Source of the DNA: an uncultured Rhodospirillales bacterium
GTDB lineage: Bacteria; Pseudomonadota; Alphaproteobacteria; CACIAM-22H2
DNA: 49,087 bases
Assembly (NCBI GenBank): GCA_903860935.1
Contig: CAIOSQ010000274.1
Span: 1-49,087, forward strand
Direction: 5' to 3'
Part shown: positions 1-49,087 of the stretch, one piece after another
How the letters are laid out: each line of letters starts with the position of its first letter
How positions within the stretch are numbered: the first letter of the stretch is position 1
Translations under genes and position numbers: made by a program
The notes under the pieces: generated by a model
The model's input: the letters and a program-made list of their open reading frames with translations, nothing else
Told to the model about the DNA's origin: nothing
The model's database searches: none

Positions 1-468
1 AACGATTCGAACGCGATCATGCTGCGCCTCATCGCGGCGCGCGTCGCCCCGGAGGCGGCCAAGGCGCTGGGCGAGAAGATGCGCGCGATGCATTTCGCCG
101 TCGGCGAGAGCCGCGACGAGACGCGGCGCCTCGCGGGCGAGATCCGCGTGGTGGCGCGCCAGCTGGTCGAGGCCTTCGGTCGTCACGAATTCGGTCGCGC
201 CGACATGCAGGCGCTGCTCGCTGGCGTGATCGCCGACGGCGAGGCGCAGGAATTCATCGATTTCGCCTCCGCCGAGCAGGCGACGATGGCGATCTCGTCG
301 ATCGTCAACGCCATGAAGGCGGCTGGCCATGTGAGCGACGACGTCTTCGCCGCCATGAATGCCGCGCTGCAGAAGCTGAACGCAGCGGTCGAGAAGGACG
401 AGGCCTATCGCGCCCCGGCCTATCGTCTCGCCCTGAAGGATTTCGAGAAGACCGCCCCCAAGCCATGA
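1..468 (+). CDS. C-terminal part of a multiheme cytochrome c (c554-like), 5'-truncated by the window edge; paralog of 1397..2707
   Basis: Frame is open from base 1 (NDSNAIMLRLIAAR...). It aligns without gaps to the C-terminal 154 aa of 1397..2707 (94/154 identical by manual count). The heme motifs would lie upstream of the window. Confidence 0.85.
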   Translation, partial: NDSNAIMLRLIAARVAPEAAKALGEKMRAMHFAVGESRDETRRLAGEIRVVARQLVEAFGRHEFGRADMQALLAGVIADGEAQEFIDFASAEQATMAISSIVNAMKAAGHVSDDVFAAMNAALQKLNAAVEKDEAYRAPAYRLALKDFEKTAPKP

Positions 469-481
469 GCACGGGCTCGTT

Positions 482-1378
482 ATGAGCATGAGCATGGGCT
501 CTGGCGCGGTGTCCGGTGGCGTGTCGCTGGTGGTCTGCGATCCGCACGTTCATATCTGGGATCTCACGACGAGGCTCTACCCGGCCCGCGAACGCCGCCG
601 CGATGCAGGCGAACCCGGGATCGGCGACTATCACATCGCCGATCTGCGCGCCGATTGCGGTCCGGTGGTGGTCGCGTCTGCCGTCCATGTCGAGGCGTTC
701 CCGACCGATGGCCTCGCCGAGGCGAGGCATGTGACGGCGCTCGCCGAGGCGGCCGGACATGGCCTCCCGCAGGGCATCGTCGCGAATGCGGATCTTGCAT
801 CTGCCGATGCCGACGCCGCGCTGGCGGCGCTGTCGGCGCTGCCTCGGGTTCGCGGTATTCGTCAGGCGCTGAACCGCGCCGACGAGACGCGCGACCTGCT
901 ATGCGATCCGCGGTGGCGAGACGGGTTCACGCTTCTGGCCCGACACGGGCTGTCCTTCGATCTGCAGATCGCGCCGGAGCGGATGCGCGAGGCCGCGGCG
1001 CTGCTTACCCGGCATCCGGAGATCCCCGTCGCGCTCAACCATGCCGGCTGGCCCAAGGCGCGGGGCCTTGCCGCGTGGCGGGTCTGGCGCGAGGGACTGC
1101 GCGCGCTGGCGGCGCTGCCGCATGTCCATGTGAAGATCAGCGGCTTCGGCATGTTCGAGCGCGACTGGACGCTGGAGAGCATCCGTCCCTATGTGTTCGA
1201 GGCGATCGATGCGTTCGGGACCGACCGGGCGATGTTCGCGTCCAATTTCCCGGTCGACCGGCTGGCCCGGGACTATCCGTCGCTCTGGCGGGCCTTCGCC
1301 GCGCTCGTCGAGGATCTCGACGAGGCGTCGCGGGGCCGGCTTCTGCGCGCGAATGCCGAGGCGTTCTACCGCCTGTGA
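482..1378 (+). CDS. Amidohydrolase-superfamily TIM-barrel hydrolase (lactonase / amidohydro_2-like)
   Basis: N-terminal DPHVH metal motif, LNHAG, VKISG, and FASNFPVD with the catalytic Asp. Confidence 0.85.
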   Translation: MSMSMGSGAVSGGVSLVVCDPHVHIWDLTTRLYPARERRRDAGEPGIGDYHIADLRADCGPVVVASAVHVEAFPTDGLAEARHVTALAEAAGHGLPQGIVANADLASADADAALAALSALPRVRGIRQALNRADETRDLLCDPRWRDGFTLLARHGLSFDLQIAPERMREAAALLTRHPEIPVALNHAGWPKARGLAAWRVWREGLRALAALPHVHVKISGFGMFERDWTLESIRPYVFEAIDAFGTDRAMFASNFPVDRLARDYPSLWRAFAALVEDLDEASRGRLLRANAEAFYRL

Positions 1379-1396
1379 CCGCGTGCGGCCGTCGGC

Positions 1397-2707
1397 TCAG
1401 CGCGGGATGGTCTGCTCGAAATCGCGCAGCGCGGCGCGGTAGGTGCCCGGCCGGAACGCCTCGTCCTTCGCGACGGCCGCGAACATGCGCTGCAGCGCGT
1501 CGTTCATCCGCTTGTAGCCGTCCTCGGGAACATGGCCACCCGCGCGCATCGCGCTGAGGATCGAGCCGATCGCCATCGTGGCCTGCTCGGCGACCGCATA
1601 ATCGAAGAAATCGCCGCCATTGCCGCTCGCCGCGATCCCCGCGAGGAGCGCGCGCATGTCCTCGGCCCCGAAATCGCGCTTGCCGAAGACGCCGACCAGC
1701 TGGCGCGACAGGGTCCGGATCTCGCCGGCGAGGCGCCGGGTTTCCTCGCGGTTTTGGGTCACCGCGCGATGCAGGCCGCGCATCTTCTCGCCCAGGCTGC
1801 GTGCGAGTTCGGGCGCGGCGCGCGCGGCGGCGATCCGTAGCATGATCGCGTTGGCGTCGTTGAGCTTGATCATCCCCGGACCGAGGCCGGTCGACGGCCG
1901 CGGGTTCCATTTGAGGTCGCTCATCGGGTGGTGGCAGGCGTGGCAGTCGAAGAAGACGAGTTCAGGGAACAGGCCGCTCGTCCCGACTTCGGGATCGAGC
2001 ATCAGGTCCATCGTCTTCGCGAGGGCCATCGCCTGGCCGATCGCCCAGACCTGGACGCTGTTCTGTCTGCCCTTGCGCTCGACATAGTCCTTGTCGATGG
2101 CGAAATGCGCCGGCTGCGTGGCGGTGAAGGTGTCCAACTCGAAGCCGATGCGGGGATGTCCCGCGCCCATCAGCCGGTGCGAGACGAATTTGCGGTCGTT
2201 GCCGTAATGGCAGGAGAGGCAGAGTTCGGCGCGCGCGACCGGATCGTCGGTCGGATACATGCCGGCCTTGACGTTGTCGGCATGGCTGGCGCCGGAGATG
2301 TGGATGCCGAGCCAGGTGCTGCCGCCGCCATGACAGGCCTCGCAGCCGACGCCGTCGGTGAGCTGGAACTGGCGACCGCGCTGGGCCGCGGCGACATTGT
2401 CGGCGTGGCAGTCGAGGCACACCTTCGCGGTATGCGCATCGGGTAGTCCCAGATTGCGGGCGATGCGTTTCGACAGATCGTTGAGCAGGACCTTGTAGGC
2501 CTTCGCGTGCGGGTCCTGGCGCAGCCAGGTCGTGTATTCGTTCTGCAGCACGTTCGAGGTCTTGAACGGCTCCTGCGCGCCGTGGCAGGTGCTGCCGGCG
2601 CAGGAGGTCACGCCAAGATGCGTCGCCTTCGCATAATGCGGAAGTTCGACGGCGTTCGCGAGAGCCGGCAGGAGTACCGCCAGAACCAGGACCATCCAGC
2701 CGCGCAT
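1397..2707 (-). CDS. Exported multiheme cytochrome c (c554-like N-terminal domain, about 5 hemes) with helical C-terminal domain
   Basis: Signal peptide MRGWMVLVLAVLLPALANA. Four CxxCH motifs (CLDCH, CEACH, CLSCH, CHACH) plus atypical CAGSTCH (CX4CH). GGGAGG RBS upstream. Confidence 0.9.
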   Translation of the reverse strand: MRGWMVLVLAVLLPALANAVELPHYAKATHLGVTSCAGSTCHGAQEPFKTSNVLQNEYTTWLRQDPHAKAYKVLLNDLSKRIARNLGLPDAHTAKVCLDCHADNVAAAQRGRQFQLTDGVGCEACHGGGSTWLGIHISGASHADNVKAGMYPTDDPVARAELCLSCHYGNDRKFVSHRLMGAGHPRIGFELDTFTATQPAHFAIDKDYVERKGRQNSVQVWAIGQAMALAKTMDLMLDPEVGTSGLFPELVFFDCHACHHPMSDLKWNPRPSTGLGPGMIKLNDANAIMLRIAAARAAPELARSLGEKMRGLHRAVTQNREETRRLAGEIRTLSRQLVGVFGKRDFGAEDMRALLAGIAASGNGGDFFDYAVAEQATMAIGSILSAMRAGGHVPEDGYKRMNDALQRMFAAVAKDEAFRPGTYRAALRDFEQTIPR

Positions 2708-2757
2708 TGCCCCTCCCGACCGCTCCGCCTTCGAACCCTCGAATGGCCTCGAATTTC

Positions 2758-2786
2758 ATCCTACTGGTCAAGTCCGACGGTCGCAA
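2758..2786 (-). promoter_or_regulatory. Candidate sigma70 promoter for the multiheme cytochrome gene
   Basis: Minus strand reads TTGCGA-N17-TAGGAT about 50 bp upstream of the ATG at 2707. Confidence 0.4.
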
Positions 2787-2799
2787 TGTAGCTTGGCGG

Positions 2800-3540
2800 A
2801 TGACTGGTCTTCGCCGCCGGGGAGCCGCCGACATCGACACGGGTTCCATTCCGATCGCCGGGTCCCTCGCGGCTGCCGCGACGATCGCGGGGACAGCGCT
2901 CGGCGCGCTTGCGACGACATGGATGACCGACATGGTGCTGCGGCGTGTCGCCTGGGCCGACGATCTGCCGCCCCTCGCGTGGCGCATCGAGCGGTCCTTC
3001 TTCGCCGCGCGTGTCTGCGGTGCGGCCCTGATCGGCCTGGTCTGCGCATCATCGCTCCCGCCGCTCGAGGCGGCCGCGACGAGCGTCTTCGGCTGGGCGA
3101 TGCTGGCCCTCGCCTGGATCGATCTGCGCAAGGGCGTGTTGCCTGACGTGGCGACCGGGGTGACCGCCGTCGCCGGGCTTGGCTGGGCGCTGGCATCCGG
3201 CGATTTCGTCGCCGCGGTCGCGATGGCTCTCGCGGGCGGATTGCTCGGGTTTGGAATCCTGGCGGCGGTCGCGGCGCTCTATCGGTGCGCGCGCGGTGTC
3301 GACGGCCTTGGTGGCGGCGATGCGCGTCTTCTCGGTGCGATTGGGATCTGGGTCGGGTGGCAGGGCATCGCGCCGGTGCTGCTTGGCGCGGCGTTGCTCG
3401 GTCTCGCCCTGGCCGGCGCGCTGCGACTCGCGGGGCGTGGTCCGGGGGGCGGCGATGCGGTGCCGTTCGGCCCGTTCCTTTGCATCTGCGCCTGGCTGGT
3501 TCTGATCTGGCGGATGGCGTCGGGCGAGGGGGTGGGATGA
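2800..3540 (+). CDS. gspO: Prepilin peptidase (A24 family, GspO/PilD-like); start uncertain
   Basis: Multi-TM protein with two aspartate motifs (WIDLRKGVLPD, GLGGGDARLLGAIG) and C-terminal VPFGPFL. Stop overlaps the gspE start (ATGA). Confidence 0.85.
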   Translation: MTGLRRRGAADIDTGSIPIAGSLAAAATIAGTALGALATTWMTDMVLRRVAWADDLPPLAWRIERSFFAARVCGAALIGLVCASSLPPLEAAATSVFGWAMLALAWIDLRKGVLPDVATGVTAVAGLGWALASGDFVAAVAMALAGGLLGFGILAAVAALYRCARGVDGLGGGDARLLGAIGIWVGWQGIAPVLLGAALLGLALAGALRLAGRGPGGGDAVPFGPFLCICAWLVLIWRMASGEGVG

Positions 3541-5252
3541 GCATCTCCGACCGAGATCCGCCATCGGGTGCGGCGACGGCAGAGGATCTGCTCGAATTCC
3601 TGGTCGCGCGCGGCGTCGTCGCGGAGGGCGCGCCCACGCGGGTCCGCGCGCTGCGCTCCAGCCGCGAGGAGAGCGACGCGGCGATGCTCGTCGCGCTGGG
3701 GCTCGCGGACGAGCGTGCCCTCGCCGCGGCCCTCGCCGAGTTCCTGCGGCTTCCGCTTGTCGGCGCGGAGGATTTTCCGTCCCGTCCCGTGCAGGTCGCC
3801 CGGATCGCACCCGAGTTCCTGCGCCGGGCGCGCATTCTGCCGCTCGCCGAGAGCGCCGATGCGCTCGACCTGGCGATGGCGGATCCGACGGATGCCTATG
3901 CGCTGCGGGCCGTGCGGCTGGCGACCGGGCGTCCGGTGCGTGCATGCGTTGCCGTCCCCAGCGAGATCATGGCGGCGCTCGATCGCCTCGAGAGGCCGGG
4001 CGGTGCCGCGACCGCGGCGACGGCCGAGGCTGCACCCGCGCGCGCCGACGATCTCCGCCGGCTCGGCGACCTCGCGAGCGACGAACCGGTCATCCGGTTC
4101 GTCAATACGCTGGTCGCGCGCGCCGTCGCCGCCCGCGCCTCGGACATCCATGTCGAGGCGGCCGAGGCCCAGGTGACCCTGCGTCTGCGGATCGACGGGC
4201 TGCTGCGGCCGATCGAGCCGCCGCCTGCGGCGCTGGCCCCGAACATCGTGAACCGCATCAAGATCCTGTCGGGCCTCGACGTGGCGCAGCGACGGCTGCC
4301 ACAGGATGGCCGCTTTCGCGTCACGGCGGAGGGACGCGAGATCGACATCCGGATCTCCACCGTTCCCACACTGCATGGCGAAAGCGTCGTGCTGCGCCTG
4401 CTCGACCGGCAGCGCGCGCCGCTCGACCTCGCCGAACTCGGCTTCGGGCAAGGCTTGCGCGACGGGCTCGAGGGGTTGCTTGGCCTCGCCAGTGGAATGG
4501 TCCTGGTGACCGGCCCGACCGGCAGCGGCAAGACCTCGACGCTCTACGCCTTGCTGCAGCGGCTCAACGCGCCGGAGCGCAAGATCCTGACGGTCGAGGA
4601 CCCGGTCGAATACCAGCTGCCCGGCGTGAACCAGATCGCCGTCAACGCCGCGATCGGGCTCGATTTCGCCCATGTCCTGCGCTCGCTTCTGCGCCAGGAT
4701 CCGGACGTGCTGCTGGTGGGCGAGATCCGCGACGCGGAGACCGCGCGCGTGGCGGCCCAGGCCAGCCTCACCGGCCATCTGATGCTGTCGACGGTGCATA
4801 CCAACGATGCTGTCGGCACGATCGCGCGGCTGCTCGATATCGGGCTCGAGGGGCTGCTCGTCACCTCGGTGCTGCGCGCGGTTCTGGCGCAGCGTCTGGT
4901 GCGCCGGCTCTGCACCGCCTGTCGCGCGCCTGTCTTCGTCGGCCGCGCCGCGCTGGCGCGCGCGGGCATGGCGGCGCTGCTGCCGCCAGATGCGGATGGC
5001 GCGACGCTGCATCGCGCCGTCGGCTGTCCCGCCTGTGGCGGCACGGGCTATCGCGGCCGCGTCGCGATCGGCGAATTGCTGACGATGTCGGACGAACTCG
5101 GCCAGGAGATCCTGCGTGGCGCGGATCTCGCCGCGCTGCGGCGCTGCGCGCAAAATGCCGGCATGGTCGAGATGCGTCTGGACGGGATGCGCAAGGCCCT
5201 CGACGGTGCGACGACCCTCGAGGAAATCCTGCGCGTCACCGGAGGCGCGTGA
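3537..5252 (+). CDS. gspE: Type II secretion ATPase GspE
   Basis: ASDIHVE, RRLPQDGR, Walker A GPTGSGKT, TVEDPVE, LRQDPDVLLVGEIRD, tetracysteine CTAC...CPAC. ATG at 3537 overlaps the gspO stop. Confidence 0.95.
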   Translation: MSISDRDPPSGAATAEDLLEFLVARGVVAEGAPTRVRALRSSREESDAAMLVALGLADERALAAALAEFLRLPLVGAEDFPSRPVQVARIAPEFLRRARILPLAESADALDLAMADPTDAYALRAVRLATGRPVRACVAVPSEIMAALDRLERPGGAATAATAEAAPARADDLRRLGDLASDEPVIRFVNTLVARAVAARASDIHVEAAEAQVTLRLRIDGLLRPIEPPPAALAPNIVNRIKILSGLDVAQRRLPQDGRFRVTAEGREIDIRISTVPTLHGESVVLRLLDRQRAPLDLAELGFGQGLRDGLEGLLGLASGMVLVTGPTGSGKTSTLYALLQRLNAPERKILTVEDPVEYQLPGVNQIAVNAAIGLDFAHVLRSLLRQDPDVLLVGEIRDAETARVAAQASLTGHLMLSTVHTNDAVGTIARLLDIGLEGLLVTSVLRAVLAQRLVRRLCTACRAPVFVGRAALARAGMAALLPPDADGATLHRAVGCPACGGTGYRGRVAIGELLTMSDELGQEILRGADLAALRRCAQNAGMVEMRLDGMRKALDGATTLEEILRVTGGA

Positions 5253-6463
5253 TGGGCGGTTTTCGTTATCGCGCAGTCGATCCCTCGGGTGCCGCGATCA
5301 CCGGCGAGATCGAGGCCGCGGACGAGGCGGCGGCCATCGCGGCGCTGCAGGCGCGCGGGGTGTTCCCGACCGACATCGTGCCCGCCGCGGCGGACCCCAT
5401 GCCCGCGACCGCGGCGGCGCGGGCAGGAACCGCCCTGCGCGCGCGGGATCTGGCGCTGTTCACTCGCCAGCTCGCCAGCCTGACCGGTGCCGGCATCCGG
5501 CTCGAGCGTGCGCTGAGCCTTCTTGCCGCCGGCCGCGGTCCCGCGCGGGCGCGGCGGGTCGCCGGTGAACTCCATCGTCAGTTGCTCGGCGGCAGCCAGT
5601 TCTCCGCGGCCTGCGCCAGCCACCGCGCCTTTCCGCCCCATTTCGCCCTGGTGGTGGCGGCCGGCGAGGCGCGAGCGGACACCGCCGGTGCTCTCGATTA
5701 CCTCGCCGCCCTGCAGGAGCGCTGGCGCCAGACGGCCCAGGCGCTGGTCGCCGCGCTGGCCTATCCGGCGGCGGTTCTGGTCGTGGGCGTGGCCACGCTC
5801 GCCTTCCTCCTGGTGTTTTTCGTCCAGCGCTTCGAGCCGTTGCTGCGCGATCTCGGCCGCGCCTTGCCGCTGCAGACCCGGATCCTCCTTGGCGCGTCGG
5901 ACGCCGCGGCATGGGCCGCGCCGGTGTTCGTGCTCGCGCTCGCGGCGATGGTCGCGCTTGCCGCCGCGAGCCGTCGCGACCCGCGGCTCGCCCTGGCGCG
6001 CGACCGGTTCCTGTTGCGGTTGCCGCTGGTCGGCTCCCTGCTGCGCCAGATCCTGGCGGAGCGGATCATGGTCATGCTCGGACATCTGCTCGCGGCCCGC
6101 GTCGAGTTCCGGCTCGCCCTCGCGGCCACGGCGGCCGCGATCGGCAACCGCGTCGCCGCGGCGGCGCTCGAGGATGCGCGCGCCGCCCTCGAACGCGGCG
6201 AGGGGCCGGGCGCGGCGCTCGCCAACGGCGGCATCCTGCCGGAATTCGCGCTCGAGTTGATCCGGATCGGCGAGGAGACGGGCGACCTGCCGGGGATGCT
6301 GCGGCGCGGCGCCGATCTCGCGCGCCGCGAGGCCGAGGCCACGACCGCCCTGGTGCTGGGCCTCGTCACACCGGTCAGCATCCTTGCCCTGGGCCTCGCG
6401 ATCGGCGCCATCATCTGGGGGGTTTTCGGATCCGTGCTGGAGGTCTACGACATCGCGTCATGA
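5252..6463 (+). CDS. gspF: Type II secretion inner-membrane platform protein GspF
   Basis: MGGFRYRAVD start, LALFTRQLASL, ALAYP-TM, IRIGEETGDL, C-terminal TM. Coupled to gspE (TGATG). Confidence 0.92.
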   Translation: MGGFRYRAVDPSGAAITGEIEAADEAAAIAALQARGVFPTDIVPAAADPMPATAAARAGTALRARDLALFTRQLASLTGAGIRLERALSLLAAGRGPARARRVAGELHRQLLGGSQFSAACASHRAFPPHFALVVAAGEARADTAGALDYLAALQERWRQTAQALVAALAYPAAVLVVGVATLAFLLVFFVQRFEPLLRDLGRALPLQTRILLGASDAAAWAAPVFVLALAAMVALAAASRRDPRLALARDRFLLRLPLVGSLLRQILAERIMVMLGHLLAARVEFRLALAATAAAIGNRVAAAALEDARAALERGEGPGAALANGGILPEFALELIRIGEETGDLPGMLRRGADLARREAEATTALVLGLVTPVSILALGLAIGAIIWGVFGSVLEVYDIAS

Positions 6464-6918
6464 ACCGCCCGTCCGCATCCTTTCCGCCGCGCCGCGCCGC
6501 GGGCGCGTCCCAGGCCGGATTCACCCTGGTCGAACTGCTGGTTGTGCTCGCGATCATGGCGATGCTGGCCGGCCTCGTGGCGCCGCGCGTGATGGAGTAT
6601 TTCGGGCGCGCGAAGGTCGATACCGCGAAGCTGCAGGTCGAGAACATCGCGGCGGCGATGGAACTGCACCGCCTCGATGTCGGTCGCTATCCGTCGGCGC
6701 AGGAGGGCCTCCAGGCGCTCGTCGCCCCGAGCGGCGCGGCGCGTTGGCAGGGACCCTATCTCAAGGGCGGCGCGGTGCCGCTGGATCCCTGGGGGCGGCC
6801 CTATCGCTACCGGATCCCGGGCACCGAGGGGCGTGCCTTCGACGTCTACTCGGCCGGTCCGTCGGCGGAGGGCGGGGAGGGCGCCCCGGCGCGAGGCGCC
6901 ATCGTCAACCGTCCGTGA
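6460..6918 (+). CDS. gspG: Major pseudopilin GspG
   Basis: Class III signal QAG|FTLVE, then LDVGRYPS..EGLQALV, WQGPYLK and DPWGRPYRY. Confidence 0.95.
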   Translation: MNRPSASFPPRRAAGASQAGFTLVELLVVLAIMAMLAGLVAPRVMEYFGRAKVDTAKLQVENIAAAMELHRLDVGRYPSAQEGLQALVAPSGAARWQGPYLKGGAVPLDPWGRPYRYRIPGTEGRAFDVYSAGPSAEGGEGAPARGAIVNRP

Positions 6919-7343
6919 GTGGCGGCGCGCGCGCGCGACGGCGCGGGTTCTCCCTGATCGAGATGCTCGTCGTGCTCGCCCTGCTCGGCGTCGCGGCCAT
7001 GCTGGCGCTGCCGCGTTTCGGATCTTCGGCGACCGCCGGCGATCTCGCCGCGATCACGCGCCAGGTCCACGACGCCTTGCGCGAGGCCCGCAGCGTCGCC
7101 CTCGCCCAGGGGCGCGACGTCGCCGTCGCCATCGATCCCGGTGGTCGTGCGCTGTGGATCGACGGGAAGCGGCGGGTGCTCGGTGGCCGCGCCGCCGCCG
7201 ACATCCTGGCCTCCGCCGGATCGCCGATCATGTTCCATGCCGTCGGCGGTTCGTCCGGCGGGCGCATCCTGCTGCGCGCCGCGGACAGGCGCAGGGAGAT
7301 CCTGGTTGAACCGGTCACCGGCCGCATCCGCGACGCGGGTTGA
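6915..7343 (+). CDS. gspH: Minor pseudopilin GspH
   Basis: RRG|FSLIEMLVVL, ARSVALAQG, FHAVGGSSGG, VEPVTGRI. GTG start overlaps the gspG stop. Confidence 0.85.
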   Translation: MSGGARARRRGFSLIEMLVVLALLGVAAMLALPRFGSSATAGDLAAITRQVHDALREARSVALAQGRDVAVAIDPGGRALWIDGKRRVLGGRAAADILASAGSPIMFHAVGGSSGGRILLRAADRRREILVEPVTGRIRDAG

Positions 7344-7740
7344 CCCCCGCCGGGGGCGGTGCCGCGCCGGGTTCTCGCTGATCGAGATCCTGGTCGCGCT
7401 CGCGATCGCGGGCGCCGTGCTCGGCACGGTCGCCGGTACGCTGCGGCGCGGTGGCGAGGCCGCGCTGCGCGCCGGACGGATCGAGGAGGCGCTGCTCGTC
7501 GCCCAGGGGCGGCTCGCCGCCGCGGGAACCGAGGAGCCGCTGTCTCCCGGGCGGAGCCAGGGGCTCGCCGCGGAGCGCTATCCCTGGGAGATGACGATCG
7601 AATCCGTCGATCTGCCGCTGCCCGTCGCCGGGCCTGCCGCGAAGGTTTTCCGCATCGCGATCGTGGTCACATGGCGCGAGGGCCGCGCCGAGCGTCGTCT
7701 GGACCTTGCCACCCATCGCCTCGCCTTGGGGGCACGATGA
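7306..7740 (+). CDS. gspI: Minor pseudopilin GspI (start uncertain; TTG at 7306 assumed)
   Basis: RAG|FSLIEILVALAI prepilin motif; size and position between gspH and gspJ. Confidence 0.8.
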   Translation: MNRSPAASATRVDPRRGRCRAGFSLIEILVALAIAGAVLGTVAGTLRRGGEAALRAGRIEEALLVAQGRLAAAGTEEPLSPGRSQGLAAERYPWEMTIESVDLPLPVAGPAAKVFRIAIVVTWREGRAERRLDLATHRLALGAR

Positions 7741-8348
7741 CCGGGACGCGGCGCCGGTGTCGCGCGGTAGCGCGCGGCTTCACCCTGGTCGAACTCCTCG
7801 TGGCCATGGCGCTCGCCGGGCTCGTCCTGCTCGCGCTGTTCGGCGGGATGGCGATCGCCGTACGCGGTGTCGCGCAGCTCGCGTCCGGAAGCGAACGGGT
7901 CGACGAGCGGCGCCAGCTCGCGCTCTGGCTGCGGCGCGAGATCGAGGTCGCGCTGCCGCCGGATCGCGGTGGTCTGGCGCGGCTGCCCTTCGTGGGCGAG
8001 GCCGCGGCGCTGCGTTTCCTGACCATCGACGCCGCAGGCGCGACGGAGGTCTCGCTCGCGCTGGAGGCCGCGCTCGACGGCACGTCCGGTCGGCTGGTGC
8101 TGGTGCGGCGCCCTCTTGATGGTGGCCTGCCGGCGCGCGTCGTGCTGGCGCGGGACTTGGCGTCCTTGCGGTTCTCCTACTGGGGACGGCACGCCGAGGC
8201 GGAGGGTGCGCGCTGGGCCGACAGCTGGAGCGATCCGCGCGAGGTCCCGGTGCTGGTGCGGGTCGCGATCACGCGGTCCGGCGCTGAGGAGGCGCTGCCG
8301 ATCGTCGTGCGCCTGCGCGCCGCCGATTCCCGGGCGTCGGCGCCATGA
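7737..8348 (+). CDS. gspJ: Minor pseudopilin GspJ
   Basis: ARG|FTLVELLVAM and C-terminal LRFSYW...W..SW..P.LVRV pattern; ATGA overlap. Confidence 0.85.
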   Translation: MTGTRRRCRAVARGFTLVELLVAMALAGLVLLALFGGMAIAVRGVAQLASGSERVDERRQLALWLRREIEVALPPDRGGLARLPFVGEAAALRFLTIDAAGATEVSLALEAALDGTSGRLVLVRRPLDGGLPARVVLARDLASLRFSYWGRHAEAEGARWADSWSDPREVPVLVRVAITRSGAEEALPIVVRLRAADSRASAP

Positions 8349-9244
8349 CCGGATCCGCGCATCCCCGGGCGGACCGCCAGCGCGGCGCCGTGCTGATCGT
8401 CGTGCTGTGGTGTGCGGGCCTCGTGGCGGCGTTGCTGCTCGCGGCCCTGGGTACGGGCCGGACCGACGCGCTGGTCGCGCGCAACGCGGTGGACCAGGCG
8501 CGCGCGCAACTCGCCGCCGAGGGCGCGGCGCAGCTGGCCCTCGCGCGGCTGCTGATCCGGCGCGCGGAGGGCCGCCCGAGCGCCAGCGGCGATCCGGAGC
8601 CCTGGTCCGATGGCGACATCGCGGGCCGCGTCGCGGTGATCGACGAGAACGGCCGCATCGACATCAACGAGGCGTCGTTCGAGATGCTCGCCGGCCTCGT
8701 CCAGGCCGTGGGGCGCGGCGAGGCGGAGGCCTCCGCCCTGGCCTGCGCGATCCTCGGGTTTCGGGGCGCGATCGATTCGCGCTGCGCCGCGGTTTCGTCC
8801 ATCCAGGCCGGGCAGGTCTTCGCCGCGACGGCGCAGTTGGCGGCGCTGCCCGGCGCGGATCCGGCGCTGGTCGCCGCCCTCGTGCCGCATGTCACGGTGC
8901 ATTCGGGCGCGTTCGGGATCGATCCCGCCGCCGCGACGCGCGAGGCGCTGCTGGCCGTGCCGGGGCACAGCCCCGGGATCGTCGCGCAATTCCTCCTGCG
9001 CCGGGCCGCGCGCGCGCCGCTCGGCGAGGGCGGCTCGGTCTACGATGTGCTGCCGCCCTCGCGCTATCTGACGGCAAGCCCCGGCGTGGTCTTCGTCATC
9101 CATGCCGAGGCGGTCGTGCCCGGCGGCGCGGTCTATCGCGTCGAACACGTGGTTCGCCTCGGTGGGGGCGACGACCGGCCGTACCGGACCCTCGCCTGGC
9201 GCGCGCAGCCGCCGCCGCGGTTCGCGTCTCAGGCCGCCCGCTGA
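8345..9244 (+). CDS. gspK: Minor pseudopilin GspK
   Basis: QRG|AVLIVVLW (no Glu5, as is typical of GspK), DENGRIDIN, VTVHSG..GIDP. Confidence 0.88.
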   Translation: MTGSAHPRADRQRGAVLIVVLWCAGLVAALLLAALGTGRTDALVARNAVDQARAQLAAEGAAQLALARLLIRRAEGRPSASGDPEPWSDGDIAGRVAVIDENGRIDINEASFEMLAGLVQAVGRGEAEASALACAILGFRGAIDSRCAAVSSIQAGQVFAATAQLAALPGADPALVAALVPHVTVHSGAFGIDPAAATREALLAVPGHSPGIVAQFLLRRAARAPLGEGGSVYDVLPPSRYLTASPGVVFVIHAEAVVPGGAVYRVEHVVRLGGGDDRPYRTLAWRAQPPPRFASQAAR

Positions 9245-9309
9245 TGCGTGCGGCGCGGCACCTCTGATAGGATCGCATCCGTGAGGCGTCAGGCGGTGCG
9301 GCTTCGGCC

Positions 9310-10431
9310 ATGATCGACATGCAGCAAGCGCGACCTTCGGGGACGGAGCGCGGCCGGGCCGCCCCGGCCCCCTTGCGCGCGATCCGGTGGTGGCTCGGCG
9401 AACTCGATGGCGCGTGGCGCGATGCGCGCGCACTCCTGGTCCGCGCGCCGCATGGCGCCGACGGGCTTGTGCTCGAGGCCAGCGCCGAGAGCTTCACGAT
9501 CCATCGCCAGTCGGGCGCGCGGCGATCCACGCTGGGACGCGTGGCGCGTCCGGTCGCCAGCCGCGCGGCGCTTGATCCCGGCCTGCGCGCCACGCTTGCC
9601 GCCGCGCGCGGTCGCGCGATCGTCGAACTCGCGGCCGCGGACACGCTGACGCGGCGCCTGCGTCTGCCGGATGCAGGACCGGCCGATCTCGCGCGCATGC
9701 TGCGTTTCGAATTGGCGAAGCACCTGCCTTTCCCGATCGAGGAGGCGTGCTGGTATTTCCGTGCCGTCGGCCCCGCGCCGGGCCGCGGCGCCGCGCGCGA
9801 GGTCGAGGTGAGCGTGGCGCCGCTCGCCCTCGCGGTGGCGATACGCGACGAACTGGCCGCGCTCGGCATCGCCGCCGACGGTTTCGTCGCCGCCGACCTG
9901 CCCGCCGATGCCCGGTCCGGCCTGTCCTTCCTGCCGCCGACGGCGGGAGCGGCGTCCGGTGGTGGATCGGTGGCGCGGATGGTGGCACTGGTCCTCGTGA
10001 TCGCCGCCGGCGGCGCGAGCCTCGCCTCGCCGCTGCTCGCCGATCGCGCGCGGATGCAGACCCTCGGTGACGAGATCGCGCGGCTCGAACCGGCGGCGAA
10101 GCGTGGCCTTGCCGTGCGCGAGCAGGCGCTGCGCGACGGCGAACGCGGCGAGGCCCTGCGCCGGATGCGCCAGGCGCGCCCTGATGCGATCGCGACGCTG
10201 GCGCTGCTCACCGCGGCGATCGACGATGCGTCCTGGCTCGTCTCCCTTGCCCTGTCGGGGCCGGAGGTCGTGATCGACGGCCGGTCGCCATCCGCGGCTG
10301 CCGTCGCGGCGGCGCTGGAGCGCACCGGGCGTTTCGAGCGCGTCTCGTTCCGCGCGCCGATCGCGCGCGATCCGGCCACGGGGCTCGAGCGTTTCCAGAT
10401 CGCAGCCATCCTGGCCGAGGCGCGGCCGTGA
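9310..10431 (+). CDS. gspL: GspL / PilN-domain T2SS assembly protein
   Basis: WWLGEL, LRLP......LARMLRFELAKHLPF, one TM, C-terminal PilN-like DASWL..L.L....V.IDG; follows gspK. Confidence 0.75.
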   Translation: MIDMQQARPSGTERGRAAPAPLRAIRWWLGELDGAWRDARALLVRAPHGADGLVLEASAESFTIHRQSGARRSTLGRVARPVASRAALDPGLRATLAAARGRAIVELAAADTLTRRLRLPDAGPADLARMLRFELAKHLPFPIEEACWYFRAVGPAPGRGAAREVEVSVAPLALAVAIRDELAALGIAADGFVAADLPADARSGLSFLPPTAGAASGGGSVARMVALVLVIAAGGASLASPLLADRARMQTLGDEIARLEPAAKRGLAVREQALRDGERGEALRRMRQARPDAIATLALLTAAIDDASWLVSLALSGPEVVIDGRSPSAAAVAAALERTGRFERVSFRAPIARDPATGLERFQIAAILAEARP

Positions 10432-10967
10432 TCCGCGCGGGGAGCATGGTCGCGCGCGTCGCTGCGCTTGGGCTGCTCGCGGGCTTCGCGGCGGCGCTCT
10501 GGGCCGGTCCGGTCGCGATCTATCGCGAGGCGCTTGACGCGTCGCACACCCGCGTCGCCCAGGCATCGGCGCTGGCGGCGCGCTATCGTCTCCTGGCCGC
10601 GGGGCCGCCCGATGGCGCGGTGCCGCGCGCGGCGTCCGGCCTTCTGCTTGCCGACCTGCCGGCCGCGCAGTCCTTCGCGGCGCTCAGCGAGACCATCAAG
10701 CAGGCCGCGGATGCGGCCGGTCTTGCGGTGCAGGGGCTGCAAGGCCTGGGCGAGGAGAGCGTCCTCGGCCTGCAGCGCAGCGGGGTGCGCGTGCGCGGCA
10801 CGGCCACGCTCGCCGGGCTGGCGCGGTTCCTGGCGACGGTGGAGGGCGGCATGCCGCTCCTGATCGTCGACGGGTTGCGCGTCCAGTCGCGCCAGGGGAC
10901 CGGCGCCACACAGGAGGAGCGACTGGAGATCCAGATGGACATCGTCGGCTTCCGGGAGCCGACATGA
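10428..10967 (+). CDS. gspM: GspM-like T2SS protein
   Basis: N-terminal TM, coiled region, L.RFL..VEGGMPLLIVDGL pattern; follows gspL with GTGA overlap. Confidence 0.75.
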   Translation: MIRAGSMVARVAALGLLAGFAAALWAGPVAIYREALDASHTRVAQASALAARYRLLAAGPPDGAVPRAASGLLLADLPAAQSFAALSETIKQAADAAGLAVQGLQGLGEESVLGLQRSGVRVRGTATLAGLARFLATVEGGMPLLIVDGLRVQSRQGTGATQEERLEIQMDIVGFREPT

Positions 10968-11401
10968 ACGGCGCGGCATCCACCGGCGCTCTTTTCGTCA
11001 TCGCGGCCCTGCTCGTCGGGGCGGCGGCGTGGCCATGGCTGGCGACCGAAACTCCGGTCGCGATCGCCGCGGCGCCTGGCGCCGCCGCGCCGGTCGCGCT
11101 GCCCGCCGTCGATCCGCAGGCTCTCGCGACCGTGCTGGAGCGCCCGCTGTTTTCCGCCGGTCGCCGTCCGGCTGCGGCCGAGGGGGGGGCGCCCGCCGCC
11201 GCGCCGCGGTCCGCGCTGCGTGTCGAGGGCGTGGTCGACGCGGGCGGCAGGCGCCGGGCCATTCTCCGGCGCGAAGGGAGCGCCGCCAGCCTGCACCTTG
11301 CCGAGGGCGACACGGTCGATGGATGGGTCGTGCGCGCGATCTCGCCGGACAGGGTCGTGCTCGTCTCGCCGGCCGGAGAACTCGTCCTGCCGGCGCGCTG
11401 A
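10964..11401 (+). CDS. XpsN/GspC-like T2SS accessory protein
   Basis: N-terminal TM, ERPLFSAGRRP, LRVEGVV, L.EGDTVDGWVVRAISPDRVVL. This gene normally precedes the secretin in Xanthomonas/Caulobacter-type clusters. Confidence 0.7.
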   Translation: MNGAASTGALFVIAALLVGAAAWPWLATETPVAIAAAPGAAAPVALPAVDPQALATVLERPLFSAGRRPAAAEGGAPAAAPRSALRVEGVVDAGGRRRAILRREGSAASLHLAEGDTVDGWVVRAISPDRVVLVSPAGELVLPAR

Positions 11402-11409
11402 CGGCGCTG

Positions 11410-13407
11410 TCACTCCGCCGCGTGGGCGGGCGACGCGCCCGGCGCGTCGTCGCGGCGCGGCCGACGCACGGGCAGCGCGACGCGCCAGCGGCGGTCGGCG
11501 AGGCCGGTCAGTCCGCCGATCGCCATCAGGCCGGCACCGATCCAGATCCAGGGGACCAGCGGCTTCCAATAGGCGCGTACAACCCAGCTTCCGGACGGAT
11601 CCGGATCGCCCAGCGCGACATAGACGTCCGACAGAAGGTTGGTGCGGATCGCGGTGTGGCTGGTGACGCGGCGCTGCACCGTGAACAGGCGCCGCTCCGG
11701 ATGAAGCGTCGCGATCGTCGTTCCGTCGCGCGACAGCGTGATCGTGGCACGGTCCGCGAGGTAGTTCTCGCCGGTGCGCTTGTCGACGGCCTCGAGCTTC
11801 AGCGCGTAGCCACCGATCTCCACCGTGTCGCCCGGGCGCATGGCCTGGATCCGCTCGACCTCCCAGGCCGAGGCGGCGATGCCGAAGGTCGTGATCGCGA
11901 CACCCAGATGCGCGAGCGCCATGCCATGGGCCGCCAGCGGCCGGTGGCGGGCGCGGCGCAGGCTCTCGGCCAGCGGCGCGCGGAAGAGATGGATGCGGTC
12001 CGCCCATTCGACCAGCACGCCGACGGCGAGCCAGCAGGCGAGGCCAAGCCCGCCGATGGCGAGAAGAGGACCACCGCCGGTGGCGTAGAGGGCGACGCCC
12101 ATCAGGACGATCGCTGCCGCGAAGGCGAGCCACAGGCGTTGCAGGGCCCCCAGCGCATCGCCGCGCTTCCAGCCGAGGAACGGACCGACCGCAAGCGCAA
12201 GCAGCAGCGGAACCATCAGCGGCGAGAACGTGGCGTTGAAGAAGGGCGGTCCGACCGAGATCTTGCCGCCGCCCATCACGTCGACGATCAGCGGGTAGAT
12301 GGTGCCGATGAAGACGGTCGCCGTGGCGGTCGAGAGCAGGAGGTTGTTGAGGACAATGGCGCCCTCGCGCGAGACCGGCGCGAAGATCCCGCCGCCGCGC
12401 AGCGACGGCGCGCGCAGAGCGTAGAGCGTGAACGAGCCGCCGATCGCGGCCCCGAGCAGCAGCAGGATGAAGCTTCCGCGCGCGGGATCGACGGCGAAGG
12501 CATGGACCGAGGTGAGGACGCCGGAGCGGACCAGGAACGTACCCACCAGGGACAGGCTGAAGGCGACGAGGGCCAGCAGGACCGTCCAGGTCTTCAGCGC
12601 CTCGCGCTTCTCCACCACGATCACGGAATGCATCAGCGCCGTGCCGACCAACCAGGGCATGAAGCTGGCGTTCTCGACCGGATCCCAGAACCACCAGCCG
12701 CCCCAGCCCAACGTGTAGTAGGCCCACCAACTGCCGGTGGCGATGCCGATGGTCAGCGGGATCCAGGCGGCAAGCGACCAGGCGCGGACCCAGCGCGCCC
12801 AGAGCGCGTCGACACGCCCTTCGAGCAGCGCGGCGACCGCGAAGGCGAAGGTGATCGAGTAGCCGACATAGCCGAGATAGAGGAAGGGCGGATGGAAGGC
12901 GAGGCCCGGATCCTGCAGGATCGGGTTGAGGCCGCGCCCGTCCGCGGGCACGGGGAAGACGCGCAGGAACGGGTTCGACGTGGCGAGGATGAAGATCCCG
13001 AAGCCGGTGGCCACCATGCCCTGGATCGCGAGCACCCGCGCGCGCAACGTCTGCGGCAGTTCCGCGCCGAACACCGCGACGGCCCCGCCGAACAGCGCGA
13101 GGATGAGGATCCAGAGCAGCATCGAGCCCTCATGGTTCCCCCAGACGCCGGTGATCTTGTAGAGCATCGGCTTCGTGCTGTGGCTGTTCTCGGCGACGTT
13201 CGCGAGCGAGAAATCCGAGGTCGCGTAGGCGTGGACGAGGGCGAGGAAGCTGAAGGCGACGAACCCCGCCTGGAGCAGGGCGGAGGGTTGTCCCACCGCC
13301 ATCAGGTTGGGGTCGCCGCGCTGCGCCCCCCAGAGCGGGACCACCGCCTGGACCAAGGCGAGCATGGTCGCGAGGATAAGCGCGAAATGTCCGAGTTCGG
13401 CGAGCAT
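11410..13407 (-). CDS. ccmF: Cytochrome c heme lyase CcmF/NrfE family
   Basis: MLAELGHFAL, WGNHEGS, LNPILQD...HPP, WWD motif WGGWWFWDPVENAS, RSGVLTSVHAFA. Confidence 0.97.
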   Translation of the reverse strand: MLAELGHFALILATMLALVQAVVPLWGAQRGDPNLMAVGQPSALLQAGFVAFSFLALVHAYATSDFSLANVAENSHSTKPMLYKITGVWGNHEGSMLLWILILALFGGAVAVFGAELPQTLRARVLAIQGMVATGFGIFILATSNPFLRVFPVPADGRGLNPILQDPGLAFHPPFLYLGYVGYSITFAFAVAALLEGRVDALWARWVRAWSLAAWIPLTIGIATGSWWAYYTLGWGGWWFWDPVENASFMPWLVGTALMHSVIVVEKREALKTWTVLLALVAFSLSLVGTFLVRSGVLTSVHAFAVDPARGSFILLLLGAAIGGSFTLYALRAPSLRGGGIFAPVSREGAIVLNNLLLSTATATVFIGTIYPLIVDVMGGGKISVGPPFFNATFSPLMVPLLLALAVGPFLGWKRGDALGALQRLWLAFAAAIVLMGVALYATGGGPLLAIGGLGLACWLAVGVLVEWADRIHLFRAPLAESLRRARHRPLAAHGMALAHLGVAITTFGIAASAWEVERIQAMRPGDTVEIGGYALKLEAVDKRTGENYLADRATITLSRDGTTIATLHPERRLFTVQRRVTSHTAIRTNLLSDVYVALGDPDPSGSWVVRAYWKPLVPWIWIGAGLMAIGGLTGLADRRWRVALPVRRPRRDDAPGASPAHAAE

Positions 13408-13418
13408 GCCTTATCGTA

Positions 13419-16400
13419 TCAGCGTCGCGTTGCAGCCGGCACGAAATCACCCGGCCGACCCGTGGGGGAGACCGCGTAGGGCTTGCCGTCGCGGTCGATA
13501 TAAAGGCGGCGCTGTTCCTCCAGGGTGAAGGGGCGGGATCCGATGCGCCCGAACACCGCCACCTGACCGCCGCTCTCGTCGACGCCGCGGTCGCGTTCCA
13601 GCCCCCGCGACAGCGACAGCGCGGGCGTGCGCGTCTTGCGCCAAGCCACCAACTCGGGCTTGGGCTCGGGCGAGAAGCCGTAGAAATTCGGCTGGCTGTC
13701 CGGCGAGGTCAGTTGCACGACCTTGAGCCCGTTGGCGCCATCCGCCACATAGGCGAAGGCCGAGGCGTTGGTCGCGCCGATCACCACGTCGCGCGCGTCG
13801 TTGAGGCGCCCGCCATCGGTGAAGCGCTGGTGGACGCGCGGATGCTCGGGGCGCTCGACGTCGACGATCACGAGGCCCTCGCGGCCAGCCGCCACGTAGG
13901 CATAGGTGCGGGCGACCATCATGCGGTGCGCGTCGGCCATCGGGAGATGCGCCGAGGGCACCGGGCGCGGCGTCGCCGGCGCGGTGACGTCGATCACGTG
14001 CATGCCCTTCGTGTCGAGCGCGAAGAGGTAGCGGAACTGGATGGCGGTCGACCGCAGATCCGCGAAGGGCAGCGTCGCGAGGACCTTCGGCTCCAGCGGC
14101 TTGTCCATGTCGAGGACGACCAGCCCGGCGCGTGCCGCGATATAGAAATACCGGCCGGCGATGGTCAGGTGACGGGCCCCGTCGAGGATGCCGCCCGCGT
14201 TCCAGGTCAAGGCGCGGCGCAGGAAGTTGTTGCGCGGCTCCCCGTCGGCCAGCGTGTTGACGTCGGTCAGGATCAGGCCTTCCACGGAATCCGTGATGAA
14301 GGCGTAGTCGTAGATCGGGTGGAAGGGCTGCTCCTGGTTGAGCTCCTGCATCTTCGGATCGGCGCCGCGCGCCGGATGGATCGGCTGCGTCGTCGGTAGC
14401 ACGACGCAGGTCGCGTCGCGCGAGGCGATATGCGTGTCGTGACCGAGCGCCGCGAAGGGCGCGGAGATGATCCGTTGCGATACGCCCTTGTTGGCGATGC
14501 TGGCGACGTCGTAGACGCGCATGCCGCTCGACCCTTCGGCGACGAAGAGATATTCGCCGCGCAGCTGCAGGCATCCGACCTGCGCCGCGGTGCCGCGCGT
14601 ATCGGTCTCGGCCAGGGCGCGGCCGCGCGCGAGATGCTCGCCGTACCATTTCGGATAGGCATAGCGGTGCAGGTAGCTGCCGATGACCGCCTGCGGCTCG
14701 TCCCATTCGGTGACGCGCACGGCCTCGAAGCTGCGCTCGCCGCCGACCCAGGCGTTGAGCCCGACCATGTTGACGTAGTTGGTCCCGTGCAGGAGCAGCT
14801 GCGCCATGATCGCGTTGTTGTCGTTGGCTTCGGAGATGTGGCAGTCGGCGCAGCCCTTGGTTTCCGTCAGACGCTCGGTATGCGGATAATGCGGCGCGAA
14901 GGCCTGGCTCGAATAGCCGGCCGCGGAGATCGGTGGCTGTTGCGCGTAGATCCGCTCGCGGTTGATGTTGGTCGAGGACAGGACCAGGGCCGAAGTCGAG
15001 CGGATCGGCGCGATGATGTTGCCCTTGATCGTGCCGTGCCGGCCGAGTTGGAACATGTCGTCGCGCGCGACCTGCGGATTGTAGGTGGCGTAGTTGCGCG
15101 TCTCGCCGCCCTCGTAGTGATGGCGCTCGGTCTTGAAATTCGCCTCGATCGGAAGATGGCAGCCGCCGCAGCTCGTCGTCCAGGAGAGGTGGCAGGTGTA
15201 GCAGGCCAGTTCTTCGTCCTTGTGGGCGAGATCCGCCGCCGGGATGCCGGGACCCCATTTCATGGAGCCGTCGTTGCTCATCAGCTTGGCGCGCGCGGAT
15301 TTCGCGTTGTACTTGGCGTTCGCCGGATCGACGCTGTCCTTGACCAGCGACACCTCCCATTCGAGGTCCGGATACAGCGACGACCGCTGGAAGAGCTTGC
15401 CGTCGATCCACTCGAAGCGGGGGCGGCCGAAGCTCGTGCGCATGAGCGACAGGTCGGTGCCGCCGGGCCGCGCCGCGGGACCGGAGGTCCGCAGGCTCGG
15501 ATAGGCTTTCGACGTGCCATGGCAATCGGCGCAGCCGATCTCGATCGCCGCGGCGACCTCGCCATAGATGTGGCCGTTGCCGTGGCTGTCCTGGGCGAAA
15601 TGGCAGTCGACGCAGTGCATGCCGGCATCGACATGGATCGACGACATGTGGACCGCCTTCTTGAACTTCTCGGGGTCCTCCGGCGGGATCACGTTGTCGG
15701 CGGCGTCGAGCAGGTTGCCCTTGCGGTCGCGCTTGTAGATGGCGCGGAAATTCCAGCCATGGCCGTGGTAATCGGCGAACTGCGTGTCCTTCAAGTCGGG
15801 ATTGAGGGCGCTGACCTCGCGCAGGAAGGCCGGATCCGCCCAATTGCCGCGGACTGACGCGCCCTCGGGGTTGCGCCGCAGGGTCTTGGCGATTTCTTCG
15901 TCGGTCGGGAATTTCTGCTCGGCCGGAAACATCTTCGGGGCGTCCGGCTCGTAGTCGTACATGGTGTAGCCGAGCATGCTGTTGAGGAAGATGTTCGGCT
16001 GGTGCATGTGGCAGATCATGCACTGGCTGGTCGGGATCGCTTTCGTGAACTCGTGCTTGAGCGGGTGGCCGGAGCGGTCATGCGGGATCGTCGGGTCGAC
16101 CGTCTTTGACGTGCCGCGATTGCCGAAGCGGGCGTAGGGGCCCGAATGCTTCACGTCGCGGTCGTTGGCGTAGACGACGTGGCACGACGCGCAGCCCGAG
16201 CTGCGATAGTCGCCCGGCTGGTCGTTGGTGCCGAGGAACCACATGAACGGGTCGTTCAGGCGCGTCTTGGTGATGTTGAGTACGGGGATCGCAACACGCA
16301 GACCGGTCGCGGGGCCGCGATTCGATTGCTTGAGATCGGGGCGTCCCGGCTCCTCCAGGCGCTGGATCTGGCCGGTCACGTTGGGCAGGCCGATTTCCGG

Positions 16401-17165
16401 GAACTGGGTCAGGATGTTGCGCCCGCCGCGCTCGAAGACGCGGAACACGTCGGCCGGCGGCGTCACTTCCCAGGCCGGGAGCGGATAGAGTTCTGGCAGC
16501 AATCCGCGGCTGCGGGTCAGTTCGGGGCTGGGCTTAACCGGGGCCACCAGCTTCGCGGGCTGTCCGTCGCGCGTGTAGCCCTCGCCAAGGAGGTAGTTTT
16601 TGAACGGCAGGATTCCGTTGTTGTAGGACGCGCCGCCCCAGAGCATGGCGCCGGTCGCCATCAGGCTGCGCTCGGCGGCCTGGATGACCGTGAGATGGCA
16701 CGCGCCGCAGGCCTCGCGCGCGACGCGGTAGTCGCTGGGGTTCACGAAGCGGATGTAGTCGGGCGATTCCTTGTTCAGCAGCGTGTAGCTGCGGATGGGG
16801 TTGGCGCTGCCCGAGGCGGTCCAGAATTCGGGCAGGCGCGGCTGGACATGCGCCTTCGCCATCGCGGCGCCATAGGCGGGGCCGTCCTTGCTGCTTCCGG
16901 CGGGACGCATGACGCCCGCGTCACCCCCATGACAATCCGCGCAGCCGAGGACGACGGCGGGATTGCTGTGCATGTTCGCGGAATCGGATTTCTCGTGGCA
17001 GGTGAGGCATCCGGCGCTCTTTTCCGCCGCGCGGTCGGGATGCTGCCGATCGGGAGCCGGCGGGAAGAGCGGTGCCGAGGCGACGCGCGGGCCAGGGCCA
17101 TCGGCCGCCCAGCTCGACGGAACCGCGAAGACGATCAGGAGGAGCGCGAGGAGGAGAAGGCGCAT
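13419..17165 (-). CDS. Large exported decaheme cytochrome c with C-terminal LVIVD-repeat (beta-propeller-like) domain, 1248 aa
   Basis: Sec signal (MRLLLLALLLIVFAVPSSWA). Ten CxxCH (CLTCH, CADCH, CGACH, CASCH, CMICH, CVDCH, CADCH, CYTCH, CGGCH, CADCH). Repeats GMRVYDV, GLILTDV, GLVVLDM, GMHVIDV, GLVIVDV, GLKVVQL. Confidence 0.9.
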   Translation of the reverse strand: MRLLLLALLLIVFAVPSSWAADGPGPRVASAPLFPPAPDRQHPDRAAEKSAGCLTCHEKSDSANMHSNPAVVLGCADCHGGDAGVMRPAGSSKDGPAYGAAMAKAHVQPRLPEFWTASGSANPIRSYTLLNKESPDYIRFVNPSDYRVAREACGACHLTVIQAAERSLMATGAMLWGGASYNNGILPFKNYLLGEGYTRDGQPAKLVAPVKPSPELTRSRGLLPELYPLPAWEVTPPADVFRVFERGGRNILTQFPEIGLPNVTGQIQRLEEPGRPDLKQSNRGPATGLRVAIPVLNITKTRLNDPFMWFLGTNDQPGDYRSSGCASCHVVYANDRDVKHSGPYARFGNRGTSKTVDPTIPHDRSGHPLKHEFTKAIPTSQCMICHMHQPNIFLNSMLGYTMYDYEPDAPKMFPAEQKFPTDEEIAKTLRRNPEGASVRGNWADPAFLREVSALNPDLKDTQFADYHGHGWNFRAIYKRDRKGNLLDAADNVIPPEDPEKFKKAVHMSSIHVDAGMHCVDCHFAQDSHGNGHIYGEVAAAIEIGCADCHGTSKAYPSLRTSGPAARPGGTDLSLMRTSFGRPRFEWIDGKLFQRSSLYPDLEWEVSLVKDSVDPANAKYNAKSARAKLMSNDGSMKWGPGIPAADLAHKDEELACYTCHLSWTTSCGGCHLPIEANFKTERHHYEGGETRNYATYNPQVARDDMFQLGRHGTIKGNIIAPIRSTSALVLSSTNINRERIYAQQPPISAAGYSSQAFAPHYPHTERLTETKGCADCHISEANDNNAIMAQLLLHGTNYVNMVGLNAWVGGERSFEAVRVTEWDEPQAVIGSYLHRYAYPKWYGEHLARGRALAETDTRGTAAQVGCLQLRGEYLFVAEGSSGMRVYDVASIANKGVSQRIISAPFAALGHDTHIASRDATCVVLPTTQPIHPARGADPKMQELNQEQPFHPIYDYAFITDSVEGLILTDVNTLADGEPRNNFLRRALTWNAGGILDGARHLTIAGRYFYIAARAGLVVLDMDKPLEPKVLATLPFADLRSTAIQFRYLFALDTKGMHVIDVTAPATPRPVPSAHLPMADAHRMMVARTYAYVAAGREGLVIVDVERPEHPRVHQRFTDGGRLNDARDVVIGATNASAFAYVADGANGLKVVQLTSPDSQPNFYGFSPEPKPELVAWRKTRTPALSLSRGLERDRGVDESGGQVAVFGRIGSRPFTLEEQRRLYIDRDGKPYAVSPTGRPGDFVPAATRR

Positions 17166-17167
17166 CG

Positions 17168-19009
17168 TCAGAAGGTCAGCACGAGGTTGCCGAGGACGGA
17201 ATAGAGGAGCTTTCCGTCGGACTGGGTGCCGTTCCCGGACGTGTCATAAAGCGCCTCCAGCCCCTTGCCCGGCACCAGGATGGCGCCGGACAGCCGCGCC
17301 ACCACGTTCTGCGTGAAATAGGGACGGTAGATCAGCGCCGCCGAGACTTCCCAGCCGATGGCGGTGTCGATCTTGCCCTGGTTGCGCAGATATTCCAGCG
17401 ACGACGTGTCGACGAAGCTCAGCCGGTTGAGGTTGGTCGACAGCCGCAGTTCCGGCAGCAGGTCCATGTCCGTCCCGACGCCGAGCAGATTGAGCCCGGG
17501 ATTGACGAAATTCGACTGGCCTTCGTCCTTCGACGACCGCAGCGCGGGCAGCAATCCGTTGCGCGGCGAGAGCGTGACGCCGCCGCCGCCGATCAGCGGC
17601 ATGGCCTGCCGGATCCAGTAGCTTGTGTCCGCGCCGGCGAAGACCGGGTTCTCGAAGATCGCATCGAAGCCTGTGGCCACGCGGTCGCGCGGGTTGCGAT
17701 CGCCGCTGGCATGCAGCCCGGACAGGCGCACGCGCAGCCAGTCGAAATCCATCGACGCCTCGGCTGCGCCGAAATAGGCGCGGATGTCCTGGGGCTTGTT
17801 GTTGCCGGCGAACTGGTTCCGCTCGTCGCGGCCCAGCGCGTAGTAGATCGAGGAGGTCAGGTTGATCCGGCCGAAATGCCCGTCGCCGTTGAAGCCGAAA
17901 TAATTGACGATGTAATCGCGCCCGCGCTGGTCGCCGATGGTCGCCGGCCGCACCAGGAAGCCGTTCTGGTCGTAGTGCTGGGTGTCGCCCTCGTTGTTGC
18001 GGTTGAGGACGTAGGTGATCTGCGATGTGTGACCGAGCACGGGCAGATCCTGGCCGTAGAGGTTCAAGATCGCGATGTCGTCGTTGCGCAGCGGCGCCGA
18101 GATGTCGTTGAGGCCGCTGTTGGTCTCTTTCTCGATGCGACGGAAATAGGCGGCATTGTACTGGAACCGGTTGTTGTAGCGGTTGCCGAAGAGCCGCACG
18201 CCGAGCTGGTTGTCCTGGAACAGGAAGCCGCGGAAATCGGTCGAGAAGGGCTGGATCCCGACCCGCAGCGAGTCGAAATCGTAGCGGTCGGAGACGTTGC
18301 GCAGGTGGTAGTCGACGAAGGCTTCCTGAAGCCCGGTGAACCCGTCGGTACGCTGGGTTCCACGCCCGGGATCCGCGAACAGGGCGCCGACCTCTTCCGC
18401 CTTGACCCGGTTGTAGTTGACGACCGGCGTCAGCCGGATCTCGAAATCGGGCGGCTTGAAGGCCGTGTTGCCCTTGATGAGCGCCACGCTGGCGATGACG
18501 CTCTGGCTGAACACGGTCTGGGTGTAGCGGCCGAAGGTGTTGTTGGCGCCGGGCGTGGCGGTGCCCTGGTTGCCGACGGGGATGGGGACGCGGCGCGGCT
18601 CGAAGATCGTATCCGAGATCGCCGTGAGACTGACGAACCAGTCCTCTCCGAAGACCGGCTTGTCGCCCTTGATCGTGTTCGTGTTGTAGGGGTCGTAGAG
18701 TTTCTCCGGACCGAGCAGCGTGTCGAGCAGGCGCCAGCGGTCGGGGATGGGAAGGAATTCGCGCGGCAGCACCGGCGCGGGCGGCGGGACGGCGTTGGGA
18801 TCCGTGACCGGCTCGACCCGATCCTGTGCCGCGGGTCTGGGGGCGGGCGCCTGAGCCGGACGACGGCGCGGATCCTCGCTCGCCTGGGCGAGTTCGCTGC
18901 CTTGCACCGGCGGCGCGGGCGGCGGCGGTGGCGGCGGCCAGGACCGAGCCAGCGCCGGAAGGCTCAGGCCGACAAGGAGCGCCGCGGCGGTGGCCGGGAT
19001 CGGTTTCAT
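17168..19009 (-). CDS. Putative outer-membrane beta-barrel protein (613 aa)
   Basis: Real start MKPIPATAAALLVGLSLPALA overlaps the upstream stop (ATGA). Signal peptide, Pro-rich linker, many amphipathic strands rich in N/D/G/aromatics, terminal ...GNLVLTF (BAM-type C-terminal Phe). Confidence 0.8.
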   Translation of the reverse strand: MKPIPATAAALLVGLSLPALARSWPPPPPPPAPPVQGSELAQASEDPRRRPAQAPAPRPAAQDRVEPVTDPNAVPPPAPVLPREFLPIPDRWRLLDTLLGPEKLYDPYNTNTIKGDKPVFGEDWFVSLTAISDTIFEPRRVPIPVGNQGTATPGANNTFGRYTQTVFSQSVIASVALIKGNTAFKPPDFEIRLTPVVNYNRVKAEEVGALFADPGRGTQRTDGFTGLQEAFVDYHLRNVSDRYDFDSLRVGIQPFSTDFRGFLFQDNQLGVRLFGNRYNNRFQYNAAYFRRIEKETNSGLNDISAPLRNDDIAILNLYGQDLPVLGHTSQITYVLNRNNEGDTQHYDQNGFLVRPATIGDQRGRDYIVNYFGFNGDGHFGRINLTSSIYYALGRDERNQFAGNNKPQDIRAYFGAAEASMDFDWLRVRLSGLHASGDRNPRDRVATGFDAIFENPVFAGADTSYWIRQAMPLIGGGGVTLSPRNGLLPALRSSKDEGQSNFVNPGLNLLGVGTDMDLLPELRLSTNLNRLSFVDTSSLEYLRNQGKIDTAIGWEVSAALIYRPYFTQNVVARLSGAILVPGKGLEALYDTSGNGTQSDGKLLYSVLGNLVLTF

Positions 19010-20877
19010 GGCAGGCATGGGCTCTGTTCCAGGGAATCCAGGAAGGGAGCGAAGGGGCAATTCACATAGCGCAGCCGCGTGCCCTGGGGCTCCAGCGTGT
19101 CGGCGCGCAGCGGCGCCTGGTTGAGCGTGCCGCCGGCATTCTGGATCGCCAGATAGGCGATCATGTCGTCCTGGTCGATGCCGTCGCCGGAGACGCCGAC
19201 CGCGCCGACCAGCGTCGCGCCGCGATAGACCGGCACGCCGCCGGCGAAGATCTGCAGCCCGTTGGCGAGGCGCGTGCGGCCATCCGAGGCGACCGCGAGC
19301 CCAGCCGCACCGGGTCCGGCGCAGCCGGAGGCGGGCGGAGCGTTGCCTCCGAGCAGGGCCACGATGTTGCCTGCGACGAGATCGAGTTGGAACCCCGTCG
19401 CGAAGGGGCTCCAGGTCGCGAAGGGACGGCTGAGCGGACCGCTGGGACCGGCATTGATGCCGTCCGGATAGAAGGGGCGCGCGATGTTGCCGATCGCACG
19501 CGTCGTGAAGGCGATCCCGTCGGCGAGGGCGCCCGCGCCGAGGAAGGCGCGCGTGTCGGTCACGGTGGTCGCGAAGCCGCCGCCGAGCGCGGTGAGCTCG
19601 GCGCCGGTCTGCGGGCGCGACAGGAAGGCCGCGGAGCGCGCCTTCTGCACCGCGACATCCGTGCCGAAGACCGGCGCGTCGGGCGTGCGGGCGAGGGCAA
19701 GGACGTTGCCGTCGGCGTCGACGACGCTGACCGTCACCTGCGCGAAGCTGTCGGTCGGCTTGCGGATCTGGGCGCGCGCCCGGAACGCCGTCTCCAGGCC
19801 GCGCTGGACGAGCAGCCTGGCCTCGTTGGCGGTAAGCCCCGCGCCGCCGGCCGGGGCGAGCCCGGCGCGCGGCGCGAAACGGTTCGCCCCCGTCCCATCG
19901 TCCAGGACGAAGGCATTCAGGCCCGGATAGGTCGTGCCATTGTCCGGCCGGATCCCGGACGCGATCGTCCCGTATTCCTGGCCGGCGCGGACCGTGCCGT
20001 CGAAATAGCCGGTGACCGCAACGGCCGCGAAGGCGCCGGGTGCGGCGACAGCGGCGGCGAGCGCATCGCTGTCGACATAGCGCAGGGACCGCCCGACCAC
20101 CGTGATGTTGTCGGCGCGGATGGAGCCGGCGGGCCGGAAACCGGACGTTCCGGCGATCGCGATCAGCTCGTCGGTGTCGGTATCGAAGTCGAAGATGTTG
20201 CGGTCGAGCGTGTAGACCCCGTCGGCGACGATGCCGATCCCGCCCACCGGGGTGCCGTTCTTGTACAGCGGCAATCCGCCGGGATCGGCGGCGAGACCGA
20301 GCGGCGAGCGCATCGGCCCCGCGCCCGGCGTCGCGCGCACGACGTCGGAACAGGGCAACTGGCTGAACTGCACGCCGAAGAGCGGCCCGCCCATCTGGTT
20401 GAGTTCGCCGGGCAGGAAGTTTTCCTGCACGATCTGGCTGGCCGTGCGCGTCGAGAAGGCATTGCCGCCGGAGGACAGATAGGCACCCGTGATCGCCTTC
20501 GCGATCGCGGCGAGTTCGCCCGGAACGTCCGCGTCCTCGAGGCCAGCCCCGGTGATGCCGCGCTGCGATGTCACCCGCGCCGTCGCCGGCGCGCCCGCCA
20601 TGCGTGTGACGGCGAGGACGTTGCCGACCCGGTCGACGACCGCGATCGTGGCGGGTCGGTTGCGCGCAGTCGCTTCGTTCATCGCCTGCAGCACGATCGT
20701 GTTGACGTTGGCGACGGTAAGGAAGGGTGCCGGATCGTTGCTGCTGGCCGGCACGGAATCGGGCGATCCGCCGCCGCCGCCGCCGCAGGATGGCGCGCCA
20801 AGGAACAGCGCCGCCAGGAGGCAGAGCGCCGGCGGCAGCATGCGCCTGCTGGCGCGCGATCCGGTTGGCGTGGACAA
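19006..20877 (-). CDS. Putative lipoprotein with two GlcG/HbpS-type heme-binding domains (start may be ATG at 20841)
   Basis: Hydrophobic leader ending APSC, then a GGGGGGS linker. Two copies of the family signature: IAVVDRVGNVL...AIAKA...GGLPLYKNGTPVGGIGI and VSVVDADGNVL...AVQKARSA...GGVPVYRGATLVGAVGVSG...DD. Confidence 0.85.
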   Translation of the reverse strand: MSTPTGSRASRRMLPPALCLLAALFLGAPSCGGGGGGSPDSVPASSNDPAPFLTVANVNTIVLQAMNEATARNRPATIAVVDRVGNVLAVTRMAGAPATARVTSQRGITGAGLEDADVPGELAAIAKAITGAYLSSGGNAFSTRTASQIVQENFLPGELNQMGGPLFGVQFSQLPCSDVVRATPGAGPMRSPLGLAADPGGLPLYKNGTPVGGIGIVADGVYTLDRNIFDFDTDTDELIAIAGTSGFRPAGSIRADNITVVGRSLRYVDSDALAAAVAAPGAFAAVAVTGYFDGTVRAGQEYGTIASGIRPDNGTTYPGLNAFVLDDGTGANRFAPRAGLAPAGGAGLTANEARLLVQRGLETAFRARAQIRKPTDSFAQVTVSVVDADGNVLALARTPDAPVFGTDVAVQKARSAAFLSRPQTGAELTALGGGFATTVTDTRAFLGAGALADGIAFTTRAIGNIARPFYPDGINAGPSGPLSRPFATWSPFATGFQLDLVAGNIVALLGGNAPPASGCAGPGAAGLAVASDGRTRLANGLQIFAGGVPVYRGATLVGAVGVSGDGIDQDDMIAYLAIQNAGGTLNQAPLRADTLEPQGTRLRYVNCPFAPFLDSLEQSPCLP

Positions 20878-20880
20878 GGT

Positions 20881-22557
20881 CTAGCGCTCCTGTCGGATCT
20901 TGGTCATCGGTGCCGTCCCGTGGATGTGGAACCCGTGGCAGGATGTGCAGTCGCTGGGGACTTTGAGGGTCGCGTTGGCGGCGCCATGGCAGGCGACGCA
21001 GGTGCCGAGATCGGGTATCAGCACGTCGCTGCTGCTGGTCGACTGCTCGGCCTTGTGGCACTCGCCGCAGCCCATTGTAAAGTGCTGACCGTGGTCGAAG
21101 CGCGTCTTGGGAAGATGGCTGTCGAGCACGATGACGGGTTCGATCGAGACCGTCGCACCTTTGCGCGTGGCGATATGACACGAGGCGCAGCCGCGCCGCG
21201 GATCGAAGACGAGGTCGACGGCGGCGTCGACGCGCTGCTGGACCCAGGCACGCAGTTCCAGGCGCTCCGCCTCGGTCACGGGCTGACCGACCCGCAGGCG
21301 CGGCAGGCCCGCGGCGATCTCGGCGTCGCCGCCCTCGAGCGCGATGCGCGCATAGGCGTCGCGCAGATAGGCGTGCACGGCCTCGGGGTCGCCATGCGGA
21401 ACCGTGCGCTCGGGCGCCTTCGGGTCGAATTTCAGCGTGTGGCACCAGCCGCAATCGGTTTCGAAGCGCGTCGGCATGAAGCCCTGGCGACCGGCATCCG
21501 GGGCATGGCAGCTGGCGCAGTCGAGCTTGACCAGCCCTTTGGGCGACAGCACGCCACCCGTCTTGAGATGCGCGTCATGCGGGAATTTGAGCGTCGCGAG
21601 GTTCTTCGGCGGGGTCGGGCCGCTCAGGTCGACGCGTTCGAGGACCGGCCCCGTCGTGTCCTTCACGACGGTGACGCGGAAGGGCGGGTGGCCATCCGGG
21701 AAGCCGGTGACCGCGCGCAGATGGCTTCCCGCCATGCGTCCGTCGCCACCCGTATGGCAGTCTGTGCACAGACGGTCGTCGCGCAGGATCGACGCCTGGG
21801 CGCCGCGATGCTCGGTGTGGCAGTCGCCGCAGCCGGCATTGTCCAGCCCCGCCTTGCGCACCGCGTCGCCGATCGCATGGCCGGGCAGTCCGGTATGGCA
21901 TGCCGCGCAGGCCGAATCCGGCACCGAGGCGAAGGCCCGCTGGTGGCAGGCGCCGCAATCGGCGGCGAAGTGCTTATGGGCGTCGGAGATCTCGCCGACG
22001 GTCCAGCTGAGATCGGCGACGCGGGTCCAGCCTGGCTTCGGCACCGCATGGTCCGCACGTTGCGGGCCCCAGCCGAGGAAGCTTCCGACTGGAATGGCGA
22101 GGCCGAAAACGACCAGGAGCAGGAACAGCATCCAGGACGGCAGGCGTTTGCCCAGCCGGGTCCGCTCCAGCCCGATGCGGCTGGTCTTGCGCAGCCGGGC
22201 GAGATCGTCGCCCGGCGGATCGACCAACTCGATCGCGATCGCGGCGTCGTATCCCGCGCCTGGCGTATCGAGCGTCAGCTTGTAGGGGCCGATCCGGATC
22301 TCGTCGCCGGACACGACGAGGGCATTGGTCGTGGACTTGCCGTTGACGCGCACGTCGCCCGGCGCGGTCGCGCGCAGCCGCATGCCGCCGGCGTCCGGCG
22401 ACAGCTCGGCGGCGATCAGCGCGACGCGCAGGTCGGGCAGGCCGACCTCGTTGCCGGGGCCGCGCCCGAGATGCAGGACCGGCGCATCGGCTTCCGCCGT
22501 CCGCCGCGCGGGAGCGCCGCGTTCGCGCCGGGTGATGTAGCCGAGTTCAGCGCGCAT
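20881..22557 (-). CDS. Membrane-anchored decaheme cytochrome c (c3-like) with N-terminal FHA-like domain
   Basis: LHLGRGPGNEV...VRVNG...L.SGDEIRIGPY (FHA-like), one TM (WMLFLLLVVFGLAIPVG), then ten CxxCH (CGACH, CAACH, CGDCH, CTDCH, CASCH, CGWCH, CASCH, CGECH, CVACH, CTSCH) with FPHDAH/FDHGQH distal-His motifs. Confidence 0.88.
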   Translation of the reverse strand: MRAELGYITRRERGAPARRTAEADAPVLHLGRGPGNEVGLPDLRVALIAAELSPDAGGMRLRATAPGDVRVNGKSTTNALVVSGDEIRIGPYKLTLDTPGAGYDAAIAIELVDPPGDDLARLRKTSRIGLERTRLGKRLPSWMLFLLLVVFGLAIPVGSFLGWGPQRADHAVPKPGWTRVADLSWTVGEISDAHKHFAADCGACHQRAFASVPDSACAACHTGLPGHAIGDAVRKAGLDNAGCGDCHTEHRGAQASILRDDRLCTDCHTGGDGRMAGSHLRAVTGFPDGHPPFRVTVVKDTTGPVLERVDLSGPTPPKNLATLKFPHDAHLKTGGVLSPKGLVKLDCASCHAPDAGRQGFMPTRFETDCGWCHTLKFDPKAPERTVPHGDPEAVHAYLRDAYARIALEGGDAEIAAGLPRLRVGQPVTEAERLELRAWVQQRVDAAVDLVFDPRRGCASCHIATRKGATVSIEPVIVLDSHLPKTRFDHGQHFTMGCGECHKAEQSTSSSDVLIPDLGTCVACHGAANATLKVPSDCTSCHGFHIHGTAPMTKIRQER

Positions 22558-22581
22558 CGGTTCCCGCCCCCCGCCGCACCG

Positions 22582-23466
22582 TCAGAAGTAGAAGAAGACG
22601 GCGACGACATGCGCCGTCAGGGCCGCCAGCAGGGCGAAGGACAGCGGCACGTGCAGATAGAGCCAGATGTCCATAAGCGCCTTGTAGCGGAGGTCGCGGC
22701 TGATCACGTCGAGATACTCCAGCCGCTCGCCGAGCAGGCCAAGGACGCGCTGCGCCTGTGCGCGCTGCTCGGGCACCGCGTCGGCGGCCGTGATGCGCCG
22801 CAGGGCGAGGCGCGTCGCGCAGTTCGGGCGCGTGCCGGAGAGCTGGCGCCATGCCGAGCCGCCGATCGCTACCTGGTTCATCGCCGCGAGGACGAGGCCC
22901 GCCTGCCGGTCGTCGAGACCAAGGGCGGCCTGACGCATGTCACCGTCGAGCGCGGCGATCTTCGCCATCAGATCGGACACCGTCGCGCCATGGCGGTTGC
23001 GGGTCATCTGCTCCGGCACCGCGGCATAGACGATCATGCCGAAGGCGCCGCTCGCGATCACCGCCATCATCAGCGCATAGGCGAGGGTGTGGATGTTGAG
23101 GCCGAACTCGAAGCCGGTATGCAGCGTCGCCACGACGATCAGCGCGAGGCCGAGATAGACATGCGCCGACAGCCAGCCCTGCAGGCGTCCGATGCGGCCG
23201 TAGGAGCGCTTGCGCATCCCGAACCACATCAACCAGAGGATCAGCGCGGCGCCGATCGTCCCCAGCGTGTACCCGAGCCAGGTGCCGCCGTTGGGCGCGG
23301 TGAGCGGGCGATGCAGTGCGTAGGCCAGGATGGTCGCGAGGCACAGCCAGATGCCCCATTTCAGGAAGCGGAACCCGCGATAGGCCAGGAAGGACTGGTG
23401 GATCTCGCCCGGGGGGATCCGCTTGCCGGCCGCGGCGGCGCCCGGCTTGGCCGTCGCGGCGCTCAC
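22582..23466 (-). CDS. Integral membrane protein, putative di-heme b cytochrome (ferric-reductase-like transmembrane domain)
   Basis: GTG start overlaps the upstream stop. About 5 TM segments. Two His pairs separated by 13 residues in TM helices: HVYLGLALIVVATLH and HVPLSFALLAALTAH. Confidence 0.75.
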   Translation of the reverse strand: MSAATAKPGAAAAGKRIPPGEIHQSFLAYRGFRFLKWGIWLCLATILAYALHRPLTAPNGGTWLGYTLGTIGAALILWLMWFGMRKRSYGRIGRLQGWLSAHVYLGLALIVVATLHTGFEFGLNIHTLAYALMMAVIASGAFGMIVYAAVPEQMTRNRHGATVSDLMAKIAALDGDMRQAALGLDDRQAGLVLAAMNQVAIGGSAWRQLSGTRPNCATRLALRRITAADAVPEQRAQAQRVLGLLGERLEYLDVISRDLRYKALMDIWLYLHVPLSFALLAALTAHVVAVFFYF

Positions 23467-25868
23467 GAGGCACCTCCGCGACGGATCATGGCGACGTATT
23501 CCTCTGGCCGCACGCGGATCGCCGCGCCGGTCGGACATGCACGCACGCAGGCCGCGCCACCTTCGATGCCATGGCACATGTCGCACTTCACCGCTTTCTT
23601 GCGGCTGGACTCGCCGCCATGGTGCTTCTTCGCCGCCTTGTTCTCTCCGGGGCCCGGGCCGCGGCCGAAGAACAGCCAGCTCAGCAGGCCGGGCTTTTCT
23701 TCCGCCGGAGCGGCCATCTTGATCACGCCATAGGGGCAGTTGCGCTCGCAATTGCCGCAGCCGATGCAGGTGTCGGCGATCGTCACCTCGCCGCTGGGCG
23801 CGCGCTTGATCGCGTCGGGCGGGCATTCCTTCATGCAACTCGGATGCTCGCAGTGGCGGCATGAGGTCGGCACGTGGATCGAGGCGAAGGTGGCCCCGGC
23901 CTCGCGATCCAGCCGCGAGATCCGGTCATGCGTCTCGGCGCAGGCCTTCTCGCAATTGTCGCAGCGGATGCACAGCGTCTCGTCGATCAGCAGCACGTCG
24001 GTGGCTTCGCCGAGGCCCTCGCGCATGAGGAAGTTGACGAGGGCACCGCTTTCGCTGTCGGCGGTCTGATGCGCGCTGCTGCGCACGCGCTCGCTGAATT
24101 TTTCCTCCACCCGGCGCCGCAATTCGGGGGCCGCGTCCAGCAGGTCTCGCACCGCGGCCGCAGGCAGCTTGATCACCTGGGTGGCCACGGCGGCCTTGAC
24201 CGATGCCGTGCGCGGCGCGTTGCGCAGCAGGGCCATCTCGCCGACATAGTTGCCCGCCGCGAGATAGGTGAGGACGACTTCCTGACCGCCGACCATGCGG
24301 GAGACCAGCACCGATCCCGAGCGGATCAGGTACATCGCGTCGTCGGTGGCACCTTCCTGGATCAGGATCTCGCCGGCCTTGAGCGAGACGATCTCCGCCT
24401 CGCGGATCACCGGCGCCAGGATGGCGCTGTCGAGATCCTGGCCGAGATAGCTCTTCACCACGCGCACGATCGCGACCTCGTCGATCGCGCGCGCCACGCT
24501 CGGCACCGAGCGCTGCAGTCGCAGCATGGTGTTGCGCGGCACCTCGAGCAGCAGCGCGCCATCGCGCGCGATCACCGTCGCGCCGCGACGGCGGCCCGAG
24601 AGGAGGCCGATCTCGCCGAAGAATTCGCCGCCGCGCAGCACCGGGTTTGCTGGCGCGCCGGCCTCGCCGATCAGAACCTCCACGCTGCCGTCGACGATGG
24701 CGTAGAAGCTGTTGGTGTAGTCGTTGCGCTCGAAGATCTTCTGTCCTGGCGCGGCCAGATGGACCTCCGATGTCAGGAGGAATTCGCGGATCTGCAGCGG
24801 CGAGAGTTCCGCGAAGACCGGCACCTGCTCGCGGATCGTCGCGATGAACGGGCTGACCGCGAGGCCGGGTTGCGCGGCGTCGAGCTTGGCCTGGATCAGC
24901 GGTTCGTCGGCCGGCGCCACCGGGTTGCCGAGGATGTACTCGACGACCTCGTAGCCCTGGTTCATGCATTGCTTGATCAGCGGATAGCCGGCCAGCGCGC
25001 CGATGATGTAGAGGCCGGGCACATTGGATTCGTAATGGTCGCTGACGACCGGGAAGGCCGACGGGCTGTCGCTTCCGAACACGATGCCGCAGGATTCGAC
25101 GAATTTGCGCGGCGGCAAGGCGCCGAGCCGCGCGATGACGCGGTCGCACCGGATTCGTGTCTCGCCATCCGCCGTGTCGACGGTCATCCAGCCTGGTTCG
25201 AGGCGCTTGGGCGCGGTGCGGACCATCGCCTGCATACGGCCGTCGGCGATCGCCGTCTGGAGGAGCTGGACGTTGGCCGGTTTGGCGTTGGGATACTCTG
25301 CACCGCGGTTGAGGATCGTCACCGTGTTGGCGTTGGACAGGACGAGGGCGTTCTCGATGCCGGCGTCGCCGGTGCCGACGACCACGATATGCTCGTCCTG
25401 GAATTCGTCGGGATCGTCCAACTGGTACTGGACGGACGGCAACTCGGCCCCGGGCACCGTGAGCTTGCGCAGATTGCCCTGGAGACCGATCGCGAGCACG
25501 ACCGCGCGCGCGCGCACGACGCTGCGATCGGCGAGGGTGAGGCGGAAATCGCCGCGTTCGCCCTTGATGCCGACGACCTCCGCGTTGAGCCGCACGTTGC
25601 ATCCTGCCGCCTCGACGCCGCGATCCCAGGTCTCCAGCACGGTCTCGCGCGAACCCTCGGCGAAGCCGACATCGGCGCGCAGCGGCAGGATGTCCGGCGT
25701 CGCCATGACGTGCTTGCGCCGCTGGTACTTGTAGATCGTGTCCGACAGGTGCCCGGTGCGCTCGAGCAAAACGTGGCTGACGCCGCGCGCGGCGGCCCTG
25801 GTGACCGCGGCGATCCCGCCCGGCCCCGAGCCGACAATGGCAATTTCGAAGATGTCGTCGCCGCTCAT
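23463..25868 (-). CDS. Fusion: TrxR-fold FAD/NAD(P)H oxidoreductase + two cNMP-binding domains + 4x[4Fe-4S] ferredoxin (DmsB/NrfC-like)
   Basis: GSGPGG FAD motif, GTGDAG dinucleotide motif, SNVPGLYIIG. Cassettes FFGEIGLL....RGATV and YVGEMALL....RTASV. Cys sets CIRCDNCEKAC, CRHCEHPSCMKECP, CIGCGNCERNCP, KCDMC...CVRACP. GGAGG RBS before the ATG at 25868. Confidence 0.92.
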   Translation of the reverse strand: MSGDDIFEIAIVGSGPGGIAAVTRAAARGVSHVLLERTGHLSDTIYKYQRRKHVMATPDILPLRADVGFAEGSRETVLETWDRGVEAAGCNVRLNAEVVGIKGERGDFRLTLADRSVVRARAVVLAIGLQGNLRKLTVPGAELPSVQYQLDDPDEFQDEHIVVVGTGDAGIENALVLSNANTVTILNRGAEYPNAKPANVQLLQTAIADGRMQAMVRTAPKRLEPGWMTVDTADGETRIRCDRVIARLGALPPRKFVESCGIVFGSDSPSAFPVVSDHYESNVPGLYIIGALAGYPLIKQCMNQGYEVVEYILGNPVAPADEPLIQAKLDAAQPGLAVSPFIATIREQVPVFAELSPLQIREFLLTSEVHLAAPGQKIFERNDYTNSFYAIVDGSVEVLIGEAGAPANPVLRGGEFFGEIGLLSGRRRGATVIARDGALLLEVPRNTMLRLQRSVPSVARAIDEVAIVRVVKSYLGQDLDSAILAPVIREAEIVSLKAGEILIQEGATDDAMYLIRSGSVLVSRMVGGQEVVLTYLAAGNYVGEMALLRNAPRTASVKAAVATQVIKLPAAAVRDLLDAAPELRRRVEEKFSERVRSSAHQTADSESGALVNFLMREGLGEATDVLLIDETLCIRCDNCEKACAETHDRISRLDREAGATFASIHVPTSCRHCEHPSCMKECPPDAIKRAPSGEVTIADTCIGCGNCERNCPYGVIKMAAPAEEKPGLLSWLFFGRGPGPGENKAAKKHHGGESSRKKAVKCDMCHGIEGGAACVRACPTGAAIRVRPEEYVAMIRRGGAS

Positions 25869-25881
25869 CGCTGCCTCCACG

Positions 25882-25946
25882 CATCCCCTGCCGCCAGCCA
25901 TCCCTGCCGCCAGCCATCCCTGCCGCCAGCCATCCCTGCCGCCAGC
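25882..25946. repeat. Tandem repeat, 4 x 16 bp (CATCCCTGCCGCCAGC)
   Basis: Copies at 25882-25898 (one extra C), 25899-25914, 25915-25930 and 25931-25946, read directly. Confidence 0.95.
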
Positions 25947-26148
25947 ACGATTTACGCCCGCCCGCGGGCCTCACGCGCCGTCCATCTCTGGCCGCGCGCG
26001 CGGGATCGTCGGCCCATGTGCCGGCATGTCGCAGGCAACAGGTTATTGCGTGTGGCGATTCCGGAAAAGGATTTAGCGAACTTGCCCGGTGTCCTGCATT
26101 CGACCGACATTGGCGGCTGCCATGCATCCAGCACGCCGGAGCCCGCCA

Positions 26149-27077
26149 ATGACCAACTGCTTCTGTCCCACCCGGCTTGCCTGGACCATGATCCGGGGCC
26201 CGGACATCCGGAATCGCCGGCCCGCCTGCGCGCCGTACTCGCGGCCCTCTCCGCGCCGGGCTTCGCGGGGCTCGCCCGCGCCGAGGCGCCGCGCGCCGGG
26301 ATTGATCTGCTCGAACTTGCCCATCCGCGTCGCCATGCCGAGGCGCTGCTGGCGGCGGTTCCGGCCTCCGGTCACGCGCGGGTCGATGCCGACACGGTGG
26401 TGAGCCCGGGGTCCGGCGAGGCGGCGCTGCGCGCCGTGGGCGCCGTCGTGGCCGCCGTCGACGCGGTGATGGCGGGGACCGCCCGCAATGCCTTCTGCGC
26501 CGTTCGCCCGCCCGGTCACCACGCCGAGGCCGGTACCGCCATGGGCTTCTGCCTGTTCAACGCGGTCGCGATCGGCGCGCTGCACGCGCGGCGCGCCCAT
26601 GGGGTGAGGCGGGTGGCGGTGGTCGATTTCGACGTGCATCACGGCAACGGCACCCAGGCGATCCTGGAGGGCGATCCCGGCTTCTTTTTCGCCTCGACCC
26701 ATCAGATGCCTCTTTACCCGGGCACCGGCGACCCGGCCGAGCGTGGCGTGGCGAAGAACGTGCTCAACGTGGCATTGCGACCGCACGCGGATGGCGATGC
26801 GTTCCGACGCGCCATGACCGAGCGGGTGCTGCCGGCGCTCGATGGCTTCGCGCCGGAACTGATCCTGGTGTCGGCCGGCTTCGACGCCCATCACCGTGAC
26901 CCGCTCGCCGCGATCGATCTCGAGACCGAGGATTACGGCTGGGCGACGACCGCGATCGCCGAGGTCGCGGCGCGGCACGCAGGCGGGCGGCTGGTCTCAT
27001 CCCTCGAGGGCGGGTACGACCTCGTCGCCCTTGGCGAGTCGGCCGCGGCCCATGTCACGGCGCTGATGGCGGCTTGA
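26149..27077 (+). CDS. Histone deacetylase family amidohydrolase (5' end ambiguous, possible 1-nt frameshift)
   Basis: GHPESPARL, VRPPGHHAE, MGFCLFN, DFDVHHGNGTQ, SAGFDAH..DPL, LEGGY. The RBS-preceded ATG at 26149 is out of frame; an in-frame ATG exists at 26016. Confidence 0.9.
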
Positions 27078-27975
27078 CGCGCTCGCGCCGCGCCTCGCGA
27101 TGGATGATGAACAGGCCTGAGGCGATGACGATCGCGCCGCCGATCGCCGCGTCACGGGTCGGCGTCTCGCTCCAGATCAGCCAGGCGAGCAGGGCCGTCA
27201 CGATCAGCGAGAAATACTCGAAGGGCATCACGATCGCGGGCGGGGCATATTGAAAGGCACGGGTGAGGGCGATCTGCGCCACCCCGCCGACCAGTCCCAG
27301 CGCCAGAAGAAGCGCGAGGTCGGCGAGCGTGTCCGGCGTGACCCAGACGAAGGGCAGGATCGGCAGCGTCGCCAGCGTCACCAAGGCCATGTAGACGAAC
27401 ACGATCGTCTCGCCCGGCTCGTCACGCGCGAGTTGTCGGATCGAGATCACCACCACCGCGTAGGCGAGCGCGCTGGACAGCGCCAGGGCGCCGCCGATCG
27501 CCGCCGCGTGCTGGGCTCCCGACAGCATGGCGCCGGGCTGGAGCATGACGATCACGCCGGCGAAGCCGGCCACCACGGCGAGCCAGCGGCGCCATCCGAC
27601 GGCCTCGCCCAGCAGCGGCACGGAGAGCGCGGTGACGAAGATCGGCGCGGCGAAGTTGATGGCCACCACGTCCGCCGCCGGCAGGTACTGGAACGCGGCG
27701 AAGCTGGTCGCCATCGCGAACATCCCGAAGCCGCCGCGCACGAGATGCCCCAGCGGTCGGTTTGGCCGCATGAGCGCGAGGCCGCGCGGATGGCGGTGCA
27801 TGAGCGCCAGCGCCGGGATCAGGGCGAGCGCGCAGCGGAAGAACATCAGCTGGACCAGCGAGAAGCGCGGCCCGAGCCATTTCACCGTCAGGAAGACGAG
27901 CGAGAACAGCACGACGCTGGACAGCATCGCCACGATGCCGCGCAGCACCCGGTCGGGAGCGCGTCCGGTCTGCAT
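27055..27975 (-). CDS. DMT/EamA family transporter
   Basis: About 10 TM in two repeats; FFRC, P.FVTALSVPLLGEAVG.RRW, PFEY motifs. Confidence 0.9.
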   Translation of the reverse strand: MQTGRAPDRVLRGIVAMLSSVVLFSLVFLTVKWLGPRFSLVQLMFFRCALALIPALALMHRHPRGLALMRPNRPLGHLVRGGFGMFAMATSFAAFQYLPAADVVAINFAAPIFVTALSVPLLGEAVGWRRWLAVVAGFAGVIVMLQPGAMLSGAQHAAAIGGALALSSALAYAVVVISIRQLARDEPGETIVFVYMALVTLATLPILPFVWVTPDTLADLALLLALGLVGGVAQIALTRAFQYAPPAIVMPFEYFSLIVTALLAWLIWSETPTRDAAIGGAIVIASGLFIIHREARRERVKPPSAP

Positions 27976-27979
27976 GCGC

Positions 27980-29017
27980 TCAGGCCCTCCGCCCGGCGCC
28001 GAGTTCGGTCAGCATCCGCAGCCGCGAGAGATTGGCGCGCAGACGCAGCACGAGGCTCTCCATGAGCGGCCGCGCGCCATCCAGGGCGCGGGCCAGCCGC
28101 GATTCCGTGTCGGCATCCTCGACGAGCGGTGCGAAGCGGGCGACGGCGTCGAGGAAATCCGTCTCCGCCTCCAGCCCATCCTCGTAGCTGCGGATCACGC
28201 GCCCGATGGCGCCGCGCTGCGCGTAGGGTAGATCCGCCGCCGCCCGCTTCAGGGCGGCGATCTTCGCCAGCGCCGCGGCCAGGGCCTCGCCGCGCTCTTC
28301 GGCCACGGCGACGATATCCGTGCGCGCGACGGGATCGAGCCGGCCGCGCCTCGCGAAGCCGTCGATGGCGCGCAGCACGATGGCGTTGCCGCGCCAGCGC
28401 GCCGCCTGCAACTCACGCTCCGGCAGCGGGTCGGAATCCGGCGTCAGGAGCCCGGCGACGAGATCGGCGAAGACCATGTCGGCGCGCACCTGGACGTCGA
28501 GCAGCTGGATCAGGGTCGCGCCCAGGGCGGCGGCGTCCGCGCGCGCGAGCGGCCCGAGCGCGATCGCGATCGTGGCGAGGCGCGGCAACCCGTCGGCGCA
28601 GGCCTCGAGCCCGGCGCGCATGCGCGCGACCTGTTCCTGAACGTCGGCCGCCAGGGCCAATTGCTCGTCGTCGCCGATGGCGAAAGGCGGAAGGCCGGCA
28701 AGGCCGTGACGTGTCTCCGCCGCAGCCTGGGCAAGGGCGGCGACCGTCGGCTCCACTGGCGGCGGCTCGACCCCGGCACCGGGCTGTCGCGCACGCACGA
28801 CCAGGGCGACGAAGGCGCCGGCCAACTGGCTGGCATCCAGCATGCGCTGCACCGCGTCGAGACGCGGCTGCATCCAGTCCTCGAAGGCAGCGGCCGCCGC
28901 CGCGTCGCGGGCGGGGGCCGCGCGGGCGGGTTCGTGGAGGACCGGCTGCTCCGCCGGCGCGCAGGCCATGAGTGCGGCGCCGATCGCGAGCGCGGCCAGG
29001 ACATGGGGAATGCGCAT
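27980..29017 (-). CDS. Hypothetical lipoprotein (Ala-rich, helical)
   Basis: MRIPHVLAALAIGAALMA|C lipobox; open frame fills the gap; stop lies 4 bp before the DMT start. Confidence 0.6.
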   Translation of the reverse strand: MRIPHVLAALAIGAALMACAPAEQPVLHEPARAAPARDAAAAAAFEDWMQPRLDAVQRMLDASQLAGAFVALVVRARQPGAGVEPPPVEPTVAALAQAAAETRHGLAGLPPFAIGDDEQLALAADVQEQVARMRAGLEACADGLPRLATIAIALGPLARADAAALGATLIQLLDVQVRADMVFADLVAGLLTPDSDPLPERELQAARWRGNAIVLRAIDGFARRGRLDPVARTDIVAVAEERGEALAAALAKIAALKRAAADLPYAQRGAIGRVIRSYEDGLEAETDFLDAVARFAPLVEDADTESRLARALDGARPLMESLVLRLRANLSRLRMLTELGAGRRA

Positions 29018-29155
29018 GCCCATCCATCCTAGCCGCAAACCGTTTCCTTCGGTGCATCCTTTCCCGGGCGTGCCTGATGCGTGGAGGTCGGTTGCGCGGG
29101 AGATTGCCCCGCGCCGTGGCGGGGCTGTAGCTTGCGGCCGACAAGGAGACCGGAC

Positions 29156-29407
29156 ATGGCCCAGCCCCCGACCGATGGCGACATCGCTGCGCTCAGCTTC
29201 GAGGACGCCCTCAAGGAACTCGAGGAGATCGTCCGCGCCCTCGAACAGGGGAAGGGGCGGCTCGAGGATGCGATCCGCAACTACGAGCGTGGCGCCGCGC
29301 TGAAGGCGCATTGCGAGCGCAAGCTCGCCGAGGCGGAGGCGCGGATCGAACAGATCACGCTCGGTGCGGGTGGCACCCCCGCCGCGCAGCCTGCCCGCTT
29401 CGAGTGA
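29156..29407 (+). CDS. xseB: Exodeoxyribonuclease VII small subunit
   Basis: LSFEDALKELEEIVRALEQG...LEDAI..YERG..LK.HC..KL..AE; AAGGAG RBS. Confidence 0.95.
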   Translation: MAQPPTDGDIAALSFEDALKELEEIVRALEQGKGRLEDAIRNYERGAALKAHCERKLAEAEARIEQITLGAGGTPAAQPARFE

Positions 29408-29417
29408 CCGAGCCGCG

Positions 29418-30308
29418 ATGACGCCCGATCTCGCGGATGCGCTGGCGAGCGATGCGGCCCGGGTGGAGGCCGCGCTCGATGGGCTGCTGACGCCGCCGGC
29501 GGGGCCGGAACGGCGCGTTTTCGAGGCGATGCGCTATGCGTGTCTGGCGGGCGGCAAGCGCTTGCGGCCCTTCCTGGTCCTCGAATCATGTCGGCTCTGC
29601 GACAGCGACGGCGAGGGCGCGCTGCGCATCGCGGCCGCGCTGGAGATGGTCCATTGCTATTCGCTGGTCCATGACGACCTGCCGGCGATGGACGACGACG
29701 ACATGCGCCGCGGTCGTCCGACGGTGCACAAGGCGTTCGACGAGGCGACCGCGATCCTCGCCGGCGACGGATTGCTGACCCGGGCCTTCGAGGTGCTCGC
29801 CGACCCGGCGACCCATCCCGATGGCGGGACGCGCGCGGCGCTCGTCCTTGCCCTCGCGCGCGCCGCGGGGCCCGACGGGATGGTCGGCGGGCAGATGATC
29901 GATCTCGCGGTCGAACATGTCGTCACCGGGATCGGCGAGATCACGCGCCTGCAGCGGCTCAAGACCGGGGCGCTCATCCAGTTCGCCTGCGAGGCCGGGG
30001 CGCTCGCCGCCCGCGCGCCCACGCCGCTTCACGACGCGCTGCGGTTCTACGCGCAGGATTTCGGGCTTGCCTTCCAGATGATCGACGACCTGCTCGACGT
30101 GGAGGGCAGCGCGGCGGCGATGGGCAAGGCCGTCGGCAAGGACGCCGCGCGCGGCAAGGCGACTTTCGTCTCGCTCCTTGGTGTCGATCGCGCCCGCGAC
30201 CAGGCGCATCGGCTCGCCGATCAGGCGGCGGCGCATCTCGCGCCGTTCGGGCGACGCGCTGGACGGCTGCGCGACCTCGCCGCCTGGGTCGTCAAGCGAA
30301 CATCCTGA
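29418..30308 (+). CDS. ispA: Farnesyl diphosphate synthase / polyprenyl synthetase
   Basis: GGKRLRP, HDDLPAMDDDDMRRG, GGQMID, KTGAL, FQMIDDLLD, GKDAARGK. Confidence 0.95.
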   Translation: MTPDLADALASDAARVEAALDGLLTPPAGPERRVFEAMRYACLAGGKRLRPFLVLESCRLCDSDGEGALRIAAALEMVHCYSLVHDDLPAMDDDDMRRGRPTVHKAFDEATAILAGDGLLTRAFEVLADPATHPDGGTRAALVLALARAAGPDGMVGGQMIDLAVEHVVTGIGEITRLQRLKTGALIQFACEAGALAARAPTPLHDALRFYAQDFGLAFQMIDDLLDVEGSAAAMGKAVGKDAARGKATFVSLLGVDRARDQAHRLADQAAAHLAPFGRRAGRLRDLAAWVVKRTS

Positions 30309-30329
30309 GCGCCGCCGACCCGGCGCCGT

Positions 30330-30443
30330 TTCGATTGCGCGCCTTCACCACCTGGCGCGCGATCGCCGGAGACGCGAATCACGCGTCAAAACAGATATCT
30401 AGAGCAAGATCCGCGCTTCTATCGGCGCGAATCTTGCTCTAGA
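30330..30443. repeat. Intergenic palindromic element (CTAGAGC...GCTCTAG type)
   Basis: Inverted repeat 30398-30416 / 30425-30443 (TCTAGAGCAAGATCCGCGC, 18 of 19 complementary), preceded by GCGTCAAAACAGATA and two smaller hairpins. Confidence 0.65.
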
Positions 30444-30454
30444 AGCGCGGCATC

Positions 30455-31861
30455 ATGGATGCCGTAGCCGCCCCCCGCGTCGCCGCGATACCGCCGCCGG
30501 AGGACCGCGCCTGGCGTCACGAGATCGCCGCTACGGGGCGCCTCGCGCTGCCGATCGTCGCCACCCAACTCGCCCAGGTCTCGATCATGACGGTCGATGT
30601 CCTGTTGCTCGGCTGGCTCGGGGCGGAGGCCCTGGCGGCCGGCGCGGTCGGCTGGAACCTGTTCTTCATGGTGATGGTCAGCGGCTTCGGCATCTGCATG
30701 GCGACGGCGCCGATGATGGCGCAGGCGATCGGGCGCGGTCGCGGCCATCTGCGCGACGTCCGGCGCAGCATGCGCCAGGGTTTCTGGGCCGCCGGCCTGG
30801 TCACGCTCCTGGGCATGCTTTTGCTGGCCCAGGCGGAGCCGATCTTGCACCTGCTACGCCAGGACCCGGAACTGATCGCCGCCGCATCCGACTATGTCGC
30901 GGTCCTGTCCTGGGGATTGCTGCCGGCGCTGTGGTTCATGGTGCTGCGCCAGTTCGTGGCCGTGCTCCAGCGTCCGCGCGCGGCGCTCGTGGTCCAGGTC
31001 GTCGCCTTCGCCGTCAACGCGGTCGGCAATTACGGGCTGATCTTCGGGCATTTCGGGATGCCGGCGTTGGGCATCGTCGGCTCCGGGCTTGCCAGCACGA
31101 TCGCCAACTGGCTGGCCTTTCTCGCCCTGCTGGGCTTCGTGCTGCTGGACCGCCGGATGCGCAGGTATCGCCTGTTAGGACGGTTCTGGCGCGCCGACTG
31201 GCAGAGGCTGCGCGAGTTGGTGCGGATCGGCCTTCCCGTCTCGGGCGTGCTTCTGCTCGAGGTGGCGGTATTCTCCGCCGCCGTCTACGTGCTCGGTGTC
31301 ATCGGCACCGCGCAGCTCGCCGCGCATCAGATCGCGATCCAGTGCGCGGCTGTCACCTTCATGGTGCCGTTCGGTCTCGCCCAGGCGGCGACGGTGCGGG
31401 TCGGGATCGCCGCCGGCGCGGGGGATCGCGAGGCGGTACGACGCGCCGGGTGGACCGCCTTCCTTCTCGGGCTCGCCTTCATGGGAACCATGGCGATCTC
31501 GCTGTGGCTGCTGCGCTGGCCGATCGTGGGGCTCTTCCTAGATCTCGCCGTGCCCGCGAACCTCGTCGTCGCGGCCTTCGCGGTCGAGTTCCTGGCGATC
31601 GCGGCGATCTTCCAGGTCTTCGACGGAGCGCAGACCATCGCGATGGGCGCGCTGCGCGGTCTCAAGGACACCCGCGTGCCCATGGCCATCGCCGCCTTCG
31701 GCTATTGGGGGCTCGGCTTCACCATCGGATGCGTCGCCGCGTTCCAGTTCGGCCTCGGTGGCGTCGGCGTCTGGATCGGCCTTGCGATCGGCCTTGCGGC
31801 GGTCGCGCTCCTGGCGACGGGACGTTTCGCGGCGCGCGAGCGGTTGGGGCTCCTGTCGTGA
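30455..31861 (+). CDS. MATE family efflux transporter (NorM-like)
   Basis: About 12 TM; LALPIV.TQLAQ...VD..LLG.LG...LAA, AAHQIA, VRVG, FQVFDGAQ....GALRGLKDTRVPM. Confidence 0.92.
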   Translation: MDAVAAPRVAAIPPPEDRAWRHEIAATGRLALPIVATQLAQVSIMTVDVLLLGWLGAEALAAGAVGWNLFFMVMVSGFGICMATAPMMAQAIGRGRGHLRDVRRSMRQGFWAAGLVTLLGMLLLAQAEPILHLLRQDPELIAAASDYVAVLSWGLLPALWFMVLRQFVAVLQRPRAALVVQVVAFAVNAVGNYGLIFGHFGMPALGIVGSGLASTIANWLAFLALLGFVLLDRRMRRYRLLGRFWRADWQRLRELVRIGLPVSGVLLLEVAVFSAAVYVLGVIGTAQLAAHQIAIQCAAVTFMVPFGLAQAATVRVGIAAGAGDREAVRRAGWTAFLLGLAFMGTMAISLWLLRWPIVGLFLDLAVPANLVVAAFAVEFLAIAAIFQVFDGAQTIAMGALRGLKDTRVPMAIAAFGYWGLGFTIGCVAAFQFGLGGVGVWIGLAIGLAAVALLATGRFAARERLGLLS

Positions 31862-32601
31862 GTGGCGCGGGACGGCAGCGCGCGGATGTCGCGCTCGTGG
31901 AGCGCGGGCTGGTCGAGAGCCGCGCGCGGGCCCAGGCCGTGATCCTCGCCGGGCTGGTGTTCAGCGGCGAGCGGCGGATCGACAAGGCCGGCGCACCGGT
32001 CGCCTCCGACCAGCCGCTCGAGTTGCGTGGCCGCGATCATCCCTGGGTCAGCCGCGGCGGGCTCAAGCTCGACCATGCGCTGCGCAGCTTCGCGATCGAC
32101 GCGACGGGCGCGGTCGCCATCGATGTCGGCGCCTCGACCGGCGGCTTCACCGACGTGCTGCTCGCCCGTGGCGCCGCGCGCGTCCATGCCGTCGATGTCG
32201 GCCATGGCCAGTTGGCCTGGAAGCTGCGCCAGGACGCCCGCGTCGTGGTCCACGAAAAGACGAACGCCCGGCATCTGGACCGCGCGCGCATTCCGGAACC
32301 GGTCGACATCGTCGTCTGCGACGCCAGCTTCATCGGGCTGGAAACGGTGCTGCCCGCGGCGCTCGCCCTGGCGCGGCCCGGCGCGTGGCTGGTCGCGCTG
32401 ATCAAGCCGCAATTCGAGGTCGGCGCCGCGCGTGTCGGCAAGGGCGGGGTCGTGCGCGATCCGGCCCTGCACGAGGAGGTCTGCGCGCGCATCGCCGCAT
32501 GGCTGCCCACGCAGGGTTGGCAGGTTGCGGGCCTTGCCGAGAGCCCTATCCTGGGTCCTGAAGGCAACAAGGAGTTCCTGATCGCGGCACGCAAGGACTG
32601 A
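31858..32601 (+). CDS. tlyA: TlyA family rRNA 2'-O-methyltransferase
   Basis: S4-like N-terminus, VSRGGLKL, DVGASTGGFTD, DASFI, LIKPQFE, SPILGPEGNKEFL; GTG start overlaps the MATE stop. Confidence 0.95.
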   Translation: MSGAGRQRADVALVERGLVESRARAQAVILAGLVFSGERRIDKAGAPVASDQPLELRGRDHPWVSRGGLKLDHALRSFAIDATGAVAIDVGASTGGFTDVLLARGAARVHAVDVGHGQLAWKLRQDARVVVHEKTNARHLDRARIPEPVDIVVCDASFIGLETVLPAALALARPGAWLVALIKPQFEVGAARVGKGGVVRDPALHEEVCARIAAWLPTQGWQVAGLAESPILGPEGNKEFLIAARKD

Positions 32602-32634
32602 CCGGTCCCGCGCGACGACGATCGCATCGCCCCC

Positions 32635-34176
32635 ATGGACAAGCCCGATCCCTCCGCGTCTCCCGCGCCCGGCCTCGCGCCGCGCGACGTCTCGCTCGTC
32701 ATCGTCGGCGCGATGATCGCGATCTTCCTGGCGGCGCTGGACCAGACGATCGTCGCCACCGCGTTGCCGTCGATCGCCCGGGATCTCGGCGATGTCGCGT
32801 TGCTGTCCTGGGTGGTCACCGCCTACATGGTGACGTCGATCTGCGCGACCGCGGTCGCGGGCAAGCTCAGCGACGTCCATGGCCGCCGCCGCCTGATGCT
32901 CGCGGCGCTCGCGATCTTCGTCCTCGCCTCGGTGTTCTGCGCCCTGGCCGAGAGCATGCCGGCGCTGATCGCCGCGCGCGCGCTCAAGGGTGTCGGCGGC
33001 GGCGCGCTGGTCACGCTGGCGCAGACCATCGTCGCGGACGTCGTCAGCCCGCGCGAGCGCGGCCGCTACGCGGCGCATTTCTCGGGCATGTGGGCGATCG
33101 CCTCGCTGCTCGGCCCGACGATCGGCGGCGCGCTGACCCAATATGTCGGCTGGCACTGGATCTTCTGGATCAACCTGCCGCTCGGCCTGGTCGCGCTGGT
33201 CGCGGTCGACAGCGTGCTGCGCAAGCTGCCGGTGCGCGCGGCGCCCGGCCGGATCGACGCGCCGAGCATGGCGTTGCTGCCGCTTGCGACGACGGCGATG
33301 CTCTTCGCCCTGTCCTGGGGCGGCGTGCGCCATCCCTGGCTGTCGCTGCCTGTGCTGGGCGCGGCCTCGCTCGCGCTGATCGCCGGCTGGATGTTCTGGC
33401 GCCGGCAGCACGGGCTCGACGAGCCTGTCTTCGCGCCCGGCTTCCTCGCCGATCCCGTGGTCGGCCGTGTGCTGCCGGCGATGTTCTTCGGCTTCGGCGC
33501 CTATCTCGCGCTGGCCATCACCCTGCCGGTCTTCCTGCAGGTCGTGCTGCGCCAGTCGCCCGGGGATGCGGGGCTGTTGATGATTCCGCTCACCTTCTCG
33601 ACGACCATCACCGCCTACTGGTCAGGACGTTTCCTGCGCAGGACCGGGAATTACCGCCGTCCGCCGCTGCTCGGCTTCCCTTTGGCTGCCGCCTCGGCGC
33701 TGATCTTCGCGGTCTTCGTCGACCATGCGACGCCGTGGTCGACGGCGCTCCTGATGCTGGGGATCGGGCTCGGCATCGGCCCGATCTTCCCGACCGCGAT
33801 CGTGGCGGCGCAGAACGCGGTGGCGCCGCGCGACATCGGTGCCGTCACCGGGGCGGTGGGCTATGCGCGCTCGCTCGGCGGCGCGGTCGGCGCGGCCGCG
33901 GCCACGGCGCTGGTGCTGGCGCTCGTGCCGCGCGGCGGCGAGCTGCGCGGCCTCGACGATCTCGTGCGCGCACAGCTGGGAACGGCGGAGCGCGCGATGG
34001 TGGCCGGGGCCTATCGCTGGCTGTTCGTCGCGATCGCGATCATGATTTTCGTCGGCTGGGCGATGTACAGCCGGGTCGTGGCCCTGCCCCTGCGCACGCA
34101 GCCCGCGATGGGCGGCGGCCAAGGTCAGCCCGCGTCGGGAGCGTCGCCCTCCGGAGCCTCGCGCGACGGCCAATAG
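32635..34176 (+). CDS. MFS drug:H+ antiporter (DHA2, EmrB/QacA-like)
   Basis: FLAALDQTIVATALP, GKLSDVHGRR, GPTIGG, WHWIFWINLPLG. Confidence 0.92.
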   Translation: MDKPDPSASPAPGLAPRDVSLVIVGAMIAIFLAALDQTIVATALPSIARDLGDVALLSWVVTAYMVTSICATAVAGKLSDVHGRRRLMLAALAIFVLASVFCALAESMPALIAARALKGVGGGALVTLAQTIVADVVSPRERGRYAAHFSGMWAIASLLGPTIGGALTQYVGWHWIFWINLPLGLVALVAVDSVLRKLPVRAAPGRIDAPSMALLPLATTAMLFALSWGGVRHPWLSLPVLGAASLALIAGWMFWRRQHGLDEPVFAPGFLADPVVGRVLPAMFFGFGAYLALAITLPVFLQVVLRQSPGDAGLLMIPLTFSTTITAYWSGRFLRRTGNYRRPPLLGFPLAAASALIFAVFVDHATPWSTALLMLGIGLGIGPIFPTAIVAAQNAVAPRDIGAVTGAVGYARSLGGAVGAAAATALVLALVPRGGELRGLDDLVRAQLGTAERAMVAGAYRWLFVAIAIMIFVGWAMYSRVVALPLRTQPAMGGGQGQPASGASPSGASRDGQ

Positions 34177-34670
34177 GCTTCGATCGTCGGGATCATGTCC
34201 GTCGCGCGGTGGTCGAGGCCCTGCGCGATGATCGAGATGCCGAAGGGCATACCGGCCGCTTTGACCACCGGATCGCCGAGCATCCGCTTGCCCAGCCGGA
34301 TCCGCGCGAACACATCCGGGTCGATCTCGATGTCGAGCCGCCCGCCACCGATCAGGATCAGGCTGCGCGTGGCGCCGACGCGGGTGATCGCGTGCCACGG
34401 GATCGCCGTGTCGGTGGCCTGGGGCAGGGCCATCCCCTCGGGGCCGATCGCCACGACCGGCGTCGGGTCGAGAAAGCGCTGCAGGCATTGCCAGACATGG
34501 ACGCCGAGCAGCCCCGCCACCATCAGCGCGCCGATCCAGGGCGTCTCGGAATCGCCGACATTGGCGCGCACGTACCAGAGCGCGCCGAGCACGACCGCGA
34601 GGCCCATCGTGCCGTTCATCGCCGCGACGACGCGCGAATGGCGCACGACCAGACGAGGGGTGCCCGTCAT
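34125..34670 (-). CDS. Hypothetical membrane protein (2 TM plus small soluble domain)
   Basis: Starts 13 bp after the aroC stop; two hydrophobic segments, then P.V.I.PEG and IPW..I pattern. Confidence 0.6.
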   Translation of the reverse strand: MTGTPRLVVRHSRVVAAMNGTMGLAVVLGALWYVRANVGDSETPWIGALMVAGLLGVHVWQCLQRFLDPTPVVAIGPEGMALPQATDTAIPWHAITRVGATRSLILIGGGRLDIEIDPDVFARIRLGKRMLGDPVVKAAGMPFGISIIAQGLDHRATDMIPTIEAYWPSREAPEGDAPDAG

Positions 34671-34683
34671 CGCGGTGCCGGGC

Positions 34684-35754
34684 TCAGCCGCATTGCGCGC
34701 GATGGCGCAGCAGATGGTCCGCGAGCACGCAGGCCATCATCGCTTCGCCCACGGGTACCGCGCGGATGCCGACGCAGGGGTCATGACGGCCGATCGTGCG
34801 GATGTCGGTGTCGGAACCGTCGAGGTCGATCGTCCGCCGCGGCGACAGGATCGACGAGGTCGGCTTGACGGCGAAGCGCAGCACGATGTCCTGCCCGGTC
34901 GAGATGCCGCCCAGCAGGCCACCCGCGTTGTTCGCGAGGAATTCCGGGCCGTCGGGACCGGCGCGCATTTCGTCGGCATTCTCCTCGCCGGACAACTCCG
35001 CGGCACCGAAGCCGGCGCCGATTTCCACGCCCTTGACCGCGTTGATGCCCATCATCGCAGCCGCGAGATCGGCGTCGAGCTTGCCGTAGATCGGGGCGCC
35101 GAGGCCCGCGGGCACGCCGCTGGCGACGACCTCGATCACCGCGCCGACGGAAGATCCTGCCTTGCGCACCGCGTCGAGTTGGCCTTCCCAGGCTTGCGCC
35201 GCCTGGCGGTCGGGGCAGAAGAACGGGTTCTCGGCGACGGCCGACCAGTCCCAGCGGGCGCGGTCGATGCGGTGGCGGCCAAGCTGGATGAGCGCGCCGC
35301 GGATCTCGACCTGCGCCCCCAGCACGACGCGCGCCACCGCGCCGGCGGCGACGCGCATGGCGGTCTCGCGCGCCGAGGAGCGCCCACCGCCGCGATGATC
35401 GCGGATCCCGTATTTGCGCCAATAGGCATAGTCGGCATGGCCGGGTCGGAATTTCGCGGCGATCTCGCCGTAATCCTTGGACCGCGCGTCCTCGTTCTCG
35501 ATCTGCAGCGCGATCGGCGTGCCCGTGGTCAGGCCGTCGAGCACGCCCGACAGGATGCGGACCCGGTCGGGTTCGCGGCGCTGGGTCGTGAATCGCGACT
35601 GGCCGGGGCGGCGGCGGTCGAGGTCGCGCTGGATGTCGGCCTCGGTCAGGGCGAGGCGCGGCGGCGTGCCGTCCACGACGCAACCGATTGCAGGCCCATG
35701 GCTCTCGCCCCAGGTGGTGACGCGGAACAGGTGTCCGAAGCTGTTATGCGACAT
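34684..35754 (-). CDS. aroC: Chorismate synthase
   Basis: [56 protein letters not shown]. Confidence 0.98.
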
Positions 35755-35775
35755 CGTGCGGGCCCGGGACCGGCG

Positions 35776-36615
35776 TCATTTCTGCGGCTTGAAGCCCGCC
35801 AGCATCTCGGCCACCTCGGGCGCGGCGTCGACGGCCATCATGCCGACGACGTGGTAGCCGCAATCGACATGATGGGTTTCGCCGGTCACGCCGCGGCCGA
35901 GGTCGGACAACAGGTAGAGCCCGGCATTGCCGACTTCCTCCGTCGTCACGTTGCGGCGCAGCGGCGCGTTGAGCTCGTTCCATTTGAGGATATAGCGGAA
36001 ATCGCCGATGCCGGAGGCGGCGAGGGTCTTGATCGGTCCGGCCGAGATCGCGTTCACCCGGATTCCGCGGGGGCCAAGATCGGCGGCGAGATAGCGGACC
36101 GAGGCCTCGAGCGCCGCCTTGGCCACGCCCATCACGTTGTAATGCGGCATCACGCGCTCGGCCCCGTAGTAGCTGAGCGTCAGCAGGCTTCCGCCGGCGT
36201 TCATCAGCGGCGCGGCGCGGCGGCAGAGATCGGTGAAGGAGAAGCAGGAGATGTCGAGCGTGCGCAGGAAATTGGCGCGCGTCGTGTCGACATAGAGGCC
36301 CTTGAGTTCCTCCTTGTCGGAATAGGCGATGGCATGGACGACGAAATCCAGCCCGCCCCAATCCTGCTGCAGCGTCGCGAAGACGGCGTCGAGCGAGGCG
36401 GGATCGGTGACATCGGCGGCCAGGACATGCTTCACGCCCAACTCGGCGGCCAGCGGGCGCACGCGCTTTTCCAGCGCCTCGCCCTGGAAGGTGAAGGCCA
36501 GTTCGGCGCCCTGCGCGGCGCAGGCCTTGGCGATTCCCCAGGCGATGGAGCGGTCGTTCGCCACGCCCATGACAAGCCCGCGCTTGCCCGCCATCAGGGT
36601 TCCGGTGCTGGTCAT
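35776..36615 (-). CDS. fabI: Enoyl-ACP reductase FabI
   Basis: GVANDRSIAWGIA, YNVMGVAKAALE, VNAISAGPIKTLA, HVDCG. Confidence 0.97.
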   Translation of the reverse strand: MTSTGTLMAGKRGLVMGVANDRSIAWGIAKACAAQGAELAFTFQGEALEKRVRPLAAELGVKHVLAADVTDPASLDAVFATLQQDWGGLDFVVHAIAYSDKEELKGLYVDTTRANFLRTLDISCFSFTDLCRRAAPLMNAGGSLLTLSYYGAERVMPHYNVMGVAKAALEASVRYLAADLGPRGIRVNAISAGPIKTLAASGIGDFRYILKWNELNAPLRRNVTTEEVGNAGLYLLSDLGRGVTGETHHVDCGYHVVGMMAVDAAPEVAEMLAGFKPQK

Positions 36616-36666
36616 AAGTCCATGCTCCCGTTGATAAATCCGAATTTTCGAAGGGATTCGTCGGGC

Positions 36667-36694
36667 ATCCTACACGCAAACGCCGGACCGTCAA
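36667..36694 (-). promoter_or_regulatory. Candidate sigma70 promoter for fabI-aroC
   Basis: Minus strand TTGACG-N16-TAGGAT about 50 bp upstream of the fabI ATG. Confidence 0.45.
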
Positions 36695-36790
36695 CAACCA
36701 GCCGCCCCGCGCGGCGGCGGATTGCCGCAGGCCGGGATGACCTATCTTTGCTGGAGCAAGACCCGTCCATCCTCCAGGATCCGCTCCGCC

Positions 36791-37411
36791 ATGACCGATT
36801 CCGCGCCCCCCGTTCAGCCGCCGCTGATCGATCCCGCCCATGACCCGTTCCAGCGTTTCGAGGCCTGGATGGCCGAGGCCGCGGCGCGCGAACCGAACGA
36901 CCCCAACGCGATGGCGCTGGCCACTGCCGACGCGCAGGGCCGGCCCAGCGTGCGGATGGTGCTGCTCAAGGGCGTCGATCACGGGGGTTTCGTCTTCTAC
37001 ACCAATCTCGAGAGCCGCAAGGGTGGGGAACTCGCCGCGAACCCGCACGCGGCGCTTCTGTTCCATTGGAAGTCGCTGCAGCGTCAGGTGCGCGTGGAAG
37101 GTCCGGTCACGCCGGTGACCGACGCCGAGGCGGATGCGTATTTCGCGTCGCGCGCCCGCACGAGCCGCATCGGCGCCTGGGCATCGCGCCAATCCCGGCC
37201 GATGGAGGGGCGGTTCGAACTGGAGCGCCGCGTCGCCGAGTACGGCGCGCGCTATGCGATCGGCGAGGTGCCGCGCCCGCCCCATTGGTCGGGCTTCCGC
37301 CTCGTCCCCGCACGGATCGAGTTCTGGCAGGATCGCGCGTTCCGGCTCCATGACCGCGTCGTTCATGTCCGCGACGGCGCCGGCTGGCGCACCGAGCGCC
37401 TGTTTCCGTGA
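36791..37411 (+). CDS. pdxH: Pyridoxamine 5'-phosphate oxidase
   Basis: AMALAT, RMVLLK, FYTN.ESRKG, RQVRVEG, ASRQS, IEFWQ.R.FRLHDR. Confidence 0.97.
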
Positions 37412-38325
37412 CCGCCCGTGCCGATCGCCACGAAGCCGGCGCGCTGATGCGGCGCGCCGCGATGGCCTCCGTGGTCGTCGCGGCGACGCTGATCCTGGCC
37501 AAGGTCGGGGCTTGGCTGATGACCGACTCCGTGGCGGTACTGTCGAGCCTGCTGGACTCCCTGCTCGACGCCGCAGCCTCGGTGATCAACCTTGTCGCCG
37601 TCCGCCATGCCCTGACCCCGGCGGATGACGATCACCGGTTCGGCCACGGCAAGGCCGAGCCGCTGGCCGGGCTCGCGCAATCCGCGTTCATCTGCGGGTC
37701 GTCGCTGATCCTGCTCATGGAGGCGATCCACAGGTTCGGCGCGCCGCAGCCGGTGCAGCGGCCGGAAATCGGGATCGCGGTCGCGCTGCTGTCGATCCTG
37801 CTCTCCGCGGCCCTGGTCGTCTACCAGCGCCGGGTCGTCGCCCGGACCGGCTCGGTCGCGATCGCCGCGGACTCGCTGCACTACGGAAGCGACGCCCTGC
37901 TCAACGGCGCCGTCATCGCCGCCATCGTGATCGGTCGGTTCTTCGACCTGCCGTTGGCCGATCCGGTCTTCGGTGCCCTGATCGCGCTGTGGATCCTCTA
38001 CGGGGCGATCCGGATCGCGCGCCAGTCCTTCGACCTGCTCATGGATCGCGAATTGCCGGCCGACGACCGCGCCCGGATCCTGACGATCGCGCGTGCGCGG
38101 CCCGAAGTGCGCGACGTGCATGATCTGCGGACCCGCTCCGCAGGCACGCATATTTTCGTGCAGATGCATATCGAACTCGATCCCGACATGCGTCTGGCGC
38201 GCGCCCATGCGATCGCCGACGGCGTCGAGCACGACATCCGCGCCGCCTACCCGCATGCGGAGATCATCATCCACCAGGATCCGGCCGGCGAGATGGAGGC
38301 GCATCGCGCGCAGGCCGCGCCATGA
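37408..38325 (+). CDS. fieF: Cation diffusion facilitator (FieF/YiiP-like)
   Basis: [43 protein letters not shown]. Confidence 0.9.
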
Positions 38326-39869
38326 CGGGCGGCGCGCAGGACGAGGTCCTCGCGTTCCTGTCCGACCCTGCCCTGCATGGCGGGACCGTGCCGCGCCGCA
38401 TCGACACCCACGGCTCGGTGGTCTTCCTCGCCGGCGAGCGCGCCTACAAGCTCAAGCGCGCCGTCGCTTTTTCCTACATGGATTTCTCGACCGTCGGGCG
38501 CCGACGGGAGATGTGCCGCGCCGAACTCGCGGTCAATCGCCGGACCGCGGCCGCGCTTTATCTCGGCGTGGCCGCGATCGTGCGGCGCGGCGGCGCGCTC
38601 GCCCTGGTCCCCGAGGCCGCGGTCGGCGCGGACGAGGCCCTCGACTGGGTCGTCGAGATGCGCCGCTTTCCGGCGGGGGCGGAGTTCGACGCGCTGGCGG
38701 CGCGGGGAGCCCTCGACCTGCCGCTGGTGCGCCGTCTGGCCGGGGTCGTGGCGCGTTTTCACGGCGCGCAGGCGCCGGAGCCGGGATGGGGCGGGGCTGC
38801 GGGCCTCGCCGCCGTCGTCGCCGAGAACCGGCGCGAATGCGCGGCCATGCCCGATCTCCTCGATCCGCGCATGGCCGCCGTCGCGGATCAGGCCTGTGCC
38901 GCGGCGCTGGAGCGCGTCGCCGCGCTGCTCGACCGCCGCGCGCGCGACGGCGCGGTGCGGCACTGCCATGGCGATCTCCATCTCGGCAATGTCTGCCTGT
39001 TCGAGGGCGAACCGGTGCCCTTCGACGCCATCGAGTTCAATCCGGCGATCGCATGCGTCGACACCCTTTTCGACCTCGCCTTCCTGCTCATGGACCTCGA
39101 ACTGCGCGCCTCGCGCGGACACGCGAACGCGGCGCTCAACGCCTATCTGGAGATCCATCCCGAGGACGCAGGCCTCGCGGCGCTGCCGCTGATGCTCGCC
39201 TTGCGCGCGGGGATCCGCGCCCATACCCGCGCGGTGGCGTCGCGTGCGCAGACCGATGCGGCGCGCCGTGGCGCCATGGAGGCCGATGCGCGGCGTCACC
39301 TGGTCGCCATAACCGCATTCCTCGCGCCGCCGACGCCGCGCCTGATCGCCGTCGGCGGCGTCTCGGGCACCGGCAAGTCGACGCTGGCGCGCGGCCTTGC
39401 CCCTGGCTTGGGCGCGGTGGCGCCAGGGGCCGTGATCTTGCGCAGCGACGCGATACGCAAGGAATTCGCCGGCGTCGATCCTTCGACGCCGCTGAGCCCG
39501 GATCAGTACGGCGTCGCGGCGACGGCCCGCGTCTATGCGGCGCTGATGGCGCGGGCCGCGGCGATCCTCCACGCAGGCTACCCGGTCGTGCTCGACGCCG
39601 TGTTCGGTCGCCCGGAGGAGCGCGCGGCCGCGGCGGCCGTGGCGGCTGCGGCCGGGTGCCGCTTCGATGGGATGTGGCTCGAGGCCGGGCGCGATGTCGC
39701 CGCGACGCGCATCGCCGGGCGCCGGGGCGACGCCTCGGACGCCACCGTCGCCGTGCTCGACATCCAGCTGGCCAGGGACCCCGGCGCCCTCGGCGACTGG
39801 CACCGGATCGATGCCCGCGGCGAGCCGTCGCAGGTGCTGGCGCGGGCGCGGATCGCCATGTCACGATAG
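38322..39869 (+). CDS. Bifunctional aminoglycoside-phosphotransferase-like / P-loop kinase (AAA_33) protein
   Basis: IDTH, YKLKR, HCHGDLHLGN, FDAIEFN, D.LFDLAFLLMDL, then GGVSGTGKST, RSDAIRK, VLDA, DASDAT. Confidence 0.88.
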   Translation: MTGGAQDEVLAFLSDPALHGGTVPRRIDTHGSVVFLAGERAYKLKRAVAFSYMDFSTVGRRREMCRAELAVNRRTAAALYLGVAAIVRRGGALALVPEAAVGADEALDWVVEMRRFPAGAEFDALAARGALDLPLVRRLAGVVARFHGAQAPEPGWGGAAGLAAVVAENRRECAAMPDLLDPRMAAVADQACAAALERVAALLDRRARDGAVRHCHGDLHLGNVCLFEGEPVPFDAIEFNPAIACVDTLFDLAFLLMDLELRASRGHANAALNAYLEIHPEDAGLAALPLMLALRAGIRAHTRAVASRAQTDAARRGAMEADARRHLVAITAFLAPPTPRLIAVGGVSGTGKSTLARGLAPGLGAVAPGAVILRSDAIRKEFAGVDPSTPLSPDQYGVAATARVYAALMARAAAILHAGYPVVLDAVFGRPEERAAAAAVAAAAGCRFDGMWLEAGRDVAATRIAGRRGDASDATVAVLDIQLARDPGALGDWHRIDARGEPSQVLARARIAMSR

Positions 39870-39937
39870 AAGACTGTGATGGGCGGATGGATCGGCACGA
39901 GCGACCCGCGGTGCCGCGCCCATCGGGGGAGAGGCCG

Positions 39938-40801
39938 ATGCAGTTCAAGTCTATCCTGGCGCCGATCGGCGGCACCGACAGCGACGCCGCCAGCCTGACG
40001 CTGGCCGCGCGGATCGCCCATCGTTTCGCGGCGCATGTCGACGTGTTCCATGCCAAGGCCGACCCGCGCGAGAGCATGCCCTATCTCGGCGAGGGCGCAT
40101 CCCCGGCCCTGATCGATCAGGTCATGGTGAGCGCGGAGCGTGACTCCGACACCCGCGCCGCCCGCGCGCGCGCGAATTTCGAGGCCTGGCAGGCGCAATC
40201 CGGCCTGTCGCTGGCGCCGTCCCCTGGCGTGGTCGAGCAGCCGTCCTGTGCGCTGCGCCTGGAGGCCGGCGCCGAGGACAAATGGATCGCGCGGCTCGGC
40301 CGTCTGTCCGACATGACTATCGTCGCGGAACCCGGCGAGGGCGGCAGCGTCGCGGCCATGCTCGCCTTCGAGGCCGCGCTGCTCGACACCGGCCGGCCGG
40401 TCATGATGGCGCCGATCGGCTACAAGACGAATGACAGCGGCTCTGTCGTCGTCGCCTGGAATGGCAGCGCCGAATCCTCGCGGGCGATCCAGGCCGGGCT
40501 GCCCTTCCTGCAGCAGGCGAAGAGCGTCCACGTCGTCGCGGTCGAGGAATCGGCCAACACGCCCGACGCCGACGCGGTCGTCCGCTATCTCGCCTGGCAC
40601 CGGATCGGCGCCAATGTCCGTCTTGCGTCGGGCAAGGGACGCCCGGCCGCGCAGGCGATCGTGGCCGAGTGCGAGGCCGTCAACGCGGCGCTGCTGGTGA
40701 TGGGCGGGTACACCCATAACCGCCTGCGCCAGATGATTTTCGGTGGGGTGACCGCCCATGTCATCCGCCACGCCACCATCCCCGTCCTGATGGCGCATTG
40801 A
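39938..40801 (+). CDS. Universal stress protein (tandem UspA)
   Basis: FKSILAP, GRPVMM.P, VVAWNGSAESSRA, LLVMGGY.HNRLRQMIFGGVT..V.....IPVLMAH. Confidence 0.93.
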   Translation: MQFKSILAPIGGTDSDAASLTLAARIAHRFAAHVDVFHAKADPRESMPYLGEGASPALIDQVMVSAERDSDTRAARARANFEAWQAQSGLSLAPSPGVVEQPSCALRLEAGAEDKWIARLGRLSDMTIVAEPGEGGSVAAMLAFEAALLDTGRPVMMAPIGYKTNDSGSVVVAWNGSAESSRAIQAGLPFLQQAKSVHVVAVEESANTPDADAVVRYLAWHRIGANVRLASGKGRPAAQAIVAECEAVNAALLVMGGYTHNRLRQMIFGGVTAHVIRHATIPVLMAH

Positions 40802-40809
40802 GGCCGGTC

Positions 40810-41175
40810 ATGTCGCGTTTGCAGAACATCCGCCTCGAGCTGGCGCGCACGCCGCAGGCTCCGGACGGTGATCCGGAGTGCGGCTACGAGTTCATCGCGC
40901 CGCTGGACGGGCAGGGGCGTCTCGACGCCGCCGCGTGGCGCGCAAGCCGGGCCCGCTGCACGGTGCGCCGCTTCTGGCGCGACGCGGCGGAGGAGAACGG
41001 CGAACTGCTCCACACGCGTGGCGGCAGATGGGTGTTCTCCTACGCCCCGGGGACCGAGGACGACGAGCCGATCTTCAAGTTCGATCGCCACAGTTTCCTG
41101 CTCGGAGAGTACGTGTCGATCACCGAGCATGACGGGGTGACGCGGCCCTTCCGCGTCGTTTCCGTGACTGGCTGA
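40810..41175 (+). CDS. Hypothetical protein
   Basis: Fits between USP and SDR with protein-like composition (IRLELART...GYEFIAPLD...C.VRRFW...GEYVSI). Confidence 0.75.
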   Translation: MSRLQNIRLELARTPQAPDGDPECGYEFIAPLDGQGRLDAAAWRASRARCTVRRFWRDAAEENGELLHTRGGRWVFSYAPGTEDDEPIFKFDRHSFLLGEYVSITEHDGVTRPFRVVSVTG

Positions 41176-41179
41176 GGCG

Positions 41180-41938
41180 GTGTCGGCCTCAGGCGCGGAT
41201 GGGCGGTCCGCGCGGCGGCTAGTCCTCACCGGTGCGTCGCGCGGCATCGGCCATGCCACCGTCAAGCGCTTCATGCGCGAAGGCTGGGAGGTGGTCACGG
41301 TCAGCCGCGAGGCGCCGCCGCCCGAATGCGGCCGCGATCCGCGCTGGAGCCTGCACGTCACCGCCGACCTGTCGGTTCCGGCGGATCGCGACCGGCTGGT
41401 GGCGGAGATCGACGCCCGGTTCGGTGATGCCCCGCTCCACGCGCTGGTCAACAACGCCGGCGTGAGCCCGAAGACCGGCTACAAGGAACGGCTTGGCGTG
41501 CTGCACGGGCCGCTCGAGGACTGGCGCAGCGTCTTCGAACTCAATTTCTATGCGCCGATCGCACTTGCCCGCGGCTTTGCTGCCGCGCTGGCCAAGGGCA
41601 AGGGGGCGATCGTCAACGTGACCTCGATCGCCGGTCACGCCATCCACCCCTTCGCCGGGTCGGCCTATTCGACGTCGAAGGCCGCGCTTTCGGCCCTGAC
41701 GCGCGAGATGGCCGGCGAACTCGCGCCGCTCGGCATCCGCGTCAACGCCGTCGCGCCGGGCGAGATCGAGACCGAGATGATCTCGGCCGATTACGAGCCG
41801 TTGATCGCACGCATCCCGATGCATCGCATGGGCACGACCGACGAGGTCGCCGGGGTGATCTACCGGCTTTGCGATGCTGATTTCGGCTATGTGACGGGCA
41901 GCGAGATTTTCGTCACCGGCGGCCAGCACCTCTACTGA
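41180..41938 (+). CDS. Short-chain dehydrogenase/reductase
   Basis: TGASRGIG, LVNNAG, YSTSK, IRVNAVAPG. Confidence 0.93.
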   Translation: MSASGADGRSARRLVLTGASRGIGHATVKRFMREGWEVVTVSREAPPPECGRDPRWSLHVTADLSVPADRDRLVAEIDARFGDAPLHALVNNAGVSPKTGYKERLGVLHGPLEDWRSVFELNFYAPIALARGFAAALAKGKGAIVNVTSIAGHAIHPFAGSAYSTSKAALSALTREMAGELAPLGIRVNAVAPGEIETEMISADYEPLIARIPMHRMGTTDEVAGVIYRLCDADFGYVTGSEIFVTGGQHLY

Positions 41939-41968
41939 CGGCCGGGTCCGACCGGACTGGTCGAGGCC

Positions 41969-42529
41969 TCAGGCTAGGTCGATCCGCGCCCGGTACCACG
42001 CGATGCGCCGCTCGGTCTGGGCGATGTCCTGGGCGAGCCAGTCGCCCAGAAGATCCTCCGCCGCGCCATGCTGGACCGCGAGATCGCGCAGCCGCGCAAG
42101 GTCCTGTTCGCTTGCGGACAGCAGCTGCTCGAGTTCGGCGCGGCGCTCGTCCGTCGCCAGGGCCGCGAGGAAGCGCAGCTTGAGGGCGACGACGAGCCGG
42201 GACAGATCCGTCATCTGGCCGCGCACCGGGCTGGTGATCAAGGTCCGGAACTCGTCCCGGCCCGCGCCGGTGATCCGCAGAAGCGTGTCGCCGGTGAGGC
42301 TCTGGCCGGGCGCTGCCCGCGCGCCGAGCGGCTCGACGAGCCCCTGATAGCGCAAGGCCTCGATCGACGTGCCCAGGATGTCGAGGCTGGGCCCGAGCAT
42401 GCGCGACACGAAGCGCCGAACCTCGACCGCGAGGTCGCCGAGGCTGCGGTCGCGTTCCGTCAGGAGGCCGAGGGCGCAGAGCCGCACGGCCTCCGGGGGG
42501 ATCAGCGACTGGTCCTTGAAATGCGGCAT
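41969..42529 (-). CDS. PadR/AphA-like winged-helix protein (putative regulator)
   Basis: VRLCALGLL.E, L...GLVE, ITGAGRDEF and helical C-terminus LKLRFL; directly downstream of the aminotransferase. Confidence 0.6.
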   Translation of the reverse strand: MPHFKDQSLIPPEAVRLCALGLLTERDRSLGDLAVEVRRFVSRMLGPSLDILGTSIEALRYQGLVEPLGARAAPGQSLTGDTLLRITGAGRDEFRTLITSPVRGQMTDLSRLVVALKLRFLAALATDERRAELEQLLSASEQDLARLRDLAVQHGAAEDLLGDWLAQDIAQTERRIAWYRARIDLA

Positions 42530-42552
42530 GGCCGCATCGCCGGCCGGGGCGC

Positions 42553-43947
42553 TCAGGCAGCCTTGAGCAGACCGCGGTCGCGGACCATCGCGTAGGTGTC
42601 GTCGAGCGCAGCCGTGAAGCGCCGCAGCATCTCGGCGGTCTGCGCCTCGGTGATGATCAGCGGCGGGCAAAGCGCGACGCGGTCGCCGAACAGGCCGCGG
42701 CAGATCAGGCCATGCGCCTCGGCACGCTTGGCGAAATAGGCCGACACGCCTTCCTTGGGCTCGAAATTGCCGCGCTGGGTCTTCGACGGCACAAGCTGCA
42801 TGCCGGCGATCAGTCCGGCGCCCTGGACCTCGCCCACCAGCGGATGGTCGACCAGCTTGCGCAGCTCGGCCTGCATGAAGGCGCCGACCTTGCGCGTATG
42901 CTCGACGATGTTGCGCTCCTCGTAGATCTTGAGCGTCTCCACGGCGACGGCGGCGCCGACGGGGTGGGCGGCGTAGGTATTGCCGTGCCCGAAGAGACCG
43001 ATCTTCTCCGACTGGCTGACCAGTCCGCGATAGATCTTCTCGTTGACCAGCAGCGCCGAGAGCGGGATGTAGCCAGAGGTCAGCGCCTTCGCCATCGACA
43101 TCATGTCGGGCTTGAGATCGAAGGTCTGGCTGCCCCACATGTTGCCGGTGCGCCCGAAACCGCAGATCACCTCGTCGGCGACGAAGAGCACGTCATGGCG
43201 GCGGAGCACCGCCTGGATCTTCTCGAAATAGGTCGGCGGCGGAACGATCACGCCGCCCGCGCCCATGATCGGCTCGGCGATGAAGGCGGCGACCGTCTCG
43301 GGATCCTCGCGCAGGATCAGCGCCTCGAGTTCGTCGGCGCAGCGCGTCGCGAACTCCTCCTCGCTCTCGCCGGGATGCGCGAAGTTGAAGTGGCTCGGGC
43401 AGGAGGTGTGCAGGACATTCGCGATCGGCAGGTCGAAATCGCGATGGTTCGCGGGCAGGCCGGTCAGGCTCGCCGTCGCGACGGTGACGCCGTGATAGCC
43501 GCGCAGCCGCGAGATGATCTTCTTCTTGCGCGGCTTGCCGATGGCGTTGTGGTAGTACCAGATGATCTTGACGGCGGTGTCGTTGGCCTCTGATCCGGAG
43601 CTGGCGAAAAACGCCTTGGACATCGGCACCGGGGCCGCCTTGACCAGGCGCTCGGCGAGTTCGATGCCCGGCTCGTGCGACTTGCTGGCGAAGACATGGT
43701 AGGTCGGCAACTCGCGCATCTGGCGTATCGCGGCCTCGATCAGACGCTCCTCGTCGAAGCCGAGCGACGCGTACCAGAGGCTCGCGAGACCCTCGATGTA
43801 TTCCTTTCCATCGTCGTCGTAGACATGAATGCCGCGGCCGCGCTTGATGACCATCGGTCCTCCCGTCTCGTGCGCCTTGAGATTGGTGTAGGGATGGATG
43901 AAGGCGGCCACGTCGCGGGCCTGGAGCGAATTCGGGCGCACGGTCAT
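42553..43947 (-). CDS. Class III PLP-dependent aminotransferase (omega-amino acid / polyamine transaminase-like)
   Basis: IHPYT, SGSEAND, GYHGVT, AFIAEPIMGAGG, ADEVICGFGRTG, MAKALTSGY; GGAG RBS before 43947. Confidence 0.95.
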   Translation of the reverse strand: MTVRPNSLQARDVAAFIHPYTNLKAHETGGPMVIKRGRGIHVYDDDGKEYIEGLASLWYASLGFDEERLIEAAIRQMRELPTYHVFASKSHEPGIELAERLVKAAPVPMSKAFFASSGSEANDTAVKIIWYYHNAIGKPRKKKIISRLRGYHGVTVATASLTGLPANHRDFDLPIANVLHTSCPSHFNFAHPGESEEEFATRCADELEALILREDPETVAAFIAEPIMGAGGVIVPPPTYFEKIQAVLRRHDVLFVADEVICGFGRTGNMWGSQTFDLKPDMMSMAKALTSGYIPLSALLVNEKIYRGLVSQSEKIGLFGHGNTYAAHPVGAAVAVETLKIYEERNIVEHTRKVGAFMQAELRKLVDHPLVGEVQGAGLIAGMQLVPSKTQRGNFEPKEGVSAYFAKRAEAHGLICRGLFGDRVALCPPLIITEAQTAEMLRRFTAALDDTYAMVRDRGLLKAA

Positions 43948-44033
43948 GTCGTGTCTCCTGGTGACTGGTCGACGGATCATAGACAGCCGGCATGGGCGGG
44001 GCCAGAGCCGCGGGAAGATGCAACCGGGATCCG

Positions 44034-44062
44034 TTGACACCCGGGGGGCCTGCCGCTACGTC
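44034..44062 (+). promoter_or_regulatory. Candidate sigma70 promoter for the ABC operon
   Basis: TTGACA-N17-TACGTC, with the GCTA context seen in alphaproteobacterial -10 elements. Confidence 0.5.
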
Positions 44063-44142
44063 ACAGGGCGATGCCCGGACCGTCGGATCCCCACCGGCGG
44101 CACCGCACCAAGCGGCCGGGCCGTTCAGATGGAGGCGTAACG

Positions 44143-45738
44143 ATGTCCCTGAAGCGTGCGTATCGCGCCGCCCTGCTTGCTGGCGCCATGGCGATCGGCC
44201 TGGTCGCGGCAGCCGAGGCGAAGCCGTTCCGGTTCTCGGTGTCCGGCGACGCGAACACCCTCGACCCGCATTCCCAGAACGCCGGACAGGTCACCCTGAT
44301 CCTGCGTCAGATCTACGAGCCGCTCATCCTGCGCGGCAAGAAGCTGGAGATGATCCCCGGCCTCGCCACGTCGTGGCAGTCGGTCGAGCCGAACCGCTGG
44401 CGTTTCCAGCTCCGCCGTGGCGTGAAGTTCCACGACGGGTCGGATTTCAACGCCGACGACGTCGTGTTCTCCATCAAGCGCGCGCTGCTGCCGACGTCGA
44501 ACTACAGCATCTACGTCGACACCGTCGCCGATGCCGTGCGCGTCGATGACCACACGGTCGACATCGTGACCCGCATCCCCGATCCGATCCTGCCCGACAA
44601 GCTCTCGTCGGTGTTCATGATGGACAAGGAGTGGTCCGAGAAGAACAACGCCCTCCGCCCGCAGAACACCCGCGAGCGCGAGGAAATGTTCACCGTCCGC
44701 AACACCAACGGCACCGGCCCGTATCGGCTGACGTCGCGTGAATCCGACGTGCGGACCGAACTCGCCCGCGTCGACAGCTGGTGGGGCTGGGAGAACAAGG
44801 GCCTCAACGACGGCAACGTCACGCAGATCACCTTCCGGCCGGTCGGGTCCGACGCCACGCGCGTCGCCGCTCTGCTCTCCGGCGAGGTCGATTTCGTCCT
44901 CGATCCGCCGCTGCAGGACGTCGCGCGCCTCAAGCAGTCGCTGCGCGTCCTCGAGGGGCCCGAGGTGCGGACCATCTTCTTCGCGATGGACATGCATCGC
45001 GACGAACTTCTGTACTCGGACGTCAAGGGCAAGAACCCCCTCAAGGACATCCGCGTCCGCAAGGCGCTCTATCACGCGATCGACAGCAACGCGATCCACA
45101 CCCGCGTGATGCGCGGCCAGTCGATCCCGACCGGCACGTTCTTCCCGCCGCAGGTCAACGGCTACATCAAGTCCGAGGACGTGCGACTGGCCTACGACGT
45201 CGAGCGGGCGAAGAAGCTCCTCGCCGAGGCGGGCTATCCCAACGGCTTCGAGATCACGCTCGACTGCCCGAACAACCGCTACATCAACGACGAGCAGATC
45301 TGCCAGGCGGTCGTGGCGATGTGGACGCGCATCGGCGTGCGCGCGAAGCTGAACGCGATGCCGCTGGCGACGTTCTTCCCGAAGATCCAGAAGGACGATT
45401 CGTCGCTCTACCTGCTCGGATGGGGCGTTCCCACCTATGACGCGCTCTATTCGTTCCAGAGCCTGCTCCAGAGCCGCGACGGCCAGCCCGGCAACGGCAT
45501 CTGGAACTACGGTCGCTACTCCTATGCGGAGATGGACCGCCTCATCAACATCATGAAGACCGAGCTCGACTCCGCCAAGCGCACGGCGGCGATCAACGCG
45601 GCGCTCAAGATCTACCGCGAGGACGTTCCGCATATTCCGCTGCATCACCAGATGATCCCCTGGGCCATGCGGCAGACCGTGAATACCGTGCACATGGCGA
45701 ACAACCAGCTCGAAGTGAAGTGGGTCAAGGTCGACTGA
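44143..45738 (+). CDS. ABC transporter substrate-binding protein, family 5 (DppA/OppA-like)
   Basis: Signal peptide, TLDPH, IYEPL, LRRGVKFHDG, NGTGPY, AKKLLAEAGYPNGF; GGAGG RBS. Confidence 0.95.
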   Translation: MSLKRAYRAALLAGAMAIGLVAAAEAKPFRFSVSGDANTLDPHSQNAGQVTLILRQIYEPLILRGKKLEMIPGLATSWQSVEPNRWRFQLRRGVKFHDGSDFNADDVVFSIKRALLPTSNYSIYVDTVADAVRVDDHTVDIVTRIPDPILPDKLSSVFMMDKEWSEKNNALRPQNTREREEMFTVRNTNGTGPYRLTSRESDVRTELARVDSWWGWENKGLNDGNVTQITFRPVGSDATRVAALLSGEVDFVLDPPLQDVARLKQSLRVLEGPEVRTIFFAMDMHRDELLYSDVKGKNPLKDIRVRKALYHAIDSNAIHTRVMRGQSIPTGTFFPPQVNGYIKSEDVRLAYDVERAKKLLAEAGYPNGFEITLDCPNNRYINDEQICQAVVAMWTRIGVRAKLNAMPLATFFPKIQKDDSSLYLLGWGVPTYDALYSFQSLLQSRDGQPGNGIWNYGRYSYAEMDRLINIMKTELDSAKRTAAINAALKIYREDVPHIPLHHQMIPWAMRQTVNTVHMANNQLEVKWVKVD

Positions 45739-45746
45739 CGGCCCTT

Positions 45747-45781
45747 CGTCCCCGCTCCCGGCGCGTCCGGGGGCGGGGACG
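45747..45781 (+). terminator. GC-rich intercistronic stem-loop after the binding-protein gene
   Basis: CGTCCCCGCTCCCGG-cgcgt-CCGGGGGCGGGGACG, a 15-bp stem with one G-U pair. No U-tract, so it may stabilise mRNA rather than terminate. Confidence 0.55.
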
Positions 45782-45802
45782 GCCTAGCCTCCGGCTCGCT
45801 CC

Positions 45803-46789
45803 ATGATCGCCTTCGTCATCCGCCGCCTGCTGCAATCCGTCCTCGTGATGCTGACGGTGGCGTTCATTTCGTTCGCGCTATTCCGCTATGTCGGCGATCC
45901 CGTGCTGATCATGCTGGGGCAGGATTTCACGCAGGCGCAGTACGACACGCTGGTCTCCGAGCTGGGCCTCGACCAGCCCTTCTATCTGCAATTCGCGAAA
46001 TTCATCGTCGCGGCGCTGCAGGGAGAGTTCGGAATCTCCTACCGGCTGGCACGTCCCGTCGCGCAACTGATCATGGAGCGGCTGCCGGCGACGCTCGAGT
46101 TGAGCCTTGTCGCCGCGATCCTCGCGCTGTGCATCGGGGTCCCGATGGGGGTCTATACCGGGCTGCACCGCGAATCCTGGCTCAGCCGGTTCTTCCTCAC
46201 CATTTCCTTGATTGGCGTGTCCCTGCCGACATTCCTGATCGGCATCCTGCTGATCCTGATCTTCGCGGTGCAGTTCGGCGTGCTGCCGTCCTTCGGGCGC
46301 GGCGACGTCGTGAAGTTCGGTACCTGGAGCAGCGGCTTCCTGACCACCAGCGGTCTCAAGGCGCTCGTGCTCCCGGCCGTGACCCTGTCCCTGTTCCAGC
46401 TGACGCTGATCATGCGGCTGGTGCGCTCCGAGATGCTGGAGGTGTTGCGCACCGACTACATCAAGTTCGCGCGCGCCCGCGGCCTGACCAACCGCGCGGT
46501 ACATTTCGGCCATGCGCTCAAGAACACGCTCGTGCCCGTGATCACCATCACCGGGCTGCAGATCGGCGGCATCATCGCCTTCGCGATCGTCACCGAGACG
46601 GTGTTCCAGTGGCCGGGCATGGGCCTGCTCTTCATCCAGTCGGTCAACAACGCCGACGTGCCGGTGATGGCCGCCTATCTGCTGCTGGTCGGCTTCTTCT
46701 TCGTGGCGATCAATCTGGTCGTCGATCTGCTTTACTACGTCGTCGATCCGCGCCTGCGTGTCGATCGCGGCGCGGCCTCGGGGCATTGA
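45803..46789 (+). CDS. ABC permease (DppB-like)
   Basis: IRRLLQ, LGLDQP, RLPATLEL, RSEMLEVL..DYIKFARARGL, ETVFQWPGMG. Confidence 0.95.
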   Translation: MIAFVIRRLLQSVLVMLTVAFISFALFRYVGDPVLIMLGQDFTQAQYDTLVSELGLDQPFYLQFAKFIVAALQGEFGISYRLARPVAQLIMERLPATLELSLVAAILALCIGVPMGVYTGLHRESWLSRFFLTISLIGVSLPTFLIGILLILIFAVQFGVLPSFGRGDVVKFGTWSSGFLTTSGLKALVLPAVTLSLFQLTLIMRLVRSEMLEVLRTDYIKFARARGLTNRAVHFGHALKNTLVPVITITGLQIGGIIAFAIVTETVFQWPGMGLLFIQSVNNADVPVMAAYLLLVGFFFVAINLVVDLLYYVVDPRLRVDRGAASGH

Positions 46790-46794
46790 CAGTC

Positions 46795-47715
46795 ATGGCC
46801 TCCCGTTCCGCCCTCGGACGTCTGCTCGACAGCGACGTCTTCCATTCCTTCCGCGGCAACCCGGTCGTCGTCGTCTCGGCGGCGATCACGGCGATATTCG
46901 TGCTCGCCGCCGTGTTCGCGCCCTTCGTGACACCCTACAATCCCTACGATCTCGCCGGGCTCGATCTCAACGACGCCTTCACGCCGCCGGCCTGGACCGC
47001 GGAGGGCAGCGCGCGCTTCCTTCTCGGCACCGACGATCAGGGCCGTGACGTGCTCTCGACCATCGTCTTCGGCGCGCGCGTCTCGCTGCTGGTCGGGTTC
47101 TGCGCCGTCCTCTTCGCGATGACCGTCGGGATCACGCTGGGGCTGGTCAGCGGCTATGTCGGCGGTGCGGTCGAATCCGTGATCATGCGCGTCGCCGACG
47201 TCCAGTTGACCTTCCCGGCGATCCTGATCGCCCTGCTGATCGATGGTCTGGCGCGCACCGCGCTGCCCCGCGACCTGCATTCCGAGATCGCCCTCTACGT
47301 CGTGATCTTCGCCATCGGCATCGCCAACTGGCCGCAATTCGCGCGCACCGTGCGCGGCTCGACGCTGGTCGAGAAGAACAAGGAATACGTCCAGGCTGCC
47401 CGCGTCATCGGTCTGCACCCCGGGTTGATCATGATGCGCCATGTCCTGCCCAACGTGCTCGGACCGGTGCTGGTCATCGCGACCCTCAGCCTCGGCTTCG
47501 CGATCCTCGCCGAGGCGACGCTGTCCTTCCTGGGCGTCGGCGTGCCGCCGACGCGCCCGTCGCTCGGTACGCTGATCCGGGTCGGCAACGACTTCCTCTT
47601 CTCCGGCGAGTGGTGGATGACGATCTTCCCCGGCGCCGCGCTCATCATCCTGGTCCTCGCGGTCAACCTGCTCGGCGACTGGTTGCGCGACGCCCTGAAC
47701 CCGAAGCTCCGCTGA
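46795..47715 (+). CDS. ABC permease (DppC-like)
   Basis: LGTDDQGRD, GARVSL, EYVQAAR, HVLPN, EATLSFLGVG, NLLGDWLRDALNP. Confidence 0.95.
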   Translation: MASRSALGRLLDSDVFHSFRGNPVVVVSAAITAIFVLAAVFAPFVTPYNPYDLAGLDLNDAFTPPAWTAEGSARFLLGTDDQGRDVLSTIVFGARVSLLVGFCAVLFAMTVGITLGLVSGYVGGAVESVIMRVADVQLTFPAILIALLIDGLARTALPRDLHSEIALYVVIFAIGIANWPQFARTVRGSTLVEKNKEYVQAARVIGLHPGLIMMRHVLPNVLGPVLVIATLSLGFAILAEATLSFLGVGVPPTRPSLGTLIRVGNDFLFSGEWWMTIFPGAALIILVLAVNLLGDWLRDALNPKLR

Positions 47716-48701
47716 TGGCCGATACTCCCATCCTCGAGGTCAAGAACCTGCGCGTCGAGTTTCCGACGCGGCGCGGCACCCTGGTCGCCGTCGACGACAT
47801 TTCCTTCTCGATCGCGCCAGGCGAGGTGCTCGGCGTGGTCGGCGAGTCCGGTGCCGGAAAGTCGATGACCGGTGCGGCCGTCATCGGTCTGCTCGAACCG
47901 CCGGGCCGTATCGCGGGCGGGTCGATCTCGCTCGCCGGGCGTCGGATCGACAATCTGCCCTACGAGGAGATGCGCAAGGTCCGCGGCCGCGAGATCGGCG
48001 CGATCTTCCAGGATCCCCTGACCTCGCTCAATCCGCTCTACACGATCGGCCGGCAACTGACCGAGACGATCCTGACCCATCTGCCGGTCTCGCAGGCCGA
48101 GGCCCAAGCGCGAGCCGTCGATCTGCTCCGTCAGGTCGGGATTCCGGCCGCCGACAAGCGCATCGAGCACTATCCGCATCAATTTTCTGGCGGCATGCGC
48201 CAGCGGGTGGTGATCGCGCTCGCGCTCGCGGCCAATCCGAAGCTGATCATCGCGGACGAACCGACCACGGCTCTCGATGTCTCGATCCAGGCCCAGATCA
48301 TCGCGCTGATCAAGAAACTCTGCCGCGAGCATGGTGCGGCGGTCATGCTGGTCACCCACGACATGGGCGTGATCGCGGAGACCGCCGACCGCGTGGCGGT
48401 CATGTACGCGGGGCGTATCGCCGAGATCGGACCGGTCCGCGACGTGATCAAGGCCGCGAAGCACCCCTATACCGACGGGCTGATGGCCTCGATCCCGAAG
48501 GTCGGACGCACCGATGCGCGTCTTGCCCAGATCGATGGCGCGATGCCGCGACTCAACGCAATTCCCCGCGGCTGCGCGTTCAATCCCCGCTGCGGCCGCG
48601 CCTTCGATCGCTGCCGCGTCGACCGTCCCGAGCCCCTCGCGGCCGGCGCCTCGCAGGTCGCGTGCTGGCTCTACGATACGGCGAAGGGAGACACGCCATG
48701 A
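47715..48701 (+). CDS. ABC ATPase (DppD-like)
   Basis: GESGAGKS, FQDP, FSGGMRQR, IADEPTTALD, HPYT, C-terminal Cys motif. Confidence 0.95.
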   Translation: MADTPILEVKNLRVEFPTRRGTLVAVDDISFSIAPGEVLGVVGESGAGKSMTGAAVIGLLEPPGRIAGGSISLAGRRIDNLPYEEMRKVRGREIGAIFQDPLTSLNPLYTIGRQLTETILTHLPVSQAEAQARAVDLLRQVGIPAADKRIEHYPHQFSGGMRQRVVIALALAANPKLIIADEPTTALDVSIQAQIIALIKKLCREHGAAVMLVTHDMGVIAETADRVAVMYAGRIAEIGPVRDVIKAAKHPYTDGLMASIPKVGRTDARLAQIDGAMPRLNAIPRGCAFNPRCGRAFDRCRVDRPEPLAAGASQVACWLYDTAKGDTP

Positions 48702-49087
48702 GCGCCCAAGCCGGCCGGCCGTATATCGAGGTGCGCGATCTCGCGCGCCATTTCGACGTCTCGAAGCCGCTGCTCAACCGTCTCATCGAGGGCCAGCCGC
48801 GGTTGATGCTGAAGGCGGTCGACGGCATCGACTTCGCGATCCGCAAGGGCGAGACGCTCAGCCTCGTCGGCGAGTCTGGCTGCGGCAAGTCGACCGTGGC
48901 GCGGCTGATCGTGGGGCTCTATCGCCCCACCCGTGGCCAGATCCTGTTCGAGGGCACGGATATGGGAAGCCTCGCGACGCGCGCCGAGGAGCGCGCGCTG
49001 CGCAAGCGCTTCCAGATGATCTTCCAGGATCCCTATGCCAGCCTCAATCCGCGCTGGCGCGTCGCCGATATCATCGCCGAACCGATC
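48698..49087 (+). CDS. ABC ATPase (DppF-like), 3'-truncated by the window edge
   Basis: My translation from ATG 48698: MSAQAGRPYIEVRDL...KAVDGIDF...GESGCGKST...FQDPYASLNPR. Confidence 0.92.
   Translation, partial: MSAQAGRPYIEVRDLARHFDVSKPLLNRLIEGQPRLMLKAVDGIDFAIRKGETLSLVGESGCGKSTVARLIVGLYRPTRGQILFEGTDMGSLATRAEERALRKRFQMIFQDPYASLNPRWRVADIIAEPI

Follow-up and report, generated by a model that had tools for sequence, protein, structure and literature searches.

A complete type II secretion system that probably serves a neighbouring multiheme cytochrome operon in an uncultured alphaproteobacterium

The window (the whole stretch analysed, 49,087 nucleotides of contig CAIOSQ010000274.1 from an uncultured Rhodospirillales bacterium) and the contig end that adjoins it together encode an Xps-type type II secretion system (T2SS). 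Judged from sequence comparisons, this complete and intact system probably serves the multiheme operon next to it and would export at least one folded protein through the outer membrane. The first-pass annotation had described the cluster as lacking a secretin. A T2SS without a secretin is an assembly artefact here, and the oddity is to be dropped.

The order and strand given in the first pass, gspO-E-F-G-H-I-J-K-L-M-N with a C-like gspN on the plus strand at 2800–11401, are upheld by Pfam and NCBIfam matches. Heme-protein genes do lie on both sides of the cluster, and the 8-bp gap between gspN and the convergent ccmF stop is exact. The genes are:

2800–3540, plus strand: gspO, prepilin peptidase (PF01478); has both Asp motifs but no CxxC pair at the N-terminus
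3537–5252, plus strand: gspE, ATPase with an MshEN-like domain at the N-terminus; Walker A and Walker B, Asp-box, His-box and Cys4 motifs all intact
5252–6463, plus strand: gspF, platform protein (PF00482 above cut-off)
6460–6918, plus strand: gspG, major pseudopilin (TIGR01710 above cut-off)
6915–7343, plus strand: gspH, minor pseudopilin; best NCBIfam match an Xps model
7330–7740, plus strand: gspI, minor pseudopilin; best NCBIfam match an Xps model
7737–8348, plus strand: gspJ, minor pseudopilin (profile matches)
8345–9244, plus strand: gspK, minor pseudopilin (weak matches)
9310–10431, plus strand: gspL; PilN-like C-terminal match, assigned by position and by orthologs in related clusters
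10428–10967, plus strand: gspM, subtype b (XpsM-type); PF10741 and NF040576 above cut-off
10964–11401, plus strand: short GspC-like gene at the XpsN position (PF11356 above cut-off), 8 bp from the ccmF stop

Most of these genes overlap by 1–14 bp, the sole gap being 65 bp between gspK and gspL. GspE matches PF00437 at E 9e-126; its best NCBIfam match, TIGR02533, scores 564.5, under the cut-off of 630.25. Cleavage motifs are present in the pseudopilin genes gspG–J. Tests for T2SS components recovered the secretin, GspE, GspF/L/M/C, the pseudopilins G–K and the prepilin peptidase, GspL by a PilN-type match and position only. A scan of 1300–13500 for promoters and terminators returned no sigma-70 site and one terminator-like site against 3.2 expected.

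A decaying cluster, one of the options raised in the first pass, is highly improbable. It could be argued from the Cys-less N-terminus of GspO, from gspJ and gspN, whose dN/dS against the related genome G003 is the highest (0.42), and from accessory genes that were not found in the window's own genome (G000). However, the gsp genes contain no internal stops, their motifs are intact, and dN/dS relative to G003 is 0.06–0.42, below 0.5 in 12 of 12 genes. G003 and G018 share the Cys-less GspO.

The secretin gene was located on contig C31, whose final 141 bases are the first 141 of the window, a 141-mer with no other occurrence in the genome. Because 260 of the 936 contig ends in the assembly carry such shared 141-mers, the break between C31 and the window is an assembly break. 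The features around the join are:

C31:5832–7379, minus strand: ccmI-like TPR gene, divergent from gspD
C31:7583–9769 (window-equivalent -3173 to -987), plus strand: gspD; lipobox-like LLSC, profile matches
1–141, no strand: overlap with C31, an exact unique match to its 3' end; same order unbroken in G003
1–468, plus strand: cytA, 3' part of a c554-like cytochrome gene, paralog of cytB; four CXXCH and one CX4CH
482–1378, plus strand: Amidohydrolase_2 gene, lactonase-like (profile match)
1397–2707, minus strand: cytB, exported pentaheme cytochrome (CX4CH and four CXXCH), head-to-head with gspO

The genome's single PF00263 match in a profile search is the 728-aa GspD on C31, which scores 453.8 bits against TIGR02517 (cut-off 351.35) and has N0, Secretin_N and secretin domains. 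The cytA reading frame, which begins at C31:9911 immediately after gspD on the same strand, stays open through the join. In G003 a single contig carries ccmI-gspD-cytA-amidohydrolase-cytB-gspO..N-ccmF-LVIVD, and a 6310-base contig from run X3 (of a different study from that of the best holder, X1) reaches from within gspD to within gspE. The secretion cluster is therefore complete, as the 'missing' gspD sits just over the contig break, 3.8 kb left of gspO. The first pass had proposed a secretin encoded elsewhere and a search to the left of the window, and it is there that the genome's only secretin was found. By the same evidence its other suggestion, a secretin-free periplasmic pseudopilus, is refuted and hardly conceivable: gspN is indeed not followed by gspD within the window, but a full, cognate gspD lies upstream, contiguous in G003 and in a clade matching that of GspE. 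Since GspD is present and every gsp gene is intact and shows purifying selection, neither a secretin-free system nor decay is tenable.

Beyond gspN lies the multiheme operon, present in at least 595 genome stretches:

11410–13407, minus strand: ccmF/nrfE heme lyase paralog, convergent with gspN
13419–17165, minus strand: exported decaheme cytochrome with LVIVD-repeat C-terminus, 1248 aa; the operon marker
17168–19009, minus strand: outer-membrane beta-barrel of predicted AlgE-like fold (structure model)
19006–20841, minus strand: HbpS/GlcG-like heme-binding protein; non-canonical lipobox-like APSC, Gly-rich tether
20881–22557, minus strand: membrane-anchored decaheme c3-family cytochrome (heme motifs)
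22582–23466, minus strand: inner-membrane protein of the PCC3/PCC4 type; SGXXG and two WX3HX13H
23463–25868, minus strand: FAD/NAD(P) oxidoreductase–2x cNMP–4Fe-4S fusion, first operon gene; 801 aa, PF13247 match

A second ccmF is located on C252. The operon cytochromes have 10, 10 and 4+1 hemes. The MtrB barrel has 26 strands; the model here, with about 18–19 long strands and an AlgE match at E 3e-17, is not a large MtrB-type sheathing barrel. Conservation is higher in its short turns (0.80), which probably face the periplasm, than in its long loops (0.63), and this points to a periplasmic partner.

The two pentaheme genes stem from a genus-level duplication in the cytochrome tree. The amidohydrolase gene was seen between them only in G000 and G003 and is probably a passenger. 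CytB has a plain cleavable-type signal and no lipid anchor, and its predicted structure combines a c554-like N-domain with an EfeO/imelysin-like helical C-domain. In VIA-align the model matched EfeM, EfeO and imelysin (Z 13.6–14.3 over 191–195 residues, rmsd 3.1–3.4) and c554 (Z 10.6 over 159 residues, rmsd 3.8), Z values that are borderline for helical bundles; Foldseek gave no match at E ≤ 0.001. Upstream of cytB and cytA, 20 regions yielded no shared operator motif; six regulator patterns gave no match there, and a loose Fur/Irr-type pattern matched only in G288. Six RNA runs contain 0.06–0.15 of the words; short contigs from X15 span a large part of cytB and hardly anything beyond it, and this is not proof of transcription.

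Comparison across genomes ties the T2SS to the cytochrome cluster, as the first pass had supposed. Among 400 genomes of the class, GspD is present in 19 of the 23 with the decaheme-LVIVD gene and in 44 of the 377 without it. Of nine genomes in the genus, three (G000, G001 and G003) combine marker and T2SS, and the remaining six have neither the marker nor an above-cut-off GspD. The GspE clade, read from a quick tree, comprises 19 rows (SH-aLRT 98) and none of the 36 operon-negative rows; the GspD clade, read from FastTree, comprises 20 rows (support 100), with the C31 secretin inside and none of the 43 operon-negative rows. This T2SS clade covers eight families of the class sample and the window's own. 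The c554-like cytB is head-to-head with gspO/E in 15 of the 23 operon-positive genomes and at none of 40 control loci. In six of those 15 the T2SS and the LVIVD gene are on different contigs; cytB stays head-to-head with gspO/E through rearrangements. The cytB proteins adjoining a T2SS do not form one clade.

The association has exceptions. G156 and G378, both 100% complete, have the full operon including cytB, and neither GspE nor GspD was found in them. GspD was likewise not found in marker-positive G594, nor GspE and GspD in the fragmented, operon-positive G422 and G215. No GspD was found in three near-complete genomes that retain the marker, and the T2SSs of G142, G324 and G401 fall only outside the clade. 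A gsp match lies within 10 kb in 6 of 80 named loci, all six titled as alphaproteobacteria; the beta- and gamma-titled loci among the 80 have no gsp linkage. In the phylum sample 4 of 199 genomes are marker-positive, too few for a test in gamma and beta.

These observations bear on a rival explanation, passenger linkage, in which T2SS and operon came together a single time, in an ancestral alphaproteobacterium, and have since been gained or lost as a pair; the T2SS would export non-heme or unlinked proteins, and the cytochromes would remain periplasmic. We consider it rather unlikely. The barrel tree shows such a pattern: it fits one origin with later losses, so that the link may have arisen only once and the genomes are not independent. 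Genomes of family f133 with the operon and no T2SS, and the unlinked beta- and gamma-titled loci, are also consistent with it. As the genome's GspE and GspD are its only ones, the T2SS could be a general-purpose system. A PPC-domain exoprotein candidate adjoins the clade's gspD in 12 loci, and an atlas search with this accessory protein gave only PPC-family leads (0.87–0.90); against its being the cargo, no full-length match occurs in G000, G003 or G001. More generally, G000 yielded no match to three accessory secreted proteins of the clade, yet the T2SS of G000 is conserved; the cargo must therefore be among the genes that G000 has kept, unless it is unlinked.

If the T2SS does serve the operon, NAD(P)H in the cytoplasm would be the electron source, and the flavo-Fe-S protein would relay electrons via the di-histidine membrane protein to the anchored decaheme. 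Heme would be loaded in the periplasm by the CcmF/CcmI paralogs; the GspG–K pseudopilus would then drive folded cargo out via GspD. As with MtrC/OmcA, the cargo would have its role at the cell surface or farther out. Granted such export, the pentaheme cytA/cytB proteins are the most likely cargo, a tentative choice, followed by the HbpS-like protein or the LVIVD decaheme. It is possible, if doubtful, that we are dealing with an undescribed alphaproteobacterial T2SS clade solely for placing a c554/EfeO-like pentaheme, with partners, outside the cell; the widespread PCC4/ptd-like operon would then conduct electrons outward without a porin sheath, to a secreted, metal-binding cytochrome at the end of the chain.

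The machine might instead assemble or extrude a cytochrome polymer or surface appendage rather than release single proteins, as in the pseudopilus-assisted nanowire export that is said to occur in Geobacter. A dedicated machine with dedicated heme-lyase paralogs would suit this, as would the T2SS role in Geobacter metal reduction cited in PMC1974784. The idea is nevertheless improbable, since the matches listed for the cytB model (c554, EfeO/imelysin) include no filament cytochrome and the pseudopilins are ordinary GspG–K.

As a putative specialised T2SS linked to redox proteins, the system resembles the atypical T2SS of Geobacter, which Mehta and others reportedly tied in 2006 to extracellular redox proteins; the cargo there is said to be a multicopper protein. 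With the Xanthomonas Xps system (xpsE–N, xpsD), as far as PMC2585010 describes it, the cluster has in common the order E-F-G-H-I-J-K-L-M-N, a C-like gene at the N position, the extra N-terminal domain of GspE, an XpsM-type GspM and the best NCBIfam matches of H and I. Unlike in Xps, gspO heads the operon, the neighbours are multiheme redox genes, gspD has moved upstream (likewise in G001, G003 and G018), and ccmF follows gspN; clade relatives G119, G252 and G301 retain the ...N-D order.

The Shewanella T2SS has been proposed to carry the folded multiheme c-type cytochromes MtrC/OmcA over the outer membrane (PMC1974784, PMC12175506, in the parts available). The first-pass analogy to it is loose. 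The T2SS here is a separate clade with genetic linkage to the cytochromes, the barrel is AlgE-like by predicted fold and not an MtrB sheath, and no T2SS was found in some operon genomes; in place of a clear MtrC-like lipoprotein there was only a sub-threshold PF22113 match (E 0.011).

The operon itself is closest to PCC4 (PMC5566968) and ptdABCDEFG (bioRxiv 10.1101/2023.11.21.568154), with which, as far as these sources describe them, it shares a flavin oxidoreductase, cNMP/Fe-S domains, a di-histidine inner-membrane protein, a decaheme, a 4–5-heme cytochrome and a barrel. The FAD oxidoreductase and cNMP/Fe-S domains are fused upstream of the membrane protein, in which SGXXG and two WX3HX13H stand at positions 139, 98 and 268. 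The HbpS-like protein and the 1248-aa LVIVD decaheme go beyond PCC4/ptd. Conversely, the cytochromes of the ptd cluster number three, with 4, 5 and 10 hemes, and one of them, PtdA, has a beta-sandwich; a pentaheme/beta-sandwich PtdA was not seen here. A T2SS link is absent from the main texts on PCC4 and ptd, although the ptd supplements could list neighbours; a Tenderiales preprint, in its available part, treats a different cluster, and our literature search found no description linking the multiheme operon to a T2SS. The preprint on ptd, a sister cluster, calls its function completely unknown, and PCC4 is described without an extracellular cytochrome (PMC5566968). A T2SS clade never seen without the operon reduces the question whether any proteins of a PCC4/ptd-like operon leave the periplasm to the knockout of a single gene, and it singles out candidate cargo.

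The first-pass annotation described plus-strand type II secretion (T2SS) genes, gspO-E-F-G-H-I-J-K-L-M-N(C-like), lying among cytochrome genes and lacking a secretin. Matches and coordinates bear out the gene list, and heme-protein genes do flank the block: cytB, a pentaheme cytochrome with four CXXCH motifs and one CX4CH motif, on the left, and decahemes to the right of ccmF.

2800-11401, plus strand: 11 genes matching GspO, E, F, G, H, I, J, K, L and M, and a short GspC-like protein
Right of ccmF, minus strand: six-gene operon encoding a flavo-cNMP-Fe-S protein, a membrane protein, an anchored decaheme, an HbpS-like protein, a barrel and an LVIVD decaheme

The gsp genes are translationally coupled except at a 65-bp gap between K and L, and 8 bp separate the end of the GspC-like gene from the stop codon of ccmF, which runs convergently. 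The module is flanked by second copies of ccmF (11410-13407) and ccmI (L002:5832-7379, on contig C31), the other copies being on contig C252; a small ccmI-like gene is frequently found upstream of cytB. The flanking copies may serve heme loading at the CX4CH motif of cytB, which is invariant.

The absent secretin is an artefact. A PF00263 search of the genome gave one match, a 728-aa GspD exceeding the TIGR02517 cut-off, on C31, which adjoins the window start. The final 141 bases of C31 coincide with the window's opening 141 and have no other occurrence; because 260 of the 936 contig ends overlap likewise, we read this as an assembly break. Joining C31 to the window therefore places gspD at window positions -3173..-987, to the left, where the annotation had suggested looking. 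The reading frame of cytA, a paralog of cytB, is continuous across the join, and a contig from sequencing run X3 reaches from gspD to gspE. The related genome G003 has the same order on a single contig (ccmI, gspD, cytA, amidohydrolase, cytB, gspO-N, ccmF, LVIVD gene). The displacement of gspD away from gspN is a real feature. DNA runs with 0.75-0.94 of the words came from 10 studies, and six runs are labelled lake water metagenome; the run with the highest share may be the sample of origin.

A decaying cluster, which the annotation had offered as an alternative, is ruled out: compared against G003, all 12 gsp genes are without internal stops, dN/dS lies in the range 0.06-0.42, and GspE has its motifs intact. 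In GspO the two Asp motifs are present but the N-terminal CxxC pair is not, a state shared with G003 and G018. The CxxC domain presumably acts in methylation, and this GspO may cleave without methylating. Most orthologs have the pair; gspO (2800-3540) encodes the sole prepilin peptidase found in the genome.

Among 400 genomes of the class (at least 90% complete), the LVIVD decaheme, our operon marker, was present in 23 and full GspD in 63. Judging by how the closest named loci are titled, the class is apparently Alphaproteobacteria. Full GspD occurred in 19 of the 23 marker-positive versus 44 of the 377 operon-negative genomes (marker not found), a contrast whose P value is overstated because related genomes are not independent. 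Within the family, 4 of 41 genomes have the marker, and only G001, G003 and G018, all marker-positive, have a near full-length close GspD match. A quick GspE tree (58 rows) contains a 19-row clade (SH-aLRT 98) of operon-positive genomes only, with none of the 36 operon-negative rows inside; some GspE copies may be missed, since the genome searches scored few candidates per genome. In the GspD tree (68 rows, FastTree) a corresponding clade of 20 rows (support 100) includes the C31 secretin and 0 of 43 operon-negative rows. Of the 44 GspD-positive, operon-negative genomes, 40 are represented in one or both trees (all but G036, G079, G183 and G280). The clade is carried by 16 of the 23 operon-positive genomes, from 8 families. 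As judged by comparative genomics, this T2SS clade is tied to the multiheme module, and the co-occurrence that the annotation had raised holds up.

The gsp genes share a contig with the LVIVD gene in 9 of the 23 operon-positive genomes. In 15, cytB and gspO/E are arranged head-to-head, in some cases separated by a ccmI-like gene, and in 6 of those 15 the T2SS is on a contig other than that of the LVIVD gene. None of 40 control T2SS loci, several of which end near gspE, has cytB. In locus L024 (G301), an apparent insertion-sequence transposase, read by eye, lies upstream of cytB, between it and gspO.

Some genomes speak against the operon strictly requiring the T2SS. Two 100% complete operon-positive genomes (G156, G378) have GspE/GspD matches only to other secretin and ATPase families; GspD was not found in marker-positive G594, nor GspE and GspD in the fragmented G422 and G215; G142, G324 and G401 carry T2SSs other than the clade's. 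Only 6 of 80 named loci, which partly duplicate DNA counted elsewhere, have a gsp match within 10 kb, all six titled as alphaproteobacteria. The barrel tree is consistent with one origin in alphaproteobacteria and later losses. Passenger linkage of T2SS and operon seems rather unlikely to us.

Three further exported proteins track the clade:

L006:14621-15802 (G018): exported protein of ~400 aa that ends in a PPC domain and has an invariant HCC.G.G motif
L006:12735-14618 and orthologs: ~600-aa exported protein composed of MORN-like, TPR and Cys-rich parts, adjoining the PPC gene; 11 loci
L013:7650-8126 and orthologs, 26 loci: small exported protein whose gene separates those for the c3 decaheme and the HbpS-like protein

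None was found in G000, the genome of the window. The PPC-domain gene (orthologs in L012, L014, L018, L020, L022, L024, L130, L137, L140, L204 and L207) adjoins the clade's gspD in 12 loci, and was not found in five operon-positive genomes without the clade; its product is a candidate cargo in those lineages. The ~600-aa protein, whose gene likewise lies beside the clade's gspD in its 11 loci, is a possible secretin assembly factor. The small protein, with no Pfam hit, is present in loci of clade carriers and in other alphaproteobacteria-titled loci.

Since the G000 T2SS is conserved although none of these three was found there, its putative cargo should be cytA/B, the HbpS-like protein, the LVIVD decaheme or something unlinked. 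We rank cytB first because its gene tracks the gsp set, on whose flanks both paralogs lie. It has a cleavable-type signal, and its model (pLDDT 89) combines a c554-like N-domain with an EfeO/imelysin-like C-domain (borderline Z). In most beta/gamma-titled loci the HbpS-like protein (19006-20877) carries a lipobox and a Gly-rich tether, whereas many alphaproteobacterial loci encode a form with a cleavable-type signal; the G000 protein shows an unusual APSC motif with Arg-Arg upstream. The barrel model (pLDDT 88) matches AlgE, so that sheathing of a cytochrome, as by MtrB, is unlikely. Conservation is higher in the short turns of the barrel than in its long loops. This hints at a partner in the periplasm and weighs against the whole module being outside. 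On balance, export of a module protein by this T2SS is somewhat favoured.

Shewanella provides an established case of multiheme cytochromes exported by a T2SS (PMC1974784, PMC12175506). Literature searches found no published description of a T2SS-operon link; in the accessible portions, the PCC4 paper (PMC5566968) names type II secretion only within a reference and the ptd preprint (bioRxiv 10.1101/2023.11.21.568154) does not mention it. The operon shares membrane-protein motifs with PCC4 and a redox head with PCC4/ptd, but differs from both in cytochrome content. The G000 cluster carries the genes by which a T2SS is recognised and is of Xps-like type. The Xps order ...N-D (PMC2585010) is retained in relatives G119, G252 and G301, whereas in G001, G003 and G018 gspD is separate from gspN, unlike Xps.

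Follow-up and report, generated by a model that had tools for sequence, protein, structure and literature searches.

The window, a 49,087-nucleotide stretch of contig CAIOSQ010000274.1 with a G+C content of 70%, harbors on its minus strand seven open reading frames (g1 to g7), all with the high third-position G+C typical of coding sequence. Their coordinates, kept as first read from the ORF list, and the junction sequences confirmed the co-oriented, tightly packed arrangement described in the first-pass annotation. Neighboring genes overlap by one base (g1/g2) or by 4 bp (g4/g5, ATGA), or are separated by 24 bp (g2/g3), 2 bp (g5/g6) and 11 bp (g6/g7), while the g3/g4 gap is 3 bp with a TTG start at 20877 and 39 bp with an ATG start at 20841. 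The domain content earlier described for the seven genes was also recovered by Pfam, NCBIfam and PDB searches and by motif counts. The initial reading overlooked an eighth conserved member, g8 (1397..2707, minus strand). Between g7 and g8 lies, on the plus strand, a type II secretion operon identified by Pfam (2707..11401; prepilin peptidase, GspE, GspF, pseudopilins, K, L, M and C), regarded here as context rather than as a proven part of the system; the operon contains no secretin gene, and the sole secretin of the genome is encoded on another contig. In a synteny sample of 80 alpha-, beta- and gammaproteobacterial loci, many of them incomplete, g4 and g5 were found in all 80 loci, g6 in 79, g3 in 62, g2 in 56 and g1 in 55, and g8 adjoined the cluster in 51.

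The most downstream gene, g7 (11410..13407, minus strand), encodes a second CcmF/NrfE-family heme lyase subunit, with a CcmF_C domain (E 4e-115) and a TIGR00353 score of 658.6 bits (cut-off 569). Judged by its sequence, it is a paralog of the housekeeping ccmF (60% identity), which is located at G000:C252 within ccmDE-F-G-H. The earlier view that the cluster possesses its own heme lyase was not supported: among the 80 loci, CcmF directly follows g6 only in this window, and Ccm genes occur near the cluster in 10, at other positions and on the opposite strand.

The first gene, g1 (23463..25868, minus strand), encodes a cytoplasmic FAD/NAD(P)H-cNMP-cNMP-4x[4Fe-4S] fusion, assigned from Pfam, NCBIfam, PDB and alignment data, in which a TM helix was looked for and none was found. 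The start at 25868 was preferred, as before, over that of the longest ORF, which reaches 25901 (alignment A4). Pfam detected Fer4 domains, Pyr_redox_3 (E 5e-28) and a pair of cNMP_binding domains (E 9e-37); the flavin domain is TrxR/YpdA-like, matching YpdA/Bdr (E 4e-22) and TrxR-like ferredoxin-NADP reductases in the PDB, the ferredoxin domain is HycB-like (E 1e-16), and further PDB matches comprised PKA regulatory subunits. Across 24 sequences, 16 invariant cysteines make up the motifs for four [4Fe-4S] clusters, and the phosphate-binding cassettes of both cNMP domains are conserved. Together with candidate cNMP cyclase or phosphodiesterase genes located close by at 8 of the 80 loci (CHASE2 cyclase in 4, Metallophos esterase in 5, class II cAMP phosphodiesterase in 1), these cassettes support the cNMP control suggested previously; genes of cNMP turnover were found neither near the cluster in the other 72 loci nor in the window. 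With the flavin part of g1 on one side and its FeS part on the other, the cNMP domains could act as a gate that makes electron flow responsive to cAMP or cGMP.

An 1118-aa ORF in locus L086 is a natural fusion of g1 and g2, and a long g1-g2 open frame also occurs in three genomes of one genus. Seven longer relatives include Fer4+g2 and g2+FHA/cytochrome proteins; these seven are singletons and could be gene-calling or sequencing errors, since neighboring genes often share a reading frame. In the sister ptd-type locus L094, an unrelated FAD_binding_6/NAD_binding_1/Fer2 flavoprotein is encoded beside a cNMP-Fer4/IMP/multiheme core. Both the g1-g2 fusion and this non-homologous NAD-binding flavoprotein argue for the NAD(P)H input originally suggested, by way of a flavin-FeS protein that docks onto a membrane protein with two hemes.

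The g2 gene (22582..23463, minus strand) encodes a five-helix inner-membrane protein of 293 aa for which Pfam returned no match, the ferric-reductase domain included. Helices 3 and 5 each carry a W-x3-H-x13-H motif, SGxxG lies on helix 4, and H101, H115, H271 and H285 are kept in 98-100% of 50 sequences and are invariant in alignment A3. Judging from Lys and Arg counts, the N-terminus faces the cytoplasm, as do loops 82-95 and 150-271, and the histidines are arranged as one pair per membrane leaflet, from which two b hemes stacked across the membrane are predicted. By its motifs and their conservation, g2 is a member of the IMP family of PCC3 and PCC4, whose 'IMP' motif definition was given by He et al. 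(2017; PMC5566968).

The third gene, g3 (20881..22557, minus strand), encodes an FHA-like domain, a single TM helix (137-165) and a periplasmic decaheme region with ten CXXCH motifs at a wire-like density of about 39 aa per heme. Its window copy gave no Pfam FHA match at E<=0.01; the FHA-like part matches FHA structures (GarA, E 0.0015), and Pfam assigns FHA to 20 and Yop-YscD_cpl to 22 of 26 orthologs. The pThr-binding motif of FHA domains usually contains a Ser, which is missing from the g3 consensus. Weak matches to domains II/IV of MtrC/MtrF were obtained for 9 of the 26 orthologs, as well as for g8. The latter encodes an exported c554-like cytochrome, recognized by Pfam (Cytochrome_C554, E 5e-10), the PDB (cytochrome c554, 1bvb, E 5e-5) and synteny. 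With four CXXCH motifs, conserved in 50 of 50 orthologs, and one CX4CH motif, present in the window copy and in all 14 N-termini inspected, g8 is probably a pentaheme protein.

The designation of the locus as a candidate new system was overstated as far as the inner-membrane part is concerned, which corresponds to the PCC3/PCC4 IMP family, to the PCC4/ptd cluster and, in layout, to an FHA-multiheme trio reported in Ferrigenium. None of these published counterparts has been characterized by experiment. PCC4, found in iron-oxidising Zetaproteobacteria and described from sequence only (He et al., 2017; PMC5566968), is by its description the same cluster as ptdABCDEFG (bioRxiv 10.1101/2023.11.21.568154). 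That cluster and the present locus both group genes for a cNMP+4Fe-4S protein, an NAD-binding flavoprotein, a barrel and a small c554-like cytochrome with one for a five-helix IMP, which carries SGxxG and two W-x3-H-x13-H motifs and is followed by a decaheme. Homology links g1 (in its C-terminal half) to PtdE, g2 to PtdF, g3 to PtdG and g8 to PtdD: in tblastn searches, g1 (residues 421-808), g2, g3 and g8 matched the corresponding genes of the ptd-type loci L088, L092, L094 and L097 (except that g2 had no match in L097), the gene set of L094 was confirmed by Pfam, and g8 is similar to the gene in the PtdD position. The flavoproteins differ, being Pyr_redox_3/YpdA-like and fused to the cNMP-FeS part here, but separate and FNR-like with a 2Fe-2S domain in L094. 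No homology was detected between g5 and the porin-position gene of L094 (hhalign probability 0.1%) or between g6 and the PtdA-position cytochrome (26%, heme motif only); a double GlcG protein and an LVIVD propeller are present here in addition, and g8 has five heme motifs against four in its counterpart.

The Ferrigenium straubiae trio consists of FeS, five-helix and FHA-nonaheme proteins and was transcribed under all conditions tested (bioRxiv 10.64898/2026.01.22.701106). As described by its authors, its domain layout resembles that of g2, g3 and the [4Fe-4S] part of g1; as in g3, a multiheme cytochrome anchored in the membrane bears a cytoplasmic FHA domain, with nine hemes instead of ten. 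The authors report no motif in the five-helix protein and favour quinone reduction, and the section consulted does not mention flavin, cNMP, barrel or propeller genes. For the combination of double GlcG protein, barrel and decaheme-LVIVD protein, no published description was found in literature searches.

This outer set begins with g4 (19006..20877, minus strand), a double GlcG/HbpS-like exported protein with no His, which matches HbpS-like in three stretches (Pfam, E 4e-23) and 2a2l, EfgA/GlcG and the PduO C-terminal domain in the PDB. A lipobox-like motif occurs in 57 of 73 orthologs, being non-canonical in the window copy, and g4 is probably an exported lipoprotein. For g5 (17168..19009, minus strand), no match was obtained in Pfam or the PDB, MtrB-type barrels included; Alginate_exp matched 2 of 30 g5 members (best E 0.0024), and its Atlas neighbors bear the name 'Alginate export family protein'. 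It has a signal peptide, no Cys, a proline-rich periplasmic N-terminal extension, 13 segments of alternating hydrophobicity and an aromatic final residue in 80 of 80 orthologs, and one relative carries periplasmic AMIN and SH3 domains. The signal peptide, aromatic C-terminus and segment pattern suggest that g5 is probably an outer-membrane beta-barrel of the wider alginate-export-like kind. Barrels of this kind are 18-stranded channels; the length of g5 presumably points to a barrel smaller than MtrB, which may be too narrow for a cytochrome.

The 1248-aa product of g6 (13419..17165, minus strand) is an exported protein in which a decaheme domain with ten CXXCH motifs precedes an LVIVD beta-propeller (Pfam, E 4e-15, with a local ExtM match) and has no relative in the PDB. 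The ten motifs are retained in 67 of 70 complete orthologs, and those of g3 in 55 of 56, so that neither heme count is a matter of chance. Mean column identity over 25 sequences is 64%. Beyond the heme motifs, the invariant residues include 14 His, two Cys that form a pair in the propeller and many Met and acidic positions. The signal peptide is plain and a lipobox-like motif occurs in only 6 of 78 orthologs. Given its low, enzyme-like density of about 81 aa per heme and the prevalent lack of a lipid anchor, the MtrCAB-like conduit proposed initially went too far. As in MtrCAB/Pcc systems, genes for multiheme cytochromes adjoin that of an outer-membrane barrel, but here there is neither an MtrB-type barrel match nor a lipoprotein decaheme, g6 differs in its propeller and heme density, and the input would be NAD(P)H via FeS and heme b instead of quinol via CymA/NapC.

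With modest confidence, we favour a two-module electron-transfer system that would export cytoplasmic reducing power. Its inner module would consist of g1, g2 and g3, with g8 as a soluble partner. The g1 flavin, reduced by NAD(P)H, would pass electrons to the four [4Fe-4S] clusters of the g1 ferredoxin domain and on to the cytoplasm-side b heme of g2, then to its periplasm-side b heme and finally to the membrane-anchored decaheme wire of g3, whose FHA-like domain may be a second cytoplasmic control or docking point. In the outer module, composed of g4, g5 and g6, the proposed terminal oxidoreductase g6 would act at the outer membrane, partnered by g5 (the barrel) and g4 (the GlcG-like lipoprotein). 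It is possible, if rather doubtful, that g6 is instead a periplasmic enzyme that g4 and g5 tether to the outer membrane, with g5 as an AlgE-like channel for substrate or product and no electrons crossing that membrane; the inner-membrane mechanism would be unchanged and only the last step would differ. The plain signal peptide, sparse hemes and numerous invariant His, Met and acidic residues of g6 would suit such an enzyme, as would the alginate-export-like nearest named relatives of g5 and the AMIN and SH3 domains on one relative. Secretion genes are not conserved near the cluster, GspF occurring in only 1 of 80 other loci, which points the same way, whereas the type II secretion operon by or inside the cluster, both in the window and in locus L010, speaks against this reading, as do the LVIVD repeats, which are typical of cell-surface proteins. 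Moreover, no substrate of this enzyme can be named, and small solutes seldom need a dedicated barrel.

The genes co-occur and remain together in three proteobacterial classes, as seen in the 80 loci and in 14 genomes. In a 401-genome sample, g2 was present in 9 of 9 g5-bearing genomes, and in 5 of 5 genomes whose outer module lacks g1 and g2 within its 10-kb flanks, g2 is located elsewhere in the genome, giving 14 of 14 tested genomes. The two modules are nevertheless separable, with 675 kb between them in G320 and 0.3-1.7 Mb in G407 and G409, and they lie on opposite strands in several genomes; g6 was found in neither of two genomes with an inner module (G042 and G018), and in ptd-type loci the inner module is accompanied by a different outer module. 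For these reasons, inner and outer modules may not be one machine. We nonetheless consider it improbable that g1-g3 (with g8) and g4-g6 are two independent systems that became neighbors through co-transfer and have no pathway in common: this reading accommodates the separations but not the constant presence of g2 in outer-module genomes, the translational coupling of the genes within one operon here and likewise in many loci, or the shift of g8 between inner and outer modules among lineages.

For the favoured two-module export system, electrons from NAD(P)H would leave a negative-inside cell without a proton-pumping element, so that a regulated reductase or electron outlet is more likely than an energy-conserving respiratory chain. 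In the comparable NOX/FRE and Fre-MsrQ-MsrP systems, electrons from a cytoplasmic NAD(P)H flavoprotein pass to two b hemes or one, respectively, bound by His pairs on two helices, and the b hemes reduce a partner across the membrane, as proposed here. What sets the present locus apart is the insertion of cNMP domains and four FeS clusters, as well as the proposed acceptor, a c-heme chain. The opposite direction, from the outside to the quinone pool, was proposed by He et al. (PMC5566968) for PCC3 and PCC4, to whose IMP family g2 belongs, and by the Ferrigenium authors for the partly similar nonaheme trio (bioRxiv 10.64898/2026.01.22.701106). If this model is transferred to this locus, the system would oxidise a donor outside the cell or in the periplasm, such as Fe(II) or Mn(II), and electrons would run through g6, g8 and g3 to g2 and quinone, leaving g1 as a regulator or minor branch. 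The occurrence of PCC4 in iron-oxidising Zetaproteobacteria is in keeping with such uptake, which is unlikely here, as a complete NAD(P)H-flavin-4x[4Fe-4S] protein adjoins g2 or is fused with it, and two unrelated NAD-binding flavoproteins with the same core would make the irrelevance of NAD(P)H hard to explain. The reduction of NAD(P)+ by Fe(II) is also thermodynamically uphill, g2 is without a known quinone site, and the carriers include Novosphingobium, Lysobacter, Undibacterium and Colwellia, genera of aerobic heterotrophs.

A further resemblance is to the Tmc/Hmc complexes of sulfate reducers, in which, as here, an FeS protein in the cytoplasm is combined with a cytochrome b in the membrane and a multiheme cytochrome in the periplasm. 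The cytoplasmic subunits of these complexes are HdrD-like, without the flavin or cNMP domains present here, and no barrel accompanies them, in contrast to this locus. Weak NCBIfam matches to TmcA and HmcB were obtained.

The seven genes of the cluster, g1 to g7, are read from the minus strand between 25868 and 11410, as the first-pass annotation had placed them. The ORF coordinates and junction sequences bear out its description of co-oriented ORFs joined by overlaps or gaps of less than 25 bp: g1/g2 and g4/g5 overlap by 1 and 4 bases, respectively, and the remaining gaps measure 24 bp (g2/g3), 3 bp (g3/g4), 2 bp (g5/g6) and 11 bp (g6/g7). Third-position G+C is of the coding type in all seven ORFs. 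The window, with a G+C content of ~70%, corresponds to contig C274; the genome amounts to 4.59 Mb in 468 contigs. Upstream of g1, a divergent histone-deacetylase-family gene (26100-27077, plus strand) marks the edge of the cluster; it lies towards the 3' end of a longer open frame of 1067 aa (23874-27077, plus strand), the remainder of which probably does not code and merely shadows the G+C-rich minus-strand genes. A search upstream of g1 with Rfam gave no match, and scans for promoters (0 found vs 1.0 expected) and terminators (7 vs 6.5 expected) yielded results at chance level.

A profile built from 30 g5 relatives retrieved >580 confirmed loci in species-representative genomes, the best 80 of which were analysed. 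These 80 derive from alpha-, beta- and gammaproteobacteria, including cultured Novosphingobium, Undibacterium, Colwellia, Sediminihaliea and Hyphococcus. Searched against them with tblastn, the seven proteins were recovered with different frequencies, g4 and g5 in all 80 loci, g6 in 79, g3 in 62, g2 in 56, g1 in 55 and the CcmF protein g7 in 10, many loci being truncated at the edge of a contig. When the ORFs of the 80 loci were clustered all against all, an eighth member emerged, g8, adjoining the cluster in 51 of them. In the window, g8 (1397-2707, minus strand) encodes a 436-aa c554-like cytochrome with four CXXCH motifs and one CX4CH motif, and is separated from g7 and the other cluster genes by a type II secretion operon (2707-11401, plus strand; prepilin peptidase, GspE, GspF, pseudopilins, K, L, M and C, assigned by Pfam). 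A link between type II secretion and the cluster was set aside, since the association occurs in one of the 80 loci and is hence unconserved; the operon contains no secretin gene, and the sole secretin match of the genome lies on contig C31.

Gene order differs by lineage: betaproteobacterial loci such as L037 are arranged g2-g3-g4-g5-g6-g8-g1, and sphingomonad-like loci have g8-g4-g5-g6 on one strand, facing g1-g3 on the other. Of 401 genomes sampled evenly across the phylum, 9 (~2%) contain g5, and all nine possess a g2 ortholog (E <1e-98). Likewise, five loci whose flanks are complete lack g1 and g2, and the genomes of all five encode g2 elsewhere; one of these loci (L007) retains g3. The genes thus do co-occur across genomes (9/9 sampled and 5/5 split-locus genomes with g2), and their treatment as one system withstood this comparison. 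The converse is untrue, as inner-module genes are present and g6 is absent in G042 and G018, two genomes carrying the fused type of locus described below that were searched for it. One g1 ortholog (L032:2510-4984, plus strand) is interrupted at residue 554, within the second cNMP cassette, by a stop codon in frame; it represents either a pseudogene or a misassembly.

Matches in Pfam, NCBIfam and the PDB confirmed the domains assigned to the seven genes, weakly so in the case of the FHA domain of the window's own g3. The g1 protein carries Pyr_redox_3, two cNMP_binding and Fer4 domains (Pfam); its N-terminal half is similar to YpdA/Bdr and to TrxR-like ferredoxin-NADP reductases and its C-terminal part to HycB, and 16 Cys are kept in four ferredoxin-type motifs. 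The phosphate-binding cassette of cNMP domains is marked by Gly-Glu plus Arg-(Ser/Thr)-Ala; both cassettes of g1, namely G429-E430 with R437-R439, and G554-E555 with R564, A566 and T567, are invariant or nearly so among 24 sequences. The membrane protein g2 shows five hydropathy peaks (~33-56, 63-81, 96-124, 131-149 and 272-290), with W97, H101 and H115 on helix 3, S138, G139 and G142 on helix 4, and W267, H271 and H285 on helix 5. These Trp, His and SGxxG residues are (near-)invariant in the alignment, the four His being kept in 98-100% of 50 orthologs. According to the positive-inside count, the His pair of each helix has one partner per membrane leaflet, so that two b hemes would stack across the membrane. 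He et al. (2017, PMC5566968) defined the inner membrane-protein component (IMP) of the PCC3 and PCC4 clusters by five helices, the third and the fifth bearing W-x3-H-x13-H and the fourth SGxxG. Both the five helices and the motifs of g2 agree with this signature. The geometry of its His pairs is also like that of the ferric-reductase transmembrane domain, without a sequence match: g2 has no Pfam match at E<=0.01, the model of that domain (PF01794) included, and one ortholog gave a weak match to cytochrome b561 (E 0.002) that fell below the cut-off. The third protein, g3, combines ten CXXCH motifs with one TM helix and, at 39 aa per heme, is wire-like. Its FHA model is matched by 20 of 26 orthologs; the window copy has no match at E<=0.01 and matches the GarA structure with E 0.0015. 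FHA domains bind pThr through Gly-Arg and Ser-x-x-His motifs; in the FHA-like domain of g3, G31-R32 is invariant, and the consensus has Ala in place of the Ser.

This inner module is of a published kind. PCC4 is described as comprising a porin, 4-, 5- and 10-heme cytochromes and the IMP, with an FeS gene before the IMP in one subgroup (PMC5566968), and ptdABCDEFG has the PCC4 content with named domains, among them a cNMP and 4Fe-4S protein and a ferric-reductase-like membrane protein (bioRxiv 10.1101/2023.11.21.568154). Common to these and to the window cluster are a cNMP and 4Fe-4S protein before the IMP and a decaheme after it. Distant g2 relatives at four loci (L088, L092, L094 and L097) belong to ptd-type clusters, whose genes match g8, residues 421-808 of g1, g2 (not in L097) and g3; Pfam confirms the set of L094. 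A partly similar layout is reported for an uncharacterised Ferrigenium trio, in which a [4Fe-4S] protein is joined by a protein of five helices and an FHA-nonaheme cytochrome, and which was transcribed under every condition tested there (bioRxiv 10.64898/2026.01.22.701106).

Beyond this shared core the loci diverge. The flavoprotein of L094 (FAD_binding_6/NAD_binding_1/Fer2) is FNR-like with a 2Fe-2S domain and unrelated to the Pyr_redox_3/YpdA-like N-terminal half of g1, and the window cluster contains neither a separate FNR-like oxidoreductase of the PtdC type, nor a pentaheme/beta-sandwich PtdA, nor a PtdB porin. Comparison by hhalign of the g5 profile with the L094 protein in porin position gave a probability of 0.1%, and that of the g6 profile with the protein in PtdA position aligned a 37-column heme motif only (probability 26%). 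Ptd-type loci are without the GlcG protein and the propeller, both of which are encoded in the window. Compared with MtrCAB, the cluster lacks both an MtrB/PioB-type barrel and a lipoprotein decaheme like MtrC: g5 belongs to no Pfam family, g6 has no MtrC-family match, and a lipobox-like motif occurs in just 6 of 78 g6 orthologs. No description of an LVIVD-decaheme module was found in the literature searched, which covers subscription journals sparsely and excludes the supplementary cluster tables that may list such modules. The first-pass proposal of a candidate new system is overstated as regards the inner module, which by motifs and sequence comparison matches the PCC3/PCC4 IMP and PCC4/ptd. 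The cluster is a new form of a published, uncharacterised kind.

The outer module is made up of families without any characterised member. The g4 gene encodes a double HbpS/GlcG-like protein without histidine. The g5 protein has a signal peptide, no cysteine and 13 segments of alternating hydrophobicity in a crude, uncalibrated scan; all 80 orthologs end in an aromatic residue (Y or F), as in the C-terminal beta-signal of outer-membrane barrels. Alginate_exp (PF13372), the model of an 18-strand export barrel, matches 2 of 30 members of the family (best E 0.0024) and not the window copy, and one Atlas cluster neighbouring g5 (score 0.95) is 100% PF13372. On the strength of the signal peptide, terminal aromatic residue, alternating segments and these weak alginate-export-like affinities, g5 is probably an outer-membrane barrel. 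Among ten long g5 relatives, Pfam detected AMIN/SH3 in one and HEAT in another, and no fusion to g4 or a cytochrome. The g6 protein contains ten CXXCH motifs and ends in LVIVD repeats. With 81 aa per heme, 14 additional His that never vary and a propeller with two invariant Cys, it looks more like an enzyme than a wire. PDB searches returned no relative of either g5 or g6. The family is large and wholly unnamed, with at least 7,990 clusters at 90% identity for g6, whose sole name from any source is 'hypothetical protein', and at least 7,999 clusters for g5. Searched at 50% identity, the g5 profile has matches in 1,928 clusters, the 150 strongest of which did not link g5 to Alginate_exp; the closest source-named relative of g5 (79% identity) comes from a 'Rhodospirillales bacterium' assembly. 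Planctomycetota, Acidobacteriota and Verrucomicrobiota contain large clusters, also unnamed, of shorter LVIVD-plus-cytochrome proteins (~700-1000 aa; Atlas neighbours of P0313); the LVIVD-cytochrome superfamily extends well past this cluster.

The connection between the cytoplasmic and membrane parts is supported by gene fusion. At L086:3850-7206 (plus strand), a single 1118-aa ORF encodes all g1 domains and then g2, and is followed by an FHA-decaheme; the same long g1-g2 frame is found in three genomes of that genus (also G018, G182). Seven further longer proteins link g2 to Fer4 or FHA/cytochrome parts, every one of them a singleton. Moreover, two unrelated NAD-binding flavoproteins accompany the same cNMP-FeS/IMP/decaheme core. 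The g1-g2 fusion and the recruitment of two unrelated flavoproteins to one core connect the membrane hemes with NAD(P)H and back the direct NAD(P)H input suggested by the first-pass annotation. In the likeliest path, electrons would pass from NAD(P)H through the g1 flavin and four FeS clusters to the two b hemes of g2, and thence along the g3 wire and, via g8 or by direct contact, to g6. Redox potentials and the absence of a coupling element point to this outward direction; published models of related clusters draw the flow the other way, inward (PMC5566968; bioRxiv 10.64898/2026.01.22.701106).

Control of electron flow by cNMP is supported, at the level of sequence, by the conservation of both phosphate-binding cassettes, and neighbouring cNMP-turnover genes add modest support. 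A CHASE2 cyclase adjoins the cluster in 4 of 80 loci (L074:16674-18959, L048, L040 and L055), a Metallophos (calcineurin-like) phosphoesterase in five (L074:15771-16640, L035, L051, L055 and L063), and a class II cAMP phosphodiesterase in one, these neighbours jointly spanning 8/80 loci. The class II phosphodiesterase and a cNMP-binding MscS channel, likewise a neighbour of the cluster, belong to L037:19408-21575. The system might be a Gram-negative-envelope counterpart of the eukaryotic NADPH oxidase/ferric reductase, triggered by cAMP/cGMP and charging a surface or periplasmic decaheme-propeller enzyme for reductive iron uptake or to make extracellular ROS deliberately, a reading we consider rather unlikely. 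Such an NADPH-oxidase-like system would spend cytoplasmic NADPH without conserving its energy, and would be widespread in bacteria. Many aerobic heterotrophic bacteria release extracellular superoxide; if the reading were true and the system ROS-making, it would be a candidate for the unidentified enzyme behind this release. In 7/80 loci the cluster has, at a distance of 10 kb or less, a gene for a Glu/Leu/Phe/Val dehydrogenase, an enzyme that produces NAD(P)H (L028, L031, L032, L033, L041, L060 and L080).

The g7 product is a CcmF/NrfE protein (CcmF_C, E 4e-115; Cytochrom_C_asm, E 5e-51; Pfam) that exceeds the TIGR00353 cut-off (658.6 bits; cut-off 569) and falls below that of the NrfE-specific model (662; cut-off 927). 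The genome holds a housekeeping ccmDE-F-G-H set on contig C252, making g7 an additional CcmF paralog. The annotation of g7 as the cluster's own heme lyase is right as to protein family, but among the 80 loci compared CcmF directly follows g6 only here. In 10/80 loci, ccm genes lie upstream on the opposite strand, with a whole ccm operon in L037 (L037:3-5021, minus strand). A special maturation need, perhaps that of the CX4CH site of g8, is plausible. ResB belongs to System II and CcmE to System I; two of five genomes examined with cluster-linked ccm genes (G401 and G405) carry ResB, and their sole CcmE is the cluster-adjacent one. This pair consists of one Undibacterium strain and one assembly labelled Gammaproteobacteria; in them the System I genes may travel with the cluster.

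Multiheme envelope systems are usually linked to anaerobic metal respiration or iron oxidation. The carriers of the present cluster belong to genera of aerobic heterotrophs living in soil, fresh water and the sea. If such ordinary aerobes do have a version fed by NAD(P)H and gated by a second messenger, this would shift where electron export is sought. The published orphan PCC4/ptd and Ferrigenium clusters would gain a testable input mechanism, and the cultured carriers among the loci make genetics feasible. DNA near-identical to the 10-kb core of the cluster (window 14001-24000) occurs in 14 runs of kind 'DNA?' from 10 studies, labelled lake water (four), fungus metagenome (two), freshwater (one), subsurface (one) and 'organism A' (three), or without label (three). 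In riverine metatranscriptomes, two runs share 0.24-0.25 and four more 0.10-0.16 of the sampled words of 14001-24000, values not counted as expression. The wider stretch, by contrast, is indicated to occur mostly in runs of people.

Follow-up and report, generated by a model that had tools for sequence, protein, structure and literature searches.

An uncultured Rhodospirillales bacterium encodes, within a 49,087-nucleotide stretch of DNA that was analysed as a whole (the window), a protein in which a flavoenzyme, two cyclic-nucleotide-binding (cNMP) domains and a polyferredoxin follow one another in a single chain, raising the question of what such an enzyme is for and where its electrons go. 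A first-pass annotation had proposed this architecture, with a flavin domain of the thioredoxin reductase (TrxR) fold, and translation, Pfam matches and conserved columns confirm it. The operon context, which that annotation missed, changes what the protein is for. Gene A is not a stand-alone enzyme but leads a seven-gene operon on the minus strand (11410-25868; Table 1), and we think it rather likely that its product is the cytoplasmic head of an envelope-spanning electron conduit, in which it would probably act as the NAD(P)H-linked entry subunit, tuned by cyclic nucleotide.

Table 1. Features of the operon and its surroundings, with positions in the window.
Feature	Position	Strand	Description
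Gene A (P0001)	23463..25868	-	801-aa flavo-cNMP-polyferredoxin protein; no TM segment or signal peptide predicted
A, residues 1-330	24879..25868	-	YpdA/TrxR-fold FAD and NAD(P)H domain without CxxC and without the YpdA Cys (Pfam, PDB, Foldseek, column counts)
A, residues 345-470	24459..24836	-	cNMP-binding domain A; cassette G418-E419...R428-G-A
A, residues 471-600	24069..24458	-	cNMP-binding domain B; cassette G543-E544...R553-T-A
A, residues 620-795	23484..24011	-	Polyferredoxin of the HycB/DmsB/NrfC type; four [4Fe-4S] motifs made up of 16 invariant Cys
16-nt tandem array, 5 copies	25866..25946		Directly upstream of gene A, touching its start codon
Gene B	22582..23466	-	294-aa 5-TM protein; its GTG start and the stop of A share bases (GTGA)
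Gene C	20881..22557	-	558 aa; FHA-like N-domain (weak) in the cytoplasm, a single TM (137-165), decahaem part in the periplasm (10 CxxCH)
Gene D	19006..20877	-	623-aa putative lipoprotein; three HbpS-like stretches, no CxxCH
Gene E	17168..19018	-	616-aa secreted protein ending ...L-T-F; no Pfam family; putative outer-membrane barrel
Gene F	13419..17165	-	1248-aa secreted decahaem protein (10 CxxCH) with LVIVD repeat
Gene G	11410..13407	-	CcmF (cytochrome c maturation)
Linked accessory genes	1397..10964		c554-like cytochrome, prepilin peptidase, T2SS E ATPase, T2SS K, PilN-like, T2SS M

Domain make-up and the flavin domain

The translation of gene A runs for 801 residues to a stop from an ATG at 25868, which has a GGAGG upstream and is kept as the start in two same-genus genomes; the 16-nt tandem array is absent from the two same-genus genomes compared. 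Pfam places Pyr_redox_3 over residues 11-290 (E 5.1e-28) and Pyr_redox_2 over 8-305, followed by cNMP_binding in two stretches (PF00027, E 8.8e-37, 125.4 bits against a gathering threshold of 27.5) and by Fer4_7, Fer4_10 and Fer4_11 over about 665-785, with Fer4_11 (PF13247) scoring 31.8 bits against 26.2. The AlphaFold model is confident in the flavin and cNMP domains and poor in the iron-sulfur (FeS) domain (block pLDDT 45-68 beyond residue 620).

The lack of the redox-active CxxC, claimed in the first-pass annotation, is borne out by alignment. The Cys-x-x-Cys segment of L. lactis TrxR (5mh4, phmmer) falls on the Cys-free Y148-Q-L-D151, and none of 75 aligned family members has a Cys at residues 146-153, where Y148, D152 and P153 are kept in all 75 and V146, Q147, Q149, L150 and D151 in at least 70. 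The second dinucleotide motif, G165-x-G-D-A-x-x-E-N-A174, has G165, G167, D168, A169, E172, N173 and A174 invariant across the 75, and what stands in place of CxxC is similar to the corresponding stretch of the TrxR-type ferredoxin-NADP+ reductases (FNRs) 3ab1 and 5ygq. The closest fold is that of YpdA: a PDB sequence search matches this domain to YpdA 7a7b (E 1.1e-22), and the best Foldseek matches are 7a7b (target TM 0.85) and the flavin-reducing conformation of TrxR, 5mh4 (TM 0.85), as against a TM of 0.58 for the flavin-oxidising form 5mjk. The catalytic Cys of YpdA, which we take to be the one inside the first G-G-G-P-C-G motif, is missing all the same, the 7a7b Cys aligning to G17 in a column that holds Gly in 34, Ala in 33, Ser in 6 and Cys in 2 of the 75 sequences. 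Two enzyme identities are accordingly rejected: thioredoxin-disulfide reductase, given the missing CxxC and a TIGR01292 score of 43.8 bits (curated cut-off 343.45), and YpdA/Bdr, given the missing active-site Cys and a TIGR04018 score of 132.3 bits (curated cut-off 339.9), even though YpdA is the best fold match.

What A has in common with both YpdA/Bdr (7a7b, 3lzw) and the TrxR-type FNRs (3ab1, 5ygq) is the two-Rossmann TrxR fold without CxxC; it differs in lacking the YpdA Cys, in scoring far short of the cut-offs for the YpdA and TrxR families, and in carrying about 470 extra residues that make up the two cNMP domains and the polyferredoxin. Of the features of a TrxR-type FNR, the fold, both dinucleotide motifs and the absence of CxxC are present; such reductases are further marked by an aromatic residue at the C-terminus that stacks on the flavin and by NADPH:ferredoxin activity. 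Because the redox dithiol and the YpdA active-site Cys are both missing, the sensible reading of the N-terminal domain is that of a TrxR-fold flavoprotein with a ferredoxin-reductase-like electron-transfer role, and the first-pass suggestion of such a role is supported as a reading. After the second Rossmann strand, the family columns N187 (74/75), R188 (66/75), R194 (69/75, with A itself carrying N194) and K196 (75/75) follow the pattern of NADPH-using YpdA, and NADPH therefore seems a likelier reductant than NADH.

Tandem cNMP domains and cluster motifs

Both phosphate cassettes, described as intact in the first-pass annotation, are under strong conservation, with G418, E419 and R428 of the first and G543, E544 and R553 of the second each present in 75/75 close relatives. 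In PKA and CRP, the Gly, Glu and Arg of such cassettes are the residues that touch the cyclic phosphate. The pair resembles the tandem CNB-A/CNB-B of PKA/PKG regulatory subunits: a single unbroken alignment to PKA-R chains (for example 4din_B, E 9.9e-19) covers both domains (residues 374-591) and the cassettes of A are canonical, whereas its output is a redox domain rather than a kinase. The tandem domains probably bind cyclic nucleotide and adjust electron throughput. The RGA and RTA forms of the cassettes that had been pointed out are both present in A but are not typical of the family: Gly follows R428 in 2 of 75 sequences, the family having R-[T/S]-A (Thr in 34, Ser in 33), and Thr follows R553 in 13, against Ser in 49. 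Since the position after the second cassette Arg is mostly Ser, the cGMP preference that the annotation had drawn from this Thr does not follow, and PDB searches with each domain singly match cAMP- and cGMP-binding domains alike.

It is very unlikely, in our estimation, that the cNMP domains are structural linkers, dimerisation modules or binders of some other ligand, and that electron transfer is constitutive. Domains of the CRP/FNR fold can bind other ligands, and the cassette Arg of each domain is lost in 11 of 47 more distant fused relatives and kept in 36, so that ligand control would not be universal; in 78 of 80 loci, moreover, no cyclase is linked. Against this stand the complete conservation of the phosphate-contacting residues in close relatives and the retention of the cassette Arg, in each domain, by 24 of 26 stand-alone relatives (column counts in a fixed-length alignment). 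Stand-alone proteins of this kind, in which the cNMP pair and polyferredoxin occur without a fused flavin domain, make up 29 of the 150 nearest cluster representatives. The pair thus belongs with the FeS wire and not with flavin spacing as such, although its binding of cNMP may set the flavin-to-FeS distance, as the first-pass annotation suggested. In the genome, eight matches to class III cyclases exceed the Pfam cut-off, and a cyclase adjoins the cluster in 2 of 80 loci (tblastn with this genome's cyclase ORFs as queries), too few for a linked cyclase to count as a conserved feature. A defence-system reading, as a Pycsar effector, in which a cNMP domain is attached to a TIR or membrane effector beside a pyrimidine cyclase, was likewise rejected, since the PADLOC PycTIR match (E 9.1e-28) covers cNMP domain B alone (residues 480-607), and neither a TIR domain in A (Pfam) nor a cyclase among the operon genes was found.

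The claim of sixteen Cys forming four cluster motifs holds as well: Cys 633, 636, 639, 643, 670, 673, 678, 682, 701, 704, 707, 711, 762, 765, 774 and 778 are all invariant, and HycB (7z0s_B) aligns with A over residues 626-785 (E 1e-16, PDB sequence search).

The operon and its published relatives

Protein B carries W98-x3-H102-x13-H116 on TM3, S139-G140-x-x-G143 on TM4 and W268-x3-H272-x13-H286 on TM5. Across 51 sequences every residue named is invariant or at least 90% conserved, with H102, H116, H272, H286, G140 and G143 invariant, and from this we infer that B binds two b haems. It is the motifs that carry the assignment, since neither Pfam nor Foldseek gives a significant match and the VIA matches are generic: searched to E 10, Pfam returns Ni_hydr_CYTB at best (E 0.23) and no match to the ferric reductase transmembrane domain (PF01794), and the helical bundles found by VIA (Z 8-10.5) lie within the stated noise range for helical proteins. 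Neighbours in the ESM Atlas auto-named 'ferric reductase like' (score 0.97) serve as a lead only. The FHA-like assignment in C is weak, Yop-YscD_cpl scoring 19.7 bits (E 0.001) where the cut-off is 33.2, and F was rejected as an ExtM, which it matches in part at 64.5 bits against a cut-off of 800. Of the linked accessory genes, the c554-like cytochrome (1400-2707, minus strand) has four CxxCH and one CX4CH, the others lie on the plus strand, and similar genes are found upstream of A in the marine loci L023, L046 and L077.

Relatives of A occur in at least 587 species genomes, though patchily, the gene being present in 5 of 40 related genomes. Of the 73 loci that have 1 kb or more of flank, 63 carry B directly downstream of A, and eight of the remaining ten have (B)CDEF just upstream; among the 38 whose flank reaches 9.9 kb or more, 28 keep B to F in order. 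That A is a soluble NAD(P)H:acceptor reductase placed beside these genes by chance is highly implausible: two of the 73 testable loci (L002 and L022) have no partner gene in the available flank, but the reading frames of A and B overlap at stop and start, and the synteny spans three proteobacterial classes at 52-63% identity.

The core module has already been published, in uncharacterised form, as PCC4 or ptdEFG and as an FHA-nonahaem cluster, each compared here as far as the accessible parts of the sources go. Two W-x3-H-x13-H motifs and an SGxxG, arranged in B over TM3, TM5 and TM4, define the inner-membrane protein of PCC3 and PCC4 in He et al. 2017 (PMC5566968), who compare it with dihaem ferric-reductase and cytochrome b domains. 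The ptdABCDEFG cluster (bioRxiv 10.1101/2023.11.21.568154) has a cNMP-binding protein with 4Fe-4S clusters (PtdE), a 5-TM protein (PtdF) and a decahaem cytochrome (PtdG), and, matched by description, PCC4 and ptdEFG share the gene order seen here, from a pfam13247-type FeS gene through a 5-TM gene to a decahaem cytochrome. As these sources describe them, the clusters add a porin, periplasmic tetra- and pentahaem cytochromes and a separate FAD/NAD(P) oxidoreductase. Here, by contrast, the cNMP-FeS protein bears a fused flavin domain of the YpdA/TrxR fold, four clusters are counted instead of two, and the operon has an HbpS-like lipoprotein, a different outer-membrane protein, the 1248-aa LVIVD decahaem protein, CcmF and T2SS-like genes; porin, tetrahaem and pentahaem genes of the PCC4/ptd type were not recognised within the operon, the c554-like protein lying 9 kb away and E being a putative barrel without a Pfam family. 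In Ferrigenium straubiae (bioRxiv 10.64898/2026.01.22.701106), a multihaem cytochrome that is anchored in the membrane and bears an FHA domain on the cytoplasmic side likewise adjoins 5-TM and cytoplasmic FeS proteins; it has nine haems as against ten, and the accessible text reports neither flavin nor cNMP domains. The literature searched, whose coverage leaves out most subscription journals, yielded no description of the fused flavin-cNMP-polyferredoxin protein.

Direction of flow and control in the proposed conduit

In the conduit that we favour, NAD(P)H would reduce the FAD of the YpdA/TrxR-fold domain, and single electrons would then pass down the four [4Fe-4S] clusters of A, cross the inner membrane via the two b haems of B and enter the membrane-anchored periplasmic cytochrome C, to travel onward through the outer-membrane module formed by D and E to the secreted protein F. 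The tandem cNMP domains, situated between flavin and wire, are followed by long C-helices (581-601 and 606-616) that run straight into the FeS domain, and would adjust the throughput. Domains, conserved motifs, operon layout and synteny are observed in this scheme, whereas the cofactors, the ligand, the direction in which electrons move and any gating are proposals. By analogy only, the path recalls NOX and ferric reductases (FRE) and Fre-MsrQ, in which electrons leave NAD(P)H through a flavin and reach an acceptor beyond the cytoplasm by way of two bis-His b haems in the membrane; the His spacing on two helices is similar to that in B. Unlike these enzymes, the present system has a different flavin fold, an inserted FeS wire and cNMP domains, a membrane protein of five TM helices without a Pfam FRD match, and a path that continues through multihaem cytochromes.

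An FeS subunit with a dihaem-b anchor is also the design of NarH-NarI and FdnH-FdnI, and B might be a quinone-reactive cytochrome b. In place of a quinone-independent wire, A and B would then form a regulated module, either NAD(P)H:quinone or quinol-linked, and C would take electrons from the quinone pool or supply them to it. For the PCC4 inner-membrane protein, He et al. (PMC5566968) suggest that it may behave as a quinone-active cytochrome b. We consider this distinctly unlikely for B, in which Pfam, Foldseek and VIA detect no resemblance to NarI, FdnI or cytochrome b561.

The same complex could also run in reverse, a donor outside the cell or in the periplasm, such as Fe(II) or Mn(II), passing electrons through F, C and B to A, which would reduce NAD(P)+. 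TrxR-type FNRs are reversible. The reduction of NAD(P)+ from Fe(II) is, against this, strongly uphill, and the inward movement of electrons works against the membrane potential; profile searches found no energy-coupling subunit in the operon, and most carriers of A are heterotrophs among the Alpha-, Beta- and Gammaproteobacteria of soil and water. Precedent for uptake comes from PCC4, present in genomes of Fe(II) oxidisers and drawn by He et al. (PMC5566968) as a route from an extracellular donor to the quinone pool, and from the FHA-nonahaem cytochrome of Ferrigenium, proposed in the preprint (10.64898/2026.01.22.701106) to link Fe(II) oxidation to that pool. On balance reverse flow appears unlikely, and outward flow from NAD(P)H is retained as the preferred direction.

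A further step, possible though in our view doubtful, is that a second messenger switches the wire itself. Binding of cyclic nucleotide would re-orient the polyferredoxin relative to the flavin, the membrane cytochrome b or both, and would so open or close a path that leads from cytoplasmic NAD(P)H over the two membranes to a decahaem protein outside the cell, independently of quinone and with dissipation of the membrane potential. The system would then be a two-membrane bacterial counterpart of NOX and ferric reductases, under the control of cNMP and possibly of FHA/phospho-Thr. If the conduit reading is right, a route from NAD(P)H to the cell surface that bypasses the quinone pool would be present in hundreds of proteobacterial species common in soil, freshwater and the sea, and would matter for the extracellular redox chemistry of iron, manganese and humics in oxic-anoxic habitats. 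The cNMP pair would then offer a rare example in which the target of a second messenger is the electron-transfer chain itself and not transcription, a kinase or a channel.

Expression of A and B is suggested, though only suggested, by four riverine metatranscriptome runs that contain 0.25-0.35 of the sampled words of the two genes, these figures being word shares and not read alignments; the shares in runs X19 and X20 (0.18 and 0.10) are too small to count. As A is soluble and present in harmless bacteria already in culture, such as Zavarzinia sp. CC-PAN008 (L034), the idea is open to ordinary biochemistry.

Domains and predicted structure of the flavin-cNMP-polyferredoxin protein

Gene A, present as a single copy in its genome, encodes the flavin-cNMP-polyferredoxin protein P0001 and heads the minus-strand operon A-G. 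An alternative, longer ORF extends to 25901, though the ATG at 25868 is judged the likelier start because of a GGAGG upstream and a start context common to two same-genus genomes. A tandem array touching this start codon is missing from the corresponding region in two same-genus genomes, where the start context is otherwise identical; it could have expanded in this strain alone, serve in regulation or stem from faulty assembly.

Features of the window and matches along P0001
Feature	Position	Strand	Characteristics
Gene A	23463-25868	-	801 codons + stop
Pyr_redox_3	P0001 11-290		Pfam E 5.1e-28
Pyr_redox_2	P0001 8-305		Pfam
cNMP_binding x2	P0001		Pfam E 8.8e-37
4Fe-4S dicluster, several families	P0001 ~665-785		Pfam; Fer4_11 passes its cut-off
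YpdA/Bdr	P0001 8-294		PDB sequence search
PKA-regulatory-type tandem cNMP domains	P0001 374-591		PDB sequence search
HycB	P0001 626-785		PDB sequence search
Pycsar effector cNMP domains	P0001 480-607		cNMP domain B; PADLOC PycTIR, E 9.1e-28
Tandem array	25866-25946		16 nt, 5 copies, 90% matches; upstream of gene A
Gene B	22582-23466	-	GTG start overlaps A stop; 5 TM helices
Gene C	20881-22557	-	weak FHA-like N-domain, single TM 137-165, 10 CxxCH
Gene D	19006-20877	-	623 aa; three HbpS-like stretches; lipoprotein-like leader; no CxxCH
Gene E	17168-19018	-	signal peptide, C-terminal Phe, without Pfam family
Gene F	13419-17165	-	1248 aa, 10 CxxCH, LVIVD repeat
Gene G	11410-13407	-	CcmF
T2SS-like set and c554-like cytochrome	1397-10964		prepilin peptidase, E ATPase, K, PilN-like, M; beside operon
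515-aa protein	38322-39866	+	AAA_33/zeta-toxin-like kinase domain in C-terminal third

The PDB sequence search divides P0001 into flavin, cNMP and FeS parts. The absence of CxxC from the TrxR-fold domain, noticed in the first-pass annotation, is borne out by phmmer, which aligns the Cys-x-x-Cys of L. lactis TrxR (5mh4) to the Cys-less Y148-Q-L-D151; the TrxR-type FNRs 3ab1 and 5ygq have a sequence much like that of P0001 at the segment replacing CxxC. An AlphaFold2 model, built on an alignment in which P0001 is joined by 74 full-length homologues (52-63% identity) drawn from 80 genome loci, has a mean pLDDT of 80.4 and a pTM of 0.73, confidence being high across the flavin and cNMP domains and 45-68 per 10-residue block in the FeS domain. 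By Foldseek, the N-domain resembles YpdA (7a7b) and TrxR in the flavin-reducing conformation (5mh4) with a TM of 0.85 each, as against 0.58 for TrxR in the flavin-oxidising conformation (5mjk) and 0.47-0.65 for TrxR-type FNRs, and no solved chain in the Foldseek/PDB comparison spans the entire architecture. In cNMP domain B, the C-helices (581-601 and 606-616) run straight into the FeS domain; in other cNMP proteins the C-helix is the element shifted by ligand binding.

Conserved residues and the wider family

Invariant positions in all 75 aligned sequences include G13, G15, P16 and G18, then Y148, D152 and P153, and G165, G167, D168, A169, E172, N173 and A174, as well as all 16 Cys; the four-motif polyferredoxin described at first pass also stands, in the region matching HycB. 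The column of the YpdA Cys is variable (G34, A33, S6, C2). Past the second Rossmann strand, N187 (74/75), R188 (66/75), R194 (69/75; Asn in P0001) and K196 (75/75) are comparable to the residues at this place in NADPH-using YpdA, and we infer that the gene A protein would prefer NADPH.

Judged by sequence, both cNMP cassettes, previously described as intact, are genuine and under selection because their Gly, Glu and Arg are invariant throughout the alignment (G418, E419, R426 and R428 in cassette A; G543, E544 and R553 in cassette B; 75/75). The cGMP preference previously read from a Thr after the cassette Arg fails, as the family does not conserve that residue: R553 is followed by S49, T13, N6, I3, A2, V1 and M1 (Thr in P0001), and R428 by T34, S33, A4, G2, M1 and N1 (Gly in P0001). 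Domain B also resembles effectors of Pycsar, a pyrimidine cyclic nucleotide defence, the likeness being confined to the cNMP domain.

Residues 341-801 of P0001, searched against 1.84 billion cluster representatives, gave 589 matches at E <= 1e-30, the best 150 of which were classed by HMMs built from the gene A family alignment into fused flavin, cNMP and FeS forms (51), stand-alone forms of two or three cNMP domains with FeS (29; 440-564 aa), other N-termini (16), short, probably fragmentary or FeS-only sequences (47), poly-cNMP giants (6) and one other. In each of the two domains, the cassette Arg is kept in 24 of 26 stand-alone forms and in 36 of 47 distant fused forms. On this census and Arg retention, the conserved unit is the cNMP pair with the polyferredoxin, the flavin head being one among several inputs.

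Operon partners, distribution and published clusters

The homologue search scored 8000 candidates, among which 6464 have E <= 0.001; the best 120 of these have 780-821 residues and identical Pfam sets, and any names they bear are 'cyclic nucleotide-binding domain-containing protein' or composite JGI labels. At least 587 stretches in species-representative genomes encode a relative. Among 40 related genomes, five carry gene A at E <= 1e-50, and of the eight that belong to its own genus two do, which makes it an accessory trait. In a quick maximum-likelihood tree, P0001 groups with Azospirillaceae- and Stellaceae-labelled genomes, and beta- (8 rows) and gammaproteobacterial (27 rows) clades are nested within alphaproteobacterial grades. 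Of the 73 loci that extend 1 kb or more beyond A on the downstream side, 63 have gene B directly after it; eight of the other ten have (B)C-D-E-F just upstream of A and two are without a partner. Where the flank reaches 9.9 kb or more, B-F follow in order in 28 of 38 loci.

In gene B, H102, H116, H126, H272, H286, G140 and G143 are invariant across 51 sequences. The protein has W-x3-H-x13-H motifs on TM3 and TM5 and SGxxG on TM4. Pfam, Foldseek and VIA return no usable match, and ESM Atlas neighbours bear the automatic name 'ferric reductase like'. The motifs match exactly the signature which He et al. 2017 (PMC5566968) describe for the PCC3/PCC4 inner-membrane protein and liken to dihaem ferric-reductase and cytochrome b domains; the same paper named PCC4, with a gene for an FeS protein, a 5-TM protein and a decahaem cytochrome. 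Likewise, the preprint 10.1101/2023.11.21.568154 names ptdABCDEFG, whose function it calls completely unknown: PtdE is a cNMP protein carrying 4Fe-4S clusters, PtdF a membrane protein of ferric-reductase-like type and PtdG a decahaem cytochrome. The preprint 10.64898/2026.01.22.701106 reports a related nonahaem cytochrome with an FHA domain, accompanied by a 5-TM protein and an FeS protein; that FHA domain recalls the weak FHA-like N-domain of gene C. The text consulted on PCC4, ptd and the FHA-nonahaem cytochrome contains no description of the fused YpdA-like flavin head or of D/E/F, the outer part of the operon; the literature search gave no further paper on the fused protein, on which supplementary domain drawings may bear.

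Residues 1-136 of gene C, before the TM, make up a cytoplasmic N-terminal domain that matches the FHA fold weakly (Yop-YscD_cpl, E 0.001, below cut-off). Gene D stands between the periplasmic cytochrome and outer-membrane protein genes in conserved synteny, HbpS being a haem-degrading/haem-binding family. The c554-like cytochrome beside the operon has four CxxCH and one CX4CH. Comparable T2SS-like/c554-like genes also stand ahead of gene A in three marine loci (L023, L046, L077), suggesting that F, the large decahaem protein, is served by a secretion system of its own.

Proposed role, signalling and expression

On balance, the gene A protein probably serves as the cyclic-nucleotide-sensing entry, linked to NAD(P)H, of a multihaem conduit across the envelope, to which conduit the FHA-like domain of gene C may be a second regulatory input. 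The observations of the first-pass annotation are confirmed and its interpretation, an allosteric switch on electron entry, is supported in part: ligand gating of electron transfer is plausible, while a strong switch model is unlikely.

Eight class III cyclase matches lie above cut-off in the genome of gene A. Of 80 loci, only two have a cyclase beside the cluster, and the available flank of the other 78 has none. Both loci are gammaproteobacterial, and the gene concerned, a homologue of class III nucleotidyl cyclases, lies upstream of A at a distance of a few kb (L005 97-696, L017 1447-2325). Near-identical DNA of genes A and B, at least 0.82 of sampled words, occurs in 14 runs from 10 studies, and four riverine metatranscriptome runs contain 0.25-0.35 of these words, shares which suggest transcription. 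The 515-aa protein with the zeta-toxin-like kinase domain, elsewhere in the window, bears no relation to gene A.

What the first reader, a model, noticed from the sequence alone, without database searches (positions are those of the whole stretch)
22582..23466. Small membrane protein with a ferric-reductase/NOX-type di-heme signature; with its neighbour it resembles a split, cNMP-regulated NOX-like module
Seen: His codons at 23163/23121 and 22653/22611 form two pairs, each exactly 14 codons apart and each within one TM helix, with a long soluble insert between the two helices. Established: FRE/NOX/MsrQ transmembrane domains bind two b hemes using such His pairs on two helices. Inference: this protein moves electrons across the inner membrane from the translationally coupled flavo-FeS protein to the anchored decaheme, with cNMP playing the role that Ca/EF-hands play in NOX5.
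Basis: partly seen in the sequence, partly recalled or inferred. Interest (0 to 1): 0.72.

Follow-up and report, generated by a model that had tools for sequence, protein, structure and literature searches.

The report
Probable two-heme membrane electron wire
This gene encodes a protein with five predicted membrane helices and four conserved histidines; it likely holds two hemes and passes electrons from a flavin/iron-sulfur enzyme inside the cell to a ten-heme cytochrome outside, an idea published for related proteins in 2017 and apparently still untested, and it is not an NADPH oxidase.

Summary
Observation confirmed. ORF 22582-23466(-) encodes 294 aa, with H102/H116 and H272/H286 each 14 apart on predicted TM3 and TM5. 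All four are present in 119 of 119 close homologs and 131 of 138 diverse ones. Covariation puts TM3 and TM5 in the histidine register. Two details were missed: TM4 also lies between the pairs, and a fifth histidine (H126) is conserved.

The reading is largely published. He et al. 2017 described five-helix inner membrane proteins of PCC3/PCC4 clusters with two WX3HX13H motifs as likely di-heme b relays, and a 2023 preprint named PtdF. Our profile aligns end to end with proteins from such clusters (99.75%), but ours forms a separate clade.

Added here: natural fusions of flavin-cNMP-FeS with this domain, and a different flavin fold from PCC4-type clusters.

NOX membership fails: no FNR-fold domain, no sixth helix, His119/Thr178 absent. 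Fold searches were inconclusive. Heme binding, electron direction and cNMP gating are untested. The scan found this family before on other genomes.

The parts
22582..23466 (-). 294-aa protein with five predicted TM helices; predicted di-heme b relay; sister clade of the PCC4 inner membrane protein / PtdF
23161..23163 (-). H102 on TM3, cytoplasmic side; predicted ligand of the inner heme, with H272
   Evidence: ligation inferred
23119..23121 (-). H116 on TM3, periplasmic side; predicted ligand of the outer heme, with H286
   Evidence: ligation inferred
23089..23091 (-). H126, a fifth conserved His at the periplasmic start of TM4; specific to this clade
   Evidence: 136 of 138; not a conserved column in the 20 PCC3/PCC4-type proteins
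22651..22653 (-). H272 on TM5, in the WxxxHx13H motif
22609..22611 (-). H286 on TM5
22681..23016 (-). Soluble helical insert (residues 151-262) between TM4 and TM5, predicted cytoplasmic; an insert of similar length is present in the PCC3/PCC4-type relatives
23463..25868 (-). 801-aa partner: TrxR/YpdA-like FAD domain without CxxC, two cNMP-binding domains, and a ferredoxin domain with 16 invariant Cys (predicted four [4Fe-4S])
20881..22557 (-). 558-aa FHA-like domain, one predicted TM helix and 10 CxxCH motifs (membrane-anchored decaheme)
   Evidence: (FHA-like hit weak, E 0.01)
19006..20841 (-). HbpS/GlcG-like protein with a probable lipoprotein signal
   Evidence: PF03928 E 4e-23; start; signal read from the sequence
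17168..19018 (-). Protein of about 612 aa with no Pfam match; putative outer-membrane beta-barrel (inferred from the sequence pattern only)
13419..17165 (-). 1248-aa protein with 10 CxxCH motifs and LVIVD repeats
11410..13407 (-). CcmF/NrfE heme lyase; a second copy (57% identical) lies on contig C252
1397..2707 (-). c554-like tetraheme cytochrome, related to the tetraheme of PCC4/ptd-type clusters; probably part of the system

Best explanation
The gene encodes a protein with five predicted membrane helices and four conserved histidines that likely binds two b-type hemes and likely relays electrons from the upstream flavin/iron-sulfur protein in the cytoplasm to the downstream membrane-anchored decaheme in the periplasm. 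Proposed path: NAD(P)H to FAD (TrxR/YpdA fold), to four [4Fe-4S] clusters, to the inner heme (H102/H272), to the outer heme (H116/H286), to the decaheme and on to the other multiheme proteins of the operon. Shown: the ORF, His conservation, gene order, fusions and domain content. Predicted: N-in/C-out topology and a TM2-TM5 bundle. Inferred: heme binding, physical partners and outward direction (NAD(P)H is the low-potential end, recalled). Speculative: the two cNMP domains between FAD and FeS gate the flow, and the cytoplasmic insert docks the partner.
For: His conservation and 14/14 spacing. Positive-inside pattern: mean K+R of 5.1 in loop 2-3, against 0.5 and 0.15 in loops 1-2 and 3-4; this puts H102/H272 inside and H116/H286 outside. 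Covariation on 307 sequences (Neff 214): TM2-TM3, TM3-TM4 and TM2-TM5 pairs lead the list, and A113-L283 (rank 8) has the same offset of 170 as both His pairs. Small residues flank the hemes' place: G69 and G140 in 138 of 138, G83 in 131 of 138. Pfam clan hints: PF01292 in 88 and PF01794 in 12 of 138 members at E<=0.1. Synteny in 80 loci: decaheme 78, flavo-FeS gene 73. In an even sample of the class, the decaheme is adjacent in 27 of 27 and the FeS domain in 25 of 27 close hits. 5 of the 7 loci lacking the flavo gene nearby were checked, and all 5 genomes hold it elsewhere (4 near full-length, 1 partial). Full flavin-cNMP-FeS-membrane fusions exist: P0275 (three records, 99.4-100% identical) and P0183 (60% identical to it). 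Other fusions join the domain to FeS+flavin (P0284, P0287), cNMP+FeS (P0282) or a pentaheme domain (P0283, P0285). The same role was proposed for homologs in PMC5566968.
Against: No experiment on this family was found in the searches run. No Pfam family passes its cut-off for this protein. Profile-profile probabilities against FRD, cytochrome b561 and cytochrome b samples were all below 25%. In 5 of 80 loci (beta/gammaproteobacterial by record title) the flavo gene is unlinked. Both full fusions fall in one small subclade with unfused relatives. Direction of flow cannot be read from sequence.
Confidence: 0.62

Rival explanations
1. The protein is a quinone-reactive cytochrome b. It exchanges electrons between the multiheme chain and the quinone pool (the model of He et al. 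2017, possibly for electron uptake), and the flavo-FeS protein is a side branch.
For: Proposed for homologs in PMC5566968. 14/14 spacing is as in bc1 cytochrome b. The decaheme is the tighter neighbour (78 vs 73 of 80). H126 near the outer heme could bind a quinone (inference).
Against: A cytoplasmic FeS or flavo-FeS gene precedes the gene in 18 of 20 distant loci, one more (L116) has a divergent FeS-flavin gene, and several natural fusions join them. That pattern fits a soluble NAD(P)H-linked donor better than quinone. H126 is not conserved outside this clade.
Confidence: 0.2
2. It is a functional NOX analog. The outer heme reduces O2 to superoxide under cNMP control, with H126 standing in for NOX His119.
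For: Same TM3/TM5 topology as the ferric reductase domain (PMC3591440). The fusions give a NOX-like order of regulator, flavin and membrane hemes in one chain. An extra conserved His lies on the outer side.
Against: The His119 position holds His in 13 of 138 (Glu here) and the Thr178 position holds Thr in 18 of 138 (Ser here) (register set by the heme histidines). A decaheme gene follows in 78 of 80 loci and is the obvious acceptor.
Confidence: 0.06
3. The module is mainly a redox-sensing or signalling device: the hemes report periplasmic redox state to the cytoplasmic cNMP, FHA-like and insert domains, with little bulk current.
For: Two cNMP domains have invariant pocket residues (71 of 71). 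The decaheme carries an FHA-like cytoplasmic domain, and the operon encodes an HbpS-like protein. The helical insert is conserved.
Against: No output domain (kinase, DNA-binding, cyclase) was recognised in the operon. A cyclase-like gene lies within the fetched flanks in only 4 of 80 loci. Twenty c-heme motifs and an extra heme lyase are a large cost for a sensor (inference).
Confidence: 0.08
4. The histidines bind something other than heme (a metal, or nothing), and the protein is a membrane scaffold.
For: No known heme-protein family matches above cut-off.
Against: Two Hx13H pairs in register on parallel helices, flanking glycines and strict conservation across distant clades are the pattern of bis-His di-heme proteins (PMC3591440).
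Confidence: 0.04

Closest known systems
Conserved inner membrane protein (IMP) of PCC3/PCC4 clusters, He et al. 2017 (PMC5566968; passages, section 16 and two supplements read)
   Same: About 300 aa, five TM helices, SGXXG on TM4 (S139-G143 here), and WX3HX13H on TM3 and TM5 (W98/H102/H116, W268/H272/H286). It lies between a PF13247 FeS gene and a decaheme. Our profile aligns over 258 columns with 20 proteins from clusters of that architecture (99.75%, E 2.9e-27).
   Different: Separate clade (SH-aLRT 98, against 95 for the 18 PCC4-type rows; quick tree). Extra H126. The operon has no pentaheme; it has an HbpS-like protein and an LVIVD decaheme instead. The published sequences could not be compared directly, because the supplementary table gave no readable rows; the match is by motif and gene architecture.
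PtdF of ptdABCDEFG (bioRxiv 10.1101/2023.11.21.568154; section 8 and passages read, supplements not available)
   Same: The order cNMP-FeS gene, ferric-reductase-like membrane gene, decaheme gene. Loci with the ptd order are hit by our profile (e.g. L121).
   Different: In the two ptd-type loci scanned, the flavin enzyme is a separate FNR-fold protein with a 2Fe-2S domain (PF00175/PF00111). Here a TrxR/YpdA-fold domain is fused to the cNMP-FeS protein.
Ferric reductase domain superfamily: NOX, FRE, MsrQ/YedZ, STEAP (PMC3591440, sections 12 and 14 and passages; PMC11031084, passages)
   Same: Four His on TM3 and TM5, the same predicted topology for TM1-TM5, Gly at the Gly179 position, and an insert where NOX has its D-loop.
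   Different: Five helices instead of six; 14/14 spacing against 14/13 in NOX2; an insert of about 112 aa; no FNR-type dehydrogenase; His119 and Thr178 absent.
Cytochrome b of bc1 (PF00033) and prokaryotic cytochrome b561 / hydrogenase-formate dehydrogenase b subunits (PF01292)
   Same: Predicted four-helix di-heme core. 14/14 spacing as in cytochrome b. PF01292 is the most frequent weak Pfam hit (88 of 138).
   Different: The b561 sample mostly has one Hx13H pair (26 of 30), whereas this family has two. Profile probabilities are below 25% for both families.

Membership tests
PCC3/PCC4 IMP (PtdF-like) superfamily | Five predicted TM helices, about 300 aa | tested here: met
PCC3/PCC4 IMP (PtdF-like) superfamily | WX3HX13H on TM3 and TM5; SGXXG on TM4 | tested here: met
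   definition
PCC3/PCC4 IMP (PtdF-like) superfamily | Full-length homology to IMPs in clusters of PCC3/PCC4 architecture | tested here: met
   hhalign 99.75%, 258 columns; loci identified by architecture, not by published accessions
PCC4 / ptd cluster in the strict sense | Cytochromes with 4, 5 and 10 hemes, a porin and a separate FAD/NAD(P) oxidoreductase | tested here: not met
   Genome frames with 3 or more CxxCH have 3, 3, 4, 4, 10 and 10 motifs, none has 5; the flavin domain is fused and of another fold
Ferric reductase domain (PF01794) | Four His on TM3 and TM5 | tested here: met
Ferric reductase domain (PF01794) | Profile match above the family cut-off | tested here: not met
   No PF01794 hit for this protein or this genome; 12 of 138 relatives at E<=0.1, best 0.001
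Ferric reductase domain (PF01794) | Shared fold | tested here: inconclusive
   lists filled by generic helical bundles
Ferric reductase domain (PF01794) | Binds heme b | not testable with these tools
   needs spectroscopy
NADPH oxidase (NOX) | FNR-family FAD/NADPH dehydrogenase domain | tested here: not met
   Partner matches PF13738/PF07992 and TIGR04018 (below cut-off), with no PF00970/PF00175/PF08030 among the listed hits; definition
NADPH oxidase (NOX) | Six TM helices | tested here: not met
   five helices; the chain ends 8 residues after H286
NADPH oxidase (NOX) | His101, His119, Thr178, Gly179 signature | tested here: not met
   H102 and G140 present; E120 and S139 in place of His and Thr; 13 and 18 of 138 in the family; definition; register inferred from the heme His
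NADPH oxidase (NOX) | Produces superoxide or H2O2 | not testable with these tools
   needs an assay
Prokaryotic cytochrome b561 (PF01292) | Profile match above the cut-off | tested here: not met
   11.7 bits against a cut-off of 30.1

The most novel reading that the evidence does not exclude
Bacteria have independently assembled a NOX-like machine from different parts: a TrxR-fold flavin, two cyclic-nucleotide sensors, four FeS clusters and a five-helix di-heme domain, sometimes in one chain. It switches an NAD(P)H-fed electron conduit across the envelope on and off with cAMP or cGMP. That would be direct second-messenger gating of transmembrane electron export, widespread in proteobacteria not known for it.
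Probability: 0.25. Interest if true: 0.8.

Novelty: new variant of a known kind. Interest (0 to 1): 0.4.

Why it matters
The family is large: more than 6000 hits at 90% clustering, and 28 of 401 sampled genomes of the class carry the close form. It has no Pfam model of its own and, in the searches run, no biochemistry. If the path is right, many Sphingomonadales and other proteobacteria carry an NAD(P)H-fed electron conduit that bypasses quinone. The single-chain fusions (P0275, P0183) offer a convenient object for testing heme content, direction and cyclic-nucleotide gating. The core idea of the finding, a di-heme b relay, has been in print since 2017, which limits the surprise.

Tried and rejected
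Sequence search of the PDB: no hit for the single protein; 24 hits with the profile, best E 0.083, all to the helical insert.

Foldseek: no match at E<=0.001 for the full model or for a TM1-TM4 model. VIA-align wide gave generic helical bundles, best Z 10.0 and 8.2. The only di-heme proteins among the 50 rows were E. coli superoxide oxidase 5oc0 (Z 8.1, rmsd 3.3, 130 aligned) and designed 4D2, 7ah0 (Z 8.1, rmsd 2.6, 103 aligned); both are below what the tool treats as meaningful for bundles. No FRD structure was listed, which does not exclude the fold.

Profile-profile comparisons with 30 PF01794, 30 PF01292 and 25 PF00033 sequences gave 0.5-24% and did not rank the families.

Complex prediction of the membrane protein with the FeS domain and two hemes: no verdict (0.26, 0.70, 0.31; mark 0.32). 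It is not used as evidence either way.

ESM Atlas hits at 0.94-0.97 are named 'ferric reductase like' or hypothetical and are probably this same family; they are not independent.

17 RNA runs hold part of the three-gene stretch (best share 0.29).

7 of 14 long hits (P0274, P0276-P0281) were dropped as frameshift-like, and P0286 is truncated. No homolog without the insert was found among the proteins fetched. Linkage to a nucleotide cyclase was rejected (4 of 80). The 426-aa ATG-started reading 22582-23862 was rejected, because its extension overlaps the upstream gene and homologs start near residue 20. The His counts are circular (rows were filtered for two Hx13H) and are not used. PMC5459824, bioRxiv 2022.05.06.490989 and PMC9900912 (passages read) did not describe this gene family. 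The careful tree did not finish; the quick tree is quoted.

Full report
The gene. Window 22582-23466 on the minus strand is an open frame of 294 codons with the codon bias of real genes here. Its GTG overlaps the stop of an 801-aa gene upstream, and a 558-aa gene starts 24 bases after its stop. Hydropathy and an AlphaFold2 model from 138 sequences (pLDDT 92.8) give five membrane helices: about 33-51, 63-88, 92-117, 125-150 and 265-292. A helical soluble insert lies between the fourth and fifth. Basic residues cluster before TM1, in loop 2-3 and at both ends of the insert, which predicts N-in, insert-in, C-out. H102 and H272 then lie near the cytoplasm, H116 and H286 near the periplasm.

More than chance. 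Two WxxxHx13H motifs occur in 1 of 100,000 shuffles and in 1 of 11,018 long frames of the genome, this one. All four His are kept in 119 of 119 close homologs and 131 of 138 rows of a diverse set; the seven misses look frameshifted. A fifth His, H126, is kept in 136 of 138. I could not read model coordinates, so I tested packing by covariation on 307 sequences. The top pairs link TM2-TM3, TM3-TM4 and TM2-TM5 as antiparallel neighbours. A113-L283 links TM3 and TM5 with the offset of 170 that also separates H102-H272 and H116-H286. This is one pair, at rank 8, so it supports but does not prove that the histidines face each other.

Neighbourhood. The upstream protein has a TrxR/YpdA-like FAD domain, two cNMP-binding domains and a ferredoxin domain. 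In 71 aligned sequences none has a CxxC in the flavin domain, 16 Cys of the ferredoxin domain are invariant, and the Gly-Glu and Arg of both cNMP pockets are invariant. Downstream come an FHA-like, membrane-anchored decaheme, an HbpS-like protein, a protein without family match that looks like a beta-barrel, an LVIVD-repeat protein with 10 CxxCH, and a CcmF with a second copy elsewhere in the genome. Among 80 loci the decaheme is present in 78, the flavo-FeS gene in 73, the LVIVD cytochrome in 53, the HbpS-like gene in 50 and the barrel in 48; many loci are cut by contig ends. In 42 of 71 loci a possible start overlaps the flavo gene's stop by 1 or 4 bases; this is an upper bound, as the nearest start was chosen. 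For 5 of the 7 loci without the flavo gene nearby I searched the genome and found it in all 5. The close form occurs in 28 of 401 genomes of the class, this one included.

Fusions. A search for longer proteins gave 14 hits: seven look like frameshift artefacts, one is truncated and six are clean. P0275 joins flavin, two cNMP, FeS and the membrane domain in 1136 aa, and the fusion is seen in three near-identical records. P0183, from the representatives search, does the same at 60% identity. Other clean fusions pair the membrane domain with cNMP+FeS, with FeS+TrxR-like flavin, or with a pentaheme domain. This is the best evidence that the 'split module' is one functional unit. Both full fusions lie in one subclade with unfused relatives, so they may be local events.

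Prior description. He et al. 2017 (PMC5566968) describe inner membrane proteins of PCC3 and PCC4 clusters: five helices, SGXXG on the fourth, and WX3HX13H on the third and fifth. They compare these with the ferric reductase domain and cytochrome b and propose two b hemes. A preprint (10.1101/2023.11.21.568154) names ptdE (cNMP, 4Fe-4S), ptdF (ferric reductase-like) and ptdG (decaheme) and calls the function unknown. To test kinship I fetched the 20 best of 29 weaker matches. All 20 have both motifs, and 18 follow a cNMP-FeS gene. Fifteen have cytochromes with 4, 5 and 10 hemes in view, and two lie beside cytochromes with 21-55 hemes. Their profile aligns end to end with ours (99.75%). A quick tree of 60 rows separates our clade (98) from the PCC4-type (95) and PCC3-type (100) rows. 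So this protein belongs to the published superfamily but to a different branch, marked by H126 and a different operon. In two PCC4-type loci the flavin enzyme is FNR-fold with a 2Fe-2S domain, while here and beside the PCC3-type locus L116 it is TrxR/YpdA-fold: the electron input module appears to be exchangeable. Searches found no experimental test and no description of this exact operon; a 2025 preprint says PCC3 is untested. The library lacks most subscription journals, and the supplements were unreadable or closed. Earlier scan reports reached the same reading on other genomes; I had found both papers before that look-up.

Is it a NOX? NOX needs a six-helix ferric reductase domain and an FNR-type dehydrogenase, and is marked by His101, His119, Thr178 and Gly179. 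This protein has five helices, its partner has another flavin fold, and it has Glu and Ser at the His119 and Thr178 positions. The 14/14 spacing fits bc1 cytochrome b (23 of 25 sampled) better than PF01794 proteins (2 of 30). Family, profile and fold searches did not place it securely in any solved family. It is therefore not filed as a NOX. It may still work like one up to the outer heme, with a cytochrome instead of oxygen as the acceptor.

Mechanism and verdict. Most likely (0.62): NAD(P)H to FAD to four FeS clusters to two b hemes to the decaheme. Rivals are a quinone-linked cytochrome b (0.2), a redox sensor (0.08), a superoxide source (0.06) and a non-heme scaffold (0.04). cNMP gating is plausible from the position and conservation of the domains but untested, and cyclase genes are not consistently linked (4 of 80). 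Interest 0.4.

Noticed in passing
window 25882-25946 (minus strand): Four head-to-tail copies of a 16-base unit lie in the leader just upstream of the flavo-FeS gene (seen by eye).
   Followed up: no
window 1-468 (+) and contig C31 9920-10897: The window begins with the C-terminal part of a second copy of the tetraheme gene (61% identical to 1397-2707), and the end of C31 holds a 77% identical N-terminal part; probably one duplicated gene split between contigs.
   Followed up: partly
window about 3285-11401 (+): A run of genes that read like a type II secretion cluster (ATPase, inner membrane platform, pseudopilins; labels recalled, no family scan) sits between the tetraheme and CcmF genes. 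Such systems export surface cytochromes in Shewanella (recalled).
   Followed up: no
L116:11110-12444: A PCC3-type cluster has a divergent gene for a 4Fe-4S plus TrxR/YpdA-like flavoprotein next to its membrane gene, suggesting PCC3 may also have an NAD(P)H-linked input.
   Followed up: partly
L048:3259-5532, L068:1138-3351: CHASE2-adenylate/guanylate cyclase genes lie upstream in two betaproteobacterial loci; cyclase-like matches occur in only 4 of 80 loci and at five places in this genome.
   Followed up: yes
L024, L030, L031 and other Sphingomonadales loci: The three inner genes stay together, while the HbpS-like, barrel and LVIVD genes form a second unit on the opposite strand a few kb away.
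   Followed up: partly
P0183, P0275, P0178, P0262: In one search the fused proteins show an extra basic, polar insert in loop 2-3; the unfused relatives of the same subclade are also longer (314-324 aa).
   Followed up: no
window 26109-27077 (+): A histone-deacetylase-family gene is transcribed divergently from the operon.
   Followed up: no
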